From: Planctomycetota bacterium
GTDB lineage: Bacteria > Planctomycetota > MHYJ01 > JACPRB01
Direction of reading: 5' to 3'
Length of the DNA: 64,000 bases
Assembly: GCA_016190175.1 (NCBI GenBank)
Contig: JACPRC010000068.1
Coordinates: 9,844-73,843, forward strand
Below are positions 1 to 64,000 of the stretch, in pieces; position 1 is the first letter of the stretch, and the number at the start of each line of letters is the position of its first letter. A model generated the notes under the pieces. The model was not told where the DNA came from and did no database searches. It was given only the letters and a program-made list of their open reading frames with translations. Both the position numbers and the translations under genes were made by a program.

Positions 1-230
1 GCGTCCGCGTCGGACGGGGGCGGGAGGGCCCCGGAGGCGGGATCGGCGAGGAAGACGGCGGCGCGCGGCGCCTTGAGGAGACGCGGAATGGAGTCGCCGA
101 GGAGGCGGCAGATCTCCTTCGGGTCGCGCGAAAGGAGCATCTTCCGGGCGAGGTCCCGCAGGTCCCGCAGTTCCGGCGAGGCCGTCTCGATCGCCCGGAT
201 GAGCCCAGTGTCCGACTGGGGGCGCTCCAT
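1..230 (-). CDS. N-terminal part of a GAF-domain-like signalling protein (continues past the window edge)
   Basis: ATG at 230 on the minus strand, open to the window edge, strong third-position G/C bias. Translation MERPQSDTGLIRAIETASPELRDL...EICRLLGDSIPRLLKAPRAAVFLADPASG looks like the start of a GAF domain. It begins 14 nt after the HDOD gene stop. Confidence 0.5.
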   Translation of the reverse strand, partial: MERPQSDTGLIRAIETASPELRDLRDLARKMLLSRDPKEICRLLGDSIPRLLKAPRAAVFLADPASGALPPPSDAD

Positions 231-243
231 TCGGCGCTCCGGC

Positions 244-1119
244 CTACTTGATGAAGTCCAGGAAGATCATCGCCCTCTCGATCTCCTCCCCGACCTCCGC
301 GAGAAGGGGGTCGAACTGGCCCGGGTCGAGTCCGAGCTGGGACCACGCCGCGTCGCTCACCTGCGGAATCTTCTGGTCGCCGCCGCTTCCGAAGCGCAGG
401 GCGCGGACCAGGATGTCCGCGAAATGGATGATCGCGGCGGGCTTCGCGTTCTCGCCGGCCAGCGCGGGATTGTGGTGGCACCGCGTGGTCTCGACGAGCC
501 CCTTCGAGAGGTTCCACTTCTCGAAGAGCCATGCCCCCACGTCGGAGTGGGTGATGCCGAGCGTCTTCTCCTCCGCCTCCACGATGAGACAGTTCCGGGT
601 CCGGACCATGTCGAGGACCTCGGCGAACCGCTCGTGGAGGAACTGGTCCATGACGATCTTCCCGACGTCGTGCAGGAGGCCCGCGATGAAGATCTCCTCC
701 AGCGTGGGGAACCCGAGCCTCCGCGCCAGCACCTTCGCCGCCGCGCCGCAGCCGATGGAGTGCTTCCAGAATTCCTGCCGGTCGAACCCGCCGCGCACCT
801 CCTTGCGGAACACGTCGAAGATCGTGGAGCTGAGGACGATCGACTTGATCGTGTTGAAGCCGAGGATCACGATCGCGTGCGTCACGGTCGTGATGCGGTT
901 CGGGAAGCCGTAGAAGGAGGAGTTGACGACCCGGAGCACCTTCGAAGTGATGGACGGGTCGCTCGAGATGAGCTGGGCCACCTCCTTCGCGGAGGTGCGC
1001 GGGTTCAGCATCATCTTGTTGATGTTGTTGAGCATCGCGGGCAGCGTGGGCAGACCCTGGATCCGGTCGACGAGTTTCTTGAGCCGGTCCTGGACTTCGG
1101 TTTGTGCGCCCGCCTCCAT
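244..1119 (-). CDS. HDOD domain signalling protein
   Basis: 291-aa ORF. LPTLPAMLNNINKMMLNPRTSAKEVAQLISSDPSITSKVLRVVNSSFYG and AGLLHDVGK...HSDVGAWL are typical HDOD features. Confidence 0.85.
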   Translation of the reverse strand: MEAGAQTEVQDRLKKLVDRIQGLPTLPAMLNNINKMMLNPRTSAKEVAQLISSDPSITSKVLRVVNSSFYGFPNRITTVTHAIVILGFNTIKSIVLSSTIFDVFRKEVRGGFDRQEFWKHSIGCGAAAKVLARRLGFPTLEEIFIAGLLHDVGKIVMDQFLHERFAEVLDMVRTRNCLIVEAEEKTLGITHSDVGAWLFEKWNLSKGLVETTRCHHNPALAGENAKPAAIIHFADILVRALRFGSGGDQKIPQVSDAAWSQLGLDPGQFDPLLAEVGEEIERAMIFLDFIK

Positions 1120-1128
1120 CCGCCGCCC

Positions 1129-1446
1129 TCACTTCACCTTGGACTTGAGAACCCGCTTCGCCGCTTCCTTCAGCGCGCCCATCACGGGATGGGAGGCGAC
1201 GTCGGCGAAGACGCGATCGAGCTCGGCATCCACTTCGGCCGCCCGCTTCTCCGGATCCACGCCGGCGCTCCCCAGCCCGGGGGAATCCTCGAGGAAGAGG
1301 TGGGTCACGTTCCTGCCCCGGAGCGTCTCGAGGATCTGCAGCGAGATCTCGGTGCCGGCCTTGTAGAGGAGGTTGCCGCGGAGATCCAGGACGTCCTTGG
1401 CGACCCGCATGCCGGGTTTCGCCTCCTCGATCTTGACGACTCTCAT
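1129..1446 (-). CDS. small hypothetical protein (105 aa) upstream of the HDOD gene
   Basis: ORF with ATG start and protein-like composition (MRVVKIEEAKPGMRVAKDVLDLRGNLLYKAGTEI...). Same strand as the HDOD gene and 9 nt upstream of it. Confidence 0.6.
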   Translation of the reverse strand: MRVVKIEEAKPGMRVAKDVLDLRGNLLYKAGTEISLQILETLRGRNVTHLFLEDSPGLGSAGVDPEKRAAEVDAELDRVFADVASHPVMGALKEAAKRVLKSKVK

Positions 1447-1521
1447 GCTGCCGCCCGCAATGATAGCACGACCCGGGGTCGGCCTTGATAATTTATCGGC
1501 CGGAAGGGGGGGAAAGCCGCT

Positions 1522-2511
1522 TCACGACCGGCGGGAGACGACGAAATCCGCCAGATTCGCGAGACTCTCCGTGTGAGCGGACGGCGGGACCTCCCGCAGC
1601 GCCGCCTTGGCCTCCTCCGCGAACTCCTGCGCCCGCCCGAGGGACCACGCGAGCACGTCCCGCTCGTGCAGGAGCCGCAGCACCTCCGCCCGGGGGTCCT
1701 TCCCGTTGGCGGATGACATCACCTGCTGCAACCCCCGGCGCTCGCCGGGAGACAGCTCTTTCAGCAGGCGGATGACGGGCAGGGTCAGCTTCCCCTTCGC
1801 CAGATCCGTCCCCAGCGACTTGCCCATCACGCGCTCGTCGCCCGTGATGTCGAGGCAGTCGTCCACGATCTGGAACGCGATGCCGACCTTCTCGCCGTAT
1901 TCGGCCAGCGCCTCCGCGATCCGCGGCTCCGCCTCCGTCCCCACGGCGCCCAGGCGGCAGGCGGTCGAGAAGAGAACGGCGGTCTTGAGGCGGATCAGGT
2001 TCAGGTACTGATCCTCCTCGAGGTCGAAGTTGAACCTCCCCGCGATCTGGGAGAGCTCGCCGACGCAGATGTCCTGCACGGCCGTGGCGAAGATGAGGTT
2101 CGCCTCGCGATTGTGGAGCCGCGCGCAGAGGGCGTAGGCCTTCGCGAAGAGGTAGTCGCCGAAGAGGACGGAGGCCTCGTTTCCCCACATCCGATTGAGA
2201 GTCGGGACGTTGCGGCGGATCTCGGCCTCGTCCAGGACGTCGTCGTGCGCCAGGGTCGCCGTGTGGAGCATCTCGATCACGGCGGCGAGGCCGTAATGCA
2301 GCTCCTGAGGTTCGCCCCCGCAGATATGGGCGCTGTAGAGGAGCAGGGCGGGGCGGGCGCGCTTGCCCTGGTGTTTCGTCTGGTGTTCGACGAGGGTCTG
2401 CACGAACGGATTGGGGTTGGCCGCCTCCCGCCGGATGAGCGCCTCGACGCGCGCGATCTCCGCGCGGATCGGCTCGAAGAGCCCGGCGGCCTCGGCGGTC
2501 CTCTCCGTCAC
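1522..2511 (-). CDS. ispB: polyprenyl diphosphate synthase (IspB-like)
   Basis: Both Asp-rich motifs are present (LAHDDVLDEAEIRRN and FQIVDDCLDITGD). The ORF is open to 2601, but GTG at 2511 preceded by GGGAGGGG gives a typical ~329-aa length. Confidence 0.88.
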   Translation of the reverse strand: MTERTAEAAGLFEPIRAEIARVEALIRREAANPNPFVQTLVEHQTKHQGKRARPALLLYSAHICGGEPQELHYGLAAVIEMLHTATLAHDDVLDEAEIRRNVPTLNRMWGNEASVLFGDYLFAKAYALCARLHNREANLIFATAVQDICVGELSQIAGRFNFDLEEDQYLNLIRLKTAVLFSTACRLGAVGTEAEPRIAEALAEYGEKVGIAFQIVDDCLDITGDERVMGKSLGTDLAKGKLTLPVIRLLKELSPGERRGLQQVMSSANGKDPRAEVLRLLHERDVLAWSLGRAQEFAEEAKAALREVPPSAHTESLANLADFVVSRRS

Positions 2512-2622
2512 GCTGCCCCTCCCTGGGTGGAAACGGAGGGGGAGTCTAGCACGGGGCGGGGGGGGCTTGCAACTGGTTTTCCGGGCGGGCCACGGAGGCA
2601 CGGAGGGCCGGCAACGGGGCGA

Positions 2623-2865
2623 CTACCGAAGCGACTCCGAATCCTTGCGGACCTTGAGCAGTGCCGACACCGCCGACGGATGGAACATCGCCACGGCGTC
2701 GTTTTCCTCGTCGTAGACTTCGATGTACCACAGCTTGGCACGGTTGGGGATCAGGAAGACGTTCTCCGGATGGCGCACAGTCACCCGCCGGCCGTTGTCC
2801 AGTTCGATGACGAACGGGACGAAGGGAGTCACGTCGAGATGCACCGTGATGCTCTGCAAGTCCAC
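2623..2865 (-). CDS. hypothetical protein (80 aa)
   Basis: ATG-started ORF with non-repetitive composition (MDLQSITVHLDVTPFVPFVIELDNGRRVTVRHPENVFLIP...). I recognise no motif. Confidence 0.5.
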   Translation of the reverse strand: MDLQSITVHLDVTPFVPFVIELDNGRRVTVRHPENVFLIPNRAKLWYIEVYDEENDAVAMFHPSAVSALLKVRKDSESLR

Positions 2866-2909
2866 GATGGGATTCTAGCGCGATGCGGCCCGGACCGCAA
2901 GCCGCAGGC

Positions 2910-3473
2910 TCAAATCAGCGCCCCGAACTCCCCCGGCGTGTTGACGTTCACGAACGGCGACCGGCCGTCCACGAGCCAGTCGCGCGGGTCGATCGGCACC
3001 CGTTCCGTCCGCACGAGGTCCTGGAAGTCCGTCGTGCGCAGTCGCATCTCGCGCAGGCGCCGCTCGATCGGCACGAGGCACGCCTTCGAGTAGACGGCGT
3101 GCAGCGGCTCCTCACCGTCGGGCGTCACCGGCAGCACGAAGTCCGCGTCGATGCCGAGCAGGTGCTCTACGAGCGGCAGGCTCACGAACGGCATGTCGCA
3201 TCCGCAGACGAAGACGCGGTCCGTCGGCGCCGCGTGAAGGAGCGCATGGACGCCCGCGACCGGGCACCGCGCGGGCAGGACGTCGCGCACGATCGGGCCG
3301 AATGCGGCAAGCCGGTCGTCGTTCGCGGAGATGAGCGCCGGCCGGCCGAGACGGTCGAGGACGTGGCGGATCAGCGGTCGCCCGGCCAGCTCCATCAGCG
3401 CCTTGTCGCGTCCCATGCGCGCGGAGAATCCGCCCGCAAGAATGCCCGCCGTCCATTCCGTTGCGCCGCCCAT
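2910..3473 (-). CDS. mobA: molybdenum cofactor guanylyltransferase
   Basis: N-terminal GILAGGFSARMGRDKAL and the overall 187-aa length are typical of MobA. The first codons lie inside the left direct repeat. Confidence 0.85.
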   Translation of the reverse strand: MGGATEWTAGILAGGFSARMGRDKALMELAGRPLIRHVLDRLGRPALISANDDRLAAFGPIVRDVLPARCPVAGVHALLHAAPTDRVFVCGCDMPFVSLPLVEHLLGIDADFVLPVTPDGEEPLHAVYSKACLVPIERRLREMRLRTTDFQDLVRTERVPIDPRDWLVDGRSPFVNVNTPGEFGALI

Positions 3474-3521
3474 CCACGACGGTTATAGTGGCGCCCCGTG
3501 GCCAAGGGAAAGGTTTTCCTC
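3451..3521. repeat. left copy of a 71-bp imperfect direct repeat (island boundary)
   Basis: gtccattccgttgcgccgcccatccacgacggttatagtggcgccccgtggccaagggaaaggttttcctc matches 13020-13090 at 65 of 71 positions in the same orientation. Confidence 0.9.
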
Positions 3522-4614
3522 AACCAATCACGAAGTGACAGTCGATCTCGACCTTGCACCCGCCGGCGCCCGGCTGAAACGACCGGGTCTGGCGGCGCCG
3601 AAGTTCGGTCACTTCGTGGTGAGCCAGGCGCGTTCGACGGCTGGAGGCGAGCGCGGCGCCTACGAGTTTCTCGAGGAGCCGCTCGGGCGGCTCGCGGACC
3701 GCGCCGAGTCGAATGACGACGTGAGCACGATCGGCCAGAACCCGCCCGATGCTTCGCCACATGTCGGCGATGAGCCGCCAGTAGCCGTCGCTCCGCTCGT
3801 GACGGTCATCCTTGGATACGCGGCGATATGTCGGGTGCGGAGGCCCGCCGAGGAACCACAGCCGGAGCCACTGGTCCTCCTCGAAGTTGGTGACGTTCAG
3901 GTAGGGCGGTGACGTGATCACGCAACGTACAGGCCCGGGGATCTGCCTCGCCAATCTGGGCAGCTTCCTCATGTCGGCGAGCAGCGCAAAGCCGCGGGTG
4001 CGCGGCGGTGGAGTCTCGTAGCGGTAGCGAGCCCGATCGCGGAGAAGGTCGAAGACGTCGCGCCGCGGGGGCCGATAGCCGCGCTCCTTCCAGAAGCGCA
4101 CCGAGTAGGCGGGTTTCGTGCTGATCGTGTGCGGCATCTGGTTGCTGAGGTAGCACGGAGATTTGTTGGTTTCTCCGTGCAGCGCCCCGAGCGCGAGCGC
4201 CGCGATCATCGAGTCGACGTTCGAGTCGTACCACCTGAGACGTTCGCGCAGGTGCAGCACTTGGCGCAACGTTTCCGGGCGGTAGGTCCATCGGAAGAAG
4301 GTCGGCAATTCTCGACGGGAGCGCTCGTAGCGGCGCGCGCGATACTCGCGCTCCAGAAAGTCAAGCCGTCGCTCCACCAAACCGAGGGCGGGCGCGTTCG
4401 TTTTCGCTCGCGTGACGCAGTACGCGACCGGGTTGACGTCGCAGCCAATGCCGCGCCTCCCCATCAGCAGCGCCTGGAACGGCAGGGTCCCGCGTCCGCA
4501 GAAAGGGTCCAGGACGACGTCTCCGGGCCGCGTGAGCCGATCGAGCCACGTCTCCGCGAACGTCTCGGGAAACATCGCAAAGTACGGACACAGGGCGTGG
4601 AATCGATGTCTCAT
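3520..4614 (-). CDS. DNA methyltransferase (SPPY catalytic motif; N4-C or N6-A type)
   Basis: The AdoMet motif VVLDPFCGRGT lies near residue 35 and the catalytic motif ITSPPY at residues 233-238. The ATG at 4614 overlaps the upstream stop as ATGA. The longer ORF reaching 4944 is Arg-rich and was rejected. Confidence 0.85.
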   Translation of the reverse strand: MRHRFHALCPYFAMFPETFAETWLDRLTRPGDVVLDPFCGRGTLPFQALLMGRRGIGCDVNPVAYCVTRAKTNAPALGLVERRLDFLEREYRARRYERSRRELPTFFRWTYRPETLRQVLHLRERLRWYDSNVDSMIAALALGALHGETNKSPCYLSNQMPHTISTKPAYSVRFWKERGYRPPRRDVFDLLRDRARYRYETPPPRTRGFALLADMRKLPRLARQIPGPVRCVITSPPYLNVTNFEEDQWLRLWFLGGPPHPTYRRVSKDDRHERSDGYWRLIADMWRSIGRVLADRAHVVIRLGAVREPPERLLEKLVGAALASSRRTRLAHHEVTELRRRQTRSFQPGAGGCKVEIDCHFVIG

Positions 4615-5579
4615 GCCCTCGCCACCTGGGCGAGAACGGACTTCGTCCACTTCGCGCTCTGGCTTCGAACCACGGCGTCCAAGCTCCGAGCGTGGAACGC
4701 GATGCGACACCGGTCGAACAAAACGCCGCCGTCGATGGCCGTGTCCGACCACTCCATTTCGCCTATCCTCCAAGGAACGAAGAAGAGCCGCACCGGATCG
4801 ACCGTGATCCCGTCCCGAAGCCACTTCTTGCAGAACGCACCGGGGTCGAGTTCGTTGAGCTTGCTCTGCCAACTCGACCGGCCGGCGGCGCACTGGCCGA
4901 AGCCGACGACCTTCCCGGGGCGACGATCGGCGAAGTCCATCCATGCGACGACGTCGAGCTTTCCGTCCCTCTGCTTGCTCGCTGTGGGGCGGGGTTTGCT
5001 TCCGCCGCCTTCACCGAGGAGGGCACAGAGGCTGTCGACCGCCCTCTGGAAGTTCGAAGGAAGTCCGCGTCGTGGGTGCCCGAACGACACGGCGCGCCCC
5101 GGTTTCCCAGCCCCTCCGAAGTACGACTCGGCGGCGGTTGCGCAGACTTCCTCGAACAGCTTCTCGACACCGACGCCGCGCGGACCTGCCTTCACACCTT
5201 GAACGGAGAGCAGGAGCAAGAAGAGGTAGGCGGACTCATGCGGCGCCTCCCGGAATCTCCCTCGAAGCTCGATGTAGTTGGCAGCAACGTCGAACGGATA
5301 TTCACCGGTGTCGCCGCCACATGCCTTCCATCGGTCCTCGATTTCGGCGAAGGCGCTCTCTGCACGCGACTGGCTGAGATCGGAGCCCTCGTCCTGGCGA
5401 TTGTGTCGCCGCTCGTGGTCCGTGCACGCGTCGATGCCGCCGCTGCGGCGGATGACCCGAACCGCATCTTCGATCGAGCTGTTTCGGTCCTTGCTCTTCA
5501 TCGCCAGGAGCTCGATCCAGTCCGCCCAAGCCTCTACCGGGTCCGTCACCGCAGGAACGGCGCTCCTCTTGCCGGTCAT
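4611..5579 (-). CDS. hypothetical protein, possible Mrr/PD-(D/E)xK-like nuclease partner of the methyltransferase
   Basis: 322 aa from MTGKRSAVPAV. ATGA overlaps at both ends indicate translational coupling. The C-terminal DGKLDVVAW...GKVVGFGQCAAG weakly resembles the Mrr-type D..D...QxK core, but the Lys is not conserved. Confidence 0.6.
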   Translation of the reverse strand: MTGKRSAVPAVTDPVEAWADWIELLAMKSKDRNSSIEDAVRVIRRSGGIDACTDHERRHNRQDEGSDLSQSRAESAFAEIEDRWKACGGDTGEYPFDVAANYIELRGRFREAPHESAYLFLLLLSVQGVKAGPRGVGVEKLFEEVCATAAESYFGGAGKPGRAVSFGHPRRGLPSNFQRAVDSLCALLGEGGGSKPRPTASKQRDGKLDVVAWMDFADRRPGKVVGFGQCAAGRSSWQSKLNELDPGAFCKKWLRDGITVDPVRLFFVPWRIGEMEWSDTAIDGGVLFDRCRIAFHARSLDAVVRSQSAKWTKSVLAQVARA

Positions 5580-6691
5580 CTCGCGTTCCGCGTCTTGGGC
5601 TTCCCGACGGACCTCCGTTCCGACATCTCGCCGTAGACATCCTCGGCAAGTTCCTTGATCTCCTTGGCTGCCTTCATCAGATCGGTTGCGCCGCTGTAGC
5701 CGGTCAGGACCGTGCCTCTTGCCTTCTGAAGCGCCTGCTTGGCGCCGATGATCGCCTCGCGGAACACGCGCTCGTCGCCGCGTCCGATGTCGAGCGACAC
5801 GTCGAGGGGCAGGCCTTGGCGCAAGGCGACGGTTGCTCGCTTGACCTGAAGCACCTCGTCGAGCTTCTTCAAGTCGGGGTTCTGGCTCTGAACGACGGGC
5901 TCCCTGTCCTCGGACTTGCTTCCGAACAGCCACACGCAGAGGTCACCCAACTCGGCCAGGTGGCTCTGTGGCACGGGCTTGCGTTCGCCCAGGGCCCGGT
6001 CGGAGACCCCCAGGAACTTCTGGATACCGCGGTACGTGAGTCCCGTGTAGAGGTGCGAGAAAGAGAAGTGTTTCTTGGCCCGATCCTCGCGGTCGAACAC
6101 CCTCGCAGCCTCGGCTTGCTCGAGGACCATAAGGCCGGCGTACAGCCGGCGAACCGTCGCGTGCTTGTCGCCGATGTCCCGGGCAATCTCGTCGAGGGGA
6201 ACGCGAAACTTGTTGTGGACGAAGGCGATGTAGTGGGCCTTGCTGTACGAGTCCCAGTTCTGCGGGCCGTTCACGTGTTTGAACCCGATGAACTGCCAGA
6301 TTCGTTTGCGCGTGCACTTGATGCACGGCAGCTTGGCCAGCTTGTCTCGGTCGGCGCGGCTGATCTCAGGCAGGTCGGTCGCACCGACCTTGCGCCTCAG
6401 ACTCGGATCGCGAAGAAGCCGAACCGCCGCGACTCGACGGTTGCCCTCGATGACGACGATTTTCCCCGACTCCTCGGCCACGTAGAGGGGTTCGTGCCGG
6501 AAGAACCCGTTGGCTGCGATGGACAGGGCGATCTCGTCCACCGCCATCTCGCGCCAGAGGCACAGCAGGATGTCGTCCTGCGAAGCCGTCTCGCTGAAGT
6601 CCGCCTCCACGAGGCGCGGGTTCTTCGCGTCCAGCACCAGGGTATCGACGTCGATGTCCTGGGGCGTCAGATCATCGAGCGTGCGCTTCAT
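5576..6691 (-). CDS. ParB N-terminal (ParB/Srx) domain protein
   Basis: 371 aa from MKRTLDDL. LDAKNPRL ... IVVIEGNRRVAAVRLL matches the ParB-like nuclease/NTPase core. It is the first gene of the three-gene coupled operon. Confidence 0.75.
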   Translation of the reverse strand: MKRTLDDLTPQDIDVDTLVLDAKNPRLVEADFSETASQDDILLCLWREMAVDEIALSIAANGFFRHEPLYVAEESGKIVVIEGNRRVAAVRLLRDPSLRRKVGATDLPEISRADRDKLAKLPCIKCTRKRIWQFIGFKHVNGPQNWDSYSKAHYIAFVHNKFRVPLDEIARDIGDKHATVRRLYAGLMVLEQAEAARVFDREDRAKKHFSFSHLYTGLTYRGIQKFLGVSDRALGERKPVPQSHLAELGDLCVWLFGSKSEDREPVVQSQNPDLKKLDEVLQVKRATVALRQGLPLDVSLDIGRGDERVFREAIIGAKQALQKARGTVLTGYSGATDLMKAAKEIKELAEDVYGEMSERRSVGKPKTRNAR

Positions 6692-6806
6692 CTTGGTCCA
6701 AGAGATAGCATCGACCCGTTCAGAGGGCCCCAGGTAGCGACCCGCCGCGGCGCGGGTGGATCGCCCGGGCCCGCGCCGCTCGCCGCGCATCGACTTCGAT
6801 CGCGGC

Positions 6807-7475
6807 CTACGCGCCCTTCTCGCCCGGCGGCTGCGTCACGGCCGCGCGCGAACGCCTCCCCGGCGAGCGGAAGAAATCGTCCGCCTCGGACTTGCTCCCC
6901 AGCATCTCCACGAGCGTCCCGTAGACCCCCGTGTACGCGCGGATCCAGTCCAGCCGGCGCACCCGCTCCGCCGCGAACGCCTGGTCGTGCGCCGCCTCGG
7001 CGTCCGCGTGTGCCTTCGCCTGGCGGACGAACCCGTCCTTGGCGGAAACCACGCCCGGCACCAAGGCCGTCAGCTCTTTGCGCCCCGCCTCTTCCACCGC
7101 CTTCAAGAGCGACCCGACCCGCACGGGCTCGTCCTCCGTGGACGCCCGGATGATGGGGTTCAAGCCCGTCGGGAAGAGCGCCTTCATCAAGGGCGCCTCG
7201 TTCTTGTTGCCGCTGAGCCGCCGCGCCTCCAGCCAGAGGTCGCGCACGGCGGCGTCGAGCCGCGCGTCCGCGGCATCCCGAACCGCCAGCGCGCGCGTCG
7301 CCGACCTCGCCGCGGCGCGCTCCTCATCGTCCGCCTTGCGGAGCCCCTCCTGCGCCTTCTGGAGCCCCTCGCCGACTTTCCGCGCGCGATCGTCCGCCAG
7401 CAGGCGGGCGATGGCATACTCGCCGTAGAAGTCCGCCAGCGTCTCGCTCGCGGTCCCCTCGTCGGGAACGTACAT
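6807..7475 (-). CDS. hypothetical alpha-helical protein (222 aa)
   Basis: ATG at 7475 preceded by GAAAGGAGGACGCTG (strong RBS). The Ala/Arg/Glu-rich sequence is predicted helical. I recognise no motif. Confidence 0.6.
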   Translation of the reverse strand: MYVPDEGTASETLADFYGEYAIARLLADDRARKVGEGLQKAQEGLRKADDEERAAARSATRALAVRDAADARLDAAVRDLWLEARRLSGNKNEAPLMKALFPTGLNPIIRASTEDEPVRVGSLLKAVEEAGRKELTALVPGVVSAKDGFVRQAKAHADAEAAHDQAFAAERVRRLDWIRAYTGVYGTLVEMLGSKSEADDFFRSPGRRSRAAVTQPPGEKGA

Positions 7476-7838
7476 CAGCGTCCTCCTTTCACGATATCGA
7501 AAGCGTGGAATCCGTTTCCATCCGGACGGGGCGCCGTCCGGGCGCGTCCGAACCGCGCTTGCTTTGCGGCCATGCCGCCTCCGCACGGACGGAATGCGCC
7601 TTTCCTCCGTGGGCCGGCCGATTCCGCGCGCGCGGAACGCCGCGCTCCGTCCTGCGGGGCGGATCCGGACGCCGCGGAATGGGCTGAACTCCGCGGGAAT
7701 GGAGAGCCCGGACATCCCGGACGTCGCCGGCCGCCGCGGAGAAACACCTTCGGCACGCGCGGAACCTCGATTCCCCGGAAGAGAAGCGGATTCTATCCCT
7801 CGCGCGCGGCAGGGCAAGGAAAATCGGGCCGGCGGCCG

Positions 7839-10800
7839 TCACGCGAGGATCGGCGCGTCGAGCGACAGGCGCACGAGGCTCGGGAGGAACGGCTCAAGTT
7901 CGCCGGGCTCGAAGCGGCACAGGCCGATGTTGAACCAGAAGGCGCCGGCGGACTCGCCGTTCAGTTTGTATTCCCCGGTGGGCTTCAGGACCGCCCAGCC
8001 GTCCGGCAGAGGGACGAGTGTCGCCAGCCGCTCGGCCGTGCGCGCATCGTGGATCTGGATGCCGTTCGCGTCTGCCGCCGCCAGGAGCGAGCCATCGCGG
8101 ACGAAGCCGATGCTGTTCACCGTGCCGGCGAATCCATCGATCCGCCGCAGTTCCTTCCCCGTCGAGAGATCCCACAACCGAACGGTGCTGTCCCCCGATC
8201 CGCTGGCCACCTGAAAGCCGTCCGGACTGAACGCGACGCTCGTCACCCAGTTCGTGTGTCCCTCGAGCCGCCGCAGTTCCCTCCCCGTCGAGAGATCCCA
8301 CAGGCGAACCGTACAGTCGTACGAACCGCTGGCCAACCGCGTGCCGTCGGGACTGAACGTGGCGCTCGTAACCCGGTGGGTGTGTCCCTCCAGCCACCGC
8401 AGTTCCTTCCCTGTGGAGAGATCCCACAACCGAACGGTTCTGCCTTCCGATCCGGTGGCAAACCGCAAGCCGTCCGGACTGAACGCGACGCCCAGGACCC
8501 CGCCGGTGTGTCCCTCGAGCCGCCGCAGTTCCTCGCCCGTCGAGAGATCCCACAACCAGACGGTCTCGTCCCACGATCCGCCGGCCAACCGCAAGCCGTC
8601 CGGACTGAACGCGACGCCCAGGACCCCGCCGGTGTGTCCTTCGAGCCGCCGCGCTTCCTTCCCCGTGGAGAGATCCCATAACCGAACCGTGCTGTCCGCC
8701 GATCCGCTGGCCAGCCGCGAGCCGTCCGGACTGAACGCGACACTCATGACCCAGTTCGTGTGTCCTTCGAGCCGCCGCGCTTCCTTCCCCGTGGAGAGAT
8801 CCCACAGCCGAATCGTCTTGTCCCACGATCCGCTGGCCAAACGCGCCCCGTTTGGGCTGGAAGCAACGTTCGTGATTCTCATCCGATGTCCTTCGAGCCG
8901 CCGCGCTTCCTTTCCCGTCGAGAGATCCCACAACCGGACGGTGTTGTCGTGCGATCCGCTGGCCAGCCGCGAGCCGTCCGGACTGAACGCGACGCTCGCA
9001 ACAAAGCCGGTGTGTCCCTCGAGCCGCCGCGGTTCCTTCCCCGTCGAGAGATCCCACACCCGAACGACGCCGTCCACCGATCCGCCGGCCAGCCGCGCCC
9101 CGTCCGAACTGAACGCGACGCTCATGACCCAGATAGTATGTCCCTCGAGCCGCCGCAGTTCCTTTCCCGTCGAGAGATCCCACAGCCGAATCGTCTTGTC
9201 CCACGATCCGCTCGCCACCCTGGAGCCGTCCGGACTGAACGCCACGCTCGTGACCAACCCGCCATGCCCCTCGGCCCGCCACACTTCTATCCCCGTCGAC
9301 AGATCCCACAACCGAACCGTGCGGTCGTCCGACCCGCTGGCCAGCCGCAAGCCGTCCGGACTGAACGCGACGCTCGTGACCGAGTTCGTGTGTCCCTCGA
9401 GCCGCCATACTTCCTTCCCCGTGGAGAGATCCCACAACCGAACGGTCTTGTCATCCGATCCGCTGGCCACCCGCAAGCCGTCCGGACTGAACGCCACGCT
9501 CGTAACCCCCTCGCCGTGTCCCTCGAGCCGTCGCGCTTCCTTCCCCGTCGAGAGATCCCACAGCCGAACGGTCTTGTCCGACGATCCGCTGGCCACCCGC
9601 AAGCCGTCCGGACTGAACGCCACGCTGATCACCTTGTCACGATGCCCCCGAAGGACGACGATGCAGGCGCCTGAGGATTGCTCCCACACGCGAACACTGC
9701 CGTCGTCGTGGCCGCCGGCGACGAACTCGCCGGAAGGACCTCCCATCGCAACGGCATTGCACGCCGATGCGAATCCTATGCACGTCCGTGTCGCATCGGG
9801 CTTGGGGAGAGCGGCGCCGAACGTGTCGCAGGTCGCGGGAAGCGTCCCCTCATACTGGGCGCCCACCAGCTTGGCGCGGTGGAAGATCGCCCGCGACACT
9901 TCCGCGCCTCGAAGATCGGCCCCCAGGAGCCGCGCGCACGAGAAGTCGGCCCCCGCGAGGTTCGCCCCGCTCAGAGTCGCCCTGGTGAGGTCGGCCTCTT
10001 GCAGCCGCGCGCCCGAAAGGTCGGCCCCCTCCAGCTTGGTTCCGACCAAGCGCGCGGCCGTCAGGTTCGCGCCGCTGAGGTCGGCGCCGGAAAGATCCTG
10101 GCCCGAAAAGTCGGCCCCGGAAAAGTCCTTCCCTTCGATCCGAACCCGCTTCGCCTTGGCGTTCGCCCGTGAGAGCAGGAGGAGCGCGTTCTTCTTCTCG
10201 ACGGGACCGGCCTTCTCCGAGGCCAGAGTCGTCTGACCCCAAGCCGTTGCCTTGTCGCGTCCAGCGAGATCGATCAGAAAGTCCGCCATCAACGGCGACA
10301 TCTCGCGGACACCGAAGATCCTGCGCGGGCCACTCGCCTCGCCCAGCTCGCGGGCGGCTCGATCGGCGACCAGCCATTCCATCACCGACTGGTGGATGAA
10401 GGAGAAACCTCCCTCTTCGTCCCTCACGAGCAGCGTGCCGCTCCCAACCTGGTGCGCCACCTCCGCCGGGCTGAGTCGAAGGCGACTCAATATCTCGGTC
10501 GCCCAAGCCACGTCTTCGGCGAGCTCGCGCGCGTTGACAGTCCGCTCCGGCCCTTCCCACAAGCGTAAGGCGATCTCGGTGACCGCCCGCCGTCGGTCCT
10601 CCAAGACGAGGGCGGACGGCGCACCCGGCGGTTGGACGCGCCCCACTTCCTGTCCTAGCCACTGATCGAGGAGGATCTTGTAAAGGCCCCCGGACGTCAC
10701 GTGTCCCGCGCGCTTCTTGGCGGCCCGCAGTCTCCGCTCGTCCAGCGCCGCGATGAAGGCGAGCATCCGAGGATTCTGGGAGAGCCCGGCAAGGTCCGGC

Positions 10801-12941
10801 ACATCCTTCAAGAGTCTCAGCCGCTCCGTCGCCTTTTTCTCGTCCCCCATCTGGTTCGACAGGAACCTCAGGATTCTCGCGTCGTCGAAGGGCTGCAGCT
10901 TCGCCACGCGCCGGCGGGCAAGCCCCTCCACGCGCCGGCTGAGGGCGCTGAGCACCTGGCGGTCCGACTCGAAGTGCTGGGTGCGGCTCGTGACCACGAC
11001 GCGCGCCTTTCCCGCCGCCGCCGCAAGGATGGTGTCGAAGTGCTCGGCGGCCCGATCGTAGGTGAGGCGCAAGGCGAGCTCATCGAACCCATCGAAGAGA
11101 AGCGCGATCCGTCCCTCTTCGAGCATGTAGCGGAACGCAGTGGGATTGAACTCCACGCCGGCTCGGGCGAAGTGCTGGGCCGCGAGCTCGTCGAGGCACC
11201 GTCCCTTCTCGAGCGCGCGCATTTCGATCAGTACGGGGAATATCCCGCCGCCCGAACTCCCAAGCGGGCGAGTCAGTTCCCTCAGCAGGAAGCTCTTGCC
11301 TGTCCCGAAATCGCCCAGGACGAGAACGAACCGGCCGAGCGGATCCTGAAGCCACTTGAAGATGGACTCCAGCGCATCTTCAGACGCACCCGTGTCCCCA
11401 TCCTCCCCCGGCTGGAACGTCATCCTCTGGGGCACGTACAGCTTGTGCGGGTACAGGCGATCATTGGCGAGCCGCTCGGTCTGCCGCGAGACGTAGGGAC
11501 GAAGATCGATCAGTCCCTGGAACTCGGTGAAGCTCACGAGCCAGACGCGCTCGTTCGCCGCTTTCCGCGCCAGATCCTCCGAAGCGGGGGCGCCGCCGTA
11601 CACGAATGCCGACTGCACTCCGGGATCCGCCCTGCGGTAGCGTTCGTGAACAGCCAGGAAGCCGTCCAAGGTCTTGTCGGTGACGTCTCCTTCGGTCCCG
11701 CTCACCGGATGGACGCAGGCCGGACCGGACTTGCCGGCAGAAACCCTGAGATAGTCGTGCCCGGAGACGGGATCGGACATCCGCTCGATCGCGGCGCCCG
11801 CATACCGGATGCGGCAGATCGCGGCGACGCGAGAGAGGAAGTCGTCCGCGAGCGGGCGGTGGTGCAGGCGTTCGAGCGCCTCTTCCGACGGTCGCGCCGA
11901 TTCGGAAGGCGAGACTGAGGGTAGCGCGAACGTGCCATGAACGGCCTCGAAGCCTACGTTTTCCTCGCGCCACCACGCGTCGCCATTCTTGGATGCGCGA
12001 TTGTCCCCGATCCACTTCTTGTCGCCGGGAGAGTATCCGCGGCACCATCGTTTGAGGCGGTCGGGCCATACTTGAACGATCTGATACTGGTTGGGCACCT
12101 CGGGAGGACGATCTTTCACCTCCACCGCGGCGCTGCCCGTTGCGAGGATCGGCACCTTCGGCGACAGCCAATCCAACTTGCCTTCGTGCCTATGACCGTG
12201 GAGAAACAGGTTGATCGTCTCGCCGAGATAGCGATTCAGGTCGGCTTCATCGCGGAGGTTCGCTTCGTCGTCAACCGGGTTCCGGCGGATGTTGTGGTGG
12301 AGCGCCCCTACGCGCAACCATCCCTGCTCCTTGTACGTGGTGAGTTTCTCCTGAAACCACCGGAGTTGCCCTTCGCCCAGAAGGCCATGGTGAACTTCGT
12401 GGCTCTCCGCCATGGTCGAGTTGAGTCCCGCGACCGCGAGCTTCAGATCCTTCAATTCATGGAGAGTCCACGGGGAATCCTCCGTGAAGGAAGCGGCCGG
12501 AGGGTGGTCCTTGTAGAAGCTGTCGAGCAGTTTCTTGCAAGCCCTCCACTTGGGAAAATACGGTTCGCGAGGTCTGGCGCCGTCGCCTTCACAGTCTGAG
12601 AAATAGGCGACGCAGTGTTTCCAATTGACGTCGTGGTTGCCGGGGACGAGCACGACGTGATCCGGTTGCAGCTTGAGGAATGCCGTGAGTTCACCCAGGA
12701 ATGTTTGTACGTCTTCGAATTCCGAGGGCATCGCCCACTCGGCCAGGTCGCCCGTGACGATAGCAAGATCCGGGGACAGCCCGTGCTGCCCTCGCAGCAA
12801 CGTGAGATCATCCTTGAGTCGTTGAATCAGCGTGTCGAAACGCCCGTCCGGGCAGTCCTTCTGCGGCACGCGAAACCGATGTTCCTTGCCGAACTGGATG
12901 TCCGAGAGGTGCAGCAATGTGATTGCGCGGGGTTCCGTCAC
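7839..12941 (-). CDS. STAND NTPase: metallophosphoesterase, P-loop NTPase (NACHT/AAA-like), pentapeptide repeats and 14 WD40 blades
   Basis: Calcineurin-like motifs LHLSDIQFG, IVTGDLAEW, VPGNHDV, LHGHRHEG. Walker A VLVLGDFGTGKS and Walker B ALLFDGFDEL. A pentapeptide run (FSGADFSGQDLSGADLSGANL...). Twelve copies of ...VRLWDLSTGKE... plus two degenerate blades. GTG at 12941 has an AGGAG RBS; the ORF is also open to ATG at 13025. Confidence 0.9.
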   Translation of the reverse strand: MTEPRAITLLHLSDIQFGKEHRFRVPQKDCPDGRFDTLIQRLKDDLTLLRGQHGLSPDLAIVTGDLAEWAMPSEFEDVQTFLGELTAFLKLQPDHVVLVPGNHDVNWKHCVAYFSDCEGDGARPREPYFPKWRACKKLLDSFYKDHPPAASFTEDSPWTLHELKDLKLAVAGLNSTMAESHEVHHGLLGEGQLRWFQEKLTTYKEQGWLRVGALHHNIRRNPVDDEANLRDEADLNRYLGETINLFLHGHRHEGKLDWLSPKVPILATGSAAVEVKDRPPEVPNQYQIVQVWPDRLKRWCRGYSPGDKKWIGDNRASKNGDAWWREENVGFEAVHGTFALPSVSPSESARPSEEALERLHHRPLADDFLSRVAAICRIRYAGAAIERMSDPVSGHDYLRVSAGKSGPACVHPVSGTEGDVTDKTLDGFLAVHERYRRADPGVQSAFVYGGAPASEDLARKAANERVWLVSFTEFQGLIDLRPYVSRQTERLANDRLYPHKLYVPQRMTFQPGEDGDTGASEDALESIFKWLQDPLGRFVLVLGDFGTGKSFLLRELTRPLGSSGGGIFPVLIEMRALEKGRCLDELAAQHFARAGVEFNPTAFRYMLEEGRIALLFDGFDELALRLTYDRAAEHFDTILAAAAGKARVVVTSRTQHFESDRQVLSALSRRVEGLARRRVAKLQPFDDARILRFLSNQMGDEKKATERLRLLKDVPDLAGLSQNPRMLAFIAALDERRLRAAKKRAGHVTSGGLYKILLDQWLGQEVGRVQPPGAPSALVLEDRRRAVTEIALRLWEGPERTVNARELAEDVAWATEILSRLRLSPAEVAHQVGSGTLLVRDEEGGFSFIHQSVMEWLVADRAARELGEASGPRRIFGVREMSPLMADFLIDLAGRDKATAWGQTTLASEKAGPVEKKNALLLLSRANAKAKRVRIEGKDFSGADFSGQDLSGADLSGANLTAARLVGTKLEGADLSGARLQEADLTRATLSGANLAGADFSCARLLGADLRGAEVSRAIFHRAKLVGAQYEGTLPATCDTFGAALPKPDATRTCIGFASACNAVAMGGPSGEFVAGGHDDGSVRVWEQSSGACIVVLRGHRDKVISVAFSPDGLRVASGSSDKTVRLWDLSTGKEARRLEGHGEGVTSVAFSPDGLRVASGSDDKTVRLWDLSTGKEVWRLEGHTNSVTSVAFSPDGLRLASGSDDRTVRLWDLSTGIEVWRAEGHGGLVTSVAFSPDGSRVASGSWDKTIRLWDLSTGKELRRLEGHTIWVMSVAFSSDGARLAGGSVDGVVRVWDLSTGKEPRRLEGHTGFVASVAFSPDGSRLASGSHDNTVRLWDLSTGKEARRLEGHRMRITNVASSPNGARLASGSWDKTIRLWDLSTGKEARRLEGHTNWVMSVAFSPDGSRLASGSADSTVRLWDLSTGKEARRLEGHTGGVLGVAFSPDGLRLAGGSWDETVWLWDLSTGEELRRLEGHTGGVLGVAFSPDGLRFATGSEGRTVRLWDLSTGKELRWLEGHTHRVTSATFSPDGTRLASGSYDCTVRLWDLSTGRELRRLEGHTNWVTSVAFSPDGFQVASGSGDSTVRLWDLSTGKELRRIDGFAGTVNSIGFVRDGSLLAAADANGIQIHDARTAERLATLVPLPDGWAVLKPTGEYKLNGESAGAFWFNIGLCRFEPGELEPFLPSLVRLSLDAPILA
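8020..9720. repeat. 126-bp tandem periodicity (WD40-encoding DNA repeats)
   Basis: Recurrent gagagatcccacaaccgaac...gtccggactgaacgc units. About 60-nt blocks at roughly 8460-8530 and 8586-8656 are almost identical. Confidence 0.85.
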
Positions 12942-13019
12942 CTGCCGATCTCCTACCGTCGAAGCGCGCGCATCATACAAGAGCGGGGTCTGACGGCGCA
13001 ACCATCCCAGCGGCCCGCG

Positions 13020-13090
13020 GTCCATTCCTTTGCGCCCGCCATCCCCGACGGTTATAGTGGCGCGCCGTGACCAAGGGAAAGGTTTTCCTC
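13020..13090. repeat. right copy of the 71-bp direct repeat (contains the cobA-hemD promoter and its first 8 codons)
   Basis: See 3451-3521: 65 of 71 positions identical. Confidence 0.9.
13030..13058 (+). promoter_or_regulatory. sigma70-like promoter of cobA-hemD, probably leaderless
   Basis: TTGCGC (13030-13035), 17-nt spacer, TATAGT (13053-13058). Only 8 nt separate the -10 element from the GTG at 13067. Confidence 0.5.
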
Positions 13091-14431
13091 GTCGGCGCCG
13101 GGCCGGGCGACCCGGACCTCATGACCGTCCGCGCGCGCGACCTTCTCCGCCGCGCCGACGTCGTCGTTCCGGACCGCCTCGCTCCGCTGGACTTGGAGCG
13201 TCTCGCTCCGGACGCCCGGATCGCGCAACCCGAGCGGCTCATCCGCGAGGCGCGGGCGGGCCGCCGCGTCGTCCGCCTGCGTGCCGGCGATCCGATGACG
13301 TTCGGCCACGTGGACGAGGAGATCGACGCGCTCCGTCGCGCCGGCATCGACTTCGAGATCGTCCCCGGCGTCACGGCCGCGCTCGCCGCGGCCGCGTGCG
13401 CCGGCATCCCGATGACCCGGCGCGACTGCGCCTCCCGTCTCACCTTCGTCATCGGGCGCGGGCCGATGGGGGAGGGCGGGGTGGACCTGGACGAACGCGG
13501 CACCGTCGTCTCCTACACGGGGGCCGCGACGCTCCGCGAGCTCGCCGCGAAGCTGCGATCCGGCGGATGGCCCGCCGGCACGCCCGCGGCCGTCGTCGAG
13601 GCCGCCGCCACGCCGCGCCACCGGGTCGTCGAGGGCACGCTCGCCGACATCGCGCGCCGGGCCCGGGACGTCCGCGCCCCGGCGGTCACGTTCGTCGGAA
13701 AGGCGGTCGGGCTTCGCGCCCCGTGGTTCGAGCGCCGGCCGCTCTTCGGCCGGCGGATCGTCGTGACCCGGCCGCGCGACCAGGCGGGCGACCTCGCCCA
13801 ACGACTCGCGGAGCTCGGCGCCGAGGTCCTGACCGTCCCGACCATCGAAATCCAACCCGTGCCGCACGCGAGGATCGACGACGCCGACCTCCTGCTCTTC
13901 ACCAGCCAGAACGGCGTGGAGTGCTATTTCCGCCGGCTGCGCGACCTGGGGCGCGATTCGCGCCGCCTCGCGAAGACGTTCGTCGCCGCCGTCGGGCCCG
14001 CCACCGCCGCCGCGCTGGAGCGGCACGGCGTCCTCGCCGACTTCGTCGCCTCCGAGTTCACGAGCGAGCGCCTCGCGCGCGAGATCGCACCGCTCGGGCG
14101 TGGCAAGACCGTGCTTCATGCGGGCGCCGACAGGACGAATCCCGAGGTGCGGCGGATCCTCGAGAAGCACGGCGCGAAGTTCCGGAAGGTCACGCTCTAC
14201 CGCATCGTCCCCGCGCAACGGCTCCGCTGTCCCGACGCGGACCTCGTCACCTTCGCCAGCGCGGAGACGGCGCGGCAGTTCGCGGCGCGGGCGGGGACGC
14301 GCATGCCCGCCGCCTGCATCGGTCCCGTTTCGGCGAAGGCCGCACGCGACGCCGGGTTCCGCGTCGCGGCCGTCGCGAAGGAATACACACTGGAGGGCCT
14401 CGTGGAGGCGATCGTGAAATGGGCGAGATGA
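13067..14431 (+). CDS. cobA: fused uroporphyrinogen-III C-methyltransferase / uroporphyrinogen-III synthase
   Basis: N-terminal KVFLVGAGPGDPDLMTVRA, VVRLRAGDP and GIPMTRRD match SUMT. The C-terminal half (RRIVVTRPRDQAGDLAQRLAELGAEVL...) resembles HemD. Confidence 0.85.
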   Translation: MTKGKVFLVGAGPGDPDLMTVRARDLLRRADVVVPDRLAPLDLERLAPDARIAQPERLIREARAGRRVVRLRAGDPMTFGHVDEEIDALRRAGIDFEIVPGVTAALAAAACAGIPMTRRDCASRLTFVIGRGPMGEGGVDLDERGTVVSYTGAATLRELAAKLRSGGWPAGTPAAVVEAAATPRHRVVEGTLADIARRARDVRAPAVTFVGKAVGLRAPWFERRPLFGRRIVVTRPRDQAGDLAQRLAELGAEVLTVPTIEIQPVPHARIDDADLLLFTSQNGVECYFRRLRDLGRDSRRLAKTFVAAVGPATAAALERHGVLADFVASEFTSERLAREIAPLGRGKTVLHAGADRTNPEVRRILEKHGAKFRKVTLYRIVPAQRLRCPDADLVTFASAETARQFAARAGTRMPAACIGPVSAKAARDAGFRVAAVAKEYTLEGLVEAIVKWAR

Positions 14432-15357
14432 ACCTGCGCCGGCTCCGCCGGACCCCGCTCCTGCGGTCTCTCGTGCGCGAGACGACCCTGAGTCCCGACG
14501 ATCTCGTGATGCCGTATTTCGTCCGCCACGGCAAGGGCGTGCGCGCCCCGATCCGGTCGATGCCGGGCCAGTTCCAGTTGTCGGTCGACGAACTCGTCAA
14601 GGACATCAGGACCCTCCGCGTGCCCGCCGTGATCCTCTTCGGCATCCCGAAGCGCAAGGACGCGCGGGGCTCCGAAGGCTATGCCAGGGACGGGATCGTC
14701 CAGCAGGCCGTGCGCGCGCTGAAGTCGGAGACGGACAAGCTCGTCATCACCGACGTCTGCATGTGCGAGTACACGGACCACGGCCACTGCGGGATCGTGC
14801 GCGGGGAGACGGTGGACAACGCGGCGACGCTGCCGTTCCTGGCGCGGATCGCCGAGTCCCACGTCGAGGCGGGGGCGGACATGGTCGGCCCGAGCGCGAT
14901 GATGGACCGCCAGGTCGCCGCGATCCGCGCGGCGCTGCCCGACACGCCGATCCTCGCCTACGCCGCGAAGTTCGCGTCCGCCTTCTACGGCCCGTTCCGC
15001 GACGCCGCGGAGTCCCCGCCGAAGTTCGGCGACCGCTCGACGTACCAGATGGACCCGGGCAATGCCGACGAGGCGATGCGGGAGATCGACCTTGATTTGC
15101 GCGAAGGTGCGGATATAATCATGGTGAAGCCGGCGCTGGCGTACCTGGATGTCGTGCGCCGCGCGAAGGAGAGGTTCGGCTGCCCGACGGCCGCTTACAA
15201 CGTGAGCGGCGAGTACGCGATGGTTCGGGCGGCGGGGGAGAGAGGGTGGATCGACGGGAAGAAGGCCGTTCTCGAGATTCTCACTTCCATCCGCCGTGCC
15301 GGTTCGGACTTCATCCTGACGTATTCCGCACGAGAGGTCGCTGAGTGGATCAGTTGA
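14428..15357 (+). CDS. hemB: porphobilinogen synthase (zinc type)
   Basis: MNLRRLRRTPLLRSLVRET, DVCMCEYTDHGHCG (Cys-rich Zn site) and MVKPAL. ATGA overlap with the cobA-hemD stop. Confidence 0.92.
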   Translation: MNLRRLRRTPLLRSLVRETTLSPDDLVMPYFVRHGKGVRAPIRSMPGQFQLSVDELVKDIRTLRVPAVILFGIPKRKDARGSEGYARDGIVQQAVRALKSETDKLVITDVCMCEYTDHGHCGIVRGETVDNAATLPFLARIAESHVEAGADMVGPSAMMDRQVAAIRAALPDTPILAYAAKFASAFYGPFRDAAESPPKFGDRSTYQMDPGNADEAMREIDLDLREGADIIMVKPALAYLDVVRRAKERFGCPTAAYNVSGEYAMVRAAGERGWIDGKKAVLEILTSIRRAGSDFILTYSAREVAEWIS

Positions 15358-15857
15358 AGCCGATGGTCGAGGCGGTCCTGTTCGTCTCGGACGAGCCGCT
15401 GTCCGCCCAGAAGATCAAGGACTTCATCCCGGACGCGGACGTCGCGGCGGTCAAGTCGACCATCGACGCGCTGCGGGCGGACTACGAGTCGAGCGGCCGC
15501 GCCTTCACGATCGAGGAGATCGCGGGCGGGTACCGGATGTTGACCCGGCCGGTGTACGCCGATATAATCGCCCGGCTCCGGAAGGCCCGGGCGGAGAAGA
15601 AGTTGTCGCAGGCGGCCATCGAGACGCTCGCCATCGTCGCGTACCGCCAGCCGATCAAGCGCGTGGACATCGAGGCGATCCGCGGCGTGCAGTCGGGCGA
15701 GATTCTCCGGGCCCTGATGGAACGGAACCTCGTCAGGATCGCGGGACGGGACACCGTGCCGGGAAACCCCGTCCTGTACGGCACGACGAAGGAGTTCCTG
15801 GAGGTCTTCGGCCTGAACTCGGTCACGGACCTGCCGAAACCGGAGGAGATCAAGTAG
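15345..15857 (+). CDS. scpB: segregation and condensation protein B
   Basis: VEAVLFVSDEPLS, IAGGYRM, LSQAAIETLAIVAYRQPI and GRDTVPGNPVLYGTT are classic ScpB motifs. Confidence 0.9.
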   Translation: MDQLKPMVEAVLFVSDEPLSAQKIKDFIPDADVAAVKSTIDALRADYESSGRAFTIEEIAGGYRMLTRPVYADIIARLRKARAEKKLSQAAIETLAIVAYRQPIKRVDIEAIRGVQSGEILRALMERNLVRIAGRDTVPGNPVLYGTTKEFLEVFGLNSVTDLPKPEEIK

Positions 15858-17875
15858 TGCACTTTCAGAGATTCGTCAAGAGCTCCACCAAGGGCATCTT
15901 CATCTTCATCATCGCCGTCATGACGGTGAGCCTCGTCGTCTCCTTCTCCAGCTTCGGCGGAATCACCGGCGACAAGGAGAAGGGGGACGCCGGCGTCATC
16001 TTCGGGAACATCAAGATCGACAAGACGACCTTCCGCGACCACCAGCGGCGCGCCGTGGGTCACGACCGCTACGCGTCCGCCAAGCAGATGATGGACATGC
16101 CGTTCCTCGCGCAGTACCCCCAGTACCGGGACCAGATGTTCGCCAACATCGCGCAGAAGCGCATGGAGACCGCGCAGGAGATCAAGAAGACCTGGGAGAC
16201 GATCGTCCTCCTCCAGGACGCCAAGGACAAGGGCATCGCCGTCAGCGACGAGGAGGCCGAGAAGGCGAAGACCGATTTCCTCAAGATCTTCGAGGGCAAC
16301 AAGGAGTCCGAGGTGGATGCCGAGGCGGCCGCCATCGAGTTCCTGGCGATCCGGAAGGACGCGATCGAGACCTTCTTCCGCGAAGCGGTGATGATGCAGA
16401 AGCTGCTCGATCTCGTCGAGCAGTCCGAATTCTGCAGCTACGCCGACATCTACGACGAGATGCTGGCCCAGCAGAAGTACGCCCGCGTCCTGTACGTCGA
16501 GTTCGATCCCAAGGACTTCGTCCGCGACCTCAGCCCGATCGGGTCGGGGGCGATCCTGAAGTATTACGAGCAGCACAAGGAACTCCTGTTCAAGGTCCCC
16601 CTGCGCATCCAGGTGCTGTATCTTCTGGCGGACCTCGAGCTCTTCCACAAGTACTACTGCCCCAAGCACCTGAACCAGCGCTCCGCCGGCCCCGGCAAGT
16701 GCCCGGACCGCTCCGGAGGCGTGACCGAGTGCGGGACGGAATTCGTGCGCCCGGTTCTCCCGGCCCCGGACGACAAGGAGATCGAGAAGTACTGGAATGA
16801 GAACCGCACGACGTTCGTGAAGCCGAGAGTCGACGATCGCGGGCCCGACGATCCCATGCACCCCGAGCGGAAGAAGGAACCCAAGCCGCCCGAGTACAAG
16901 ACGCTCCAGGAGGCGCGCGAGGACGTCATCAAGAGGATCCAGGAGCGGAAGGCCATCGACCGGGCCCTGGCCGTCATGATGAAGGCGGAGGACAGGATCC
17001 TCGCGTCCCCCAAACCCGTTCCCGAAACGGTCTTCGAGGAGATCAAGAGGGAAGCCGAAGGGCAGGGGACGCCCCTCATCCTCGACGTCACGTCCCCGTT
17101 CGACGAGAAGTCGATCGACGAGATCGAGAAGCTGGTGGGCAAGAACTCCAAGCTCCCCAAGTGGGGATTCCACGACAGCCACAAGGAGGGCGACGTCTCG
17201 CCCCGATACAAGACCGACAAGGGGTTCGTCTACTATCGGCTCCAGGTCCGCAAGGAGCCGTACGTCCCGGGCCTCAACGATTCGATCCGGGAGCGCATCG
17301 TGAAGACGAAGCAGCGGGAACAGGCGATCGCGCGGGCGAAGCAGGCGGCCGTGGATCTGTCCGCCGAGGTCAACCTCCGCGGGCTGGCCGCCGCGCGCGT
17401 GAAGTACCGCTGCTCGAAGCATCCGAGCCAGACCTCCGGCTCGCCGGGGAAGTGCGCCCTCTGCTCCGCGGACCTGGAGCGGCTGGCCGTCGAGTTCAAG
17501 GAGTCGAAGGAGTTCAAGCTCGACGGGCGCGACCCGTCCGGCGTCGCCGAGGACTCGAAGCTCGCCGCCGAGCTCAACAAGAACGCGAAGCCCGACGGGA
17601 AGCCCCTCCCCATCGGACAGGCCCGCGTCTTCGAGGGTTCCCAGATGACCGGCAGCCCGAAGCAGAAGTGGTCGTTCATCGTCGTGATGGACGACATCAT
17701 CGAGAAGGTCCCCGAGAACGCCGATGCCGATTTCGCGCAGCGACGCTCCGGCGCCATCGAACGGGCGCGCGGGGAGCGCCGCAGGCTGTACGTGAACGAG
17801 ACCGTGGCCCGGGCCGATCCGAAGAACTTCATGGAAGGCGCGGGGGGAGAGCCGCCGCCTTCGCCGGAGAACTAG
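15857..17875 (+). CDS. membrane-anchored PpiD/SurA-N-like periplasmic chaperone candidate with two Cys-rich inserts
   Basis: N-terminal TM segment (GIFIFIIAVMTVSLVV) and a long helical ectodomain. Two motifs, YYCPKHLNQRSAGPGKCP... and YRCSKHPSQTSGSPGKCALCSADLE, resemble the YxCPMHP..PGKCPxCGM heavy-metal-binding ribbon. Confidence 0.6.
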   Translation: MHFQRFVKSSTKGIFIFIIAVMTVSLVVSFSSFGGITGDKEKGDAGVIFGNIKIDKTTFRDHQRRAVGHDRYASAKQMMDMPFLAQYPQYRDQMFANIAQKRMETAQEIKKTWETIVLLQDAKDKGIAVSDEEAEKAKTDFLKIFEGNKESEVDAEAAAIEFLAIRKDAIETFFREAVMMQKLLDLVEQSEFCSYADIYDEMLAQQKYARVLYVEFDPKDFVRDLSPIGSGAILKYYEQHKELLFKVPLRIQVLYLLADLELFHKYYCPKHLNQRSAGPGKCPDRSGGVTECGTEFVRPVLPAPDDKEIEKYWNENRTTFVKPRVDDRGPDDPMHPERKKEPKPPEYKTLQEAREDVIKRIQERKAIDRALAVMMKAEDRILASPKPVPETVFEEIKREAEGQGTPLILDVTSPFDEKSIDEIEKLVGKNSKLPKWGFHDSHKEGDVSPRYKTDKGFVYYRLQVRKEPYVPGLNDSIRERIVKTKQREQAIARAKQAAVDLSAEVNLRGLAAARVKYRCSKHPSQTSGSPGKCALCSADLERLAVEFKESKEFKLDGRDPSGVAEDSKLAAELNKNAKPDGKPLPIGQARVFEGSQMTGSPKQKWSFIVVMDDIIEKVPENADADFAQRRSGAIERARGERRRLYVNETVARADPKNFMEGAGGEPPPSPEN

Positions 17876-17882
17876 CCGCACC

Positions 17883-17903
17883 AAAAGTGGACAGTCCACT
17901 TTT
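17883..17903. promoter_or_regulatory. perfect 21-bp palindrome AAAAGTGGAC-A-GTCCACTTTT
   Basis: Read directly from the sequence. It lies 8 nt after the stop at 17875 and about 115 nt upstream of the next gene. Confidence 0.6.
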
Positions 17904-18016
17904 AGTGCGGGGCCGCGGGATCGGGAGAGGAGGGAGAGGGGAATGGCGCTCGACACGTCTTAGCCGCCGCACGCCGGCGTGGTGACCGATTTCGAATTCT
18001 TGAGAGGGGGAATATC

Positions 18017-19096
18017 ATGCGAACACTGCTGGCGCTCGCCATCGCGGGCTCCGTGTGCGCCGCCCAGGAGTCGTCCAAGGGCGGACAGGAGAAGACCTCG
18101 TTCGAGAAGCTCACCTTCCCGTTCGAGGGCGAGGTCACGGCGACGAACCTCTACGTGCGCCTGGCGCCCAAGTCGGATCCCACGAGCCCGCCGGCGACCG
18201 TGCTCCGGCAGGGCGCGCGCGTCACGGTCGTCGGGGAGAAGGACGACTTCTTCCAGATCCTCCCGCCGCAGGGCTGCTTCGTCTGGATCTACTCCAAGAG
18301 CGTGAAGCGCGACGGAGACTCGGGGATCGTCACCTCCAACGAGACGCCGGTCCGGACCGACAGCCGTGTCGGCGCGGACAAGCTCGCGGTCCTCAACGAG
18401 GGCGCGAAGGTGAAGATCCTCGGCGAGCACATGGGCTGGTACAAGATCGAGGCCCCCGAGGCCGTGAAGTACTTCGTCGGCAGGAAGTACGTCAAGAAGG
18501 TCGGCGATGCGAAGACGAAGGACAGGGCCCCGAAGCCCGAGGAGGACGCCGCCGCGCTGGCGAAGATCCGTGAGGCGGAGACGCTCATCGCCGAGGTGAA
18601 CAAGTTCCTCGAAGCGGGAGAGCTCGAGAAGGTGGATTTCGACGGGATCGTGGCGCTTTTCGATGAGGCGGCGGCCCTGGCGAAGTCCGAGAGCGTGAAG
18701 AAGGAGGCCGAGACCGGCGCGAGGAACTACCGCGGACTCCAGACCATCTGGAACATGTACAAGGCGCAGCGCGAGGACATCAAGAGGACGAAAGAACGGA
18801 TCCGGGAGGAGCAGGAGCGGATGCGCAAGCCCGCCGAGAAGAAGTTCGCCTTCGCGGGCTACGTGGACTGCACGAGCTGGTCGATGCCCGACCGGCCGGG
18901 GACGCACCGCCTGATGGTGGGCGAGAAGACCGTGTGCTTCCTGAAGTTCAAGGACGGCGACACGGCGATGCTGAAGAAGCTCAACGACAACTACAAGCGG
19001 TACGTCGGCGTCAACGGCACGGTGATCAAGGACCCGAAGGGCTGGGAAGGCTACTCCGTTGTGGTCGTCGAGGAGATCTGTCCGATAACGAAGTAG
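18017..19096 (+). CDS. secreted protein with bacterial SH3-like domains
   Basis: Signal peptide MRTLLALAIAGSVCAAQE. Two segments of the form NLYVRLAPKSD...GARVTVVGEKDDFFQI and PVRTDSRVGADKLAVLNEGAKVKILGEHMGWYKI are typical of SH3b. The C-terminal half is coiled-coil. Confidence 0.7.
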   Translation: MRTLLALAIAGSVCAAQESSKGGQEKTSFEKLTFPFEGEVTATNLYVRLAPKSDPTSPPATVLRQGARVTVVGEKDDFFQILPPQGCFVWIYSKSVKRDGDSGIVTSNETPVRTDSRVGADKLAVLNEGAKVKILGEHMGWYKIEAPEAVKYFVGRKYVKKVGDAKTKDRAPKPEEDAAALAKIREAETLIAEVNKFLEAGELEKVDFDGIVALFDEAAALAKSESVKKEAETGARNYRGLQTIWNMYKAQREDIKRTKERIREEQERMRKPAEKKFAFAGYVDCTSWSMPDRPGTHRLMVGEKTVCFLKFKDGDTAMLKKLNDNYKRYVGVNGTVIKDPKGWEGYSVVVVEEICPITK

Positions 19097-19256
19097 GATG
19101 AGATAGGGGGAGACCTCTTCCGGGGGAACTCGCCTCCCAATCTCCGGTCGCGGTTTTCGCGAACGCATGCAGCGCCGGCGGTCGAAAGGCGGCCGGCGCT
19201 GTTTCATTTCCGCCAACGAACGCGTCCCGTTTCCGTCACGATGGACGGAGGACGTC

Positions 19257-19844
19257 GTGACCGCCGCCGTGCTGCTGCTCGCGCTGGTCCAGGATGCCGA
19301 CATCGAGCGCCTGATCGACCGGCTCGACGCCGACGACATCGACGTGCGGGAGCGGGCGCAGGAGGAGTTGATCCGCATCGGTCGCGCGGCGCTGCCGGCG
19401 ATCGAGGAAGCGGCGAAGCGGCGAGACGAGATCGGCAGGCGCGCGGCGGAGGCGATCCGCGAGATCCCTTGGAGGGAGCGAGCAGCCGGACTCAGGCCGC
19501 GGTTGAGCGCAGGCTTTCTCGCCGAGTGTCCCGACGCGGCGCGGATCGCGACGTCCGATTCCGAGGGGGGTTGGCTCCATCTGCTTCGGGGAATCTCGGG
19601 GCGCCGCGATCCCGTCTGGGACGGCCGATGGTGGAACTGGAACTCGGCGGAACGGCGATTCCGCCGGTGCACGCGCCGAGACCTCTTCGCTCTCGCAATC
19701 GAGTACGGCCGTTCACCATGGAGAAGCGAACCGGTCGAGGCGATGATCTTCCACGTCTTCGAGGAGGCCGGTCTTTCCCTGCCCCGCGAGGTCAGGCCGT
19801 TGCGAGAAAACCTCAAACCGACGAAGCGATCGCGGGTCGGCTGA
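19257..19844 (+). CDS. hypothetical exported protein
   Basis: GTG at 19257 with a GGAGG RBS. Hydrophobic N-terminus VTAAVLLLALV followed by HEAT-like DIDVRERAQEELIRIGRAALPAIEEA. Confidence 0.55.
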   Translation: MTAAVLLLALVQDADIERLIDRLDADDIDVRERAQEELIRIGRAALPAIEEAAKRRDEIGRRAAEAIREIPWRERAAGLRPRLSAGFLAECPDAARIATSDSEGGWLHLLRGISGRRDPVWDGRWWNWNSAERRFRRCTRRDLFALAIEYGRSPWRSEPVEAMIFHVFEEAGLSLPREVRPLRENLKPTKRSRVG

Positions 19845-21005
19845 GTGCCGTTCCGCATGGAGGGACGTCGTTCCCCGATCGAGCGCCTCGCTACCGCGGA
19901 CGACGATTGGGGCTTGATCGCGCAGCAGGCCGTCGGCAACGCCCCGCGCGCGGTCGTCCCCGCCCTCCGCGAGCTGGCGGGCCATCCCGACGACAAGGTC
20001 CGCGCGGAGGCGGTCCGCCGTCTGGTATGGTGCCGGGAGGGACGCGACCTGGAGTCGTACCTGTCGGACGCGTGCCCCGATGTCCGCATCGCCGCCGCCT
20101 TCGGCATCGGGCGGTTGGAGTTGGAGGCCTTGGAGCCGCACCTGCGGCGCTCCGCGACCGATCCCGATCCGCACGTCCGCAGGGTAGCCTACAGCAGTCT
20201 GCTCGACCTCGGCCTGTCCGACTCGAATCCGGCCTTCCGCGCGGGACTTGGCGACGCGGATTGGAGCATCCGCTGGACGTCGGTCAAAGGGCTCGCGCGG
20301 AACGGTGCCCCGGGATCGATCGAGAGACTGGTGGCGCTCCTCCGGGACAGGGATACCGATACGCGGCGCCGCAGCCTCAACCTCCTGGCCGAAGCCCGTG
20401 CGCCGGGCGCGGCCCCGCACATTCGCCGACTCCTGGACGATCCAAGTTGCCGTACGGAGGCCGCCCTTGCCCTCGGGGAGACGGGGGACCGGTCCTCCGT
20501 GCCGCACCTGCTGGCCCTGGCGGACGAGATCGCTCCGTCGCTACACTGGTCTCCCGCGATCACGCTCCTGGCGCGCATGGGCGCCGAAGAGATCCTGGAT
20601 TGGGCGCCGCTTTTCGTGAATACGCTGGGGGACATGCCGCGCGGCTTCCTCTGGGCGCTCAACCGATACGCCTGCCCGGAGGGCTGGGCCTCGGTCCAGC
20701 GCGCGCGTCTGGGCCGGCGCAAGTACGAGGGGACTATCGCCGGGATGCTCGACCAGTGGGAGCGAGAGACGGGGATCAAGTTCTCGCGCGCCGTGGACGC
20801 CCATCGGCTTCAGGATCGCACCCGGATACGGTTCCGCTCCACGTCCGTGCCGATCAACGAGGCGATCGAAGAACTGGAGGGCCGAGGCTTCCTCATCATC
20901 ATCCGATCCGCCTCCGAGATCCTCGTCACGGGATGGCATGACGCGCACGCCCACTGGCGGGAGTGGTTGCGGCCTTTCGCGGAGCGTTCGACGCTCGACA
21001 GGTAG
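19845..21005 (+). CDS. HEAT-repeat protein
   Basis: Repeated D..VR..A...L units: DDKVRAEAVRRL, CPDVRIAAAFGIG, DPHVRRVAYSSL, DWSIRWTSVKGL, DTDTRRRSLNLL. Confidence 0.7.
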   Translation: MPFRMEGRRSPIERLATADDDWGLIAQQAVGNAPRAVVPALRELAGHPDDKVRAEAVRRLVWCREGRDLESYLSDACPDVRIAAAFGIGRLELEALEPHLRRSATDPDPHVRRVAYSSLLDLGLSDSNPAFRAGLGDADWSIRWTSVKGLARNGAPGSIERLVALLRDRDTDTRRRSLNLLAEARAPGAAPHIRRLLDDPSCRTEAALALGETGDRSSVPHLLALADEIAPSLHWSPAITLLARMGAEEILDWAPLFVNTLGDMPRGFLWALNRYACPEGWASVQRARLGRRKYEGTIAGMLDQWERETGIKFSRAVDAHRLQDRTRIRFRSTSVPINEAIEELEGRGFLIIIRSASEILVTGWHDAHAHWREWLRPFAERSTLDR

Positions 21006-21039
21006 CTCGCGCCCGCCACGTCTTGATCTCGGGAGCACC

Positions 21040-22080
21040 ATGAACCCTCTCGGCCGCGCGCACGTCCTCTTCCTCGCCTGTCTCGCCGCGTGCCGTTCGA
21101 CGACACGGAGCGAGCCGTATCCCCTGGAGCTTCCGTCCTCAACGTGGTCCTTCCCCGCCGCACGCACCTGGATGAGGCTGCAGGAACCGGCGAGAGCCTC
21201 GTGGGACAACGTCTCGCCGGAGCGCGCTCTTCGCGAGCTGTGCGCGAGGATAGGCGTGGCGCTATTCATGAGCGAAGTCACTGCCGATGAGAACCTGCGC
21301 GAAACATGCTCCCCAAGTCTCCGCTGTTCGACCTGGTGGGACGCGCTTTGCTCCCTCTTGCCGGAAGACCTGGATTTCGAGATCGCGAGCGACGGCTCGG
21401 TGCGCGTCGCGCCCGCGGCCAGGCTCGGCGACAGAGGGCTGCGGGCCGTTTCGCGACGTGTCACGAACCTCCGGACCGTCGAGGCGGCGCTCGCGGAGGG
21501 ATGGAACGGCATCGACTTCGACACGGAGCCGCTTGACGCCGCCATCCACCGAGCTCTTGCCCGCGACACGCCCTGCTTCGCCTTCCAAGACGTCGATTGG
21601 ATTCTTGCCGTGGACGAATTGCGCGAAGCGACGGGGCTCAACTTCGTCGCGAACAGTTGCCTCTTTCATCTCGAAGCTCCGACCGTCAAGGTCGAAGGGT
21701 CCTTGCGGCAGGTGCTGGACGAACTGTGCGGTCTCATCCGGGCCGGATGGTACGTCGAGGGCGGCGTGATCGTGATCGAGCGTGGAGAGACGGCGCGGCG
21801 CCGGCTCCGTGCGCAAGCGGTGCGACGGTTTCGCCACGAGACGGCTCTCGAGAAACTCCGCTTGCCTCTCGACGCGTCCGGCGCTCTTTCCGTTCCGCAG
21901 TTCGCGCGTGCCATCCTGCGATCCGCGGGCCTGCGCGTGGCCGCGCGGCGCGACGTCTGGAAGCAGGCGCGCTTCGACGCGCCCAAGGGAACCACGATCC
22001 TGGAAGCGCTCCGGATGTTGAGCGCGCAGGCCAAATGCCGGTGGGCCGTTTTCGACGGCGAGATCTATCTTGTCCCCTGA
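21040..22080 (+). CDS. hypothetical lipoprotein
   Basis: MNPLGRAHVLFLACLAACRS is a lipobox-like signal. 346 aa with no recognised domain. Confidence 0.6.
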   Translation: MNPLGRAHVLFLACLAACRSTTRSEPYPLELPSSTWSFPAARTWMRLQEPARASWDNVSPERALRELCARIGVALFMSEVTADENLRETCSPSLRCSTWWDALCSLLPEDLDFEIASDGSVRVAPAARLGDRGLRAVSRRVTNLRTVEAALAEGWNGIDFDTEPLDAAIHRALARDTPCFAFQDVDWILAVDELREATGLNFVANSCLFHLEAPTVKVEGSLRQVLDELCGLIRAGWYVEGGVIVIERGETARRRLRAQAVRRFRHETALEKLRLPLDASGALSVPQFARAILRSAGLRVAARRDVWKQARFDAPKGTTILEALRMLSAQAKCRWAVFDGEIYLVP

Positions 22081-22102
22081 TGCCTTCCGGCTGACGGCCG
22101 CC

Positions 22103-23008
22103 TCACGCCTCCGCCGTCCGCGACCGCGGCTTCGGCGGCGCCAGGAGCGGCGTCGGCGTGCTCTCCGGCGCCTTCACGCCGTCGAGAAGCGGGTGCCCCC
22201 AGAACGCCTCGTACGCCGCCCGCTCGCCCTCCTGGATGATCTCCGCCGTCCTCTCGAACTGGAACATCCCGAAGTCGGAGACCTTGGGCACCACGAGCAC
22301 CAGCGGCGCCTCCTGGAAATGACGCAGGTTATGTTTCACCAGCGTCCGCGAGAGGATGGACTGCGACTGCGTGATCACGTCGGCGATCCCCTCGGGCGGG
22401 CGCGCCTTCCGCCGGTCCTTGTCGAAGGAATCGAGGTAGACGCCGATCACGAGATCCGCGCCCAGGTAGACCGCCACCTTGATCGGCAGCGTGTCCACGA
22501 CGCTCCCGTCCACGAAGTAGTACCGGTTGATCTTCTTCGGCGGGTAGATGCCGGGGATCGAGCACGACGCGACCACGCAGTCGTGGATCGGCACCTGCGT
22601 GAGTCCCGGCATGCCCCAGATGACCTCCTCGCCCCGCGTGAGGTTGACCGCCGTCATGTAGAGCGGCTTCGTCAGTTCCTCGAAGCGGTCCACGGGCAGC
22701 GTCCGGCGCACGAAGTCGTGCAGCGCGCGCCCGCGGTAGAGGCTCGACGCGTCGCCGCGCTTCCAGAGGAGGGAGACGAGGTTGCTGTCGAGGATGTCGG
22801 GCTTTCGGATCGTGACGGCGACGGACTCGATCTCCGCGGCGGAGAGCCCGCCCGCGGCCAGGGCGCAGATGAAGGCGCCGACGCTCGTGCCCACGTATTC
22901 GTCCGGTTCGATGTGCCACGCCTGCAGGGCCTTGAGGACCCCGATGTGGGCCAGGCCCTTCATCCCCCCGCCCCCCAGAACGAGCGTGACCTTCTTGCCG
23001 TTCAGCAT
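22103..23008 (-). CDS. patatin-like phospholipase
   Basis: LVLGGGGMKGLAHIGVL (oxyanion GGGxxG), GTSVGA (GxSxG nucleophile) and FVDGSVV (catalytic Asp). Confidence 0.9.
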   Translation of the reverse strand: MLNGKKVTLVLGGGGMKGLAHIGVLKALQAWHIEPDEYVGTSVGAFICALAAGGLSAAEIESVAVTIRKPDILDSNLVSLLWKRGDASSLYRGRALHDFVRRTLPVDRFEELTKPLYMTAVNLTRGEEVIWGMPGLTQVPIHDCVVASCSIPGIYPPKKINRYYFVDGSVVDTLPIKVAVYLGADLVIGVYLDSFDKDRRKARPPEGIADVITQSQSILSRTLVKHNLRHFQEAPLVLVVPKVSDFGMFQFERTAEIIQEGERAAYEAFWGHPLLDGVKAPESTPTPLLAPPKPRSRTAEA

Positions 23009-23049
23009 CGGCGGGACCCACCTTATTCTACGGCGGCCGCGACCCGCCC

Positions 23050-23874
23050 TCAAGGGCAAACCACGCGCAGCCCATGAGGTATGACGCGGAAGCATGCGGG
23101 AATGTTCCCGAGGACTTCCCCGTCCGCCTCCACCGCCACCTCCGCCGGCGAGGTCACCCGGACCTCGCGCCCGCGGAAGTGATGGATCTTCTGATGGTTC
23201 TTCGGCAGACCGCTCCTCAGGACTTTGGCCTGGGAGAGGATCTTCCACCGCCCGAACTCGTTGAGGATCGCGATGTCGAGGAGGCCGTCGTCCGGGCGCG
23301 CGTCGGGCATCGGCCTCATCCCGCTCCCGAAGTACTGCCCGTTCGCCACGATGAGGTTCGTCATCAGGTACTCGCCGACGCGCCGGCCGTCGATGTCGAG
23401 AGTGATCGGGCTCAGCCGGTGGCCCGCGAGCGCCGTCACGATCCCGAGCCGGTACGACATCCGCCGCCCCGTGACCTTGCGCAGCTTCGCCGCGTGGGCG
23501 ACGACGCGCGCGCCGAAGCCCACCTCCGCGATGTTGAGGTAGCGGCCGCGCCGGCCCGGCGCGCATTCGTACTCGACGACGTCCACCGGCCGCGCCGGCC
23601 CCGCGATGAGCCGGAGCGCCGACTCCGCGTCGCACGGGATCCCGAGCGTCTTCACGAAGTCGTTGCCGCTCCCGCACGGGACGATGGCGATCTCCGCCCC
23701 CGGCCGTGCGTTTGCGACCGCGTGGATCGTTCCGTCGCCGCCGACGACGACGATGCGCCCGGCCTCGGGCGGTTCGGTGAAGAGATCCCCGCGGACGATC
23801 GCCGCCGCGCGCTCGGCCCAGCCGTGCGCTTCGGGAATGGTGGGGTTGTAGAGGACGGCGATCCTAACAGCCAT
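23050..23874 (-). CDS. diacylglycerol/lipid kinase family protein (YegS/DagK-like)
   Basis: IVVVGGDGTIHAVANA and VPCGSGNDF motifs. Confidence 0.85.
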   Translation of the reverse strand: MAVRIAVLYNPTIPEAHGWAERAAAIVRGDLFTEPPEAGRIVVVGGDGTIHAVANARPGAEIAIVPCGSGNDFVKTLGIPCDAESALRLIAGPARPVDVVEYECAPGRRGRYLNIAEVGFGARVVAHAAKLRKVTGRRMSYRLGIVTALAGHRLSPITLDIDGRRVGEYLMTNLIVANGQYFGSGMRPMPDARPDDGLLDIAILNEFGRWKILSQAKVLRSGLPKNHQKIHHFRGREVRVTSPAEVAVEADGEVLGNIPACFRVIPHGLRVVCP

Positions 23875-23937
23875 CAGCCATCAGCTATCGGCTATCAGCC
23901 ACTGTCCTTTCCGGCTGACGGCTGATAGCTGATGGCT
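23875..23937. repeat. long imperfect hairpin built from CAGCC/TCAGC motifs (member of a dispersed intergenic family)
   Basis: cagccatcagctatcggctatcagcc ... ggctgacggctgatagctgatggctg gives arms of about 26 nt with a few mismatches. It sits between the glpD stop and the lipid kinase start. Confidence 0.8.
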
Positions 23938-23942
23938 GAGAG

Positions 23943-25445
23943 CTACTTCGGGTAGTCCTCGATCTCCCGCTCGAACCCCTCCACCTGTTCGGAGACGTTC
24001 CAGCCCGTGAGCGGCGCGAGCCGCCGCGCGACCTTCTCCGCGATGCCGCGTCCCTGCTCGCGATCGAAGAGGACCACGCGCATCCGCCGCGCCAGCACGT
24101 CCGCGAGCGTCGCGGCCATCTCGTGCGTCACGGCGTACTCGGGCTCCCCTTCGACGTACGACAGCCCGTCGATGAGCGGCGTACGGTCCGCGATCTTCGC
24201 CGCTTCGGAGCCGTAGTTCCTCACGAGCGCATCGTCGCTCCGCTCCGCGGCGAAAAGCGGGATCCTGTGGGTCCCGCACTTCCGCTTCACGCCGAGCTTC
24301 CGGCACACGCGGTCGGTGACCTGCTTCGCCATGAGCCGGTAGGTCGTGAGCTTGCCCCCGGTGATCGTGAGGATCCCGTCGTCCACGATCACGTGGTCCC
24401 GCGAGACCTTCGACGGGTTCTCCGCGTCCTCGTTCATGAGCGGCCGCAGGCCCGCGAACGTGCTCACGACGTCCGCGCGCGTCATCTTCGCCGCGGGCAG
24501 GTGGCGGTTCACGAGTCCGAGGAGGTACTCGACGTCCTTCGTTTCCGCGCGCGGGTGGTCGATGTCGCCCGAATAGTCCGTGTCGGTCGTCCCGACGATG
24601 ACACGCTCCCCCGCGGGAATGAGGAAGACGACGCGCCCGTCCTCGGGGGACTGGAGGATGGCGGCGGCCTCGAGGGGAAGGCGCTCGCGCGAGACGACGA
24701 GATGCACCCCCTTCGACGGCCGCACGAGACGGGGGGCGTCCTTGGTCCGCCGGCGCAGCACGTCGTCGCACCACACGCCCGTCGCGTTGACGATCACCTT
24801 CGCCCGCGCGGTCAGCTCGCGTCCGTCGGCGCGGATGCGCGCCGTGCGGTCGTCGTCGAAGCCGACGACCTCGGCGTAGTTCGCGACGCAGGCCCCGAAC
24901 TCGGCCGCCTTCTTCACGACGTGGATCACGAGCCGGCAGTCGTCGGCGCAGGCGTCGTAGTAGACGTAGGCCGCGCTCAGCTTCTCCTCGGCGAGCCCGG
25001 GAACGAGCCGCGCCGCCTCGGCGACGTCGATCTTCCTGTGGATCATCCCGCCCGGCAGGCCCGCCGCGAGGTCGTAGAGCCAGAGTCCCGTCGTCACCGC
25101 CGCGCGGCCCGCGAGGCCGGCCTTCACCGGGAAGACGAACGGCAGGTCCCGGATGAGATGCGGCGCGAGCCGCCGCAGACGGTTCTTCTCGCGCGAAGAC
25201 TCGAAGGTCACCTTGAACTGGAGCTGCTTGAGATAGCGCAGCCCGCCGTGGATCAGCTTCGAGGAGCGGCTCGACGTCCCGCTCGCGAAATCGCGCCGGT
25301 CGACGAGCGCCGTCCGCAGGCCGCGCGAGGCCGCGTCGAGGGCGATGCCCGCGCCGGTGATGCCGCCGCCGATGACGAGGAGATCGAAGGATTCCGTCGA
25401 GATCCGGCGGAGGTTCTCGAGACGATCCCGCGTCGCAAGACTCAT
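23943..25445 (-). CDS. glpD: FAD-dependent glycerol-3-phosphate dehydrogenase
   Basis: FDLLVIGGGITGAGIALDAASRGL...ASGTSSRSSKLIHGGLRYL is the typical GlpD N-terminus. Start at MSLATRD; ATGA overlap with the upstream gene. Confidence 0.9.
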   Translation of the reverse strand: MSLATRDRLENLRRISTESFDLLVIGGGITGAGIALDAASRGLRTALVDRRDFASGTSSRSSKLIHGGLRYLKQLQFKVTFESSREKNRLRRLAPHLIRDLPFVFPVKAGLAGRAAVTTGLWLYDLAAGLPGGMIHRKIDVAEAARLVPGLAEEKLSAAYVYYDACADDCRLVIHVVKKAAEFGACVANYAEVVGFDDDRTARIRADGRELTARAKVIVNATGVWCDDVLRRRTKDAPRLVRPSKGVHLVVSRERLPLEAAAILQSPEDGRVVFLIPAGERVIVGTTDTDYSGDIDHPRAETKDVEYLLGLVNRHLPAAKMTRADVVSTFAGLRPLMNEDAENPSKVSRDHVIVDDGILTITGGKLTTYRLMAKQVTDRVCRKLGVKRKCGTHRIPLFAAERSDDALVRNYGSEAAKIADRTPLIDGLSYVEGEPEYAVTHEMAATLADVLARRMRVVLFDREQGRGIAEKVARRLAPLTGWNVSEQVEGFEREIEDYPK

Positions 25446-27013
25446 GGGATCAGCTTCCCGGGGTTGAGGATCCCCTTCGGGTCGAGCGTGCGCTTCAGGG
25501 CTCGCAGCATCTCGATCTGGACGCGCCCGCGCTCGGCCTCCAGCCACGGCCGGTGATCCGTGCCGACGCCGTGGTGGTGGCTGATGGTCCCGCCGTTCTC
25601 GAGGATCGCGCGCGCCGCCGCCTCCTTCGCCGCCCTCCACAGATCGATCCCGCGGTCGCGGCCGTCGCACAGGAACGTGAAGTAGAGCGACGCGCCGTCG
25701 GGGTAGACGTGCGAGACGTGGGCGAGCACGATGGGGGAGGGGAGCGCCCTCTCGATCCCGGCGCGCACGGCCCCATGGAGTTTCTCCAGCCGGGACCAGC
25801 TCGCCGCCGTCTCGATCGTCTCCACCAGAAGGCCGTAGTCGAGGAAGGTGTCGCGCATGTAGGGGAGGTCGAAGCGCGTCTTCTCCCAGTGCGCGCCCGC
25901 CGAGCCGCCGATGTCGAGCCCGCCCTCGCGCTTCGCGAGACGCGACGCTTCGACGACCTCCGCGTGGTGGAGATAACCCAGCAGAAGGTGCGCCCCGCCG
26001 CGCAGATACGCGCCCTTGCCCAGGAGCCGGAGCAGCCGGAAGCCCCATTTCGACTCGGCCCCGCTCTGCTTGAGCAACAGTTCCGTCTCCGGTTCGTCGG
26101 AGAGCCGCGAGACGATAGGGCAGGGTCCGCGCTGCATGATGGAGCGCAGCGCCGCGAGCCCCGCGCGGAACGACGTGAAGAGGAGCGAGCGGTAGCGCAG
26201 ACGTTCCGGTTTCCGGTGCACGCGCACGACGGCCTCCGTGATGACGCCGAGCGTCCCCTCGGAGCCGACGATCGCTTCGCGCAGCTCGGGCCCGCTCGCG
26301 GACGCGGGCAACTCGCGCGTCACGATCTCGCCGACGGGCGTCACGCACTTGAGCGCGACGACGAGGTTCTCGATCCTGCCGTAACCGGTCGAATTCTGCC
26401 CCGCGGAGCGGGCTGCGATCCAGCCGCCCAGCGTCGAATACTCGAAGGACTGCGGGTAGTGGCCGAGCTCGAGTCCGTCCGACGCGAGGACGCGCTCGAT
26501 CGCGGGGCCGAACGCGCCCGCCTCGATCCGCGCGGTCAGCGACGTGCGGTCGATGTCGAGGACGTGCGCCATCCGCGTGAGATCGAGGGTGACGACGCCG
26601 CGCCGGCCGTCGGCGACGGGCTCGACGCCGCCGACGACGCTCGTCCCGCCGCCGAACGGGACGACCGCCCACCCGTCGCGCTCCGCCGCCTTGAGGACGC
26701 GGCGCACTCCTTCCGCATCCTCCGGATAGACTACGGCGTCGGGCGCGCGTTCGAGCCGGCCCTGCCGCAACCGCACGAGATCCACGTATCCGCGCCCCAC
26801 GGCATGGGCGAGGCGGTCGGCGTCCGCGGAGGTCCCGCCGACGGAGGCGGCGACATCGGGGTTGGCGGGCGGCAGTTCGGGCGGGCGGACGGGCCGCTTC
26901 GCATCGCGCGACCCGATGCCGACGCGGGAGAAGAGGTAGTCGCGGAACGCGGGCTTGAGGTCGGACTCCCGTCCGGGGTCGCCCCATCCCCACCATTTCA
27001 TGCGTTGAGTCAT
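25442..27013 (-). CDS. FAD-linked oxidase resembling alkylglycerone-phosphate synthase (AGPS)
   Basis: MKWWGWGD start, VVPFGGGTSVVGG FAD-binding motif, and a C-terminal HHHGVGTDH...LDPKGILNPGK typical of the vanillyl-alcohol-oxidase/AGPS family. Confidence 0.8.
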   Translation of the reverse strand: MTQRMKWWGWGDPGRESDLKPAFRDYLFSRVGIGSRDAKRPVRPPELPPANPDVAASVGGTSADADRLAHAVGRGYVDLVRLRQGRLERAPDAVVYPEDAEGVRRVLKAAERDGWAVVPFGGGTSVVGGVEPVADGRRGVVTLDLTRMAHVLDIDRTSLTARIEAGAFGPAIERVLASDGLELGHYPQSFEYSTLGGWIAARSAGQNSTGYGRIENLVVALKCVTPVGEIVTRELPASASGPELREAIVGSEGTLGVITEAVVRVHRKPERLRYRSLLFTSFRAGLAALRSIMQRGPCPIVSRLSDEPETELLLKQSGAESKWGFRLLRLLGKGAYLRGGAHLLLGYLHHAEVVEASRLAKREGGLDIGGSAGAHWEKTRFDLPYMRDTFLDYGLLVETIETAASWSRLEKLHGAVRAGIERALPSPIVLAHVSHVYPDGASLYFTFLCDGRDRGIDLWRAAKEAAARAILENGGTISHHHGVGTDHRPWLEAERGRVQIEMLRALKRTLDPKGILNPGKLIP

Positions 27014-27077
27014 GGGGAGACCGGGGGGATGGGGAGATGGGGAGACGGGGAGACAAGGAGACCGGGAGACGGGGAGA
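27014..27077. repeat. about 8 tandem copies of N-GGGGAGA (TCTCCCC-N on the coding strand) forming the 5' leader of the AGPS-like gene
   Basis: ggggagaccggggggatggggagatggggagacggggagacaaggagaccgggagacggggaga lies directly upstream of the ATG at 27013 (minus strand). Confidence 0.85.
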
Positions 27078-27137
27078 TCGGAGCATCGCCGGATCGCCCG
27101 AGCCTCCGCTTCCTCGCGCGCTGCGTCACGGGGCGGC

Positions 27138-27166
27138 ATCATACCGGCGCGGAAAGGCGGACGCAA
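27138..27166 (-). promoter_or_regulatory. sigma70-like promoter (TTGCGT-17-TATGAT on the minus strand) of the lipid operon
   Basis: Reverse complement of 27138-27143 is TATGAT and of 27161-27166 is TTGCGT, with a 17-nt spacer. It is embedded in a 35-nt block that is identical at 29084-29118. Confidence 0.55.
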
Positions 27167-27231
27167 TGGCGACAGGAGGGTCCGGGATCATGATGCGCGC
27201 TCCTTCCCGGTCGCGACGCGCCCTTTCCGGA

Positions 27232-28593
27232 TCAGTGTTCGATCCGTGGGCGAGGCGTCTCCTGCGGCAGAACGGTCGCGAGCCGCCAGGACGCCCACAC
27301 GAACAGCAGCGGGAAGAAGTGCATCAGGATGCGCGGTGCGTTGCATCCCATCGCCTCGTCGGCTTCCGCCGCCGGGATCACGGTCCACACGGCGACGTAG
27401 ATCAGGAGGATGGCGCCCGCCGCGGACGTGAGGAGCGACTCCGGTTCGCGCGGCTTCGGGAACCGCAGAGCTAGCATGCCTCCCACGAAGAGCCATCCCA
27501 GCGACCACTTGTTCGCCTTCACCATGAGCCAGACGACGTTGTACAGAATGCGCGGAATCCGACTCCACTCGATTCCGGCGGATGCGGTCGCCGCCTCCCG
27601 ATCGGGCACGAACGACCGCTTGGCCCAGGTCCAGGCGAGGAACGTCACGAAGCCGGCCAGGGGAATCAGGGTCGCGGCGAAGGCCGCGCGTTTTCCGCGA
27701 AGAAGACCGGTGAGGGGAAAGAGAATCATGCACGCCGACACGAACGCGCCGCCCTCGTCCTTGCACTGCGACGCGCAGGCCAGCGCCACCGCCGAGAGGA
27801 ACCCGGATCGTGGAGAGAGCGTGGTCAGCCACCGGAAGCCTTCGACGACTCCGATCAGGATGAAGATCGCGAGCGGGAAGTCGCTGTACGCGTTCAAGAG
27901 GCCGCCTCTCGGACTCAGCAGCATCGGCAGCCACGCGAAGAACGCCGTGAGCCACGCGGCGAGGGAGGCGCCGAGGCGTTCGCGGAGGATGCCGGCGAGG
28001 ATCGCCGACGCCGCGGCGAAGAAGAGCGCGAGCGTGTACCGGACGGGCCATCCTTCCGCGGTGCCCACCGTCCATCGCAGGCTCGCGTACGCGGACGGCA
28101 TCAGCAGCGGATACCCGGAGTGGCGATGCGGCCGGACGCCGCCGGTGAAGTCCGGGTTCCGGAACGTCCCGAACCGCACGATGGACTTCGTCTTGAGCGT
28201 CCAGAATTCCTCGCCGTCCCCCGCGACCGTGTCGTTGAGCGAGGCGGCCCACGACATTACGCCGATGGCGCCCAGCGCAACGGCGTGTCCGAACCAGGCG
28301 AGGAGAGGGGGGCGCGCCGACGGAACGAAAACCGGCCGCACGCGCAGGGCGATCAGGCCGAGCGGTGCGACGGCGATGGCGACCCAGAGTCCGACGCGGA
28401 CCCCGACCAGCATCAGCGCAACGTGCACGAACCCCGCGAATCCGAGCCCGAGCGCGAAGGAGAGCGCCAGAAACTCCGCGCGCCCCAAAGCGCGCCGGGT
28501 GCCGAGCGCGGTGATGCCGGCCCCGCAGGAAGTCCAGGCCAGCAGCGTGAGGAGGAACCTAAGGCAGGTCACAACCCCGGACCAGTCTGGCAT
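27232..28593 (-). CDS. polytopic membrane protein (GT-C/ArnT-like glycosyltransferase fold suspected)
   Basis: 453 aa with more than 10 hydrophobic segments and a loop reading HRHSGYPLLMPSAYASL. No firm motif. Confidence 0.65.
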   Translation of the reverse strand: MPDWSGVVTCLRFLLTLLAWTSCGAGITALGTRRALGRAEFLALSFALGLGFAGFVHVALMLVGVRVGLWVAIAVAPLGLIALRVRPVFVPSARPPLLAWFGHAVALGAIGVMSWAASLNDTVAGDGEEFWTLKTKSIVRFGTFRNPDFTGGVRPHRHSGYPLLMPSAYASLRWTVGTAEGWPVRYTLALFFAAASAILAGILRERLGASLAAWLTAFFAWLPMLLSPRGGLLNAYSDFPLAIFILIGVVEGFRWLTTLSPRSGFLSAVALACASQCKDEGGAFVSACMILFPLTGLLRGKRAAFAATLIPLAGFVTFLAWTWAKRSFVPDREAATASAGIEWSRIPRILYNVVWLMVKANKWSLGWLFVGGMLALRFPKPREPESLLTSAAGAILLIYVAVWTVIPAAEADEAMGCNAPRILMHFFPLLFVWASWRLATVLPQETPRPRIEH

Positions 28594-28906
28594 CCTCGAT
28601 CTTCTCCGGGATCAGCATCACCCAGGAGCCGGGGGTGATCTTCGCTTCGCGGACCGCGTTTTCCCATTCGAGCACGAGAACCGTGCGCGGATACAGACGG
28701 CAGGAAGCTTGATACAGGAATTGCTTCGGGACGAGGAAGACGACGGCGTCTTCGGGGATTCTGCGGACGCATTCGTCGACGAACGCGGAGACCGGCTCCC
28801 GGTTCTGCATGCGCACTCCCCGCCAGTCGTCGCTGATCGCCTGGTCGACGCTGATGCCGATGCCGAAGAGGAGGAGGGCGGTGAAAGCGATCCGGGCGGC
28901 TCTCAT
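28559..28906 (-). CDS. hypothetical membrane-anchored protein
   Basis: Start at MRAARIAFTALLLFGIGI (signal/TM). Its 3' end overlaps the start of the downstream membrane-protein gene by 35 nt. Confidence 0.55.
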   Translation of the reverse strand: MRAARIAFTALLLFGIGISVDQAISDDWRGVRMQNREPVSAFVDECVRRIPEDAVVFLVPKQFLYQASCRLYPRTVLVLEWENAVREAKITPGSWVMLIPEKIEDARLVRGCDLP

Positions 28907-29104
28907 GGGCTTGGGATCACAGGGATTCGGTACCGGTTTCGCCATCCCGTTGGCGGCGAGCGGTCCGGACGGCACGGGTAGAGCAGGGTGACCGGGTTCC
29001 CGCCCGCGCGCCTTCGCGACGCCGCAGCCGCCGCTTCGGCCGCGCAGGCGCGTCGCCGCGGCCGCCCCGTCCCCACCATCTCACGCGCTGCGTCACGGGG
29101 CGGC

Positions 29105-29133
29105 ATCATACCGGCGCGCGAGGGACGTTGCAA
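29105..29133 (-). promoter_or_regulatory. second copy of the TATGAT promoter module (TTGCAA-17-TATGAT, minus strand)
   Basis: The same -10 element and the same 25 nt of initial transcribed sequence as at 27117-27151. Confidence 0.55.
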
Positions 29134-29181
29134 CGGAGGTCTTGACACGGCTTCCGCATTGTGACAGCATCCGGAGCGTCC

Positions 29182-29580
29182 ATGATTCGCGCCGCCGCGG
29201 CTCTCACGCTCCTCGCGGTCCTCGGCGCCGGCGCCTGGCGCGGCGCCTCCGGTCCCGTCGTGCGTCGCGCGATCGAATCGATTCCGGCGAACGTCGTCTA
29301 CGACGGCGACTGATGCGAAAAGGGACGGACCTGTAAGGTCTGCGGCGGCGAGATCGATCCGGCCGATCCCGCGAAGCACCGCGCGTGCATCGCGCTCTTC
29401 CGCACGCAGCAGATGCAGCCGGGTCCCGTGGCCGCCGTGATGCCGCCGGTCCTCACCTTCGCGCTCGATCTTCCGGCGCCGATCGACCCGCCGCGTCCGA
29501 AGGCGGAGGTCGCAAGTCCGGATTGGTCGGCGCTCATGATCCCGACGGCGAAGCCGCCCTTCAAGATCCCCATCGCGTAG
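29182..29580 (+). CDS. possible small exported Cys-containing protein interrupted by an in-frame TGA (29311-29313)
   Basis: TTGACA at 29142-29147, GGAG RBS, ATG at 29182. MIRAAAALTLLAVLGAGAW looks like a signal/TM. G/C-rich third positions continue across the TGA to the TAG at 29578. An antisense ORF is equally open, so this call is weak. Confidence 0.3.
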
Positions 29581-29655
29581 TCCATCTCCGCTTCCTGTCT
29601 TTCCTTTTCGCGTACTTGCGGACACGGTCTGCCCGTGTCCAAGGAGATGGATTCC

Positions 29656-30594
29656 ATGCCGAGGTCGCTATTCATATTCCTGTTCATCTTCGCGTCCGCC
29701 ATCCCCTCCGCCGCCCAGTGAACGAGCTGAGGCGGAAACGCCGCGCTCTCGGGCGGGAGCGAAGGGAGTCGGATCGCGCCGCTTCCGGGCGGCACATGGC
29801 TCATACGAACATCGTTGGCGGTTTCGTGGGACGACGGCGCGGGCAGGGAGACGGGCCGTCCCGAGATCGTCCAGCCGGACCAGGACAAGGAGTACCGCCG
29901 GCTGCTGTTCGCCGCGGAGGTCTACCACCAGTTCTCGCCGAAGCTGGGGGCGGGCATCGTCCTGCCCTACGCCGATGTCCACCTGGAGGACAATGCCGCG
30001 GGCACGGAGGGCGACTCCTCGGGGCTCGGCGACATCCGGGTGTACGGTTTGTGGTCCCCCTGGGAGGATGAGGAGCCCAACGAGTTCTTCGACCTCGCCA
30101 ACCTCACGTTCATCTTCGGCCTGACGCTGCCGACGGCCACGGACGTCCTTCCGGATCTTCCGGTCGGGAGGGACGGGCAACTCGGCGGCGCGTCGCTCGA
30201 CGTCAGGCTCGGGGCCACCTACTGGGGCAACCTGTCGGAATCGTGGGCGTTGTTCGCCAATCTGAACCTGCTCCTCGACACCGGGGCGGACTACACCGGC
30301 TATCGCAACGCGCCGGCGTTCTCCGGGCGCGTGGGGATCGGTTTCACACCGGCTAAGCAGGTCTCGATGTACGCCTCCTTCCGCGCCATGTGGTCGGGCC
30401 CCAACCACGATTCCACCGGCGACGTTTCCAACACGGGCGGCACGTTCCTCCATGTCGTGCCCGGCATCGTCGTGCGCCCGATCCCGCAACTGTGGTTCGA
30501 CGCTCAGGGCTCCTTCCCCGTGTTCCACGACGTCCGGGGGGACCAGGTGCTTGCGGGCATGACCTTCACGTTCGGAGTCACGTTCACGTGGTGA
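29656..30594 (+). pseudogene. outer-membrane beta-barrel protein (MetA/transporter-like OMP) with two in-frame TGA codons after the signal peptide
   Basis: AAGGAG RBS and signal peptide MPRSLFIFLFIFASAIPSAAQ, then TGA at 29719 and TGA at 29728. The same frame continues through alternating beta-strand-like sequence to the C-terminal ...FGVTFTW. Confidence 0.65.
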
Positions 30595-30616
30595 GGCTTT
30601 TTTCTGGAGATCAGAG

Positions 30617-30979
30617 ATGAATCGCTTGATGATCGCGGCGGCGCTCCTGGCGGGCGCGGGAGCCGCATACGCCCAGGAGTCGCAGGACCCGACGAGCCTC
30701 GCGCAGTACCAGAGCAACGGCACGACGGCCATCGGCGTCGGCGGCGTTGCGTGGTCGACCACCGTCGTGTTGACGGGCACGGTCAACGGATCCGTGGACG
30801 CGACGCCCCCGCGGCACAGGCTTCGGGTCGAGGTGCGCCCGGTCGCGGATCCGTTCCTCGGCACCTACACGCACGAGGCGACGACGCTCGTGACCGTCGG
30901 CCAGACGAGCACCGTGACGGTGTCCGGCCTCGTGGCGGGCGCGGCCTATCACTGGCGGGCGCAGACGTACAAGACCTGA
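30617..30979 (+). CDS. secreted repeat-domain protein, N-terminal fragment (signal peptide plus repeat 1)
   Basis: MNRLMIAAALLAGAGAAYAQE signal. The domain ends ...AAYHWRAQTYKT, followed by TGA GGC TGA, in frame with the next ORF. Confidence 0.7.
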   Translation: MNRLMIAAALLAGAGAAYAQESQDPTSLAQYQSNGTTAIGVGGVAWSTTVVLTGTVNGSVDATPPRHRLRVEVRPVADPFLGTYTHEATTLVTVGQTSTVTVSGLVAGAAYHWRAQTYKT

Positions 30980-30985
30980 GGCTGA

Positions 30986-32251
30986 ATGTCCGGCTGGGTC
31001 CAGTTTGGATCCAATCCGTCCACGGATGCCGACTACACGGTCAGCACAAACCCGGACGCGCCGGCCGGTTCGGCGCAGGCGAGGATCGACGGCGCCACGA
31101 TCGTCGTCGGCGGCTCGATCGGCGAGAACGCGATCCTTCTCAGCGCCGTCGTGGGCGATCCGGACCTGAACCAACTTCGATTTCAGGTCGAGGTACGCGC
31201 AGTCGGCACGTCGTTCGGCGACGTCGCGACGTGGTCGAGCGCATACGTGTCGAACGGCCAGACCGCGTCCGTCGTCGTGACGGGACTGGCCGACGGCGAC
31301 TACCACTGGCAGTGCCGGGCCGCGGACATCAACGGCGCCGCGAGTCCGTGGGTCTCGTTCGGAGGCAATCCGGAGACGTCCGCGGACTTCACGGTCGCGA
31401 ACGCCGCCGATGTGGCCCCGAATGTCCCCGCAGGCGCGAACCAATATCGCTCCGACGGCACGACGCCGATCCCCGTGGGAGCGACGATCAACGAATCCCG
31501 CGTCATCGTCCGGGCGACGGTCTCCGATCCCGACGGCGGGATGGTGCGCCTGCGCATCGAGCGCAAGAACGTCTCGACCGCCTTCACGGGGTCGGCGACG
31601 CACTCCAGCGCGTTCGTCCCCAGCGGCGCGACCGCGACGGTCGAGGTCACGAGCCTGACGGGCACGCCGACGGGCTATCACTGGCAGTTCTGCGCCGAGG
31701 ACGCGCACGGGACGGCGTCCGCATGGACGCCCTTCGATCCGGCGGGGGGGCAGACCGATACGCCCCCTGCAAGCGACGATTTCACCGTCAACACATCGCT
31801 GAATACGGCGCCGTCGATCGCCTCGTCGCCGGGGCAGTTCACGACGGCGGATCTCCCCATCGTCCCGGGTGAAACGACCGTCGAGTCGACCGTGCGCTTC
31901 CAGGCGACGATCTTGGATTCGAACGGCGACGGAGTGCGGCTGCAGATCGAGGTGCGTCCGGTCGCCGCATCCTTCTTCGGGACGGTCACCTCGGAAAGCC
32001 CGCTCCTCGCGAGCGGCACGACGGCGACGATCGATCTCGGGGGGCTCGCCGTCGGCGCGTACCACTGGCAGTACCGAACGGTCGACGGAAGCGGGACGGC
32101 ATCCGCGTGGACTCCCTTCGGGGTGGCCGGGGATTTCACCGTCGTGACGCCCGTCGTCGATTCCGGGGGCGTCCGCGGGGGATGCGGCCTGATCGGTCTT
32201 GAGCCGCTCCTGCTGCTCGGCGCGCTGCTGCTCCGCAGGCGGCGGAGGTAG
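30986..32251 (+). CDS. repeat-domain surface protein, C-terminal part (repeats 2-4 plus a C-terminal sorting-signal-like tail)
   Basis: Three further ~110-aa repeats each contain a YHWQ motif. The tail GGCGLIGLEPLLLLGALLLRRRRR resembles MYXO-CTERM/PEP-CTERM-type anchors. There is no N-terminal signal peptide. Confidence 0.7.
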   Translation: MSGWVQFGSNPSTDADYTVSTNPDAPAGSAQARIDGATIVVGGSIGENAILLSAVVGDPDLNQLRFQVEVRAVGTSFGDVATWSSAYVSNGQTASVVVTGLADGDYHWQCRAADINGAASPWVSFGGNPETSADFTVANAADVAPNVPAGANQYRSDGTTPIPVGATINESRVIVRATVSDPDGGMVRLRIERKNVSTAFTGSATHSSAFVPSGATATVEVTSLTGTPTGYHWQFCAEDAHGTASAWTPFDPAGGQTDTPPASDDFTVNTSLNTAPSIASSPGQFTTADLPIVPGETTVESTVRFQATILDSNGDGVRLQIEVRPVAASFFGTVTSESPLLASGTTATIDLGGLAVGAYHWQYRTVDGSGTASAWTPFGVAGDFTVVTPVVDSGGVRGGCGLIGLEPLLLLGALLLRRRRR

Positions 32252-32309
32252 CGGCGATTCCAGGGACGGCCGGCGGGGGAGCGATCCTCCGCCGGCCCCG
32301 TCATCTCCC

Positions 32310-32337
32310 TTGACACCCCCGGCCCGTCGCCGATAAT
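32310..32337 (+). promoter_or_regulatory. near-consensus sigma70 promoter, leaderless start of the DUF885 gene
   Basis: TTGACA (32310-32315), 16-nt spacer, GATAAT (32332-32337). The ATG lies 11 nt downstream at 32349. Confidence 0.6.
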
Positions 32338-32348
32338 GGCGCCCGCAC

Positions 32349-34034
32349 ATGCGCACCGCCTGCCTCCTCGCCCTCGCCCTCGCCTCCTGCGAGGCCTTCC
32401 GCGGCCCCGACCTCGGCCCGGTCGGGCGCATGCCGGAGGAGACGCCCGCCGACGACCGGCTGCTCGATTCGCTCGCCGAGGCCTGCGTCGCCTGGCGCTA
32501 CTCGCAGGACCCCGGCGCCGCGACGCTCGACGGCATCCACGAGTACGACGACGTGGCTCCCTCCGCCTCGCGCGGCGACATCGACGCCCGCCTCGCCGCG
32601 CTGCAGTACCACCTTCGCACCCTGCGCGCGATCGACCGCACCCGCCTCTCGCCCGCGTCGCGCATCGACGCCGGCGTCCTCGATGCGCATCTTCGCGGCG
32701 AGATCCTGGAGCTGGACCGGATCCGCCCCTGGGAGAGCGACCCGACCTGGTACTGCGGCCGGATCGGAGCGGCGCTGCACTCGCTGGCCGCCTTCCGCTT
32801 CGAGCCCGCGGACCGGCGGATGGAACATGCCGCGCGCCGTCTGCGCGGCGTCGGAACGCTGCTCCACCAGGCACGGGAGAACCTCAAGAATCCCGCGCGC
32901 CTGCGCACCGAAACCGCCATCGCGCAATTCGAAGGGCTCCACCGCTACGTGCGGCGCGCCATGCCGGCCGCGTTCGCCGAGGTCCTCGTCCCCGCCCTCG
33001 ACGCCTCCGCGCGCGACGGCGCGGCGGGACTCGTGCGCGAGCGGGAGCGGCTCCGCGCCTGGCAGGACTTCATGGCGGCGCGCGCCGACGCCCTCAAGGG
33101 CGTCGAGGAGTTCGTCGACTGGATGCGGAAGGAGCTGCTCGACCGGTCGAACGGGCCCGTCGCGCTGGGCGCGGAGATCTTCGCGGAGCTCCTCGAGTGC
33201 CGCGAGATGGTCCGCACGCCCGTTCCCGAGCTGCTCAAGCGGGGATACGATCTCCTGGCCGAGACGCGGCGGCGGATCGACTCGGAGGCGCTGCGGACGA
33301 TGGGGGCGACCCGCGCCGACGGGGTGCTTGACGAGATGCGCGCGCTGCTCCCGGTACTCCGGTCGTTCGCCGCCGACGTGGTGACGCTCGCACCGGATCC
33401 CGAGATTTCCATCCTGGATGCGCCGGCGTTCCGCGGGCCGGGCGATCTCGCGTCGTCGGAGATCTCGGGCAACGAAGCGCATCTCTGCGTGACGACGGGA
33501 GACCTCCCGATCCGGGCGCGCCTGCCGCTCCTGGTGGCCGCAGAGCTCTGGCCGGGGCGCTGCACGCAGGCCTTGCGGCTTCGCGACGTGGCGAACCGCG
33601 TCCGCCGCTCGAACGGGTCGCGCGGATTCGCGGACGGCTGGGCCTTCTATTGCGAACAGCTCTACGTCGAATCGGCATCCGACCGGCCCGAGATCGCGAT
33701 CGCCGGCCTCCATTCCGCGCTCGTGCGCATCGCCCGCGGCGTCGCGGCGATCGAGATCCACGGCAACGGGATGACGCTCGACGGCGCGGCCGCGCTCCTG
33801 GAAAAGGAGGCGTTTCTCGATCGCCCGCGCGCCGAGCGCGAGGCGCGGATCGCCGCGCTCGATCCCCTGATCGTCGCGCAGATCCTGGGCCGGGAGGAGT
33901 TCCTCCGGCTGCGCGCGGCGGAGCGTGCCCGCCTCGGTCCGAAGTTCTCGCTGAAGGCGTTCCACGACCGCCTCCTCTCCTGCGGGCAGCCGCCGCTGCC
34001 GGCCCTCGAGGAGATCCTGGGGGCCGGACGGTGA
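32349..34034 (+). CDS. DUF885-family lipoprotein
   Basis: Lipobox LALALASC. Length and pattern (WRYSQDPGAATLDGIHEYDD..., later HGNGMTLDGAAALL) resemble DUF885 proteins as I recall them. Confidence 0.7.
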   Translation: MRTACLLALALASCEAFRGPDLGPVGRMPEETPADDRLLDSLAEACVAWRYSQDPGAATLDGIHEYDDVAPSASRGDIDARLAALQYHLRTLRAIDRTRLSPASRIDAGVLDAHLRGEILELDRIRPWESDPTWYCGRIGAALHSLAAFRFEPADRRMEHAARRLRGVGTLLHQARENLKNPARLRTETAIAQFEGLHRYVRRAMPAAFAEVLVPALDASARDGAAGLVRERERLRAWQDFMAARADALKGVEEFVDWMRKELLDRSNGPVALGAEIFAELLECREMVRTPVPELLKRGYDLLAETRRRIDSEALRTMGATRADGVLDEMRALLPVLRSFAADVVTLAPDPEISILDAPAFRGPGDLASSEISGNEAHLCVTTGDLPIRARLPLLVAAELWPGRCTQALRLRDVANRVRRSNGSRGFADGWAFYCEQLYVESASDRPEIAIAGLHSALVRIARGVAAIEIHGNGMTLDGAAALLEKEAFLDRPRAEREARIAALDPLIVAQILGREEFLRLRAAERARLGPKFSLKAFHDRLLSCGQPPLPALEEILGAGR

Positions 34035-34081
34035 ACCCCGTTGGACTCTTGGGGACGGACGCGAGACGCGCGTCGAGGCTT

Positions 34082-34251
34082 GATTCGCCCGCAACAAGGG
34101 TTTCCTTGCGGGCGAATCACCCTGAGCGAGCCGCAGGCGAGTCGAAGGGTTCGCAACCCATCGCGTCCCAAGGCGCAGGAACCCCTCGACTTCGCTCCGC
34201 TCCGCTCGGGGTGAGTCCGCCGCAATGAAGGGACTTTCTTGCGGCGGACTC
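34082..34251. repeat. nested palindromic (REP/MITE-like) element
   Basis: Two perfect 13-bp-stem hairpins: GATTCGCCCGCAA/TTGCGGGCGAATC at 34082-34118 and GAGTCCGCCGCAA/TTGCGGCGGACTC at 34213-34251. They flank an imperfect palindrome with ~32-nt arms (accctgagcgagccgcaggcgagtcgaagggt / acccctcgacttcgctccgctccgctcggggt). Confidence 0.8.
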
Positions 34252-34307
34252 AGGCTTGCGTGGGGAAGAGAGGCCGTGGGCGACACTCTTGGTAGGAGTC
34301 TATCGGG

Positions 34308-34784
34308 GTGAGACGGAAGCTGACCCACGTGGGCCCGGAAGGCGCGCGCATGGTCGACGTCGGCGCCAAGACCGCGACGCGCCGGGTCGCCGTCGCCGCG
34401 GCGACGGTCCTCGCGAAGCCCTCCACGATCCGCGCCATCCGCGCGGGCCGGGTGGAGAAGGGGGCCGTGCTGGAGACGGCGCGGCTCGCGGGCATCCAGG
34501 CCGCCAAACGCACGTCCGACCTCATTCCGCTTTGCCACCCGCTCTCGCTCACGAAGGTCTCCGTCGACTTCGAGGTCGGCCGGACGATCGAGATCGCGGC
34601 GCGGGCGGAGGCGGTCGACCGCACGGGCGTGGAGATGGAGGCGCTGACCGCGGCCTCCATCGCGGCGCTCACGATCTACGACATGTGCAAGGCCCTTGAC
34701 CGGGGGATGGAGATCACTAGAATACGGCTCCTCGAAAAGTCGGGCGGCAAGAGCGGCCGGTTCGTCCGGGAGGAGAAGCCGTGA
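34308..34784 (+). CDS. moaC: cyclic pyranopterin monophosphate synthase
   Basis: [23 protein letters not shown] and [24 protein letters not shown] are typical MoaC motifs. Confidence 0.92.
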
Positions 34785-34881
34785 TCCCCGTTACACTCAC
34801 GCGGGGTTTCTGCGGCGTCTTCCCGGCGGGCCGCCTGGGAAAGGGAGACAGGCGAGGCCTCTTCCAAAGGAGTGTACCGGG

Positions 34882-35895
34882 GTGAAATCGTACCGTTGCG
34901 CGATCGTCGGCGCCACCGGCGCCGTCGGCCTCAAGTTCATCGAGTGCCTCGAGAAGCGCGACTTTCCCGTCTCGGAGATGATCCTGTACGCGAGCCCGAA
35001 GTCCGAGGGGAAGGCGCTCCACTTCCGCGGGAAACCGCATCGCGTCGTCGGCCTCTCGATGGACCGCGTCCAGAAGTTCGACTTCGCCTTCTTCAGCGCG
35101 GGCTCGTCCGTCTCGAAGGAATACTCCCCCCTCTTCGCGAAGCAGGGCGCGGTCGTCATCGACAACTCCAGCGCGTGGCGGATGGACCCCGACGTGCCGC
35201 TCGTGGTGCCCGAGGTGAATCCGCACGACATCGCGCTCCACACGAAGAAGGGGATCATCGCGAACCCGAACTGTTCGACGATCCAGATGGTGGTGGCGCT
35301 CAAGCCGATCCACGACGCCGCGAGGATCCTGCGCGTCGTCGTCTCGACCTACCAGGCCGTCTCCGGAGCGGGCGGCCGCGCGCTCGAGGAGTTCGAGGGA
35401 GAGGTCCGTTCGTCGGTGACGGGCGACGGGCTCTCGAAGCGGACGATCTTCCCGAGGCCGATCGCGTTCAACGCGATCCCGCAGATCCCGCAGAAGGACG
35501 CCTACAACCCCGACGGCTACACCGTCGAGGAACGCAAGATGATCGACGAGACGAAGAAGATCCTGGGGGATCCCTCGATCCGCGTCTCTCCTACGTGCGT
35601 GCGCGTCCCGGTGAAGAACGGCCACAGCGAGAGCGTCAACGTCGAGACGGAGAAGAAGCTGACCGCGGCGCAGGCGATCGAAGTCCTGAAGAAGGCGCCG
35701 GGGGTCGTCGTCTCGGAGAAGCCGCAGGACTTCCCGACTCCGGCGGAGATCAGCGGCCGCGGCGAGACGTTCGTCGGCCGCATCCGCGAGGACTGGACCG
35801 TCCCCAACGGGCTGCACCTCTGGGTCGTGGCGGACAACATCCTCAAGGGCGCGGCGCTCAATGCGGTCCAGATCGCCGAGGGGATGATCCGCTGA
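34882..35895 (+). CDS. asd: aspartate-semialdehyde dehydrogenase
   Basis: GTG with an AAGGAG RBS. AIVGATGAVG, IANPNCSTIQ (active-site Cys) and STYQAVSGAG. Confidence 0.92.
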   Translation: MKSYRCAIVGATGAVGLKFIECLEKRDFPVSEMILYASPKSEGKALHFRGKPHRVVGLSMDRVQKFDFAFFSAGSSVSKEYSPLFAKQGAVVIDNSSAWRMDPDVPLVVPEVNPHDIALHTKKGIIANPNCSTIQMVVALKPIHDAARILRVVVSTYQAVSGAGGRALEEFEGEVRSSVTGDGLSKRTIFPRPIAFNAIPQIPQKDAYNPDGYTVEERKMIDETKKILGDPSIRVSPTCVRVPVKNGHSESVNVETEKKLTAAQAIEVLKKAPGVVVSEKPQDFPTPAEISGRGETFVGRIREDWTVPNGLHLWVVADNILKGAALNAVQIAEGMIR

Positions 35896-35968
35896 AGACG
35901 AGCCCTCAGCTCTCGGCCTTCCGCTTTCAGCCCCGGGCCGTCCGTCTCCGGCCGATGGCTGACCGCTG

Positions 35969-36763
35969 ATGGCGGATAGCTCCGTGAGGAAGCGCAACGT
36001 CCGCATCGTCGTCGAGTACGACGGAACGGCTTACTACGGCTGGCAGATCCAGAAGGGCTTCAAGACCGTCCAGGGCGAACTCCAGCGCGCGGTGAAAGAG
36101 ATCGTCGGGAAGGAGACGCTCGTCGTGGGGGCCGGCCGCACGGACGCCGGGGTCCACGCCCGCGGGCAGGTCGCGAACTTCCACACCGTTTCGCGCCTCT
36201 CCTGCGCGAAGTTCGTCCAGGCCCTCAATGCCCACCTTCCCGAGGACATCGCCGTCCTCTCGGCGGTGGAGGTGCCGCTGGAGTTCCACTCGCAGTTCGG
36301 CGCGCACGAGAAGACGTACGAGTACGCGATCCTCAACCGGCCCGCGCGAACGGCGCTCCGGCGCACGGTCGTCCACCGCGTGACGCCGCCCCTCGACGCG
36401 GCGAAGATGGCGGAGGCGGCGGCGCACCTCGCCGGCACGCACGACTTCCGCGCCTTCGGCTCCGAGATGTCGAAGAAGGAGAATTCGACGCGGACGATCC
36501 GGGAGTTCGCGGTGACGCGCGAGGGCGACCTCGTACGTTTCCGCGTCACGGGCGACGGCTTCCTCTACAATCAGGTGCGCTCCATGGTCGGCACGCTCCT
36601 GGAGGTCGGGCTCGGGAAGCGTCCGCCCGAGTGGGTCCGCGACGTTCGGGACTCCCTTGACCGCACCAAAGCGGGGGCGAACGTGCCGGCGAAGGGGCTG
36701 ACGCTGGTGGAAGTGCGGTACGAGGGAACAAGGCCCGGGGCGCAGGGCACGGCGGCGGAATAG
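35969..36763 (+). CDS. truA: tRNA pseudouridine(38-40) synthase
   Basis: EYDGTAYYGWQIQ and GAGRTDAGVHARGQVANF (catalytic Asp). Confidence 0.92.
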   Translation: MADSSVRKRNVRIVVEYDGTAYYGWQIQKGFKTVQGELQRAVKEIVGKETLVVGAGRTDAGVHARGQVANFHTVSRLSCAKFVQALNAHLPEDIAVLSAVEVPLEFHSQFGAHEKTYEYAILNRPARTALRRTVVHRVTPPLDAAKMAEAAAHLAGTHDFRAFGSEMSKKENSTRTIREFAVTREGDLVRFRVTGDGFLYNQVRSMVGTLLEVGLGKRPPEWVRDVRDSLDRTKAGANVPAKGLTLVEVRYEGTRPGAQGTAAE

Positions 36764-36945
36764 CGTTTTCGCACGCGTTCACGCGTTTCTTCCACACGAA
36801 AGGCCCGCCTGCGCGAAGGGACCTGCGTACCCGAGTCGCAAGGAGCGGGCCGACACGAATCACTTGGATCGCGATCGAGATCACTCCCGGCCGAAGGCAC
36901 AACGTCACTTGGCGTGGCGGATTGCCGATGATAGGATGGAAGCGG

Positions 36946-37950
36946 ATGATTCTTGCCGCCCTCAAGTTCACGAACTTCAAGGCGCTCCGAAACGCAACTC
37001 TCCCGCTGGGATCCTTCACGCTGATTGTGGGGCCCAATGGAAGCGGCAAGACCACCGCATTGCAGGGACTTCTAATCCTCTCGGGCCAAGCGCGCCACGA
37101 CTACCCTTCCATGGCCAGTGTCGGGATCAAGGACCAGGAAGTCGTCAAGATAGCGGCAGACTGGAAATATGAAGCGAGGTCGGTCGCGCAGACTGTTCTG
37201 CAGTTCAACCGCGGTGGTGGGAGGATTTCCGACACGGATGCGAATGGAATCGAGTCCGGAGCGGGCGGACCAGCCCAGAACTACTTGTCTCGCGTACGCT
37301 ACTACTCGCTCGATCCCCGCGCTCTTTGTCGAAACGTCCAGCTACAGCCGAGGATGGGGCTCTCTGAGGATGGCTCGGGACTCGCAGGGGTGCTCGACAA
37401 TCTCAGGGACACGTCTCCCGAACGTTTCGAAGGTCTGAACGCGGAGTTTTCCCGGTGGCTGCCTGAATTCGACCGCATCCTCTTCAGTACCCCCACGGAT
37501 GGGGCACGAGCCGTCAGCCTCAGACTGCGAGGGACAACGTATGGAGTCCCGGCAACCGAGGTATCGCAGGGATCTCTCCTGGCGCTGGCGATCTTGACGC
37601 TTGCCTACTTGCCGATTCCTCCGAGTCTGGTCTGTTTTGAGGAACCCGACAGGGGCCTTCACCCGCGACTTCTGCGAGACGTCCGTGATGCGCTATATCG
37701 CCTGGCCTATCCGAAGAAACTGGGCGAAGAGAGGACGCCTGTTCAGGTGGTCGCGACGACTCACTCTCCCTACCTGCTGGATCTGTTCAAGGACCATCCG
37801 GAGGAGGTGGTCATCGCTCAGAAGCTCGGCCACGACGCCATCTTCGATCCGCTCGCCAACCGACCGGACGTCGGGGACATCCTCCGCGATAGCCATCTCG
37901 GTGATGCGTGGTATAGCGGGGTCCTTGGCGGCGTCCCGCAGGACCGATGA
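36946..37950 (+). CDS. AAA/ABC-type ATPase (AAA_21-like)
   Basis: Walker A GPNGSGKT, Walker B/D-loop LVCFEEPDRGLHP, H-loop ATTHSPYLL. Visibly lower GC and weaker GC3 bias than neighbouring genes. Alternative starts at 36922 and 36928. Confidence 0.85.
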   Translation: MILAALKFTNFKALRNATLPLGSFTLIVGPNGSGKTTALQGLLILSGQARHDYPSMASVGIKDQEVVKIAADWKYEARSVAQTVLQFNRGGGRISDTDANGIESGAGGPAQNYLSRVRYYSLDPRALCRNVQLQPRMGLSEDGSGLAGVLDNLRDTSPERFEGLNAEFSRWLPEFDRILFSTPTDGARAVSLRLRGTTYGVPATEVSQGSLLALAILTLAYLPIPPSLVCFEEPDRGLHPRLLRDVRDALYRLAYPKKLGEERTPVQVVATTHSPYLLDLFKDHPEEVVIAQKLGHDAIFDPLANRPDVGDILRDSHLGDAWYSGVLGGVPQDR

Positions 37951-38579
37951 AGGTCGCGTTCTTCAGCGAATCGGATGCCGACGAGGCTGCGATCGCAATT
38001 CTCGCCTCGGCAGTGCTCTCTCAAGCCGTGGAGCGGGTTCCCGGTCCGGCTCTGCGAAGCAGGGGTTGGCCATCGGTTCGACAGATCCTCGCGACCGTCA
38101 TTCAACACGTCCATTACCAGACTGACGCGTCCGGCTTGGTCGTCGTGGCGGATTCCAACCATTCTCCGGCGCACCAAGAGGCTCATGCGCAGCTTGGCCG
38201 ATCGGACAAGGCGTGTCGAATGTGTCAACTTCGCGAAATCGCCGACACAGCCGTTGGCTGGCTACGACCCGTAGCCGGCCGATCTCCTCTGCGGATCGCA
38301 ATCGGTATGGCCGTTCCTGCAATCGAGGCATGGTATCTTGCGGGAAAGGACCCACATGTTTCGGAGGCTGTTTGGATCGCCGGAATGCAATCCGGCAAGT
38401 TCCCGTACACGAAGAATGACTTGAAGGAAAAAGTCTATGGGACTGATCGCCCCTCTTTGCCCCTCGAGATCAAACGCGCGAAGGAAGAGGCAACCAGACT
38501 CGCGGCGAGCATTGCGACGATCGAGACCCTCTTCCCCGGAGGATTCGGTTCTTTGGCCGACGTACTCCGGACTTGGTAG
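37947..38579 (+). CDS. TOPRIM/DUF4276-like partner protein
   Basis: ATGA overlap with the ATPase gene. An N-terminal beta-strand plus acidic residue (MKVAFFSESDADE) and a later VVVADSNHS fit an E...DxD TOPRIM-like layout. This is an inference. Confidence 0.55.
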   Translation: MKVAFFSESDADEAAIAILASAVLSQAVERVPGPALRSRGWPSVRQILATVIQHVHYQTDASGLVVVADSNHSPAHQEAHAQLGRSDKACRMCQLREIADTAVGWLRPVAGRSPLRIAIGMAVPAIEAWYLAGKDPHVSEAVWIAGMQSGKFPYTKNDLKEKVYGTDRPSLPLEIKRAKEEATRLAASIATIETLFPGGFGSLADVLRTW

Positions 38580-38661
38580 AGAAGGGCCTCACACGCTTGG
38601 TCTCCTGCACGCGCGGAAATGCATTGATGCGCGATGCCGCGCATGGGTCCGCGCGTGGGAC

Positions 38662-38700
38662 GTTACGAAACGTAACATCGCACGTTACGATTCGTAACGT
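38662..38700. promoter_or_regulatory. two tandem palindromic operator-like sites, GTTACG-N3-CGTAAC
   Basis: GTTACGAAACGTAAC (38662-38676) and ACGTTACGATTCGTAACGT (38682-38700). The centres are 22 bp apart and the second site ends 10 nt before the ATG at 38710. Confidence 0.6.
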
Positions 38701-38709
38701 CGCCGCCTC

Positions 38710-39816
38710 ATGAAGATCCTCCACGTCATCACCCGACTCGTCCTCGGCGGCGCCCAGGAGAACACCGTCCTCACCTGCGAGGGACTGCACGAGCGCGGCC
38801 ACGAAGTGACGCTCGTCACCGGCCCCGCGCTCGGACCCGAAGGCGAGCTGCTCGAACGCGCCCGCCGCGGCGGCTACCGCGTGGTCGTGATCGACGAGAT
38901 GCGCCGCGAGATCCACCCCTGGCGCGACTGGCGGACCTATCGCGCGCTGCGCCGGATCTTCCGCGAGGACCGCCCCGACGTCGTGCACACCCATTCGAGC
39001 AAGGCGGGGTTCCTCGGGCGCCGCGCCGCGCGCGACGAGCGCGTCCCGCTCGTCGCCCACACGATCCACGGACTGCCGTTTCACGACTACCAGTCCCGGG
39101 TCGCGCACGCCGTCTTCCTGGAGTGCGAGCGCGCCGCGGGGGAGTGGTGCGACCTCGTGTTCTGCGTGGGCGAGGTGATGAAGGAGAAGGCGGTCGCCGC
39201 GGGACTCGGGTCTCCCGAGAAGTTCGAGGTCGTCTACAGCGGCATGGAGGTGGAGCGGTTCCTCGAGCCGCGCGACCGCGCGGCCGCCCGCGCCGCGCTG
39301 GCCATCCCGCCGGACGCCGTGGTGGCGGGGGTCGTGTCGCGGCTCGCGCCGCTCAAGGGGCACGAGCATCTCATCGAGGCCGCGGAGGGGCTGCATCTCC
39401 TGTTCGTCGGGGACGGCGAGCGGAGGGCGGAACTCGAAACGCTGGCGCGGCGGCGCGGAGTGCCGGTCACGTTCGCGGGGCTGGTGTCGCCGGAGCGGAT
39501 CCCGGAGATGCTGGCCGCCATGGACCTCCTCGTGCACACCTCGTTCCGCGAAGGGCTCCCGCGGGCGATCCCGCAGGCCGTGATCGCCGGCGTCCCCGTG
39601 GCCGCATTCGACTGCGACGGCGCCCGCGAGGTCGTGCGGCCGGGGATCACGGGCGAGCTCGTACCCCCGGGCGATACGGACGGACTGCACGCCGCGATCG
39701 CGCTGGTCCGCGGGCTGCGCGTCCCCGACGCCGTGCGCCGCGACTTCGCCGGGCGCTTCGACCGGCGGAACATGGTGGTCGCGATTGAAATGGCGTACCG
39801 AAAAGGGAGCATTTGA
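38710..39816 (+). CDS. glycosyltransferase family 4 (GT-B fold)
   Basis: MKILHVITRLVLGGAQ start, HTHSSKAG, and the C-terminal FREGLPRAIPQAVIAGVPV (EX7E-like region). Confidence 0.85.
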   Translation: MKILHVITRLVLGGAQENTVLTCEGLHERGHEVTLVTGPALGPEGELLERARRGGYRVVVIDEMRREIHPWRDWRTYRALRRIFREDRPDVVHTHSSKAGFLGRRAARDERVPLVAHTIHGLPFHDYQSRVAHAVFLECERAAGEWCDLVFCVGEVMKEKAVAAGLGSPEKFEVVYSGMEVERFLEPRDRAAARAALAIPPDAVVAGVVSRLAPLKGHEHLIEAAEGLHLLFVGDGERRAELETLARRRGVPVTFAGLVSPERIPEMLAAMDLLVHTSFREGLPRAIPQAVIAGVPVAAFDCDGAREVVRPGITGELVPPGDTDGLHAAIALVRGLRVPDAVRRDFAGRFDRRNMVVAIEMAYRKGSI

Positions 39817-39869
39817 TTGACCCCGCGGCCCGCGCCGGTGGTATAATCCCCCAAAGAGGCCGCCCCAAG

Positions 39870-40637
39870 ATGCCCATCGCGCTCATCTCCGACATCCATT
39901 CGAACATCGAGGCCCTCGGCGTCGTGTTGAAGGACATCGAGGCGCAGGGCATCAAGGAGATCTACTGCCTCGGCGACCTGGTCGGCTACGGCCCCAATCC
40001 CGCCGAGATCGTCGAGCATTCCATGGAGTGGAAGATCACGCTCATGGGCAACCACGACGAGGCCGTGATCAAGGAGGCCTACGGCTTCAACCCCGTCGCC
40101 AAGCAGGCCGTCGCGTGGACGCGAGACCAGCTCCGCCCGGGCTTCCTTTCGGGCCGCTCGAAGAAGGAGCGGTGGAAAGTCCTGTGCAACCTGGCGCTCA
40201 CGCACACGATCGACGGGGCCCTCTTCGTCCACGGCTCCCCGCGCGATCCGACGATGGAGTACATCCTGCGGTCCGACTGCATCGACCTGACCGGCGGGGT
40301 GCCGGACAAGATCCGCGATATCTTCTCCCGGTTCGAGCGCCTCTGTTTCGTGGGGCACACGCACGACCCCGGCATCATCACGGAGGAATCGCAGTTCATC
40401 GCCCCGAAGGAGTGCCACGAGCGCTGGGACTTCCCGGCCGGCAAGAAGTTCATCGTGAACATCGGCTCCGTCGGGCAGCCGCGCGACGGGGACGTCCGGA
40501 GCTGCTACGCCGTGTACTACGGGGACCGCGTGGAGTGGCGCCGGGTGGAGTACGAGTACAAGACGACGATGCAGAAGATCTTCAACACCCCGCAGCTCGA
40601 TCCGCGGGCCGGCGAGCGGCTGGCCCACGGACGATGA
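39870..40637 (+). CDS. metallophosphoesterase (YfcE/MJ0936-like)
   Basis: ALISDIHSN, CLGDLVGYGP, GNHDEA, VHGSP and GHTH motifs. TATAAT at 39842-39847 lies upstream. Confidence 0.88.
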   Translation: MPIALISDIHSNIEALGVVLKDIEAQGIKEIYCLGDLVGYGPNPAEIVEHSMEWKITLMGNHDEAVIKEAYGFNPVAKQAVAWTRDQLRPGFLSGRSKKERWKVLCNLALTHTIDGALFVHGSPRDPTMEYILRSDCIDLTGGVPDKIRDIFSRFERLCFVGHTHDPGIITEESQFIAPKECHERWDFPAGKKFIVNIGSVGQPRDGDVRSCYAVYYGDRVEWRRVEYEYKTTMQKIFNTPQLDPRAGERLAHGR

Positions 40638-40714
40638 GCGCGGCATTCCGAAAGGAGGTCGGGGCGTCCCTCGTGCCGAGTTCGATACCGATGGTTCCAC
40701 TGGGAGGAGACTCC

Positions 40715-41095
40715 ATGAAGGTCACGGTGACGGCCAGGCACATGGACATCACGGACGTGCTCAAGGAGTACGCGCTGGACAAGGCGGAACGCCTCGGGAA
40801 GTTCTACGATCACCTGCGCAAGATCGAGATCATCCTCGACTCGGACGGCGAGAAACGGTACACGGCCGAGATCATCGCATCGGCGGTGCGCGGACAGGTC
40901 CTGGTCTGCCACTCGGTGGACACCTCGGCCACGGCGGCCCTCGACACGGTGATGGACAAGATGGAGCGCCAGCTCACGAAGTTCAAGGAGAAGCTGCGGG
41001 GGAAGCACGCCAACGGGAGCGACCGCAAGAAGTTCCCCCGGCGGCGCGAGACCGAGCTGGCGGCGGGGGACAGCTTCGGGGACCTCTGGTGGTAG
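40715..41095 (+). CDS. hpf: ribosome hibernation promoting factor
   Basis: GGGAGGAG RBS. MKVTVTARHMDITDVLKEYALDKAERLGKFYDHL is typical of HPF/RaiA. Confidence 0.9.
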   Translation: MKVTVTARHMDITDVLKEYALDKAERLGKFYDHLRKIEIILDSDGEKRYTAEIIASAVRGQVLVCHSVDTSATAALDTVMDKMERQLTKFKEKLRGKHANGSDRKKFPRRRETELAAGDSFGDLWW

Positions 41096-41198
41096 AGGCT
41101 GGGGGGAGGGCTCGCGGACGCAGGAGACCCTCCCCATCTCCATTGCAAGGAGGCGGGCGACTTTGTAGGATGCGCACGTTGCATTCGCGGAGCGAGAA

Positions 41199-41672
41199 GT
41201 GAGACTCACCGACTTCATTCCCCGCAAGGCGATCCTGCCCTCGCTCAAGGCCGCCAACAAGAAGGCCGTGATCACGGAACTCGTCACCGCCCTGAGGAAG
41301 GCCGCCGACGGCGAGAAGTTCGCCGTCGTGGAGGTGGCCGAGGCCGTCCTCGATCGCGAGAAAATCGGCTCCACGGGACTGGGAGCCGGCGTCGCGGTCC
41401 CCCACGCGAAGATCGAGTCGCTCAAAGGCGTGCTGGGGGCCTTCGGGCGCTGCGCCGGCGGCGTCGACTTCAACTCCGTGGACGGCGAGCCCGTAAGCCT
41501 GGTCTTCCTCATCGTCGCCCCGCCCCAGAAGAACGAGGAGTACCTCCAGGCGCTGCAGAAAACGATGCGCGCGATCAAGCAGCCGAACGTGTGCAAGTTC
41601 CTCCGCGCGGCGAAGACCGCGAAGGAGATCGAGGATCTGTTCCGCGAGACCGAGGAGGTGGCCAAGGTGTAG
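41199..41672 (+). CDS. ptsN: PTS EIIA-Ntr
   Basis: EKIGSTGLGAGVAVPHAK (phosphorylatable His) and PVSLVFLIVAP. Confidence 0.88.
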   Translation: MRLTDFIPRKAILPSLKAANKKAVITELVTALRKAADGEKFAVVEVAEAVLDREKIGSTGLGAGVAVPHAKIESLKGVLGAFGRCAGGVDFNSVDGEPVSLVFLIVAPPQKNEEYLQALQKTMRAIKQPNVCKFLRAAKTAKEIEDLFRETEEVAKV

Positions 41673-41696
41673 GGGCCGGGGGCACCGGCAGGCGGA

Positions 41697-41972
41697 ATGA
41701 AATCGGAGCGCCAGGTCACGATCGCCAACGAGAAGGGACTCCACGTCCGGCCGGCGACGAAATTCGCCCAGGTGGCGGTCCGATTCCGCTCGCGCATCGA
41801 GGTCGTCAAGGACGGCGCGACCGTCAACGCGAAGAGCAGCATCGATTTGCTCACGCTGGCCGCCGAGCCCGGTTCCGTCCTTCTCATCCGCGCCGACGGC
41901 GACGACGCGCAGGCCGCCGTCGACGCCCTGGCCGGCCTGGTGGCGGATCGATTCGGGTTTCGCGACGACTAG
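41697..41972 (+). CDS. ptsH: HPr/NPr phosphocarrier protein
   Basis: NEKGLHVRPATKF (active-site His) and NAKSSIDLLTL. Confidence 0.9.
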   Translation: MKSERQVTIANEKGLHVRPATKFAQVAVRFRSRIEVVKDGATVNAKSSIDLLTLAAEPGSVLLIRADGDDAQAAVDALAGLVADRFGFRDD

Positions 41973-41976
41973 CTTG

Positions 41977-42046
41977 CAGCCATCAGCGATCGGCTTTCCG
42001 CTCTCAGCCGTCCGCTGGAAGCTGAAGGCTGATAGCTGACGGCTGA
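41977..42046. repeat. imperfect CAGCC/TCAGC hairpin (same family as 23875-23937)
   Basis: cagccatcagcgatcggctttc ... gaagctgaaggctgatagctgacggctg. Confidence 0.65.
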
Positions 42047-42050
42047 CGCC

Positions 42051-43790
42051 ATGGAGATCATCCGCAAGGGGATTCCTGTGTCGAGCGGCTTCGCCATCGG
42101 CGAGGCCATCGTCCTCGACACCGAGGAGTTCCGGATCCCCCAGCGGACCGTCGCCCCGGAGGAAGTCGAGCCCGAGGTCGTCCGTCTCCAACGGGCCGTC
42201 GAGGCTTCTCGAAGGGAGTTCGAGGGCCATTTGACCAGGCTTTCCAAGAAGACCTCGGGAATCGCGCAGATCCTCCAGGCCCACCTGGGACTCCTCACCG
42301 ACCCGCAGCTCGCCGACGACCTGATCTCGACGATCCGCAAGAACCGTTTCACCGCCGAGTACTCGGTGTCGCGGACCCTGAAGAAGAAGATCAAGGTCCT
42401 CCAGGACTCCGGCTCGTCGGTGTTCCAGGCCGTGATCCGGGACTTTTCCGAGATCGAGAAGGCCCTGATCCGGCAGCTCCTCGGCGCAAAGCGGGAGGAC
42501 ATCTCGCGTCTGACGAAGAAGGTGGTCGTCGTCGCGCACGACCTCACCCCCGCGCAGACGCTCGCCTTCGACCGCGAGAAGGTCCTCGGAATGGTCACCG
42601 AGGTCGGCGGCCGCACCTCCCACACCGCCATCGTCGCGGCGTCGTTCGGCATCCCGGCCGTCGTGGGGGTCGAGGGCGTCACGACGGCCGTGAGCGGCGG
42701 CGACACGATCATCCTCGACGGCACCGGCGGCACCGTGATCGTCAACCCCAGCGAGGCGACGCTCAAGCGCTACCAGGCGATGGAGCGCAACTACGTCCTC
42801 CTGGGCAGGCGGCTCGAGCGCGAGCTGCGCGACCTGCCTGCCGAGACTCGCGACGGACACCGCGCGGAGATCCTCGCGAACATCGAGCTCCCCGGAGAGG
42901 TGGCCGCCGCGATCGAGCACGGGGCGGAGGGGGTGGGGCTCTACCGCACCGAGTACCTGTACCTCCAGAACGGCTTCAACCCCACCGAGCCGGTCCAGAT
43001 CGATGCGTACCGCCAGGCGGTGCAGCTCGTCGGCGGCCGCAAGCTCGTGATCCGCACTCTGGACCTCGGCGCGGACAAGATGCCCCTCGACAGCTTCCCC
43101 CGCGAGGACAACCCCTTCCTCGGGACGCGCGCCGTCCGCCTCTGCCTCGAGCGGCGCGACATCTTCCGCACCCAGCTCCGCGCGATCCTCAAGACCGCGT
43201 CGATGGGCCAGGTCCACGTGATGATTCCCATGATCTCCAGCCTTCACGAGGTGATCGAGGTGCGCGAGTTCGTGGACGAGGTCCGCCGCGAGCTCCAGCG
43301 CGAGGGGGAATCGATCCCCTCCAAGGTGCCGATCGGCATCATGGTCGAGGTCCCCTCCACCGCGATCGTGGCCGACCTCATGGCGGATCACGTGGATTTC
43401 TTCAGCATCGGGACGAACGACCTCATCGCCTACTCGATCGCCGTGGACCGGCTCAACGAGCGCGTCGCGTCCCTCTACCAGCCTTCCCACCCGGCGATCC
43501 TCCGCCTGCTGCGCCACGTCATCCAGGTGGGGGAGGCGCGGGGCAAGCCCGTCTCCGTCTGCGGCGAGATGTCCAGCGACCCGGTCTACACGATCCTGCT
43601 CCTCGGGCTCGGACTGAAGTGCTTCAGCGTCGTGCCGCCGGCGATCCCGGAGATCAAGAAGATCGTTCGCTCCGTGACGATGGAGGAGGCGCGCGCCGTC
43701 GCGGGCAAGGCGTTCGAGTTCAGCGACGCCCGGAAGACGGAGGAGTTCCTCCGGAGCGAGACGCGGAAGATCATTCCGGACGCGCTGTGA
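42051..43790 (+). CDS. ptsI: phosphoenolpyruvate-protein phosphotransferase (Enzyme I)
   Basis: GGRTSHTAIVAASFGIPAVVG (phospho-His), GVGLYRTEYLY and FFSIGTNDLIAY. Confidence 0.92.
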   Translation: MEIIRKGIPVSSGFAIGEAIVLDTEEFRIPQRTVAPEEVEPEVVRLQRAVEASRREFEGHLTRLSKKTSGIAQILQAHLGLLTDPQLADDLISTIRKNRFTAEYSVSRTLKKKIKVLQDSGSSVFQAVIRDFSEIEKALIRQLLGAKREDISRLTKKVVVVAHDLTPAQTLAFDREKVLGMVTEVGGRTSHTAIVAASFGIPAVVGVEGVTTAVSGGDTIILDGTGGTVIVNPSEATLKRYQAMERNYVLLGRRLERELRDLPAETRDGHRAEILANIELPGEVAAAIEHGAEGVGLYRTEYLYLQNGFNPTEPVQIDAYRQAVQLVGGRKLVIRTLDLGADKMPLDSFPREDNPFLGTRAVRLCLERRDIFRTQLRAILKTASMGQVHVMIPMISSLHEVIEVREFVDEVRRELQREGESIPSKVPIGIMVEVPSTAIVADLMADHVDFFSIGTNDLIAYSIAVDRLNERVASLYQPSHPAILRLLRHVIQVGEARGKPVSVCGEMSSDPVYTILLLGLGLKCFSVVPPAIPEIKKIVRSVTMEEARAVAGKAFEFSDARKTEEFLRSETRKIIPDAL

Positions 43791-43899
43791 TCGGGCGTTC
43801 GGCCGTCGAGCGAGGCATGGCGGCCTTCGGAGGCCCAGCGAACACGTTTTCGAGCTCTGCCCCGGTGACAAACAGCAATCAGTGTCCTAGAATGATGTC

Positions 43900-44238
43900 G
43901 TGAGAACGCATGACCCCCATCGACTCGCGGAAGAGCGCAGCTTGGCGCTGCACCGGCGGGTCGCGAGGGAGATCGAACGCGACGAGACGATCGTGCCGCG
44001 GGCCGCGAAGCGCATCGAGGCCTGGCGCGCACGCGGCGCGCTCCATGGCGAATACGCGGAGCGGTGGTTGAGGTTGCTGGGGGGCCCTCGATCGGAGCTG
44101 CTGCGCGCGTTGGTCGACGAAACCGAGGCGGGCCGCGCGTTGCGGCAGAGTTCGCCTTTCAGCTTCGTCGTGCCGCCGCGCGACCGATGGCGCCTGTGGC
44201 GGCAAACGCGCACGCGATTGGAGTCCGGCACCCGATGA
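43900..44238 (+). CDS. small helical protein, putative antitoxin/partner
   Basis: 112-aa ORF with an ATGA overlap to the downstream nucleotidyltransferase-like gene. Confidence 0.55.
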   Translation: MRTHDPHRLAEERSLALHRRVAREIERDETIVPRAAKRIEAWRARGALHGEYAERWLRLLGGPRSELLRALVDETEAGRALRQSSPFSFVVPPRDRWRLWRQTRTRLESGTR

Positions 44239-44783
44239 CCAGGGCGCAACTCGAACACATCATCCGGGCGGCCGCGGACATTGCGGACGACGACGAGATC
44301 ATGATCGTCGGCTCGCAGGCCGTTCTCGGCCAATTCCCCGCCGCCCCCGCCGAACTGCTCGTGTCGAGCGAGGCGGACGTATACCCGAAGAACCGGCCCG
44401 AGCGTGCCGACTTGATCGATGGATCGATCGGCGAGGGATCACCGTTCCACGACACCTTCGGCTATTACGCCCAGGGCGTCGGGCCGGAAACGGCCGTGCT
44501 ACCGGCCGGTTGGACTGCGCGACTCGTGCGCATCCAGAACCGCAACACACGCGACGCGATCGGTTGGTGCCCGGAAATCCACGACCTGGTTTTGTCGAAG
44601 TGCGTCGCCGGGCGCGAGAAGGACTGGCGCTTCCTCGACGGTGCCGTGCGCGCCGGGCTCGTGCGACGGACCATCCTCGCCGCGCGGCTGGCCACCCTGG
44701 AAGTGGCGGATCCGGTGCGCGAGAGCGTCCGTCGGCACATCGCGGCGGTGTTTCGGCGACATGCGGGCGCAGACGGACCATAG
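44235..44783 (+). CDS. nucleotidyltransferase-fold protein (DUF6036-like, from memory)
   Basis: MTRAQLEHIIRAAADIADDDEIMIVGSQAVLGQ...SSEADVYP fits a minimal nucleotidyltransferase GS...D.D pattern. Confidence 0.6.
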   Translation: MTRAQLEHIIRAAADIADDDEIMIVGSQAVLGQFPAAPAELLVSSEADVYPKNRPERADLIDGSIGEGSPFHDTFGYYAQGVGPETAVLPAGWTARLVRIQNRNTRDAIGWCPEIHDLVLSKCVAGREKDWRFLDGAVRAGLVRRTILAARLATLEVADPVRESVRRHIAAVFRRHAGADGP

Positions 44784-45074
44784 CGGCGGTTTCCGAGTCG
44801 GAGCGGCGACCGCCCTCCGCCCCGCGCTTCGGTGCCGGTCTCTGTTGCCTTGCAGCGGGTCATTCCTACGGAGCAACCGCCGAAACGACACCATACTCGG
44901 CCGAAGTTTCCGCGTCTGCCGCCAGCTGCCCGCGTCTACGCCCGGAGACGAGCGTCCGATAGCTTCCGACGCAGCTTCCTGATCGCTTGGCGGCGTTGAT
45001 TTGCCTCGACTTCGCCTTGCTGGACGTATAGATTGACAGGTCGGAGCGGGCGGATCGGTTTCGAGGGCGTGCTC

Positions 45075-46541
45075 ATGCGTTCCACGGCTGCGTTCCTCCT
45101 CTCTCTCGCCATCGCCGGCCCCGCACTCGCACAGGACGTCGTGCGGCTCCGCAACGGACGCCACATCGGCGGCACCGTCGTGATCGACGAGACCGACCAG
45201 AACGGCTTCAAGGTCATCCGGTGGGACACCGGCGGCACCGTCTACGTCCTTCGAAGCCAGGTCACCGAGTACGAGTGGACGCGGCTCCGAAGCGCGCCCG
45301 CCGACGCCCAGGGCGACGCCCTGGAAGGCGTCCGGGTGGTCACGACCGCCAACCGCGAGGTCATCGGAGTTCTCGTCGACGCCGCGGGCACGGCCGTGAC
45401 GCCCCTGCCGAAGTCGAAGGAGGCCCTCGACACCATCGTCCGCGTAAAAACGCGCGACGCCGCGACGCCGGTCTCCGTCCCGCGCGCCTCGATCGCGCTC
45501 TACGAGCCGCTCAAGATCCGAGAGGCGGACGCGTACTCCGCGACGGAGATGGTCGACCGGCGCCTCAAGGCGGTCGACCCGAAGGAGGCGGCGAAGCTGA
45601 TCGAGGTCGCGCAGTTCGCCCGGGGACTGAAACTGTACGACCGGGCGAAGGAGATCCTGCAGCAGGCGGCGGCCGCGGACCCGGCGCGCAAGGAGGAGAT
45701 CGACGCGCAGATCGCCCAGCTCGACCTCCTCATCAAGGAGCAGCAGGCGGAGGCGAAGCTCGCGGAAATCCTCAAGCTCGCCGAGGCGGGGAAGTTCGAC
45801 GACGCCCTCGCCGCCGCGGACAAGTTCGTCCAGGAGTTCGCCGACACGAAGGCGGCGAAGAACAACCCCGACCTCGTCGCCCGCCTGAAGAAAGACCAGG
45901 AGAACTACGCGAAGAACCGCGCGGAGTTCCTGGCACAGCGGGTGCCGGAGGCATGGAGGTCCGTCCGGTCGAGCCTCTTCACCGAATACGCCCGGAGCAA
46001 GTACAAGGTCGACGAGGCGCGCCAGCTCGTCGCCCGCATGGACGACGAGATCCTGGACAAGCTCTCGAAGAAGTTCAACGGCCCGCCCGAGGACGCGGCC
46101 AAGGCGTGGGAGCGCCGCGACCAGAAGAGGAAGACCGTGGACATGGGCACGGGAAGCTGGATCTACAAGGGCGGACAGGACGGCGGATACGACTACGAGT
46201 CCGCCGGCTCGAACGACACGGGCGACGACCTGCTGGACGACTTCACCAGGCGGCTCGGCAGGAAGAAGAAGGACGACAAGCAGCAGCAGGAGACCGGCCT
46301 CAAGATCGACACGAAGGACAAGTGGTGGGCCGAGGCGGGGGACAGCAAGCGCCGGGCATGGTTGGAGACCGAGTACGGCCTCACCTCGAAGTACGTGAAG
46401 AAGGAAAAAGAAGAGGAGAAGAAGTGCTCCCGCTGCCAGGGGGCCGGGACGCTCAAGGCGACCCGGGGCGGGAAGTCGGTGGACGTGATCTGTCCGGTCT
46501 GCCACAAGACGGGGGTCGTCGTATCCGTCACCTATTGGTAG
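45075..46541 (+). CDS. secreted hypothetical protein with a C-terminal DnaJ-type CxxCxGxG zinc finger
   Basis: Signal MRSTAAFLLSLAIAGPALAQD, a long helical middle region, and the C-terminal CSRCQGAGT...CPVCHKTG. Confidence 0.65.
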   Translation: MRSTAAFLLSLAIAGPALAQDVVRLRNGRHIGGTVVIDETDQNGFKVIRWDTGGTVYVLRSQVTEYEWTRLRSAPADAQGDALEGVRVVTTANREVIGVLVDAAGTAVTPLPKSKEALDTIVRVKTRDAATPVSVPRASIALYEPLKIREADAYSATEMVDRRLKAVDPKEAAKLIEVAQFARGLKLYDRAKEILQQAAAADPARKEEIDAQIAQLDLLIKEQQAEAKLAEILKLAEAGKFDDALAAADKFVQEFADTKAAKNNPDLVARLKKDQENYAKNRAEFLAQRVPEAWRSVRSSLFTEYARSKYKVDEARQLVARMDDEILDKLSKKFNGPPEDAAKAWERRDQKRKTVDMGTGSWIYKGGQDGGYDYESAGSNDTGDDLLDDFTRRLGRKKKDDKQQQETGLKIDTKDKWWAEAGDSKRRAWLETEYGLTSKYVKKEKEEEKKCSRCQGAGTLKATRGGKSVDVICPVCHKTGVVVSVTYW

Positions 46542-46553
46542 ACCCGCTAGCCG

Positions 46554-47576
46554 ATGGCTGACAGCCGCTCGACTCTTCTCTTCTCGGCCGCGCTTCCTCT
46601 CCTTCTCTCGGGGTGTTACATCATCCGCCAGGGCTGCGGCCAGCTCGACATCCTCCTCCATCGCAGAAACGTCGATGAGGTCCTTGCCGGCCCCGCCCCG
46701 GAGCCTGAGAAGGAGAAGCTGAAGCTCGTCCTCGAGGCGAAGGCCTTCGGCGAGCGCGTCCTGGCGCTCGAACCCACGGACAACTACACGACCTTCTTCG
46801 ACACCCGGGGCAAGCCGGTCTCCTACGCCGTGACCGCGTGCCGCAAGGACCGCTTCGAACCCTACACCTGGTGGTTTCCGATCGTCGGCACGATCCCGTA
46901 CAAGGGGTTCTTCCGGCGCGAGGACGCGGTCGAGGAGGCCCGCGATCTTGAGGCGGAGGGATACGACGTCAACGTCGGCGTGGTCGGCGCCTACAGCACC
47001 CTCGGATGGTTCTCCGATCCCATCTTCTCTTCGATGCTTCGTCAGTCCGAGGAGGAGCTCGTCGACCTGATCCTTCACGAGCTGACCCACTCGACCGTGT
47101 ACGCGAAAGGCCACGGCGACTTCAACGAATCGCTCGCCGGCTTCGTCGGCCGCGAAGGGGCGCTCGACTTCGCGCGCCGCCGGTGGGGGGAACGGTCGGA
47201 GATCTCCCGCCGCGCGGTCGACCGTTTCGCCGACGAGGACCGGATCGACCGGTTCATGCAGGATCTCTTCCGCGAACTGGACGCCTACTACCGCTCGCGC
47301 CCGGCGAACGTCCTGGCGGGACGCGCCGAGATCTGGGCGAAAGCGCGCGAGCGTCTCCACGAGGTCCAGAAGGAGCTGAAGGTCGAACGGTACGATTGGC
47401 TCCTCAAGGTCGAGGTCAACAACGCGGTCGTGCTCGGGCGGCGCCGCTACGGCCGGACCGACCTCTTCCGGAAGCACTTCGAGGCCGTCGGCGGCGACTG
47501 GCCGAAGTTCTTCGAGCGGATGCGCGCGATCGCGGCGATGCCGGACCCCATACGGGCCCTCGAGGAGTCCCGATGA
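46554..47576 (+). CDS. predicted zinc aminopeptidase lipoprotein
   Basis: Lipobox LLLSGC and an HExxH site (ILHELTHSTVY...NESLAGFVG). Confidence 0.75.
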   Translation: MADSRSTLLFSAALPLLLSGCYIIRQGCGQLDILLHRRNVDEVLAGPAPEPEKEKLKLVLEAKAFGERVLALEPTDNYTTFFDTRGKPVSYAVTACRKDRFEPYTWWFPIVGTIPYKGFFRREDAVEEARDLEAEGYDVNVGVVGAYSTLGWFSDPIFSSMLRQSEEELVDLILHELTHSTVYAKGHGDFNESLAGFVGREGALDFARRRWGERSEISRRAVDRFADEDRIDRFMQDLFRELDAYYRSRPANVLAGRAEIWAKARERLHEVQKELKVERYDWLLKVEVNNAVVLGRRRYGRTDLFRKHFEAVGGDWPKFFERMRAIAAMPDPIRALEESR

Positions 47577-48535
47577 ACGTCCTCGTCGTCGGCGGGACGC
47601 GCAACGTCGGGTACTCCCTCACGTGGCGGCTCCTCGCCGCGGGCCATCGCGTGACGCTCTTCAACCGCGGCACGATCCCCGACCCGTTCGGCGACCGCGT
47701 CGCGCGGCTCCGCGGCGATCGCACGCGCGACCCGCTGCCGGAAGCGCGATTCGACGGCGTCGTCGACTTCGCCGCATACGATGCGCGGGCCGCGCGGCAA
47801 GCCCTCGGCCTGAATGCGGGACACACCGTCTTCATCAGCAGCGGCGCCGTCTACCTCGTCCGCGAGGGCTGCCCGTCGCCGGCGCGCGAGAACGACTACG
47901 ACGGCCCGCTCCTGGCGCGCCCCGATGCGCCCGAGGACGTCGAGGAGTGGGAGTACGGGATGGGCAAGCGCGCGTGCGAGGACGTCCTCGCCGGATCCGC
48001 CGCGACGCGCATCCGCATCCCGATGGTGAACTCGGAGCGCGATCCGTACCGCCGCATCGAGGGCTACCTGTGGCGCATCCTCGACGCCGGGCCCGTGCTG
48101 CTCCCGAACGCGGGCGGCCACGTCGCGCGGCACGTGTACGGCCCGACCGTGGCGGAGGCGATCGCGGGGATGCTCGGCGATCGGCGCACGTTCGGGCAGG
48201 CGTACAACCTCGCGCAGGACGAGACGCCGACGCTCTTCGAGCTGGTGCGGATGCTGTGCGAGATCCTCGGCGCGCCGGCGCGGATCGTCCCTGCGCCCGC
48301 GGCGCTGCTCGACCAGGAGGGGATCCGTCCCGACGCCATCTCGCCGTTCAGCACGGGGTGGATGTCGAACATCGATCCCGCGAGGGCGAAGTCGGAGCTG
48401 GGATTCCGCCATCCGCCGCTGCGGGAGTATCTGTCGCGGATCGTCGCGTCGTTCCTCGCGCATCCGCCCGCCGGGCCGCCCAAGGACTACGCGATGCGGA
48501 CGCGGGAGAGGGAGTTGGCGAGGAGGCTGTCGTGA
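47573..48535 (+). CDS. NAD-dependent epimerase/dehydratase family protein
   Basis: MNVLVVGGTRNVGYSL Rossmann motif (GxxGxxG) and YGMGKRACE (YxxxK). ATGA overlap with the upstream stop. Confidence 0.85.
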   Translation: MNVLVVGGTRNVGYSLTWRLLAAGHRVTLFNRGTIPDPFGDRVARLRGDRTRDPLPEARFDGVVDFAAYDARAARQALGLNAGHTVFISSGAVYLVREGCPSPARENDYDGPLLARPDAPEDVEEWEYGMGKRACEDVLAGSAATRIRIPMVNSERDPYRRIEGYLWRILDAGPVLLPNAGGHVARHVYGPTVAEAIAGMLGDRRTFGQAYNLAQDETPTLFELVRMLCEILGAPARIVPAPAALLDQEGIRPDAISPFSTGWMSNIDPARAKSELGFRHPPLREYLSRIVASFLAHPPAGPPKDYAMRTRERELARRLS

Positions 48536-48624
48536 AGGCGGCGGTTCGCCCACGGACGCCCTTCCGCAGGAAAGGCAGGCTCGGGTCCCCCGCGCACTTC
48601 TTGCATCGCGGTGAAATTTTTCAC

Positions 48625-48653
48625 TTGCTTTTTCCCCCGTCGTGGGGTATCAA
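48625..48653 (+). promoter_or_regulatory. candidate promoter of an orphan transcript
   Basis: TTGCTT (48625-48630), 17-nt spacer, TATCAA (48648-48653). It is preceded by an unusually AT-rich tract, ggtgaaatttttcac. Confidence 0.5.
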
Positions 48654-48659
48654 GAGGGC

Positions 48660-48989
48660 AGTGGCGCTCTTTGAAAGGCCGGTCGCGGACGGGTGGCGGA
48701 CCCGCGCGGGGTGCGTGGGTTCAGTTCCCGCGCCGCCGGGTACCGCAGCTCCAGGGTTGCGTACGTCGCGATCCTCCGCTGCTGGGTGACAGACGCGCGA
48801 AGCGTGCCCGTGCCCGGGGCGTTGCCGGCGCGCCGGGAGTTGGTGGCGACGTCGGTCCGTCGGTTGAAGTCGAGTACCGCAGCACGCCATCCGTGGGTGC
48901 CGTACCGCGAAAGAAGGACTGGAGAAGGGCGCCACGCAAGCTTGGTCGGGCCGCGGTCCCACGAGTCGGGACCGCGGCCCTCGTTTTTT
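48660..48989 (+). ncRNA. candidate structured non-coding RNA (~330 nt), family unknown
   Basis: No ORF with the local codon bias. 48661-48672 (GUGGCGCUCUUU) can pair with 48924-48935 (GAAGGGCGCCAC). An internal T-arm-like hairpin GCGUGGG-UUCAGUU-CCCGCGC is present. The unit ends in a strong intrinsic terminator. Confidence 0.45.
48948..48989 (+). terminator. rho-independent terminator
   Basis: GGGCCGCGGTCCC-acgagtc-GGGACCGCGGCCC followed by TCGTTTTTT. Confidence 0.85.
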
Positions 48990-48997
48990 CCCGCCGG

Positions 48998-49795
48998 CTA
49001 CGGATTGTCCTTCTTCTCCTCCCCCTTCTTCTTCTCCGCGTTCTTCTTCATCTCGTCCTTGAGCGTCGGCCATCCCGCCTTTGCCTTCTCGAGCTCCTTC
49101 TTGAAGTCCGCGACCTCCGCATCCGTCATCTCGCTGGCCCCGCAGGTCGCCTTCCGGCTGCCGAGCTTCTTGAAGTCCTTCTGGTTCTTGACGTCCTTCT
49201 CCCCGACCGAGATGCTCGCGGTCCGCCCATCCTTCGCCGTGTAGCCTTCCACCGCCTTCACCTTCCCGGGGAGCTTGACCGAGGCGCGGTAGTCGAATCC
49301 CGCCATCATCTTCTGGAACATCTCCTCCATCTGCTTCTTCGTCTCCTCGTCCGGGGGCTCCTTCTCCGAGCCGCCGGCCTCTCCCATCTGGTTGTCCACC
49401 ACCTCGAACGCGTAGCCGTCGCCGTCCTTCTTGAACGAGAACTTCATCTTCTCCTTCTTCCCGTCGTCCTCGCTCAGTCGGACCTTGTTGATGTCCTCGA
49501 AGTAGAACGTGATCCGGACGCCCTTCCACCCGCCGAGCTCCGCGCGCTCCGGACGTCCCATCGCGACGATCCCGGCGGAGTTCTTCTCGAACTCCGCGGG
49601 GTCGGAGTTCATCAGCTCGTCGAAGGGATCCTTGGCCTCTCCTCCCATGCCGCCGAACTCCGGGTTCATGGCGAAGGTGTAGACCAGCTTGCCGGAACCG
49701 TCCGGCATGACGAGGATCTCCTCGGTGATCTTAACGCAGCCCGCGACCGTGCAGACGAGCACGGCGCCCAAGGCCAGACAGGCGAGGCGTTTCAT
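48998..49795 (-). CDS. hypothetical lipoprotein
   Basis: MKRLACLALGAVLVCTVAGC lipobox. Lys/Glu-rich 265-aa protein. Confidence 0.7.
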   Translation of the reverse strand: MKRLACLALGAVLVCTVAGCVKITEEILVMPDGSGKLVYTFAMNPEFGGMGGEAKDPFDELMNSDPAEFEKNSAGIVAMGRPERAELGGWKGVRITFYFEDINKVRLSEDDGKKEKMKFSFKKDGDGYAFEVVDNQMGEAGGSEKEPPDEETKKQMEEMFQKMMAGFDYRASVKLPGKVKAVEGYTAKDGRTASISVGEKDVKNQKDFKKLGSRKATCGASEMTDAEVADFKKELEKAKAGWPTLKDEMKKNAEKKKGEEKKDNP

Positions 49796-49877
49796 GACGC
49801 ATTCTCCAAAAGGGGGGTCGCGCGGGATGATACGCCGCAGCCGGCTCCGCGGCACGAGATATCGCCCCGCCTTTGGT

Positions 49878-49906
49878 TTGTCCGCCTCCCCGTGCCGGGG
49901 TATAAT
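49878..49906 (+). promoter_or_regulatory. promoter of the aconitase gene, leaderless configuration
   Basis: TTGTCC, 17-nt spacer, TATAAT (49901-49906). Only 8 nt separate the -10 element from the ATG at 49915, and no RBS is present. Confidence 0.55.
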
Positions 49907-49914
49907 CCCGCCCC

Positions 49915-52131
49915 ATGAACACCGTCGAAACCACCCCCGAGATGGTCGCCCGCGTCTACGAACGCACCCGAAGGAACCTCGATATCGTCCGCCGCCGGCT
50001 CGGCCGTCCGCTCACGCTCAAGGAGAAGATCGCCGCCGGCCACTTCGACGATCCGGAGCGCCAGGAACTCGCCCCCGGCAGGGCGATGCTGGCGTTCCGC
50101 GTCGACCGCGTCGCGATGCAGGACGCCACCGCGCAGATGGCGATCCTCCAGTTCGCGCAGGCCGGCATCCCCCGCGTCGCCGTCCCCACGACCGTCCACT
50201 GCGACCACCTGATCCTGGCCTACGCCGGCGCGGAGAAGGACCGCTCCGCCGCGCTGCAGACGAACCGGGAGGTCTACGACTTCCTCGCCTCGGCGGCGCG
50301 GAAGTTCGGCATCGGCTTCTGGAAGCCCGGCTCCGGCATCATCCACCAGGTCGTCCTCGAGAACTACGCCTTCCCCGGCGGGATGATGATCGGCACCGAC
50401 TCGCACACCGTCAACGCGGGCGGTCTCTGCATGCTCGCGGTGGGCGTCGGCGGCGCCGACGCGGTCGACGCCATGGCCGGGATGCCGTGGGAGGTGAAGC
50501 ACCCGAAGGTCATCGGCGTGCGGCTCACGGGCGAGCTCGGCGGCTGGGCCTCCCCGAAGGACTTGATCCTGTGGGTCTGCCGGCAGCTCACGGTCAAGGG
50601 CGGCACCGACCACGTCGTCGAGTACTTCGGCCCCGGCGCGCGCTCGATCAGTTGCACCGGCAAGGCCACGATCTGCAACATGGGCGCCGAGCACGGCGCC
50701 ACGACCTCCGTCTTCCCGTACGACGAGCGGATGGCGACGTACCTCCGCGCCACCGGGCGCGCCGCGATCGCCGATCTTGCGGATCGAAACGCCGATCTCC
50801 TGCGACCGGACGAAAGCGCGAGCTACGACCGGGTCCTGGAGCTCGACCTCTCGAACCTCGAGCCGCACGTCACGGGTCCGCACACGCCCGACCGCGCGCG
50901 TCCGATCTCGCAGCTCGCGGCCGAGGCGGCGAGGGAGGGCTTCCCGGACCGGATCCGCGCGGCGCTCATCGGGAGCTGCACGAATTCCTCGTACGAGGAC
51001 CTCGCGCGGGCCGTCGACGTCGCGGCCCAGGCGGCAAGAGCGGGGCTCAAGGCGCAGGCGCCGCTCCTCGTCTCGCCCGGCTCGGACCAGATCTTCGAGA
51101 CGGTGAAGCGCGACGGCTTCGTCCAGACGCTCGAGTCGATCGGCGCGACGGTGCTCGCCAACGCGTGCGGCCCCTGCATCGGCCAGTGGAAGCGCGACGA
51201 CGTGAAGCCCGGCGAGAAGAACACGATCGTGAACTCCTTCAACCGGAACTTCCCGGCGCGCAACGACGGCAATCCCGAGACGCTCTCCTTCATCGCGAGC
51301 CCGGAGATCGTGATGGCCTTCGCCCTGGCCGGGCGGCTGGGTTTCAATCCGCTGGCGGATGCGCTCCCCGGCGGCGTGAAGCTGCGCCCGCCTCAACCGG
51401 CCGACGAGGTCCCGCGCGCCGGATTCGTGATGCCGCGCGAGGGCTACGTCGCGCCGGCCGAGGACGGCTCGCAGGTCGAGATCGTTGTCCCGCCGGACAG
51501 CTCGCGCCTCCAGCTCCTGCGGCCGTTCGAGCCCTGGGACGGAAAGGACTTCGCCCGCTGCCCGCTCCTCCTCAAGGCGAAGGGGAAGTGCACGACGGAC
51601 CACATCTCGCCCGCGGGGAAGTGGCTCGCCTTCCGCGGCCACCTCGACAAGATCAGCGACAACATGCTCACAGGCGCGATCGACGCCTTCACGGGGGCGC
51701 CCGCCGCGGATGCGCCGAAGCGTGCCCGCGAGTTCAAGGCGAAGGGGGATCGCTGGGTCGTCGTCGGCGACGAGAACTACGGCGAAGGGTCGAGCCGCGA
51801 ACACGCGGCGATGTCGCCGCGCCATCTCGGCGCCGCCGCGGTCGTCACGAGGAGCTTCGCGCGCATCCACGAGACGAACCTCAAGAAGCAGGGGATCCTG
51901 CCTTTCACGTTCGAGACGCCGGCGGACTACGAGAAGGTGCGGGCCGGCGACCGGATCAGCATCACGGGACTCGCGGAACTGGCGCCCGGCAAGCCCGTGC
52001 GCTGCGTCCTGCACCACGCCGACGGCAAGGACGAGGAGATCCGGCTCAGGCACTCGCTTTCGACGGAGCAGATCGAGTGGTTCAAGGCGGGGAGCGCGCT
52101 GAACCGGCTCAAAACCCGCCCGCCCGTATGA
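49915..52131 (+). CDS. acnA: aconitate hydratase (about 740-aa, mitochondrial-type/AcnA-like)
   Basis: [36 protein letters not shown] and [15 protein letters not shown]. Confidence 0.92.
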
Positions 52132-52144
52132 TAGACTTCGGGCG

Positions 52145-53872
52145 ATGCACCACACCCGCCGCTTCCGCCCTCGCGCCCGAGGCGGCCCCGCCATCGGGCC
52201 CTGGCTGATCGTCGGTGCCCTGGGCCTCGCCGCCGTGCTCGCGGCGTCGCACTTCTCGAAGCGCGGCGCCCCTCCGGAGAAGAAGCCGCCTCCGAGAACG
52301 GAGGACGGGGCGTCCCGCCGCTACGGCCTCCCGCCCCGCCTCGACGAGGCGCACTTCGACGTGGACCAGGCGATCATGCGGACGAACGCGTGCATCCTCG
52401 TGCGCGAGATCGCGCGGCTGCACGCCGACCCGGCCGGCCGCGTCGCGGCCGAGGACCGCGCGCGGGAGTACGAGTCGCGTCTCGCGGGCTTCAGCGGGAA
52501 ACCGATCAACTACCTCCGCGTCTCCGACCGCGTGCTCCAGGTCGACCAGATCGTCCTCGACGCGGGGGACGCGGCCGACCGGCTCGTCGAGTTCTACCGC
52601 TCGATCTACGCGGGGCAGCTCCTCGTCGTCGCCGTCGAGCGGGGAGGGCGGCGCGAGGACGTGACGGTCTACTTCCGGGAGGCGCCGCGCGCGTACTACG
52701 GGGTGGAGACGCCGCCGGCGCGGACGACGCCCGCGGAGCAGGCGCCCGCGCTCCCCGTGGCGGAGCGCCGGCGGTTCGAGGCCCTCCCCGAGTACTACCG
52801 GGAAGGCGTCCTCAGCCACGACGAGCGCGACCGGATCGCCCGCATCATCGAAAAGGGCGGCTCGCGCGAGGAGCTCGACTGGCTCTGCGCGCGGCTCGAC
52901 GATCTGGAGTCGCTGGCGGGGCGCGAGCGCGCGGAGTTCGGCGAGATCGAGAGCGAGGCCCGCCGGGCGATCGGCTCGGCCCCCGAATTCGACGCCAGGC
53001 TCCGCGACGCGGAGGGGCGTCCCGACATGCTCTACGAGCTCGCGGTCTGGTGCCGCGACCGGAAGCTCGGGCCGCACGAGAGGCTCGCGGCCGTCCGCGT
53101 GCTGCGGATCGACCCCGGCTTCGCGCCCGCCCGGATCGTGGCGGGATACGTCCGCGACGGGCGGACCGGCTGGCGGCGGACCGCGGAGACGGCGCGCGTC
53201 GAGACGCCGAAGAAGGAGCCCGAGCCCGCCGAGAAACCCGTCGAGTTCGAGGGGAAGAAGTACACGCGCGCCCAGCTCCGGTCGCACCTGATCGAGAGGG
53301 GCTACGTCGAGATCGGCGGAAAATGGCACCGGAAGGAGCCGTGGGAATACGTGCTGGACACCGTCCACAGCCTGGGCCGTTTCCCATGGTCCGGCGGGGG
53401 AGTGACGCTCCAGGAGGCGCGCGAGGAGGGGAGGGGAGCGACCGGACGCACGGAGTTCGAGGCCCCGACGACCCAGACGCGGAAAGCGACGTGGCGCTTC
53501 TTCGCCCCGGCCGGGACCGAAGGCTCGATGCGGATCGCGGTCGAGACGCCGGGGCGCGTGATCGAATGCCGCCTCTCGGCGCGAGCGTACGTGCCGCTGG
53601 GGAAGGGGAGCATCGAGGTGCTCGCCGGGGAGGAGAAACCCGCGCGGGTCTTCCTCATCGAGAACGGGAGCGACAGCGAGTTCCGGGACATCTCGCCGCA
53701 CGTGCGCGGGGCGAAGCGCGTGGTCCTGCTCGTGAAGATGAAGATGGCGCCGGACCGCGAGATGCAGCACGCGCGCTTCCTGCCGAGCAGCCCCGGCGAC
53801 AAGCGGGTCTTCGTGCTGACGGGGACGGTGGGGGTGGCGGAGCCGAAGCTGGATCGGCTCTTCGAGAGATAG
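52145..53872 (+). CDS. hypothetical membrane-anchored protein (575 aa)
   Basis: A basic N-terminus followed by a TM segment (WLIVGALGLAAVLAA). Coding-type codon bias. No recognised domain. Confidence 0.6.
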   Translation: MHHTRRFRPRARGGPAIGPWLIVGALGLAAVLAASHFSKRGAPPEKKPPPRTEDGASRRYGLPPRLDEAHFDVDQAIMRTNACILVREIARLHADPAGRVAAEDRAREYESRLAGFSGKPINYLRVSDRVLQVDQIVLDAGDAADRLVEFYRSIYAGQLLVVAVERGGRREDVTVYFREAPRAYYGVETPPARTTPAEQAPALPVAERRRFEALPEYYREGVLSHDERDRIARIIEKGGSREELDWLCARLDDLESLAGRERAEFGEIESEARRAIGSAPEFDARLRDAEGRPDMLYELAVWCRDRKLGPHERLAAVRVLRIDPGFAPARIVAGYVRDGRTGWRRTAETARVETPKKEPEPAEKPVEFEGKKYTRAQLRSHLIERGYVEIGGKWHRKEPWEYVLDTVHSLGRFPWSGGGVTLQEAREEGRGATGRTEFEAPTTQTRKATWRFFAPAGTEGSMRIAVETPGRVIECRLSARAYVPLGKGSIEVLAGEEKPARVFLIENGSDSEFRDISPHVRGAKRVVLLVKMKMAPDREMQHARFLPSSPGDKRVFVLTGTVGVAEPKLDRLFER

Positions 53873-53902
53873 AGAGACTCGGGGACGGGGAGATCATCTC
53901 CT

Positions 53903-54006
53903 CATCTCCCTATCTCCCTATCTCCCTATCTCCCTATCTCCCTATCTCCCTATCTCCCTATCTCCCTATCTCCCTATCTCCCTATCTCCCTATCTCCCTA
54001 TCTCCC
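53903..54006. repeat. octanucleotide microsatellite (TATCTCCC) with 12 perfect copies plus degenerate flanks
   Basis: Perfect 8-nt periodicity from 53911 to 54006, in the convergent spacer between the genes ending at 53872 and 54014. Confidence 0.95.
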
Positions 54007-54013
54007 CATCCTC

Positions 54014-54715
54014 CTACGGCTGCCTCCTCCACCACGCCTCCCATTCGCGCGCGAGGACGAACGCTTCGCCCGTGATCTTCCTCAATGCCGCGAGCAGCGG
54101 CTGGTGGAGGATCTCCTTGCGCCGCGCCTGCTCCTTTTGCTGGTCCTCGTCCGCGCCCCCGGGCACGCCCTCCAGCGGGACCTTGTCGGGGCTCATGCTC
54201 TCGGGGTTCCGCTCCGCCTTCTTGAGCGCGCGGATGAGGATCGGGACCGACTCGCGCCTCTTGATCCTCGCGCAGCCCGCGACCGCCTCGCGCGCCAGCT
54301 CGAACTCCCGGTCGTCGACCAGCGCGTGGAGTGCCTCGAGCGACGCGGGGTCCGCCAGTTCGGCCACGGAGCGGAGAATCGCGATCCGCACGGTCCGGCG
54401 TCTCTTGTTGGACTCGTGCCGGAGCGCCGCGATCAGCGCCGCCGCCGTATCGGGGACCGTGCGGAAGGCGCCCAGCGCCTGCGCCGCCGTGATGCGGATC
54501 GCGTCGGATTCCGTCGTCGTCAGGGAGACCAGCACGTCGCGCGTCCGGGCGTGGCGCACCTTCCCGAGATCCGTGACCGCGCCGATCCGCGCGGCCTCGT
54601 CCGCCTTCTCGGCCGTGTAGGCGGCGCGGAACTTCCGGACGGCCTCCTCCGCCTTGCGGAGGGCGTCCTTTTCGTCCGCCTGCAGGAGCGCGACGAGCGC
54701 GAGACACGCAGCCAT
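54014..54715 (-). CDS. HEAT-repeat protein (exported)
   Basis: MAACLALVALLQA signal followed by repeated ...R..A..ALG... HEAT-like units. A TTG alternative start lies at 54721. Confidence 0.65.
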   Translation of the reverse strand: MAACLALVALLQADEKDALRKAEEAVRKFRAAYTAEKADEAARIGAVTDLGKVRHARTRDVLVSLTTTESDAIRITAAQALGAFRTVPDTAAALIAALRHESNKRRRTVRIAILRSVAELADPASLEALHALVDDREFELAREAVAGCARIKRRESVPILIRALKKAERNPESMSPDKVPLEGVPGGADEDQQKEQARRKEILHQPLLAALRKITGEAFVLAREWEAWWRRQP

Positions 54716-54824
54716 CAGCAATCAGCCATCAGCAATCAGCCATCAGCAATCAGCCATCAGCAATCAGCCATCAGCAATCAGCCTTCAGCAATCAGCCTTC
54801 AGCAATCAGCCTTCAGCTTTCAAC
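54714..54824. repeat. 14-nt tandem repeat (ATCAGCAATCAGCC x5, TTCAGCAATCAGCC x2, plus a partial copy)
   Basis: Read directly. It begins at the start codon of the HEAT gene and forms its 5' leader. Confidence 0.95.
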
Positions 54825-54938
54825 ACTCTCCGGCTGAGCGCCGAGGGGGTGAGAGCTGAAGGCTCGCTTGCGCCGCAACTTCTCCCGATACTACTACGTT
54901 ACATAGGGTGGAGCGGAGGCGCAAATCAGTGAGTGATT

Positions 54939-55016
54939 GGTGGTTCGTGGTTGGTGGTTGGTGAAGAGAGTAGACGCCGACTCTTCACTAACCACCAACC
55001 ACTGACGACGAACCAC
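54939..55016. repeat. long imperfect hairpin made of GGTGGTT / AACCACC simple repeats
   Basis: ggtggttcgtggttggtggttggtgaagag ... ctcttcactaaccaccaaccactgacgacgaaccac, ending about 10 nt before the GGGAGG RBS of the gene at 55036. Confidence 0.85.
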
Positions 55017-55035
55017 TCCTCTTTGGGAGGCGGCC

Positions 55036-55932
55036 ATGAAGCGGCTCGCGATCGCGTTCCTTCTCCTGCTGCCCGCGCCGGCACGGACGCAGGAATCCTC
55101 CGACGAAGCGAAGCTGAAGGAGGAGATCCGCACGCTGGAGCAGCGGGTCCTCGCGTGGGGCGCGATGCGGCGCGTCGGCGTCACGGACGCCCAGGCGCGG
55201 CCGCTCCTCGACCTGGTGAAGAAGGCCGCCATCGCCAAGGCCGACTACGATGCCGCCATGGCGAAGCTGCGCGACGAACAGCTCCGCGCCTTCCGCGCCT
55301 TCCGGCAGGAGGACTTCGCGAACATCGGCTTCACCCCCAAGGTCGAGCAGGCCGCCGGCCGCGCCGACCACGAGGAGAAGGTCCTCTTCAAGAAACTCGC
55401 CGACCGGATCGAGGCCATGGCCAAGGAGTCGCCGCTGACGGAGGACCAGGCGGAGTTGCTCGCCCTCTTCCGGCCGGAGAACCCGGGGTCGATCTTCGCG
55501 AAGCGCGATCCGGGACCGCTGCCCGACGCCCTCGCGAACTTCGTGCGCAAGCTCCGCCGCCTCACCGATGCCGAGTTCGAGCGGCAGAAGGACGCGCTGC
55601 GAGAGGAGTTCCTGCGCGCGATCGACGCGCGCGCCGCCGACGCGAAGGACATGGTGAAGGTCCTCCAGGAAGCCGACGAGGCGATGAAGCAGATCAGGGC
55701 GCTGCCGGAAGACCGCGTCCTCGCCGACGTGCCGAAGATCGTGCGGAAGGCGCGTCCGAAGGCGAAGGCCGAGAACCTGCGCGACGAGCTGGGCGACATC
55801 CACAAGCAGAAGTACGGCCAGATCGGACCCGTCGGGCGGTTCCTCCTCCTCCCGGCGCTCGGGGAGGCGCTCGCGAAGCGGCTGGGCGTCAAGGCCGACC
55901 TGCCTCCGACCGCCAGCGGCGCGCCGACCTGA
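55036..55932 (+). CDS. secreted helical hypothetical protein
   Basis: Signal MKRLAIAFLLLLPAPARTQE; charged helical sequence. Confidence 0.65.
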   Translation: MKRLAIAFLLLLPAPARTQESSDEAKLKEEIRTLEQRVLAWGAMRRVGVTDAQARPLLDLVKKAAIAKADYDAAMAKLRDEQLRAFRAFRQEDFANIGFTPKVEQAAGRADHEEKVLFKKLADRIEAMAKESPLTEDQAELLALFRPENPGSIFAKRDPGPLPDALANFVRKLRRLTDAEFERQKDALREEFLRAIDARAADAKDMVKVLQEADEAMKQIRALPEDRVLADVPKIVRKARPKAKAENLRDELGDIHKQKYGQIGPVGRFLLLPALGEALAKRLGVKADLPPTASGAPT

Positions 55933-55956
55933 AACGACTCCGAGGAGGTCCGCGCG

Positions 55957-56865
55957 TTGCGCGACGACATCAACCTGCTCAACCTCACGAACGGGATGAA
56001 CTACTCCGTCCACCAGCTCGCCCATCTGGCCCTCTACGCGAAGAAGGCGGAGGAGACGCGCAAGCAGGGCGACGAAGAGCGCGTCTACGACGTCGAGACG
56101 GCGCTGAAGTACCGCAGCGCCCTGGCGGAGGTCCTCGCGGTCCTCGAGAGGGGAGGGGACCCCAAGGTGGAGGCGGTGCGGGCCGCGCTGCGGCTGCGCG
56201 CCCAGCTCGCGCAGGGCAAACGCAAGCCCGGCGCGAAGGGGAGGAAGGACCCGGGCGCCGAACTCGCCGCGCTCGCCGCATCGACGAAGGAGATCCTCTT
56301 CCCGAACCAGCGGCAGGTGCTCGTCGACTACTCCCCGTGCCTCATCCCCCCGAAGGACCTCAAGGACCCGGTCCGCGTGGGACAGGCCCACGACAGCGGC
56401 CCGGCCATCCGCATCCTGACGACGCTGCGCTCGATCCCGGACAAGCGCTGGCAGGAGAAGAAGGACGATATCGCCGACCGCACGCTCGCGCGCATGGAGG
56501 AGGCCGAGGGCAAGTTCCCCGAGGGCGAGCGCGAGGCGAAGAAGCGCGCGCTGCTCGACATCGTCGAACGGGCCCGCGCAATGAGCGACGTGGACTTCGA
56601 GCTCCAGAAGGAGGATCTGGCGAAGGAGTTCGAGCAGTTCGCCCGCAAGGAGATCCTCAAGAAGGAACTGGAGGAGACGATCGGCTCGGACGCGGTCCTC
56701 GAGGGGAAGGTCCGCGCCATCGTCCTGCACTCGCGGGCCGCCGGAATCTACGAAGCCCGGTTGAAGCAGCTCAAGGAGTCGACGGCGGGGAAGCCCGTCG
56801 ACCTCGACAAGATCAGCCCGGCCGACCACTGCAAGAACGGAGGCTGCGCGATCAAGGAGAGGTAA
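55957..56865 (+). CDS. hypothetical protein (302 aa)
   Basis: TTG start 9 nt after a GAGGAGG RBS. Charged helical sequence with a C-terminal CKNGGC. Confidence 0.6.
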   Translation: MRDDINLLNLTNGMNYSVHQLAHLALYAKKAEETRKQGDEERVYDVETALKYRSALAEVLAVLERGGDPKVEAVRAALRLRAQLAQGKRKPGAKGRKDPGAELAALAASTKEILFPNQRQVLVDYSPCLIPPKDLKDPVRVGQAHDSGPAIRILTTLRSIPDKRWQEKKDDIADRTLARMEEAEGKFPEGEREAKKRALLDIVERARAMSDVDFELQKEDLAKEFEQFARKEILKKELEETIGSDAVLEGKVRAIVLHSRAAGIYEARLKQLKESTAGKPVDLDKISPADHCKNGGCAIKER

Positions 56866-56965
56866 CGCCGCCCGGCCCTTGACGGCCGCTTGCGGGAGGG
56901 CTAGGATACCCCTCTCGGTTCGATCCGCCGGAGCGGCGTTTCCAGTCCGTCCCCCAAGGAGCCCG

Positions 56966-57940
56966 ATGGCCGACCAGCCCACGCCGGGACAACCGTCCGC
57001 GCCCAAGCCGGAACGGGAAACCCGGATGATCGACGTCCGGGGGATGATCAAACAGGCGTCCACCCGGGTCCACGTCGACCAGCTCGTCAAGAAGGGGACG
57101 AAGTACCTCTCGCTCCTCTCGAAGGAGAAGATCGACGAGCTGATCAACCAGGCGGTCAAGAACATCGTCGACAAGTACCGCGCCGTCGCCGCCGGGGTCG
57201 CCGACATCCCCTCCGAGACCCTCCAGGGCGAGGCGAAGCAGGAATTCAACGAGCTGCTCTCCCAGTACCAGGCCACGAACAAGGCCAAGAACGAGCTGGA
57301 GCTGACCCGCACGAACCTGGACCAGGAGCTCGGCGAGCTGCGCAAGGAGCTGGCCCAGCAGAAGGAGGTCGCCTCCGGGAAGGCGATGGAGCAGGCGGAG
57401 CACGCCCTCGTCGTCGGCTTCAAGGAGTTCGAGCGCGAGCTGGACAAGATCGTCCTGCGCGTCTTCGAGAAGCGCAAGCTCATCCTGGAGCAGGGGGAGG
57501 ATCCCCAGGCGATCGCCGAGCTGGATCAGATCAAGGAGAAGCTCCGCGCGATGATCCAGGAGCTCGTCAAACTCGAGCGCTACAGGTTCACTCTTACGGG
57601 GAGCGACTCGCGGGACATGCAGATCGCGATGCTCGAGAAGCGGATCGAGAAGCTCTACGAGCAGATCCAGGCGATGGAGACGGCGCTCAAGACGATCTCG
57701 AACTCGAAGCTCTACTCGAACCAGCAGCTCCAGAACCTCCTGCGGCAGCTCGGCCTGTGGACCGAGGACAGGTACTACGAGAAGAAACGCGAGCTGGTGA
57801 AGATCGTGCTCCAGCAGAACCTCGATCTCCGGAAGAAATTCAAGGAGCTGGAGGGCCCGCCGGCCGCGGCCCAGAACCCGCCCCCCGCCGAATCTCCCCC
57901 CGCCGCTCAGCAACCAGTGGACAAGCCCGCGACCGTTTGA
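56966..57940 (+). CDS. coiled-coil protein
   Basis: AAGGAG RBS. Long heptad-like stretches (ELELTRTNLDQELGELRKELAQQKE..., MLEKRIEKLYEQIQAMETALK) and a Pro-rich tail. Confidence 0.7.
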   Translation: MADQPTPGQPSAPKPERETRMIDVRGMIKQASTRVHVDQLVKKGTKYLSLLSKEKIDELINQAVKNIVDKYRAVAAGVADIPSETLQGEAKQEFNELLSQYQATNKAKNELELTRTNLDQELGELRKELAQQKEVASGKAMEQAEHALVVGFKEFERELDKIVLRVFEKRKLILEQGEDPQAIAELDQIKEKLRAMIQELVKLERYRFTLTGSDSRDMQIAMLEKRIEKLYEQIQAMETALKTISNSKLYSNQQLQNLLRQLGLWTEDRYYEKKRELVKIVLQQNLDLRKKFKELEGPPAAAQNPPPAESPPAAQQPVDKPATV

Positions 57941-57978
57941 TAGCTTTGCACGACATCTAACGAACGGAGGATCTCCCT

Positions 57979-59079
57979 ATGGCGCCCGAACTCGCGGAGA
58001 AGGGCGGGGCATCCAGCCCCGGCGCGAAGGCCGGCAAGGAAGGCGTCCTGCTCATCGGCATGGACCTCGGCTGCTACAAGACGTCCGTCGCCGCGACGAA
58101 CGGGTCGCGCGAGCACGTCCACAGCATCGTCGGGTGGCCGAAGGACCCGATCTCCCGCAAGATGATCGGCAAGGACATCGTCTTCGGCAACGAGGCCTTC
58201 CACCACCGGCTCGCGCTCGAAACCGTCCGTCCGTTCGAGAAGGGCGCCCTGAAGTACACCGACTCCGCGGACGTGGGCATTCCCAAGGAGAAACTCGGCC
58301 GCTACAAGGAAGCGGCGAGGGAACTGGTGAGGCACGCGGTGGCGATGTGCCGGCCGCCGAAGGGGACCCTGGTCCACGGCGTCATCGGCGCGCCCGCGAA
58401 GGCCTCGATCGTCAACAAGCAGCAGCTCATCGAGGCGTGCAAGGGGATCTTCGACTCCGTCATGATCGTCTCCGAACCGTTCGCCGTCGCGTACGGCATG
58501 AACACGCTCGAGGACGCGCTCGTCGTGGACATCGGCGCGGGCACGACCGACCTGTGCCGGATGCACGGCACGATGCCCGACGAGGAGGACCAGATCACGA
58601 ACACGTTCGCGGGCGACTACGTGGACGAGTACGCGAGCAATCTCATCCGCAAGGCACACCCGACCGCGCAGTTTACGGTGAACATGGTGCGCGAGGCGAA
58701 GGAGCGGTTCAGCTTCGTCCACGAGGTCAATGACAAGGCCCTCCTCACTTGGCCCGACAAGGACGGCCACCCGACCGAGTTCGACCTCACGAACCAGCTC
58801 AAGGAGGCGTGCCGCCAGATCGTGCCGCCGATCGTGCAGGGACTGCGCAAGCTCGTCAGCACGTTCGACGCCGAGTTCCAGAAGAGGATGCTCGGCAACA
58901 TCATCCTCGCCGGCGGCGGCAGCCAGCTCCGCGGACTCGACCGCCTCATCGAGGAGGACCTCAAGCAGTACGGCGGCGGTCGCTGCACGCGGGTGCCGGA
59001 ACCCGTCTACGCGGGCGCCAACGGCGCGCTCAAGCTCGCCACCGACATGCCCGAGGAGTACTGGACGGAAGTGAAGTAG
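57979..59079 (+). CDS. MamK-like actin-family ATPase
   Basis: GMDLGCYKTSVA (phosphate 1), VSEPFAVAYG, VVDIGAGTTDLC (phosphate 2), AGDYVDEYASNLIRKAHP, AKERFSFV and ILAGGGSQLRGL. Closely parallels the MamK sequence as I remember it (IVDIGAGTTDIC...AGNYVDERL...KEQFSFVG). Confidence 0.8.
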   Translation: MAPELAEKGGASSPGAKAGKEGVLLIGMDLGCYKTSVAATNGSREHVHSIVGWPKDPISRKMIGKDIVFGNEAFHHRLALETVRPFEKGALKYTDSADVGIPKEKLGRYKEAARELVRHAVAMCRPPKGTLVHGVIGAPAKASIVNKQQLIEACKGIFDSVMIVSEPFAVAYGMNTLEDALVVDIGAGTTDLCRMHGTMPDEEDQITNTFAGDYVDEYASNLIRKAHPTAQFTVNMVREAKERFSFVHEVNDKALLTWPDKDGHPTEFDLTNQLKEACRQIVPPIVQGLRKLVSTFDAEFQKRMLGNIILAGGGSQLRGLDRLIEEDLKQYGGGRCTRVPEPVYAGANGALKLATDMPEEYWTEVK

Positions 59080-59093
59080 CCTGGCCTTCGAAG

Positions 59094-59125
59094 AGCCCCC
59101 GGAGCCGCATCCGGGGGCTTTTTTT
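59094..59125 (+). terminator. rho-independent terminator after the MamK-like gene
   Basis: AGCCCCCGGA-gccgca-TCCGGGGGCT followed by TTTTTT. Confidence 0.85.
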
Positions 59126-59215
59126 CCGGAGGCCGCGAATCGGAGGTCGGATCGCGTAGGACGGAAGCACCCATCTCCTTTGCATCGTGGGTTCCCCCGT
59201 TTGGAGACTGCCGGC

Positions 59216-61246
59216 ATGTTGAAAATCCTCATCGGGTGGATCGCCCTCGCGTCCGCCCCTCAAGAGTCGGCGCAGGACGCCCTTCGGCGCGACCTCGACT
59301 TCGCGCGCTCGAAGGTCTATCCCGCCCTCGTCAACATCCTCGTCGTCGACCGGAGCTACTCCGACGGCCGGGCGCAGCGCCGGCCCGGCGGCGGGAGCGG
59401 GACGATCGTGAGCCCCGCGGGCCACGTGATCACGAACTTCCACGTCGCCGGCCACGCCTCCCGGATCATCTGCACCCTGCCGAGCGGGGAGACGATCGAG
59501 GCCTCCCCGGTGGCGCACGATCCGCTCACCGATATCAGCGTGCTCAAGCTCAGGCTCGACCGCCGCGACGACCCGGGCAAACCGATCCCCTTCGCGACGC
59601 TCGGGGATTCCGACAGGCTCCGGGTGGGGGACTACGTCCTCGCCATGGGAAACCCCTTCCTTCTCTCCTCGTCGATGACCCTCGGGATCGTCTCCAACCC
59701 GAACCGCGTCTTCACGGACTTCACGGGAAGTTCGCTGGAGGACCTCGAGTTCGGCGACATGGGCCGCACGGGCCTCTTCACCCGATGGATCCAGCACGAC
59801 GCCCTGATCCTTCCGGGCAACTCGGGCGGGCCGCTCGTCAATTTGAGGGGCGAGATCGTCGGGGTGAACGCGCTCGGAGGCGCCGGCCTCGGATTCGCCA
59901 TTCCGGCCAACATCGTCGCGCACGTCCTCAGCCACGCGCTGACGCATGGCGAGGTGAGGCGCGGGTGGATCGGGGTCGAGGTGCAGCCCGTCGGCAAGCT
60001 GGGCCGCAAGTCCGGCGCGCTGGTGTCGTGGGTCGTGCCCGGCTCGCCCGCGGACCACGCCGGCCTGCGGGCGGGAGACGTGGTCCTCAGGATCGCGGTT
60101 CACCCGGTCCATGTCCGCCATTTCGAGGAGGTGCCCGGCCTGTACCAGCGCATCGCGGAGCTGCAGGACGGGACGGAAGTCGAGGTCGCCTTCGATCGCG
60201 ACGGCGAAACCCGGAGCGCGAAGCTGAAGGTCGCCCGCATGGAGGCGTATCTCGGCGAAGAACGCGAGTTCCGCGCGTGGGGCCTCACGGCGCGGCGGAT
60301 CACGAGTCTCTACGCGCAGCGCCGGCGCATGGCCGAGGTCCGCGGCGCCCTCCTGACCGGCGTGCGGCCGGGCTATCCGTTCGAAACCGCTCAACCCCGC
60401 CTCAAGGAGGACGACGTCCTCCTCCGGATCGCCGGACAGGAAGTGAGCGATCCCGCGGCGATGGAGGGGCTCCTCGCGGAGGCCGGCAAGGCAAAGGAGT
60501 TCGTGGTCGAGTTCCGGCGAGGCCGCGAAGTCCTGCTCGCCGTGGTGGAAAGCCGCGGGAAGGAGCCGGAGCGGGGAGGGCGCGAGCTCTCGAGGGGATG
60601 GATCGGAATCCAGACCCAGGTCCTGACGCCGGCGATCGCCAGGTCGCTCGGAGCGCCCGATCAGAAGGGCTTTCGCATCACGCGCGTGTACCCCGGCACC
60701 GAAGCGGCGAAGGCCGGACTCGAGGTCGGAGACGTCGTCGCCGCCCTCAACGGGCGCGCTCTCAAGGCCGCCCGGCCGCAGGATTCCGAGGATCTGCGGC
60801 GCGCGATCGAGGACCTCGCCGTCGGGGAGCGGGCGGACTTGGCCGTCCTTCGACGGGGGAGCGTCCTGAAGATCCGCGTCCTTCTCGAGGAATCGCCCGC
60901 CTCCGGGGCCGACGTGAAGACGTGCCGTCAGAAGGAACTGGAGTTTGCCGTCCGCGAATTGACGCTCATGGATCTCGTCGACCGGGATCTCGATAGAGAC
61001 GAAAAGGGGGTCGTCGTGGCCGAGGTGGGCTCGGGCGGCTGGGCCGCGATGGCGGGGCTGCACTTCAACGATCTGGTCATGTCGATCAACGGCCGCGGCG
61101 TCGCCGACGTGGCGGCGTTCGAATCGGTCGTCGCCGCGCTGGTCAAGGAACGGCCCAAGACGATCCGACTTTTCGTGCGCCGGGGCCACCGGACGCACTT
61201 CGTGTTCATCGAGCCCGACTGGGCCGAACTGGATTCTTCCAAGTAG
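59216..61246 (+). CDS. HtrA/DegP-family serine protease with multiple PDZ domains
   Basis: Triad context is intact: VITNFHVAGH, DISVLKL, GNSGGPLVN. It is followed by about four PDZ-like segments (GALVSWVVPGSPADHAGLRAGDVVL, GFRITRVYPGTEAAKAGLEVGDVV, GVVVAEVGSGGWAAMAGLHFNDLV). Confidence 0.88.
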   Translation: MLKILIGWIALASAPQESAQDALRRDLDFARSKVYPALVNILVVDRSYSDGRAQRRPGGGSGTIVSPAGHVITNFHVAGHASRIICTLPSGETIEASPVAHDPLTDISVLKLRLDRRDDPGKPIPFATLGDSDRLRVGDYVLAMGNPFLLSSSMTLGIVSNPNRVFTDFTGSSLEDLEFGDMGRTGLFTRWIQHDALILPGNSGGPLVNLRGEIVGVNALGGAGLGFAIPANIVAHVLSHALTHGEVRRGWIGVEVQPVGKLGRKSGALVSWVVPGSPADHAGLRAGDVVLRIAVHPVHVRHFEEVPGLYQRIAELQDGTEVEVAFDRDGETRSAKLKVARMEAYLGEEREFRAWGLTARRITSLYAQRRRMAEVRGALLTGVRPGYPFETAQPRLKEDDVLLRIAGQEVSDPAAMEGLLAEAGKAKEFVVEFRRGREVLLAVVESRGKEPERGGRELSRGWIGIQTQVLTPAIARSLGAPDQKGFRITRVYPGTEAAKAGLEVGDVVAALNGRALKAARPQDSEDLRRAIEDLAVGERADLAVLRRGSVLKIRVLLEESPASGADVKTCRQKELEFAVRELTLMDLVDRDLDRDEKGVVVAEVGSGGWAAMAGLHFNDLVMSINGRGVADVAAFESVVAALVKERPKTIRLFVRRGHRTHFVFIEPDWAELDSSK

Positions 61247-61254
61247 GAGAAGCC

Positions 61255-62064
61255 ATGCTGCATTCGCTCGTGCTCGTCGCGGCTCTCGCCCAGGATGAGG
61301 GGGAGCAGCTCAAGGCCCTTGTGGAGAAGAAGGGTCCCTCCGTCGTCACCGTCAACGTCGTCCTGACGACGAAGGCGGCGATGGGGGGAGAGTCCGGGGA
61401 CCAGGAATCCCGTCACTCGGCCCGCGGGATCGTCGTGGATTCCTCGGGGATCGTGATGATCTCGAGTGCCTCGTACTCCAATCGCCTCTGGAGCCGCTTC
61501 TACAAGGGCATGGGGGCCGAGTTCAAGGTGACGCCGAAGGACTTCAAGGTCGTCGTCGGCAACGAGGAGAAGGAGCGGGACGCCTGGTTGATCGCCACGG
61601 ACGAGAAGCTCGAACTCGCGTTCGTCCAGATCGACGCCGCGGGCGACGGGCTGCCGTCCCCCGTCGACCTGTCCAAGTCGGTGCCGCTCGCCGTGGGGCA
61701 GCGGGCCGCCGTCGTCGGAAGGCTCGCCAAGGGCTACGACTACGCTCCGTACTTCCGCACGCTGCGGATCGCCGGCGAGATCTCCAAGCCGCGCAACGGC
61801 TGGATCGTGGACGGAAGCGTCTCGGAAATCGGCATGCCGGTCTACACGATCTCGGGGGATCTGGCCGGGGTCGTCGCGGCCATGCCCGTTCCCGCCGACG
61901 GCTCGGAAGGCGAGGCGGGGATCCTCGAGATGGTCTTCAAGTCCATGGGGCTGGGCGGCGCCGAGCCGACGTTCGTGCTCCCCGCCGATGCGGTGAAGTC
62001 GCGACTGGATCTCGCGCGCAAGCAGGCGAAGGAGATGCGGGAGAAGAAGAAGGACGGCAAGTAG
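61255..62064 (+). CDS. trypsin-fold protease paralogue lacking the catalytic His and Ser
   Basis: It aligns by eye to the protease domain (GPSVVTVNV..., DEKLELAFVQID). The His position reads VMISSASYS and the GNSGGP position reads SEIGMPV. Confidence 0.6.
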   Translation: MLHSLVLVAALAQDEGEQLKALVEKKGPSVVTVNVVLTTKAAMGGESGDQESRHSARGIVVDSSGIVMISSASYSNRLWSRFYKGMGAEFKVTPKDFKVVVGNEEKERDAWLIATDEKLELAFVQIDAAGDGLPSPVDLSKSVPLAVGQRAAVVGRLAKGYDYAPYFRTLRIAGEISKPRNGWIVDGSVSEIGMPVYTISGDLAGVVAAMPVPADGSEGEAGILEMVFKSMGLGGAEPTFVLPADAVKSRLDLARKQAKEMREKKKDGK

Positions 62065-62109
62065 CGGCGCTCTTGCCGGGGCGCGCGCTTCGAGCTAGGA
62101 TCTGGCCCC

Positions 62110-64000
62110 ATGATTCGGATCATTCTCGCGATCCTGGCACAGACCCCCATCCAGCCCGAAAAACTCCCGCTCCCCGACGGCGTCCGCCACGGCGCGACCT
62201 TCTCGCCGGACGGGGCGTGGATCTACTGGTTCGAGGACGTCCCGCGCACCGACAAGTTCGGCCGCTTCGCGCGCAACGTCGCGCTCTTCCGCGCGACCCC
62301 CGACGCGAAGAAGACGGAGAAGATCCTCGATGTCGGCGACACGGTGGGGGAGGTGCACTGGACGCCCGACGGCAAGCGCATGGTCCTCGTGCGGCACGCC
62401 GACGACACCAACGGCGACGGCAAGATCGACCACAAGGACGGGGATGCGCTCTGGATGGGGGACCCCGACGGCAAGAACGAGTCGCTCCTCGTCCCCGCGT
62501 CGCTCAAGAAGCTCAGCTTCTACGGCTTCCTCGCCGACGGCAAGATCGTGATCGGCGTGCGCGACGACGCGGAAGGGGACGCGCGCGTGGTCGTGCGCGA
62601 CGCCGCGGGCAAGGAGGAAGATCTGTGCCGCGCGGCGGGGTACCTGTTCTCGCACGAGGCCGAGGACTGGATCAAGGTCATGGAGAAGCCGGCCGGCGAC
62701 GACTTCATGCGTCCCGAGCCGGAGCCGAAGTACTTCCGGTTCTCGTTCCCGAAGAAACAGCTCCTCGAGGCGCTGGAGGTGCAGCACGTCGTGGGTTGGC
62801 CGCGCTCGGCCGCGGGCAAGCTCTGGTACGCGCGCCGCGTCGACTCGAACAAGGACTCCAAGTTCGACGGCAAGGACAACACGGTGCTGGTCGTGGCGAG
62901 CGAAAAGGGGGAGAAGCCGCGCGATCTGACGAAGGGCGAGGAGCAGATCTTCCCGGCGCGGTGGCTCGGCGGGGGGATGCTCTGCCTCGTGACGCGCGCG
63001 GACGCGACGGACTTCGTGCAGATCGCGCCGGGCGGCAAGCGGACGCCGCTCTGGACGGTGAAGGGCGCGGCCTCGCGTCCCCGCTTCTCGGACGACGGGC
63101 GCAAGGTGGCGTTCACGGTGGCGCGCGATTCGACCGCGGACGGCAAGATCCGCTCGTGGGAGGACGCGTCGGACATCTTCGTCGCGGAGTTGCCCGCGGC
63201 GTTCGCGCCCCCCACCGAGGCGGAGTTGAAAAAGGGGCAGGAGTATCTCGACAAGGTGGCGAAGGCGTGGGCCGCGAAGCCGCCGGGGGAGATGCTGCTG
63301 GGGATGTACCTGGGGAACGCGTGGTTCGGATCTTGGGATATCGCTATCAAGCCCACGGCAGACGGGTTCGAGGTCTCTGTTCATGTGGAGGTCAGGGTCG
63401 GCGACAGACCACCGGACACCGTGCAGGTGACCTTGGTCCTCGACCGCTCGCTGCGGCTTGTACGTTTGCACGAGGAAGAAAGCGGACCGGAAGACAGGAA
63501 AGTTGCGACCACTACCGTCACCGCCGGTCGGTGGCACCGACGCGTAGATCGGCAGGGGAAGATCACCGAATCGTCCGGTCCGTGCGTGCTGGGGGGCAGA
63601 GTCTTCCAGCCGCTCCTTTTTCTCCCGCTGGCTCCTCTACCGGAAGGCGTCGTCATCCTCGAATCCGATGTCTCCGACATGGGCGGCGAAATCGGCCGGC
63701 GCGCCCCCGGAATGACAAAGCGCACGATTGGGGGACGCGACGTCGAATGCAACGTCGTTGAGATCAGGTCGCGGTGGAAAGGGGATCGTTCCCGCTGGTA
63801 CTTCGACTCGCAAGGACGACCGCTTTCGTGCATCCTGGGAGACCAAGGTTCCGGTCTCCGCTTCCATCTCAGGCCGATCCAGAAGGCCGATATTGGCAAG
63901 CCCCTCGCCGAGCCGCTCCAGCTCAAGGAGTGGGAGAAGGTCTGCATCGAGTGCCTCGTCGCAGAGATCCGGCACGACTCGAAGGCGTACCTCGCCTGCG
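62110..64000 (+). CDS. TolB-like/PD40 beta-propeller repeat protein (3' end outside the window)
   Basis: ATG at 62110, open to the window end. It is absent from the supplied ORF track because no stop is reached. FSPDGAWIYW, WTPDGKRMVLV and FSDDGRKVAFTV are PD40-type repeats. High GC3. Confidence 0.75.
   Translation, partial: MIRIILAILAQTPIQPEKLPLPDGVRHGATFSPDGAWIYWFEDVPRTDKFGRFARNVALFRATPDAKKTEKILDVGDTVGEVHWTPDGKRMVLVRHADDTNGDGKIDHKDGDALWMGDPDGKNESLLVPASLKKLSFYGFLADGKIVIGVRDDAEGDARVVVRDAAGKEEDLCRAAGYLFSHEAEDWIKVMEKPAGDDFMRPEPEPKYFRFSFPKKQLLEALEVQHVVGWPRSAAGKLWYARRVDSNKDSKFDGKDNTVLVVASEKGEKPRDLTKGEEQIFPARWLGGGMLCLVTRADATDFVQIAPGGKRTPLWTVKGAASRPRFSDDGRKVAFTVARDSTADGKIRSWEDASDIFVAELPAAFAPPTEAELKKGQEYLDKVAKAWAAKPPGEMLLGMYLGNAWFGSWDIAIKPTADGFEVSVHVEVRVGDRPPDTVQVTLVLDRSLRLVRLHEEESGPEDRKVATTTVTAGRWHRRVDRQGKITESSGPCVLGGRVFQPLLFLPLAPLPEGVVILESDVSDMGGEIGRRAPGMTKRTIGGRDVECNVVEIRSRWKGDRSRWYFDSQGRPLSCILGDQGSGLRFHLRPIQKADIGKPLAEPLQLKEWEKVCIECLVAEIRHDSKAYLAC

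What the first reader, a model, noticed from the sequence alone, without database searches (positions are those of the whole stretch)
3451..13090. 9.5-kb defence-like island bracketed by 71-bp direct repeats that duplicate the mobA / cobA-hemD divergent promoter
**Repeats.** 3451-3521 and 13020-13090 are direct repeats with 65 of 71 positions identical. Each copy holds the whole intergenic promoter (TTGCGC-17-TATAGT) and the first 8 codons of cobA-hemD (M-T/A-KGKVFL). The left copy also overlaps the mobA start.

**Content.** Everything between the repeats is on the minus strand and is unrelated to the molybdopterin and tetrapyrrole genes on either side. It comprises a ParB-like / unknown / methyltransferase operon, an orphan helical protein and a giant STAND NTPase. 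This is the footprint of an insertion with target duplication into a tight divergent promoter.

**What is odd.** I can see no integrase, transposase or tRNA target, so the mobilisation mechanism is unclear.

**Side effect.** The duplicated promoter copy at the left end now fires antisense into the 3' end of the methyltransferase gene (the 72-aa ORF 3498-3716 begins with the duplicated cobA codons). That could modulate methyltransferase expression.
Basis: partly seen in the sequence, partly recalled or inferred. Interest (0 to 1): 0.78.

Follow-up and report, generated by a model that had tools for sequence, protein, structure and literature searches.

The report
Defence island inserted with 78-bp target duplication
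A 9.5-kb block of phage-defence genes was inserted into the tiny control region between two housekeeping genes, and the insertion copied that 78-base region to both ends so both host genes kept their starts; this type of event is already known for restriction-modification genes, but its mechanism is still unknown.

Summary
Windows 3444-3521 and 13013-13090 are a 78-nt direct repeat with 71 of 78 positions identical, and they are the only two copies in the window.

The repeat holds mobA codons 1-10, the 24-nt intergenic region and cobA-hemD codons 1-8. Two related lineages keep nine flanking genes in the same order, with mobA and cobA-hemD adjacent and none of the island genes. That is an empty site, so the 9,491 nt between the repeats is an insertion with target duplication.

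The island has no integrase, transposase, tRNA target or terminal inverted repeats.

It is composite:
- a NACHT/STAND protein (metallophosphatase, NA-iREase, NACHT, pentapeptide, 14 WD40 repeats);
- a helical protein that belongs to a real family rather than being an orphan;
- a conserved triad of a ParB-like protein, a nuclease-like protein and an N4/N6 methyltransferase.

The triad recurs in the same gene order in about 87 loci. In at least five independent loci it is flanked by long direct repeats of 83-256 nt; mismatched-pair controls gave none of comparable length.

This matches "insertion with long target duplication", described for restriction-modification units (Furuta 2010). It is a new member of a known kind, and the mechanism remains unresolved.

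The parts
3444..3521 (.). Left copy of the 78-nt direct repeat. It holds the functional mobA codons 1-10, the 24-nt intergenic region, and a non-functional copy of cobA-hemD codons 1-8.
   Evidence: (D5)
13013..13090 (.). Right copy of the 78-nt direct repeat. It holds a non-functional copy of mobA codons 1-10 (ATG 13042), the 24-nt intergenic region, and the functional cobA-hemD start (GTG 13067).
3482..3489 (.). Shared TATA core GTTATAGT. TATAGT on the + strand lies 8 nt before the duplicated cobA-hemD GTG (3498). TATAAC on the - strand lies 8 nt before the mobA ATG (3473). The same core is at 13051-13058 in the right copy. I infer a bidirectional promoter of the leaderless type.
   Evidence: Sequence read. 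A TAnnnT element 6-8 nt upstream of the cobA-hemD GTG is also present in L009 and L011. The scanner found no consensus promoter.
2910..3473 (-). mobA (MobA-like NTP transferase), the host gene on the left flank.
   Evidence: PF12804, 7e-29; orthologues in L009 and L011
3520..4614 (-). DNA methyltransferase (N6_N4_Mtase, SPPY motif), the last gene of the triad. Its stop codon abuts the left repeat.
   Evidence: (PADLOC MTase_II, 6e-37)
4611..5579 (-). Middle triad protein, 322 aa, with no Pfam family. The predicted fold weakly resembles the MspJI and Card1/Can2 nucleases.
   Evidence: (phrog_3984)
5576..6691 (-). ParB-like protein, the first gene of the triad. Its N-terminal domain resembles PD-lambda-5 A.
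   Evidence: 1.8e-17; TIGR00180, 2.7e-4; phrog_3694, 3e-74
6807..7475 (-). All-helical protein of 222 aa, a member of a family of unknown function. It has a strong AAAGGAGGA ribosome-binding site upstream.
7790..7817 (-). Promoter-like site TTGCCC-16-TAGAAT in the 363-nt gap downstream of the STAND gene. It is a candidate promoter for the helical gene and the triad.
   Evidence: 9 of 12 matches
7839..12941 (-). NACHT/STAND protein: Metallophos, NA-iREase3, NACHT, pentapeptide repeats, then about 14 WD40 repeats. The probable start is GTG 12941; the open frame runs on to ATG 13025.
12942..13012 (-). 71-nt island-borne leader of the STAND gene. It contains AGGAG 8 nt before the GTG, and TTGCGC-18-TATGAT.
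   Evidence: Sequence read.
12953..13042 (-). 29-codon upstream ORF. It begins with the duplicated mobA start and ends at a TAG that overlaps the STAND ribosome-binding site, 12 nt before the GTG.
13067..14431 (+). cobA-hemD fusion (uroporphyrinogen-III methyltransferase/synthase), the host gene on the right flank.
3498..3716 (+). 72-codon frame that begins with the duplicated cobA-hemD codons and runs antisense to the methyltransferase 3' end. Its codon-position GC does not look coding, so it is a by-product of the duplication.
   Evidence: codon-position GC 0.74, 0.72, 0.54

Best explanation
**What it is.** A 9,491-nt composite defence island (3522-13012) was inserted into the control region between the divergent genes mobA and cobA-hemD. 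The event duplicated 78 nt of target. That segment holds both start codons and, by inference, both promoters: a shared TATA core with each -35 region lying in the first codons of the opposite gene. After the insertion, each host gene therefore still has an intact 5' end and control region.

**Most likely mechanism (inferred, not shown).** Two breaks about 78 nt apart on opposite strands were joined to the ends of foreign DNA without homology, and the gaps were filled in, which produced the repeat. The seven differences between the copies arose later, mainly in the copies that no longer code.

**Likely driver.** The probable driver or passenger-in-chief is the conserved triad of a ParB-like protein, a nuclease-like protein and an N4/N6 methyltransferase. 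It is a restriction-modification-like module that is repeatedly found flanked by long target-derived repeats in unrelated genomes.

**Other cargo.** The NACHT/STAND gene and the helical-protein gene are separate cargo sitting between the upstream repeat and the triad.

**Expression (inferred).** The whole island is co-oriented with mobA. The right repeat copy can feed transcription into the STAND gene through a 29-codon upstream ORF. mobA keeps its own repeat copy and may also receive read-through from the triad.
For: **Shown**
- The 78-nt repeat is 71 of 78 identical and occurs only twice in the window.
- The repeat content is read directly from the sequence.
- An empty site with nine collinear flanking genes and no island gene is present in two related lineages.
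- No integrase or transposase is found in the five genes or in ten antisense ORFs. There are no terminal inverted repeats and no tRNA gene nearby.
- The triad is conserved in gene order in essentially every one of about 87 loci where the contig is long enough.
- Homology to the closest copy, L014 (81% nucleotide identity), starts and stops exactly at the triad ends, 3520-6694.
- Long direct repeats flank the triad in L026/27 (114 nt), L030 (170-217 nt), L053 (102 nt), L073 (92 and 256 nt) and L096 (83 nt). Mismatched-pair controls gave 0 of 48 hits and one 24-nt hit.
- In L026 and L073 the repeats are pieces of flanking genes, so they are target-derived.
- In L026, as in the window, the repeat abuts the methyltransferase stop codon.
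- In L073, as in the window, extra DNA lies between the upstream repeat and the ParB-like gene.
- The published class and its criteria are insert under 20 kb, R and M genes present, duplication over 30 bp, and no mobility genes. Imperfect repeats such as 44/46 and 384/412 are reported there (PMC2853133).

**Inferred**
- The break-and-join mechanism.
- The promoter assignments.
- Read-through transcription and translational coupling.
Against: - No empty site from a close relative exists. The nearest flanking orthologues are 47-86% identical, so the repeat DNA itself cannot be aligned to a single ancestral copy.
- Only about 5 of roughly 34 distinct triad loci with adequate flanks show repeats, so most copies carry no such scar.
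- In the window the repeats bracket the STAND and helical genes as well, so the triad need not have been the element that made the duplication.
- Tetranucleotide composition gives no sign of foreign origin.
- The restriction component is not established. The nuclease-like fold match is weak: Foldseek E 0.02, TM 0.30.
- The repeats are only 91% identical, which also fits a model in which the two copies were different alleles from the start.
Confidence: 0.6

Rival explanations
1. **Campbell-type integration.** A circular DNA carried the island plus a copy of the mobA/cobA-hemD control region taken from a related donor, where it had looped out between flanking repeats. It integrated by a single homologous crossover. 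The two repeats are then donor and recipient alleles, which would explain the 9% divergence.
For: - The repeat copies are only 91% identical.
- The closest triad copy sits on a 3,725-nt contig whose ends share 16 identical nt. That fits a circle, a tandem array, or repeat-flanked DNA.
- An amplification and release cycle for repeat-flanked restriction-modification units has been proposed (PMC2853133).
Against: - The longest perfectly identical stretches are 20 and 18 nt within a 78-nt homology, which is poor substrate for RecA-type recombination.
- No donor lineage with this island at this locus was found; the closest relatives have empty sites.
- The first duplication would still need another mechanism.
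Confidence: 0.17
2. **Active self-insertion.** The triad is an autonomous mobile element. Its ParB-like and nuclease-like proteins make the staggered target breaks and join the cassette, which gives long target duplications of variable length.
For: - Long target-derived repeats recur around this one cassette family in unrelated genomes.
- The cassette ends are sharp: homology to L014 stops exactly at the triad ends.
- The repeat abuts the methyltransferase stop codon in two independent loci.
- About twice as many homologue-bearing contigs measure 3.2-3.9 kb as fall in the neighbouring size bins. This rests on my manual count of contig lengths in the table.
Against: - Most loci have no repeats.
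- Repeat length and distance from the cassette vary widely: 0-597 nt downstream and 106-6,321 nt upstream.
- No conserved terminal sequence exists beyond the coding ends.
- Neither protein resembles a known transposase or recombinase.
Confidence: 0.12
3. **Decayed integrative element.** The island is the remnant of a site-specific integrative element, or an element mobilised in trans. The 78-nt repeats are attL and attR, and the integrase has been lost or is encoded elsewhere.
For: - Direct repeats of tens of bases flanking genomic islands are the usual signature of integrase-mediated insertion.
- Imperfect att repeats are common (general knowledge; discussed in PMC2853133).
Against: - The island has no integrase, no integrase remnant and no spare coding room. 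The five genes fill it apart from gaps of 115 and 363 nt.
- The target is not a tRNA gene.
- Repeats flanking the same triad elsewhere are unrelated in sequence and vary in length. That argues against a fixed att site.
Confidence: 0.07
4. **Not an insertion.** The island is ancestral at this locus. The two related lineages lost it by recombination between the repeats, which arose from an older local duplication.
For: Direct repeats promote deletion and leave a single copy that looks like an empty site (general knowledge).
Against: - It needs two independent losses against one gain.
- The triad and the STAND family are patchily spread over many phyla, and their closest relatives lie outside this lineage.
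- Island GC3 is lower than that of the flanking genes.
Confidence: 0.04

Closest known systems
Insertion with long target duplication of restriction-modification gene units (Nobusato et al. 2000, cited as reference 37 in Furuta, Abe & Kobayashi 2010, PMC2853133)
   Same: - The insert is under 20 kb and carries a DNA methyltransferase with putative nuclease partners.
- It has no integrase or transposase.
- It is flanked by imperfect direct repeats longer than 30 bp that are derived from the target.
- The repeat overlaps the ends of host genes.
- Relatives have an empty site.
   Different: - The host is an uncultured, probably planctomycete lineage rather than the Proteobacteria, Cyanobacteria and Actinobacteria reported.
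- The insert also carries a 1,700-aa NACHT/STAND gene and a helical-protein gene.
- The duplicated segment is a whole divergent control region with both start codons.
- The empty-site comparison is between genera rather than between strains.
- The restriction subunit is not identified.
Gene trio in the P2-like phage hotspot next to the portal gene: Wphi gp98, gp96 and Mth; vB_EcoM-12474III gp04-gp06
   Same: A ParB N-terminal-domain protein of about 370-400 aa is followed by a protein of about 330 aa that is homologous to the middle triad protein (22% identity, E 7e-9). Shared motifs include DxxxDxVA, GQC and DRxRI. A DNA methyltransferase lies next to them.
   Different: The phage methyltransferase is annotated as a cytosine methylase, lies on the opposite strand, and is unrelated to the window's N6_N4 enzyme. 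The phage trio sits in a prophage hotspot and is not flanked by target repeats.
PD-lambda-5 (Vassallo et al. 2022, PMC9519451)
   Same: The ParB-like N-terminal domain of the first triad protein matches PD-Lambda-5_A models (best 1.8e-17). PD-lambda-5 is described as a compacted RM+Abi system and needed an mrr-deleted host.
   Different: Only residues 13-170 match, out of profiles of about 470 positions. The middle protein matches no PADLOC model, and among the 25 methyltransferase matches shown (of 57), none was PD-Lambda-5_B. The window has three genes rather than two.
Bacterial NACHT (NLR-like) anti-phage STAND proteins
   Same: The architecture is an N-terminal effector (calcineurin-like phosphoesterase), the NACHT-associated NA-iREase3 domain, a NACHT NTPase, and C-terminal repeat sensors (pentapeptide and WD40). 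There are weak matches to the NCBIfam anti-phage NACHT models HyoA and EruA and to an anti-phage phosphoesterase model.
   Different: All NCBIfam anti-phage matches are far below their cut-offs. No member of this exact architecture is known to me to have been tested. It is not linked to the triad elsewhere.

Membership tests
Insertion with long target duplication (criteria of Furuta et al. 2010) | The inserted segment is shorter than 20 kb. | tested here: met
   9,491 nt lie between the repeats (3522-13012); the start-to-start spacing is 9,569 nt.
Insertion with long target duplication (criteria of Furuta et al. 2010) | The target duplication is longer than 30 bp. | tested here: met
   78 nt, 71 of 78 identical.
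Insertion with long target duplication (criteria of Furuta et al. 2010) | Both M and R gene homologues lie in the insert. | tested here: inconclusive
   The M gene is clear (PF01555; PADLOC MTase_II, 6e-37). The R gene is only suggested, by a ParB-like domain and a weak MspJI/Card1-like fold.
Insertion with long target duplication (criteria of Furuta et al. 2010) | There are no other mobility genes or elements. | tested here: met
   No integrase or transposase family appears in the five genes or in ten antisense ORFs. There are no terminal inverted repeats, and the only tRNA gene is at 31144.
Insertion with long target duplication (criteria of Furuta et al. 2010) | Both repeats align with one sequence at an empty site in a compared genome. 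| tested here: inconclusive
   The empty site is shown by gene order in L009-L013. These relatives are too distant for the 78 nt to align beyond the TAnnnT-GTG element.
Insertion with long target duplication (criteria of Furuta et al. 2010) | The repeat is not a multi-copy genomic repeat. | tested here: inconclusive
   There are only two copies in the 64-kb window and none in the JGI metagenome contigs. The rest of the genome is not available.
Integrase-mediated genomic island or prophage | A tyrosine or serine recombinase gene lies at one end. | tested here: not met
Integrase-mediated genomic island or prophage | The att core lies in a tRNA or tmRNA gene or another recurrent att site. | tested here: not met
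   There is no tRNA at either end. Repeats around other triad copies are unrelated in sequence.
DNA transposon or insertion sequence | Terminal inverted repeats, a short target duplication of fixed length, and a transposase. | tested here: not met
   The best inverted match between the two 300-nt island ends is 8 nt. The duplication is 78 nt here and 83-256 nt in the other loci scored as repeat-flanked. No transposase is present.
PD-lambda-5 | Both PD-Lambda-5_A and PD-Lambda-5_B are matched over their full length. | tested here: not met
   A is matched only over its N-terminal 160 or so positions. The middle protein has no PADLOC match. Among the 25 methyltransferase matches shown (of 57), none was PD-Lambda-5_B.
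Bacterial NACHT (NLR-like) defence proteins | A NACHT NTPase domain with an N-terminal effector and a C-terminal repeat sensor. | tested here: met
   NACHT scores 32.3 bits against a cut-off of 26.7, Metallophos 40.7 against 21.5, and NA-iREase3 105.8 against 27. Pentapeptide and WD40 repeats are also present.
Bacterial NACHT (NLR-like) defence proteins | Protection against phage. | not testable with these tools
   Needs expression and plaque assays.
Type II restriction-modification system | A sequence-specific methyltransferase with a cognate endonuclease whose cleavage is blocked by the methylation. | not testable with these tools
   Only domain-level evidence is available. Pairing of the ParB-like and middle proteins with an unrelated methyltransferase in P2-like phages fits a modular R plus M design.

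The most novel reading that the evidence does not exclude
The triad of ParB-like protein, nuclease-like protein and methyltransferase is a self-mobilising restriction-modification-like element. Its own ParB-like and nuclease-like proteins create widely staggered target breaks and insert the cassette, sometimes with neighbouring cargo such as the STAND gene. This produces long target duplications of variable length. The repeats then allow looping-out or tandem amplification, which the 16-nt terminal redundancy of contig L014 could reflect. That would give a molecular basis for the long-proposed virus-like life cycle of restriction-modification units.
Probability: 0.12. Interest if true: 0.85.

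Novelty: new member of a known kind. Interest (0 to 1): 0.5.

Why it matters
'Insertion with long target duplication' has been catalogued for restriction-modification units, in the work cited by Furuta et al. (2010), but its mechanism is unknown.

- **A family to work on.** It has relatives in the P2 phage defence hotspot and one possibly circular or tandem copy. That gives a concrete family on which the mechanism could be tested.
- **How the insertion was tolerated.** This locus shows how a defence island can land inside a 24-nt divergent control region of housekeeping genes (molybdenum cofactor and tetrapyrrole synthesis) without inactivating either one. The duplication regenerates the full control region on both sides.
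- **Possible expression effects.** The duplication may also supply expression signals to the incoming genes.

Tried and rejected
- **Exact-protein look-ups.** Look-ups of the window's own MobA and CobA-HemD found nothing on record.
- **GTDB species representatives.** A scan for CobA-HemD gave only distant relatives of at most 41% identity, plus one 43-residue fragment at 67%. There was no close genome.
- **Metagenome scan.** A 24-nt repeat core gave no match in the JGI metagenome contigs, so no strain-level empty site could be obtained.
- **Composition.** The tetranucleotide profile does not distinguish the island. Only the internally repetitive WD40 region deviates, at z = 2.3. Composition was dropped as evidence; GC3 is only mildly lower.
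- **STAND start.** I first took the STAND start to be ATG 13025 inside the repeat. I rejected this because homologues start 4-9 residues before the ITLLHLSD motif, and GTG 12941 has an AGGAG site upstream.
- **A STAND-helical pair.** I tested whether the helical protein is a conserved partner of the STAND gene. The protein downstream of a STAND homologue in L102 is unrelated, and the helical family occurs in other contexts.
- **A conserved cassette terminus.** None was found beyond the coding ends. Only subsets of loci share a block of about 130 nt upstream.
- **The L052 repeat.** The 44-nt repeat in L052 is a palindromic GGGGAC...GTCCCC element, so I did not count it as a target duplication.
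- **Viral and plasmid collections.** IMG/VR contigs hold no relative of the middle protein, and plasmids hold none.
- **Solved structures.** Sequence searches of the PDB with profiles of the middle and helical proteins gave nothing significant. The fold search for the helical protein gave only generic helical bundles.
Full report
**1. The observation**

The two repeat copies are real. The repeat finder reports 3444-3521 and 13013-13090 as a 78-nt direct repeat at 91% identity. It is the only long two-copy repeat bracketing this region in window positions 1-20000. Base-by-base comparison gives 71 of 78 identical positions, with mismatches at left-copy positions 3450, 3460, 3468, 3469, 3476, 3495 and 3501.

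A 41-nt degenerate core occurs exactly twice in the 64-kb window and never in 100 shuffles. A 24-nt core has no match in the JGI metagenome contigs.

**2. What the repeat contains**

Reading the sequence shows that each copy contains three parts:
- mobA codons 1-10 on the minus strand (30 nt);
- the whole 24-nt intergenic region;
- cobA-hemD codons 1-8 on the plus strand (24 nt).

In the left copy the mobA part is the working gene start (ATG 3473), and the cobA-hemD part is a dead copy that opens a 72-codon non-coding frame. In the right copy the cobA-hemD part is the working start (GTG 13067). The mobA part there is a dead copy (ATG 13042) that opens a 29-codon frame.

It matches the sigma-70 consensus at only 8 of 12 positions, and the scanner reports no promoter there.

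Support for a real -10 element comes from relatives. A TAnnnT hexamer lies 6-8 nt upstream of the cobA-hemD GTG in L009 and L011 as well. That spacing suggests a leaderless transcript.

The core GTTATAGT also reads TATAAC on the minus strand, exactly 8 nt before the mobA ATG. I therefore infer a symmetric bidirectional promoter with a shared TATA core. Each -35 region would lie inside the first codons of the opposite gene. On that reading the 78 nt are the complete control unit of both genes. This is inference from the sequence, not a tested result.

**3. Gene content**

All island genes are on the minus strand.

| Coordinates | Product | Key evidence |
|---|---|---|
| 7839-12941 | NACHT/STAND protein, about 1,700 aa | Metallophos, NA-iREase3, NACHT, pentapeptide repeats, about 14 WD40 repeats |
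| 6807-7475 | Helical protein, 222 aa | 158 cluster-level relatives |
| 5576-6691 | ParB-like protein | PADLOC PD-Lambda-5_A 1.8e-17 (N-terminal domain only); phrog_3694 3e-74 |
| 4611-5579 | Middle protein, 322 aa | No Pfam family |
| 3520-4614 | N6_N4 DNA methyltransferase | PADLOC MTase_II 6e-37; SPPY motif |

*STAND gene.* The open frame extends to ATG 13025 inside the repeat. Homologues, however, begin 4-9 residues before the ITLLHLSD motif, and GTG 12941 is preceded by AGGAG at 8 nt. The real start is therefore most likely 12941, which leaves a 71-nt island-borne leader.

*Helical protein.* It is not an orphan. 158 cluster representatives align over the full length from residue 1. The AlphaFold2 model is confident (pLDDT 94.7) and consists of long helical hairpins with no informative structural match. 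Its relatives sit in varied contexts.

*Triad.* The three genes overlap by ATGA-type junctions. The model of the middle protein (pLDDT 86) weakly resembles the MspJI restriction enzyme and the Card1/Can2 nucleases (Foldseek E 0.02, probability 0.98, TM 0.30).

*Gaps and shadow ORFs.* Gaps of 115 and 363 nt show no coding signal. Ten antisense ORFs match no Pfam family.

**4. Is it an insertion?**

The closest CobA-HemD proteins in 5.8 billion sequences are only 60-61% identical. Their contigs are nevertheless informative.

- In L009/L010 and L011-L013, mobA and cobA-hemD are adjacent and divergent.
- The four genes to the left and the five to the right are collinear with the window at 47-86% identity.
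- None of the five island proteins has a match there.

One gain is more parsimonious than two losses.

Composition does not help. Tetranucleotide distances of island windows lie within the spread of the rest of the window, apart from the repetitive WD40 segment. GC3 of the triad and STAND genes (0.79-0.86) is lower than in the flanking genes (0.90-0.92) but within the window's range of 0.76-0.95.

**5. What moved it**

The island has no integrase, transposase or tRNA target. Its ends share no inverted repeat longer than 8 nt.

The triad is a conserved cassette. The middle protein has 218 homologues. The gene order ParB-like, middle, methyltransferase holds in essentially every one of about 87 fetched loci where the contig is long enough, from Planctomycetota, Chloroflexi and unnamed metagenomic lineages. 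Neither the STAND gene nor the helical gene accompanies it elsewhere.

The closest copy, L014, is 81% identical in DNA. The homology begins and ends exactly at the triad ends, 3520-6694.

I compared the flanks of the 50 complete cassettes. Long direct repeats bracket the triad in the following loci.

| Locus | Repeat length | Identity |
|---|---|---|
| L026/L027 | 114 nt | 97% |
| L030 | 170-217 nt | 88-94% |
| L053 | 102 nt | 96% |
| L073 | 92 and 256 nt, nested | 93-97% |
| L096 | 83 nt | 89% |

Mismatched upstream and downstream pairs gave no hit in one control and a single 24-nt hit in the other.

The repeats are target-derived. In L026 the repeat is the 3' end of a flanking gene, and in L073 it is the 5' part of a small flanking gene. 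In L030 both copies carry a 10-of-12 promoter-like site, and the upstream one faces the cassette.

Two geometric features of the window recur. In L026 the repeat abuts the methyltransferase stop codon. In L073 extra DNA (1.7 kb) lies between the upstream repeat and the ParB-like gene.

About 5 of roughly 34 distinct loci with adequate flanks show such repeats. The feature is therefore recurrent but not universal.

**6. Comparison with what is known**

Furuta, Abe and Kobayashi (PMC2853133) define 'insertion with long target duplication' of restriction-modification units by four features:
- an insert under 20 kb;
- R and M genes present;
- a duplication over 30 bp;
- no other mobile element.

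They report imperfect repeats (for example 44/46, 384/412 and 417/423) in several phyla and for all restriction types. They suggest that double-strand breakage is involved and propose a cycle of invasion, amplification through the repeats, and release. The mechanism is unproven.

The present locus meets the size, length and no-mobility-gene criteria. The R-gene criterion and the aligned-empty-site criterion are only partly met.

The ParB-like and middle proteins also occur as a pair next to an unrelated cytosine methyltransferase in the defence hotspot of P2-like phages, namely Wphi gp98/gp96/Mth and vB_EcoM-12474III gp04-06. That arrangement fits a modular restriction module paired with exchangeable methyltransferases.

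PD-lambda-5 is described as a compacted RM+Abi system (PMC9519451). It shares only the ParB-like N-terminal domain.

The STAND protein has the architecture of bacterial NACHT defence proteins. It belongs to a widespread family whose best match is 52% identical, from another phylum.

**7. How it most likely works**

*Shown:* the repeat, its content, the empty site, the lack of mobility genes, and the recurrence of long target-derived repeats around the triad.

*Inferred:*
- Foreign DNA was joined without homology to two breaks 78 nt apart, and fill-in produced the duplication.
- An insertion here could only be tolerated because the duplication regenerated the whole divergent control unit for both host operons.
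- The right repeat copy can start a leaderless transcript at the dead mobA ATG (13042). Its 29-codon frame ends at a TAG overlapping the STAND ribosome-binding site, 12 nt before GTG 12941. Host signals may therefore contribute to STAND expression alongside the island's own TTGCGC-18-TATGAT element.
- A 9-of-12 promoter-like site at 7817-7790 may serve the helical gene and the triad.
- No convincing terminator separates the triad from mobA. Nine terminator-like hits were found against 7.3 expected.
- The left repeat copy keeps its hexamers, spacing and GTG, so antisense transcription into the methyltransferase 3' end is possible but untested.

**8. Rivals**

- Campbell-type integration of a circle carrying a donor allele of the target would explain the 9% divergence. 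It is disfavoured by the short, interrupted homology.
- Active self-insertion by the cassette's own nucleases is the most novel reading that remains open.
- A decayed integrase element and an ancestral island with two losses are unlikely.

**9. Verdict**

The finding is real and its core interpretation is right. It is a new instance of a known but mechanistically unexplained kind of event, in a poorly sampled lineage. The added value is that the cargo cassette family itself shows the same scar repeatedly.

Noticed in passing
L014 1-16 and 3710-3725: L014 is the 3,725-nt Logan contig that carries the closest triad copy. Its two ends share 16 identical nt (GGCAGCCGTTCGTTCT). That fits a 3.7-kb circle, a tandem array, or a cassette flanked by a repeat of about 44 nt that was broken by a k=31 assembly.
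   Followed up: partly
window 8007-9692: The WD40 region of the STAND gene is an array of about 12 units of 126 nt that are about 80% identical at the DNA level. This unusually high repeat-to-repeat similarity suggests concerted evolution or recent expansion of the sensor region.
   Followed up: no
L073 1459-1711 / 8543-8798 and 3087-3178 / 8129-8220: Two nested pairs of direct repeats (256 nt and 92 nt) surround one triad copy in non-collinear order. This suggests two successive insertion events at one locus. The inner repeat is the 5' part of a small flanking gene.
   Followed up: partly
L015 5802-17040 (also L016, L017): In a Planctomycetota genome the triad sits inside a type I restriction-modification cluster, between hsdM and hsdS-hsdR, next to DarT and a macro-domain gene. 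This is a dense defence island.
   Followed up: no
L018 8728-12058: In a Chloroflexi genome the triad lies between a MaoC-type dehydratase gene and the ribosomal protein L1-L11-nusG-secE cluster. No flanking repeat or mobility gene is present.
   Followed up: partly
window 31144-31236: A tRNA-Sec gene (anticodon TCA) is the only tRNA in the window. The organism probably uses selenocysteine.
   Followed up: no
L110 96-3266 and L111 3980-7016: P2-like phages carry a ParB-domain gene, a homologue of the middle triad protein and a cytosine methyltransferase next to the portal gene Q. This is the known P2 defence hotspot. I found no paper in the searched library that tests this trio.
   Followed up: partly
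window 6807-7475; L104 8001-13188: The helical protein family (158 clusters) is followed in one Acidobacteriota lineage by a 1,389-aa protein with no Pfam match. In another lineage it sits between patatin, lysozyme and HicA genes. It may be a component of uncharacterised conflict systems.
   Followed up: partly
table (contig lengths of middle-protein homologues): Among the 120 listed homologues, about 23 have a longest contig of 3.2-3.9 kb. About 10-11 fall in each neighbouring 700-nt bin. The cassette therefore often assembles on its own, as expected for a variable insertion or a free form. This is my manual count and was not tested statistically.
   Followed up: no

Follow-up and report, generated by a model that had tools for sequence, protein, structure and literature searches.

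Three genes on the minus strand of the window (the whole stretch of 64,000 nucleotides analysed here) probably make up a self-contained restriction-modification (R-M) type defence cassette, with g1 and g2 as its restriction part. g1 (5576-6691) encodes a 371-aa ParB-like protein according to its ORF and translation, g2 (4611-5579) a 322-aa protein with a conserved helical N-terminal domain and a predicted C-terminal PD-(D/E)xK fold of Mrr/MspJI-like type, and g3 (3520-4614) a 364-aa DNA amino-methyltransferase. The evidence comprises gene structure, folds, motif conservation, the obligate pairing of g1 with g2, co-evolution, exchangeable methyltransferases and a mobile/defence context. A sequence-only reading of the same DNA had proposed a non-canonical R-M-like module, and the conserved co-occurrence of the genes together with the nuclease fold of g2 supports this proposal, for a function that we infer.

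Gene layout and products

The genes are chained by two ATGA stop/start overlaps, as had been claimed, and both were read directly on the minus strand: the g1 stop TGA overlaps the g2 start ATG at 5576-5579 (gag ATGA ccg), and the g2 stop overlaps the g3 start at 4611-4614 (c ATGA gac). The same -4 overlap between g1 and g2 occurs in 28 of ~70 related loci, with most of the remaining junctions between -11 and +18 nt. The 115-nt spacer upstream of g1 (6692-6806, minus strand) has a perfect 10-bp hairpin at 6747-6779 and is likely the promoter region of the cassette. No operator-like k-mer in the 250 nt upstream of g1 is common to this cassette and 71 other loci; the top 8-mers are found in at most 9 of the 72, and a control region is similar. 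A 222-aa gene further upstream (6807-7475), which has no family match, was rejected as a fourth component because none of 80 loci has a homologue.

g1 carries IVVIEGNRRVAAVRLL, and has three parts: an N-terminal ParB/Srx NTP-binding-type domain that contains EGNRR, then an HTH domain, and finally an additional helical C-domain. The N-terminal domain, already assigned to ParB/Srx in the sequence-only reading, matches PADLOC PD-Lambda-5_A (1.8e-17) and TIGR00180 (2.7e-4), and Foldseek with the AF2 model (pLDDT 85.6) finds ParB/KorB/Noc (E ~8e-6, prob 1.0) over ~250 columns spanning the NTD and DBD. g1 also matches PHROG 3694 over its full length (3e-74) and is conserved over its full length at ~60% identity, higher than g2. 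GNRR at residues 83-86 (6434-6445, minus strand) is the equivalent of the ParB box II GERR, and pairs with the GERR of H. pylori Spo0J in an HMM alignment (as GnRR). It is invariant in 30 homologues and in loci of both methyltransferase classes, and EGNRR is also present in phage Wphi gp98. Going by the residue roles described for box II (phosphate-binding Arg and hydrolysis Glu; PMC13229309), g1 keeps the phosphate-binding Arg and has an invariant Asn in place of the hydrolysis Glu, so that NTP turnover is uncertain. The HTH region (PLDEIARDIGDKHATVRRLY; residues ~148-195, 6107-6250, minus strand) matches the ParB DNA-binding domain, with helices at 148-161, 166-173 and 179-195 in the AF2 model and G174, D175, H177, T179, V180, R182 and Y184 invariant. 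The all-helical C-terminal region (residues ~205-361, 5609-6079, minus strand) contains invariant HFSFSHL and SQNPDL, and its conservation extends to Wphi gp98 (340 columns). It matched no known domain, a Pfam search with residues 190-371 being empty, and no HEPN family matched the g1 C-terminus.

g2 belongs to a family of 2947 cluster representatives at 50% identity, and all 218 homologues collected are annotated 'hypothetical'; the g2 of the window itself gave no exact match in the contig index. No motif could be named in this protein from the sequence at the outset, and it has no match in Pfam, NCBIfam, PADLOC or PDB sequences. Pfam scans of 25 family members and of the isolated N-terminus were also empty, as were phmmer and profile searches against the PDB, and hhalign against E. 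coli Mrr gave a probability of 0.8%. With the AF2 model (pLDDT 87.8, pTM 0.88) the best Foldseek match is MspJI (prob 0.99), followed by Card1, Can2, Cdn1, BsmI and BamHI, and viral Mrr-type restriction endonucleases are also among the structural matches; by TM-score (0.30) and E-value (8e-3) these matches are weak. The structure search points to a nuclease fold and not a housekeeping fold, and this link comes from fold comparison only, since sequence-level profile searches give no nuclease.

The weak Mrr-like segment with a missing Lys that the sequence-only reading had seen in g2 is indeed there (DGKLDVVAW...GFGQCAAG), with Ala where Mrr and MspJI carry Lys, and can be refined: the motif is D-x19-QCA with an invariant Lys 9 residues further on, one helix later. 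The putative active site (residues 205-240, 4860-4967, minus strand) has D205 and D209 on strand 2, Q229-C230-A231 on strand 3 and K240 on the next helix. D205, D209, Q229, K240, R290 and R292 are invariant also in phage homologues at ~25% identity, and both Wphi gp96 and HQ103 gp42 keep the D, LD, QC, W..K and DRxR elements. g2 is probably a PD-(D/E)xK nuclease of Mrr/MspJI-like type with a relocated catalytic lysine.

g3 has an alpha-like motif order (X-I-II-III ... IV). Its AdoMet motif I, LDPFCGRGT, lies at residues 35-43 (4486-4512, minus strand) and its catalytic motif IV, SPPY, at residues 235-238 (3901-3912, minus strand), ~197 residues later, close to the ~195 first estimated along with the methyltransferase assignment and the motif order. 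SPPY is present in 120 of the 121 family members that have a motif IV, and suggests N4-cytosine methylation, with N6-adenine also possible. The match to PF01555 (1.6e-14) covers the AdoMet part only (residues 11-62), whereas the REBASE-derived Type II methyltransferase model PADLOC MTase_II PDLC03325 matches residues 3-323 (6.4e-37). More than 2700 homologues are ~60% identical.

Conservation and genomic setting

The same layout of three genes is seen again in dozens of genomes that are not related, more than expected by chance, and the co-occurrence on which the R-M-like proposal depended is strongly conserved. Among 80 loci gathered via g2 from 80 genomes in more than 10 phyla, g2 is immediately preceded by g1 in each of the 74 that are neither decayed or truncated nor cut by a contig end. 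The pairing is kept in phages down to 28% identity. A methyltransferase adjoins g1-g2 in 78 of the 80 loci, and is either of g3 type (53) or of the D12/Dam class with DPPY (25), the two being mutually exclusive. The D12 gene may follow the pair on the same strand, follow it in convergent orientation, or precede g1. P2-like phages instead have a C5-cytosine methyltransferase, convergently oriented, as the partner. Since its family is exchangeable and its position and strand vary, the methyltransferase appears to act through DNA and not to be a fixed subunit.

The trees of g1 and g2 agree with each other, and on them the methyltransferase types are polyphyletic. Pairwise distances correlate (r 0.81, 0.71, 0.75), and divergence increases in the order g3, g1, g2, which is the pattern of classical R-M systems, with the nuclease as the fastest-evolving part.

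Among the neighbours of the cassette are GmrSD_N together with a type I R-M system and a serine recombinase, as well as integrases and transposases, and a RAMA-domain protein. The phage relatives lie at accessory (moron) positions in P2-like prophages (Peduoviridae). Prophage Wphi of E. coli W carries a homologous triad, which about 2-3% of the complete genomes of E. coli have. An IMG/VR scan gave only two loci for the clade of this cassette, most copies being chromosomal and not viral. Strain-level presence or absence in four groundwater metagenome runs was dropped from the analysis, as the contigs were fragmented and the apparent joints had sides of only 20-30 nt.

Comparison with known systems

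PD-lambda-5 is an experimentally active E. coli prophage defence, a 'compacted RM+Abi' with broad phage defence (Vassallo et al. 2022; PMC9519451). It resembles the cassette in the N-terminal ParB-like domain of PD-Lambda-5_A, which is homologous to g1 residues ~10-170 (E 1.8e-17), in including a methyltransferase and in being prophage-borne. However, the match takes in only some 170 residues at the start of PD-Lambda-5_A, a protein of 450-500 residues, and g1 residues ~10-190 align only to ~5-190 of the PD-Lambda-5_A models, which have 430-590 positions, and Wphi gp98 likewise shows an N-terminal match only. The PD-lambda-5 system comprises two genes and includes a HEPN domain, while g1 has its own C-terminal domain. 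PD-Lambda-5_B is absent from the best 25 PADLOC matches of g3, and g2 matches no PADLOC model.

In GmrSD, SspE and Menshen, DNA is sensed by ParB-fold domains (PMC12065111). GmrSD, BrxU, SspE and Menshen NsnA are similar to the cassette in coupling a ParB-superfamily NTP-binding domain and a DNA-binding module to a defence nuclease, but they belong to the DUF262 branch (DGQxR), are fused to HNH/DUF1524 or work together with other effectors, and mostly sense modified DNA without a cognate methyltransferase, which in the cassette is obligatory. g1 is of canonical ParB type (EGNRR plus HTH) and is paired with a PD-(D/E)xK protein that is encoded separately. Searches for DUF262 (PF03235) and DUF1524 HNH (PF07510) found no match in the cassette.

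The Type IV enzymes MspJI and Mrr are the best structural matches of g2, and its pattern F..v..L..LG.GG ... DG.lDvv ... QC is Mrr-like. They have no significant sequence relation to g2, in which Ala or Gly takes the place of the Lys of QxK and a conserved Lys follows 9 residues later. g2 also has a different N-terminal domain and always comes with a ParB-like partner and a methyltransferase. With the canonical Lys absent, the similarity of g2 to Mrr_cat is at the level of the fold only. Type IV enzymes of this kind are defined by acting on modified DNA and having no cognate methyltransferase, whereas one is adjacent here in 78 of 80 loci.

Classical Type II R-M systems are like the cassette in several respects: a methyltransferase tightly linked to a PD-(D/E)xK-fold protein, a mobile and patchy distribution, a nuclease that diverges faster than the methyltransferase, and interchangeable methyltransferase classes. 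DpnII, for example, has D12 and N6_N4 methyltransferases together. g3 has the AdoMet-binding (DPFCGRG) and catalytic (SPPY) motifs by which an R-M methyltransferase is defined, and linkage to the nuclease component extends to those 78 loci, with two methyltransferase families and, in phages, a C5 enzyme. The difference is that the restriction part of the cassette appears to need a second, larger and highly conserved subunit of ParB type, and the literature searches turned up no Type II system described as having one.

g1 shares the N-domain, the HTH fold and the conserved box II Arg with the CTP-dependent clamps ParB, KorB and Noc, and like the ParB of ParABS systems has a ParB N-domain with GxRR box II followed by the HTH. 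It differs in the replacement of box III by GFKHxNGPQxW, the change of the hydrolysis Glu to Asn, a different C-terminal domain, and an operon shared with a nuclease-fold protein and a methyltransferase. No ParA-type gene (CbiA/AAA_31) was called beside the cassette in the L081, L083, L084 and P0053 loci, and the 250 nt upstream of g1 have no common k-mer that could be a parS-like palindrome. A ParB-like partner of another kind, ParB176, activates the phage thymine dioxygenase 5mYOX176, a DNA-modifying enzyme, specifically on dsDNA and with specificity for the cognate pair, which is an experimental precedent (PNAS 2026, PMC13229309). ParB176, however, has no DNA-binding domain, and the enzyme that it serves modifies DNA and is not a nuclease.

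Proposed function and significance

A constant g1-g2 pair with an exchangeable adjacent methyltransferase is an R-M signature, which would make g1 with g2 the restriction part. g3 would mark the host's own DNA, while g1 would recognise target DNA that lacks methylation and would load or activate g2 in a step that depends on NTP. g2 would cut the DNA. We infer here a g1-g2 complex, NTP binding by g1 and DNA cleavage by g2. Methylation would block the attack, and the cassette may protect against phages or plasmids. The g1 HTH is invariant whether a locus has a methyltransferase of one family or of the other, which would be odd if the specificity of g1 had to match that of the methyltransferase. 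As for a target motif, 4-mer and 6-mer palindromes, compared by observed/expected counts both within the window and over 1.4 Mb of loci, show only the universal CTAG depletion.

A tentative extension of the R-M reading, possible though clearly more speculative, is that the cassette represents a new R-M class whose restriction enzyme is built round a ParB-type nucleotide-gated DNA clamp. The g1 HTH would load at unmethylated sites and NTP binding would close g1, which might then slide or spread, carrying or activating the Mrr-like g2. A CTP-/NTP-switch clamp would in this way couple self/non-self discrimination to cleavage, in contrast to the ATP-driven translocase of Types I and III and the direct site cleavage of Type II.

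It is unlikely that g2 alone acts as an ordinary Type II-like endonuclease, with g1 a regulator (an analogue of a controller protein that would set when nuclease and methyltransferase are expressed) or a dispensable accessory. An invariant HTH would fit a conserved operator, but no operator-like k-mer is common upstream of g1 in the 72 loci. The full-length conservation of a 371-aa protein (~60%, above g2), its retained ParB nucleotide-binding motif, its co-evolution with g2 and a pairing that holds to 28% identity in phages also speak against a regulator. More doubtful still is a reversal of roles, in which the ParB/Srx domain of g1 would be a DNA-nicking or NTP-consuming effector and g2 a dead Mrr-like sensor of DNA or methylation, as the Ala at the canonical Lys position of g2 and the DNA nicking by some ParB/Srx-superfamily proteins (cited in PMC12839542) might suggest. 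g1 resembles CTP-switch ParBs, not nucleases, and the acidic residues, Gln, Lys and Arg near the predicted active-site strands of g2 are invariant in distant phage homologues, which would not be expected of a dead fold.

That g1-g2 is a Type IV-like or abortive-infection system beside a methyltransferase of unrelated or non-cognate role, or serves a non-defensive role such as epigenetic regulation, partition or phage anti-restriction, seems very unlikely. MspJI, the best structural match of g2, is a modification-dependent enzyme, ParB-fold sensors of modified DNA are already known, and phage ParB-methyltransferase fusions are thought to be anti-defence. Against this, the methyltransferase is near-constant (78 of 80 loci) and another one substitutes after its loss, which indicates that self-protection depends on methylation; a ParA gene is absent from the four loci inspected, and the copies are mostly chromosomal and non-viral, with two IMG/VR matches in the clade. 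The alternative offered by the sequence-only reading, an orphan methyltransferase with partition-like accessories, is not supported, given the absence of ParA from those loci, the defence or mobile flanks, and the location of relatives in moron loci of P2-like prophages.

Literature text searches returned no description of the triad or of PDC-M38, and the cassette is not described in defence databases. It is widespread and uncharacterised, and looks like a new kind of R-M defence system. The g2 family has thousands of clusters in more than 10 bacterial phyla and in P2-like phages without a Pfam, PADLOC or NCBIfam model, and g1 homologues carry only the label 'ParB N-terminal domain-containing protein'. 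E. coli W is an industrial strain described as restriction-minus. The presence of the triad in its prophage Wphi and in ~2-3% of E. coli genomes makes the system relevant and easily testable. If it is a restriction system, it would be a common and now invisible part of bacterial defence and of the barriers to gene transfer, and would add a new function to those of the ParB CTPase fold, a fold whose roles outside partition are actively debated.

The cassette and its surroundings

The cassette consists of three minus-strand ORFs, recovered as the sequence-only reading had described them: g1 (5576-6691, 371 aa), encoding a ParB-like protein, g2 (4611-5579, 322 aa), and the methyltransferase gene g3 (3520-4614, 364 aa). 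The ATGA stop/start overlaps that were said to chain the three genes are seen directly, at 5579-5576 and 4614-4611. The window derives from a groundwater metagenome, and the G+C of the cassette region (0.64-0.66) is slightly below that of its flanks (0.67-0.70). Housekeeping genes lie downstream, including a MobA-like gene at 2910-3473, and another downstream gene looks like a polyprenyl synthase.

Upstream of the cassette are an orphan gene and a WD40-repeat protein. The orphan, a 222-aa minus-strand ORF (6807-7475) directly upstream of g1, has a strong Shine-Dalgarno sequence (AAAGGAGGA) and no match in Pfam, PHROG or PADLOC; none of the 80 related loci described below contains a homologue. 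A 10-bp perfect hairpin follows it at 6747-6779. The 1728-aa protein (7839-13025, minus strand), encoded about 1 kb upstream of g1, has 12 or more WD40 repeats (Pfam WD40, 6.8e-163). By eye it also seems to have a metallophosphoesterase-like N-terminus, a P-loop NTPase-like middle and then pentapeptide repeats, but Pfam backs the WD40 repeats only. It resembles a STAND-type sensor, and no such gene was seen next to the cassette in other genomes. The G+C at 13000-14500 is 0.74-0.75, well over the window average of about 0.66.

Predicted properties of the three proteins

g1 has no match in Pfam and a weak one to TIGR00180 (ParB), and its residues about 10-170 are matched by the PADLOC models PD-Lambda-5_A, for the A protein of the PD-lambda-5 defence system (best 1.8e-17). 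PF02195 is present in some homologues, which are labelled 'ParB N-terminal domain-containing protein'. An AlphaFold2 model built from 30 homologues (pLDDT 85.6) aligns with structures of ParB, KorB and Noc across about 250 columns (E 7.6e-6, prob 1.0), a span that includes the HTH DNA-binding domain as well as the NTP-binding-type N-domain. Aligned by profile with H. pylori Spo0J, the GNRR of g1 falls on the ParB GERR. By the residue roles described for the ParB box (phosphate-binding Arg, hydrolysis Glu; PMC13229309), this alignment indicates that g1 retains the phosphate-binding Arg, and that the hydrolysis Glu gives way to Asn, which does not vary within the g1 family. A helical domain at residues 205-361, in which the motifs HFSFSHL and SQNPDL are invariant, matched no known family. 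PADLOC PDC-M38A, a 715-position model of an unpublished candidate system, matches g1 residues 49-191 and also residues 85-371 of gp98, the g1 counterpart in phage Wphi (model positions 58-342). It may stand for a g1 relative that is longer and possibly a fusion, and no account of it was found in the literature.

Searches of Pfam, NCBIfam, PADLOC and PDB sequences with g2 found no match, also when a profile was used or 25 members were searched. A word-indexed search gives 218 homologues, each labelled 'hypothetical', and an exhaustive profile search gives 2947 cluster representatives (2221 with E <= 1e-10), each of the best 150 being a stand-alone protein about 300-350 residues long. AlphaFold2 gives a confident model (pLDDT 87.8, pTM 0.88). 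Its top PDB match is the Type IV enzyme MspJI, with weak scores (prob 0.99, E 8e-3, TM 0.30, 221 columns), followed by VC1899, Card1, Can2, Cdn1, BsmI and BamHI, all PD-(D/E)xK nucleases, and a search of a viral structure library leads to Mrr-type restriction endonucleases. The scores are weak, yet all top matches agree on the fold class, that of PD-(D/E)xK nucleases. Invariant residues fall on the expected elements: strand 2 has D205/D209 and strand 3 has Q229-C230-A231. The usual Lys is indeed missing from the DGKLDVVAW...GFGQCAAG segment, as noted from the sequence, with QCA where Mrr and MspJI have QxK. K240, in the helix after strand 3, is invariant, as is the R290-C-R292 motif. Relocation of the catalytic lysine is known from some other PD-(D/E)xK families. 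Membership of g2 in the Mrr or MspJI sequence families was rejected.

g3 is an amino-methyltransferase with its AdoMet region at residues 11-62 (PF01555, 1.6e-14) and the catalytic SPPY about 197 residues later, which bears out the alpha-like motif order proposed earlier. This permuted architecture is not in itself new, since a REBASE-derived Type II model matches g3 end to end (6.4e-37). SPPY is kept in 120/121 homologues, and because SPP(Y/F) is typical of N4-cytosine enzymes, the product mark is likely N4mC.

Related loci in bacteria and phages

A scan by g2 pattern only, with each species represented by one genome, gave 80 loci with a g2 relative. These are found in Actinomycetota, Chloroflexota, Acidobacteriota, Planctomycetota, Myxococcota/'Deltaproteobacteria', Alpha- and Gammaproteobacteria, Verrucomicrobiota, Bacteroidota, Fibrobacterota, Armatimonadota, Hydrogenedentota and Binatia. 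Wherever g2 is intact and off the contig edge, g1 lies directly upstream of it (74/74 loci); the two genes overlap by 4 nt in 28 loci, and elsewhere the spacing is mostly -11 to +18 nt. A g3-type methyltransferase comes next in 53/80 loci, and a D12/Dam-class adenine methyltransferase (DPPY) substitutes in 25 of the 27 others, its gene lying either ahead of g1 or downstream, and in the latter case on the same strand or convergent. The two types never occur together, and a methyltransferase is missing from only two of the 80 loci, one of which is decayed.

Neighbour-joining trees of g1 and g2 group the loci alike, and on both of them the g3-type and D12 methyltransferases are intermingled, so the methyltransferase has been swapped repeatedly. 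Pairwise distances among the three proteins correlate (r 0.71-0.81), with divergence increasing from g3 to g1 to g2. The HTH of g1 is invariant with either partner, the SPPY or the Dam-like enzyme: either both enzymes protect the same site, as in DpnII, which pairs a D12 with an N6_N4 methyltransferase, or specificity lies elsewhere. Flanks vary between loci: a GmrSD_N protein, a type I R-M system and a large serine recombinase occur there, as do integrases, transposases and a RAMA-domain protein. In a Bradyrhizobium MAG (locus L018), a 446-aa ORF with no Pfam match (11058-12398, plus strand) lies between g2 and the D12 methyltransferase, and may be an extra component of that variant.

In PHROGs, g1 and g2 belong over their full length to phrog_3694 (3e-74) and phrog_3984 (1e-17), both annotated as of unknown function. 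The GenBank phage homologues are in Peduoviridae: Escherichia phage Wphi (gp98 for g1, gp96 for g2), Yersinia phages HQ103 and L-413C, vB_EcoM-12474 phages and Pseudomonas phage vB_PaeM-D14A. Profile comparisons of g1 with gp98 (prob 99.9, E 2.4e-35, 340 columns) and of g2 with gp96 and HQ103 gp42 (prob 98, E about 1e-13, about 272 columns) confirm homology. The HTH recognition helix of gp98 is unlike that of the environmental clade. A convergent C5-cytosine methyltransferase is next in all three phage records examined (Wphi, HQ103 and vB_PaeM-D14A), annotated in Wphi and D14A and unannotated in HQ103. The HQ103 ORF (314 aa; NC_070908, 2335-3279, minus strand) has FSGCGG, PCQGFS and ENV motifs, and is convergent on the g1/g2 homologues; it fills a 1-kb stretch where the public record shows no gene.

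The phage cassettes occupy accessory regions. That of Wphi is next to gene A at the right end, the position of old in P2. Of 5426 complete E. coli genomes, 104-140 contain the Wphi triad. Among them, E. coli W, called restriction-minus in its genome paper (PMC3032704), carries it at NC_017635 4338703-4341873 as a ParB N-terminal domain protein, a hypothetical protein and a DNA cytosine methyltransferase.

Proposed function

The simplest explanation is that the cassette is a restriction-modification system, because a constant, co-evolving g1-g2 pair is accompanied by one methyltransferase from any of three unrelated families, in any orientation. Methylation would shield self DNA, and g1 and g2 would together attack unmethylated DNA, with g1 probably providing DNA recognition and a nucleotide-dependent switch, and g2 probably cleaving. 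There are precedents in the ParB-fold sensors of GmrSD, SspE and Menshen (PMC12065111), in a phage DNA dioxygenase that needs a ParB-like activator on dsDNA (PMC13229309), and in PD-lambda-5, an active defence system (PMC9519451).

That g1 is a mere transcriptional controller is a weakened alternative, since no operator-like k-mer is shared in the 250 nt upstream of g1 across 72 loci, the protein is large and conserved over its full length, and it keeps the nucleotide-binding motif. It is possible, if unlikely, that the roles are reversed, with g1 as the effector and g2 as a dead sensor. A modification-dependent or non-defence module fits poorly with a methyltransferase that is near-obligate.

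Among known systems, PD-lambda-5 shares the N-domain of its A protein with g1, but the match is to that domain only and the cassette has neither a HEPN domain nor a B protein, which rules out identity. GmrSD/DUF262 is ruled out by its different ParB branch and by the lack of an HNH domain in the cassette. A partition system is not supported, as no ParA gene adjoins the cassette in the four related loci inspected. A full-text literature search found no description of the triad. In its behaviour the cassette resembles a restriction-modification system, one whose restriction part, made up of two proteins, would be without precedent.
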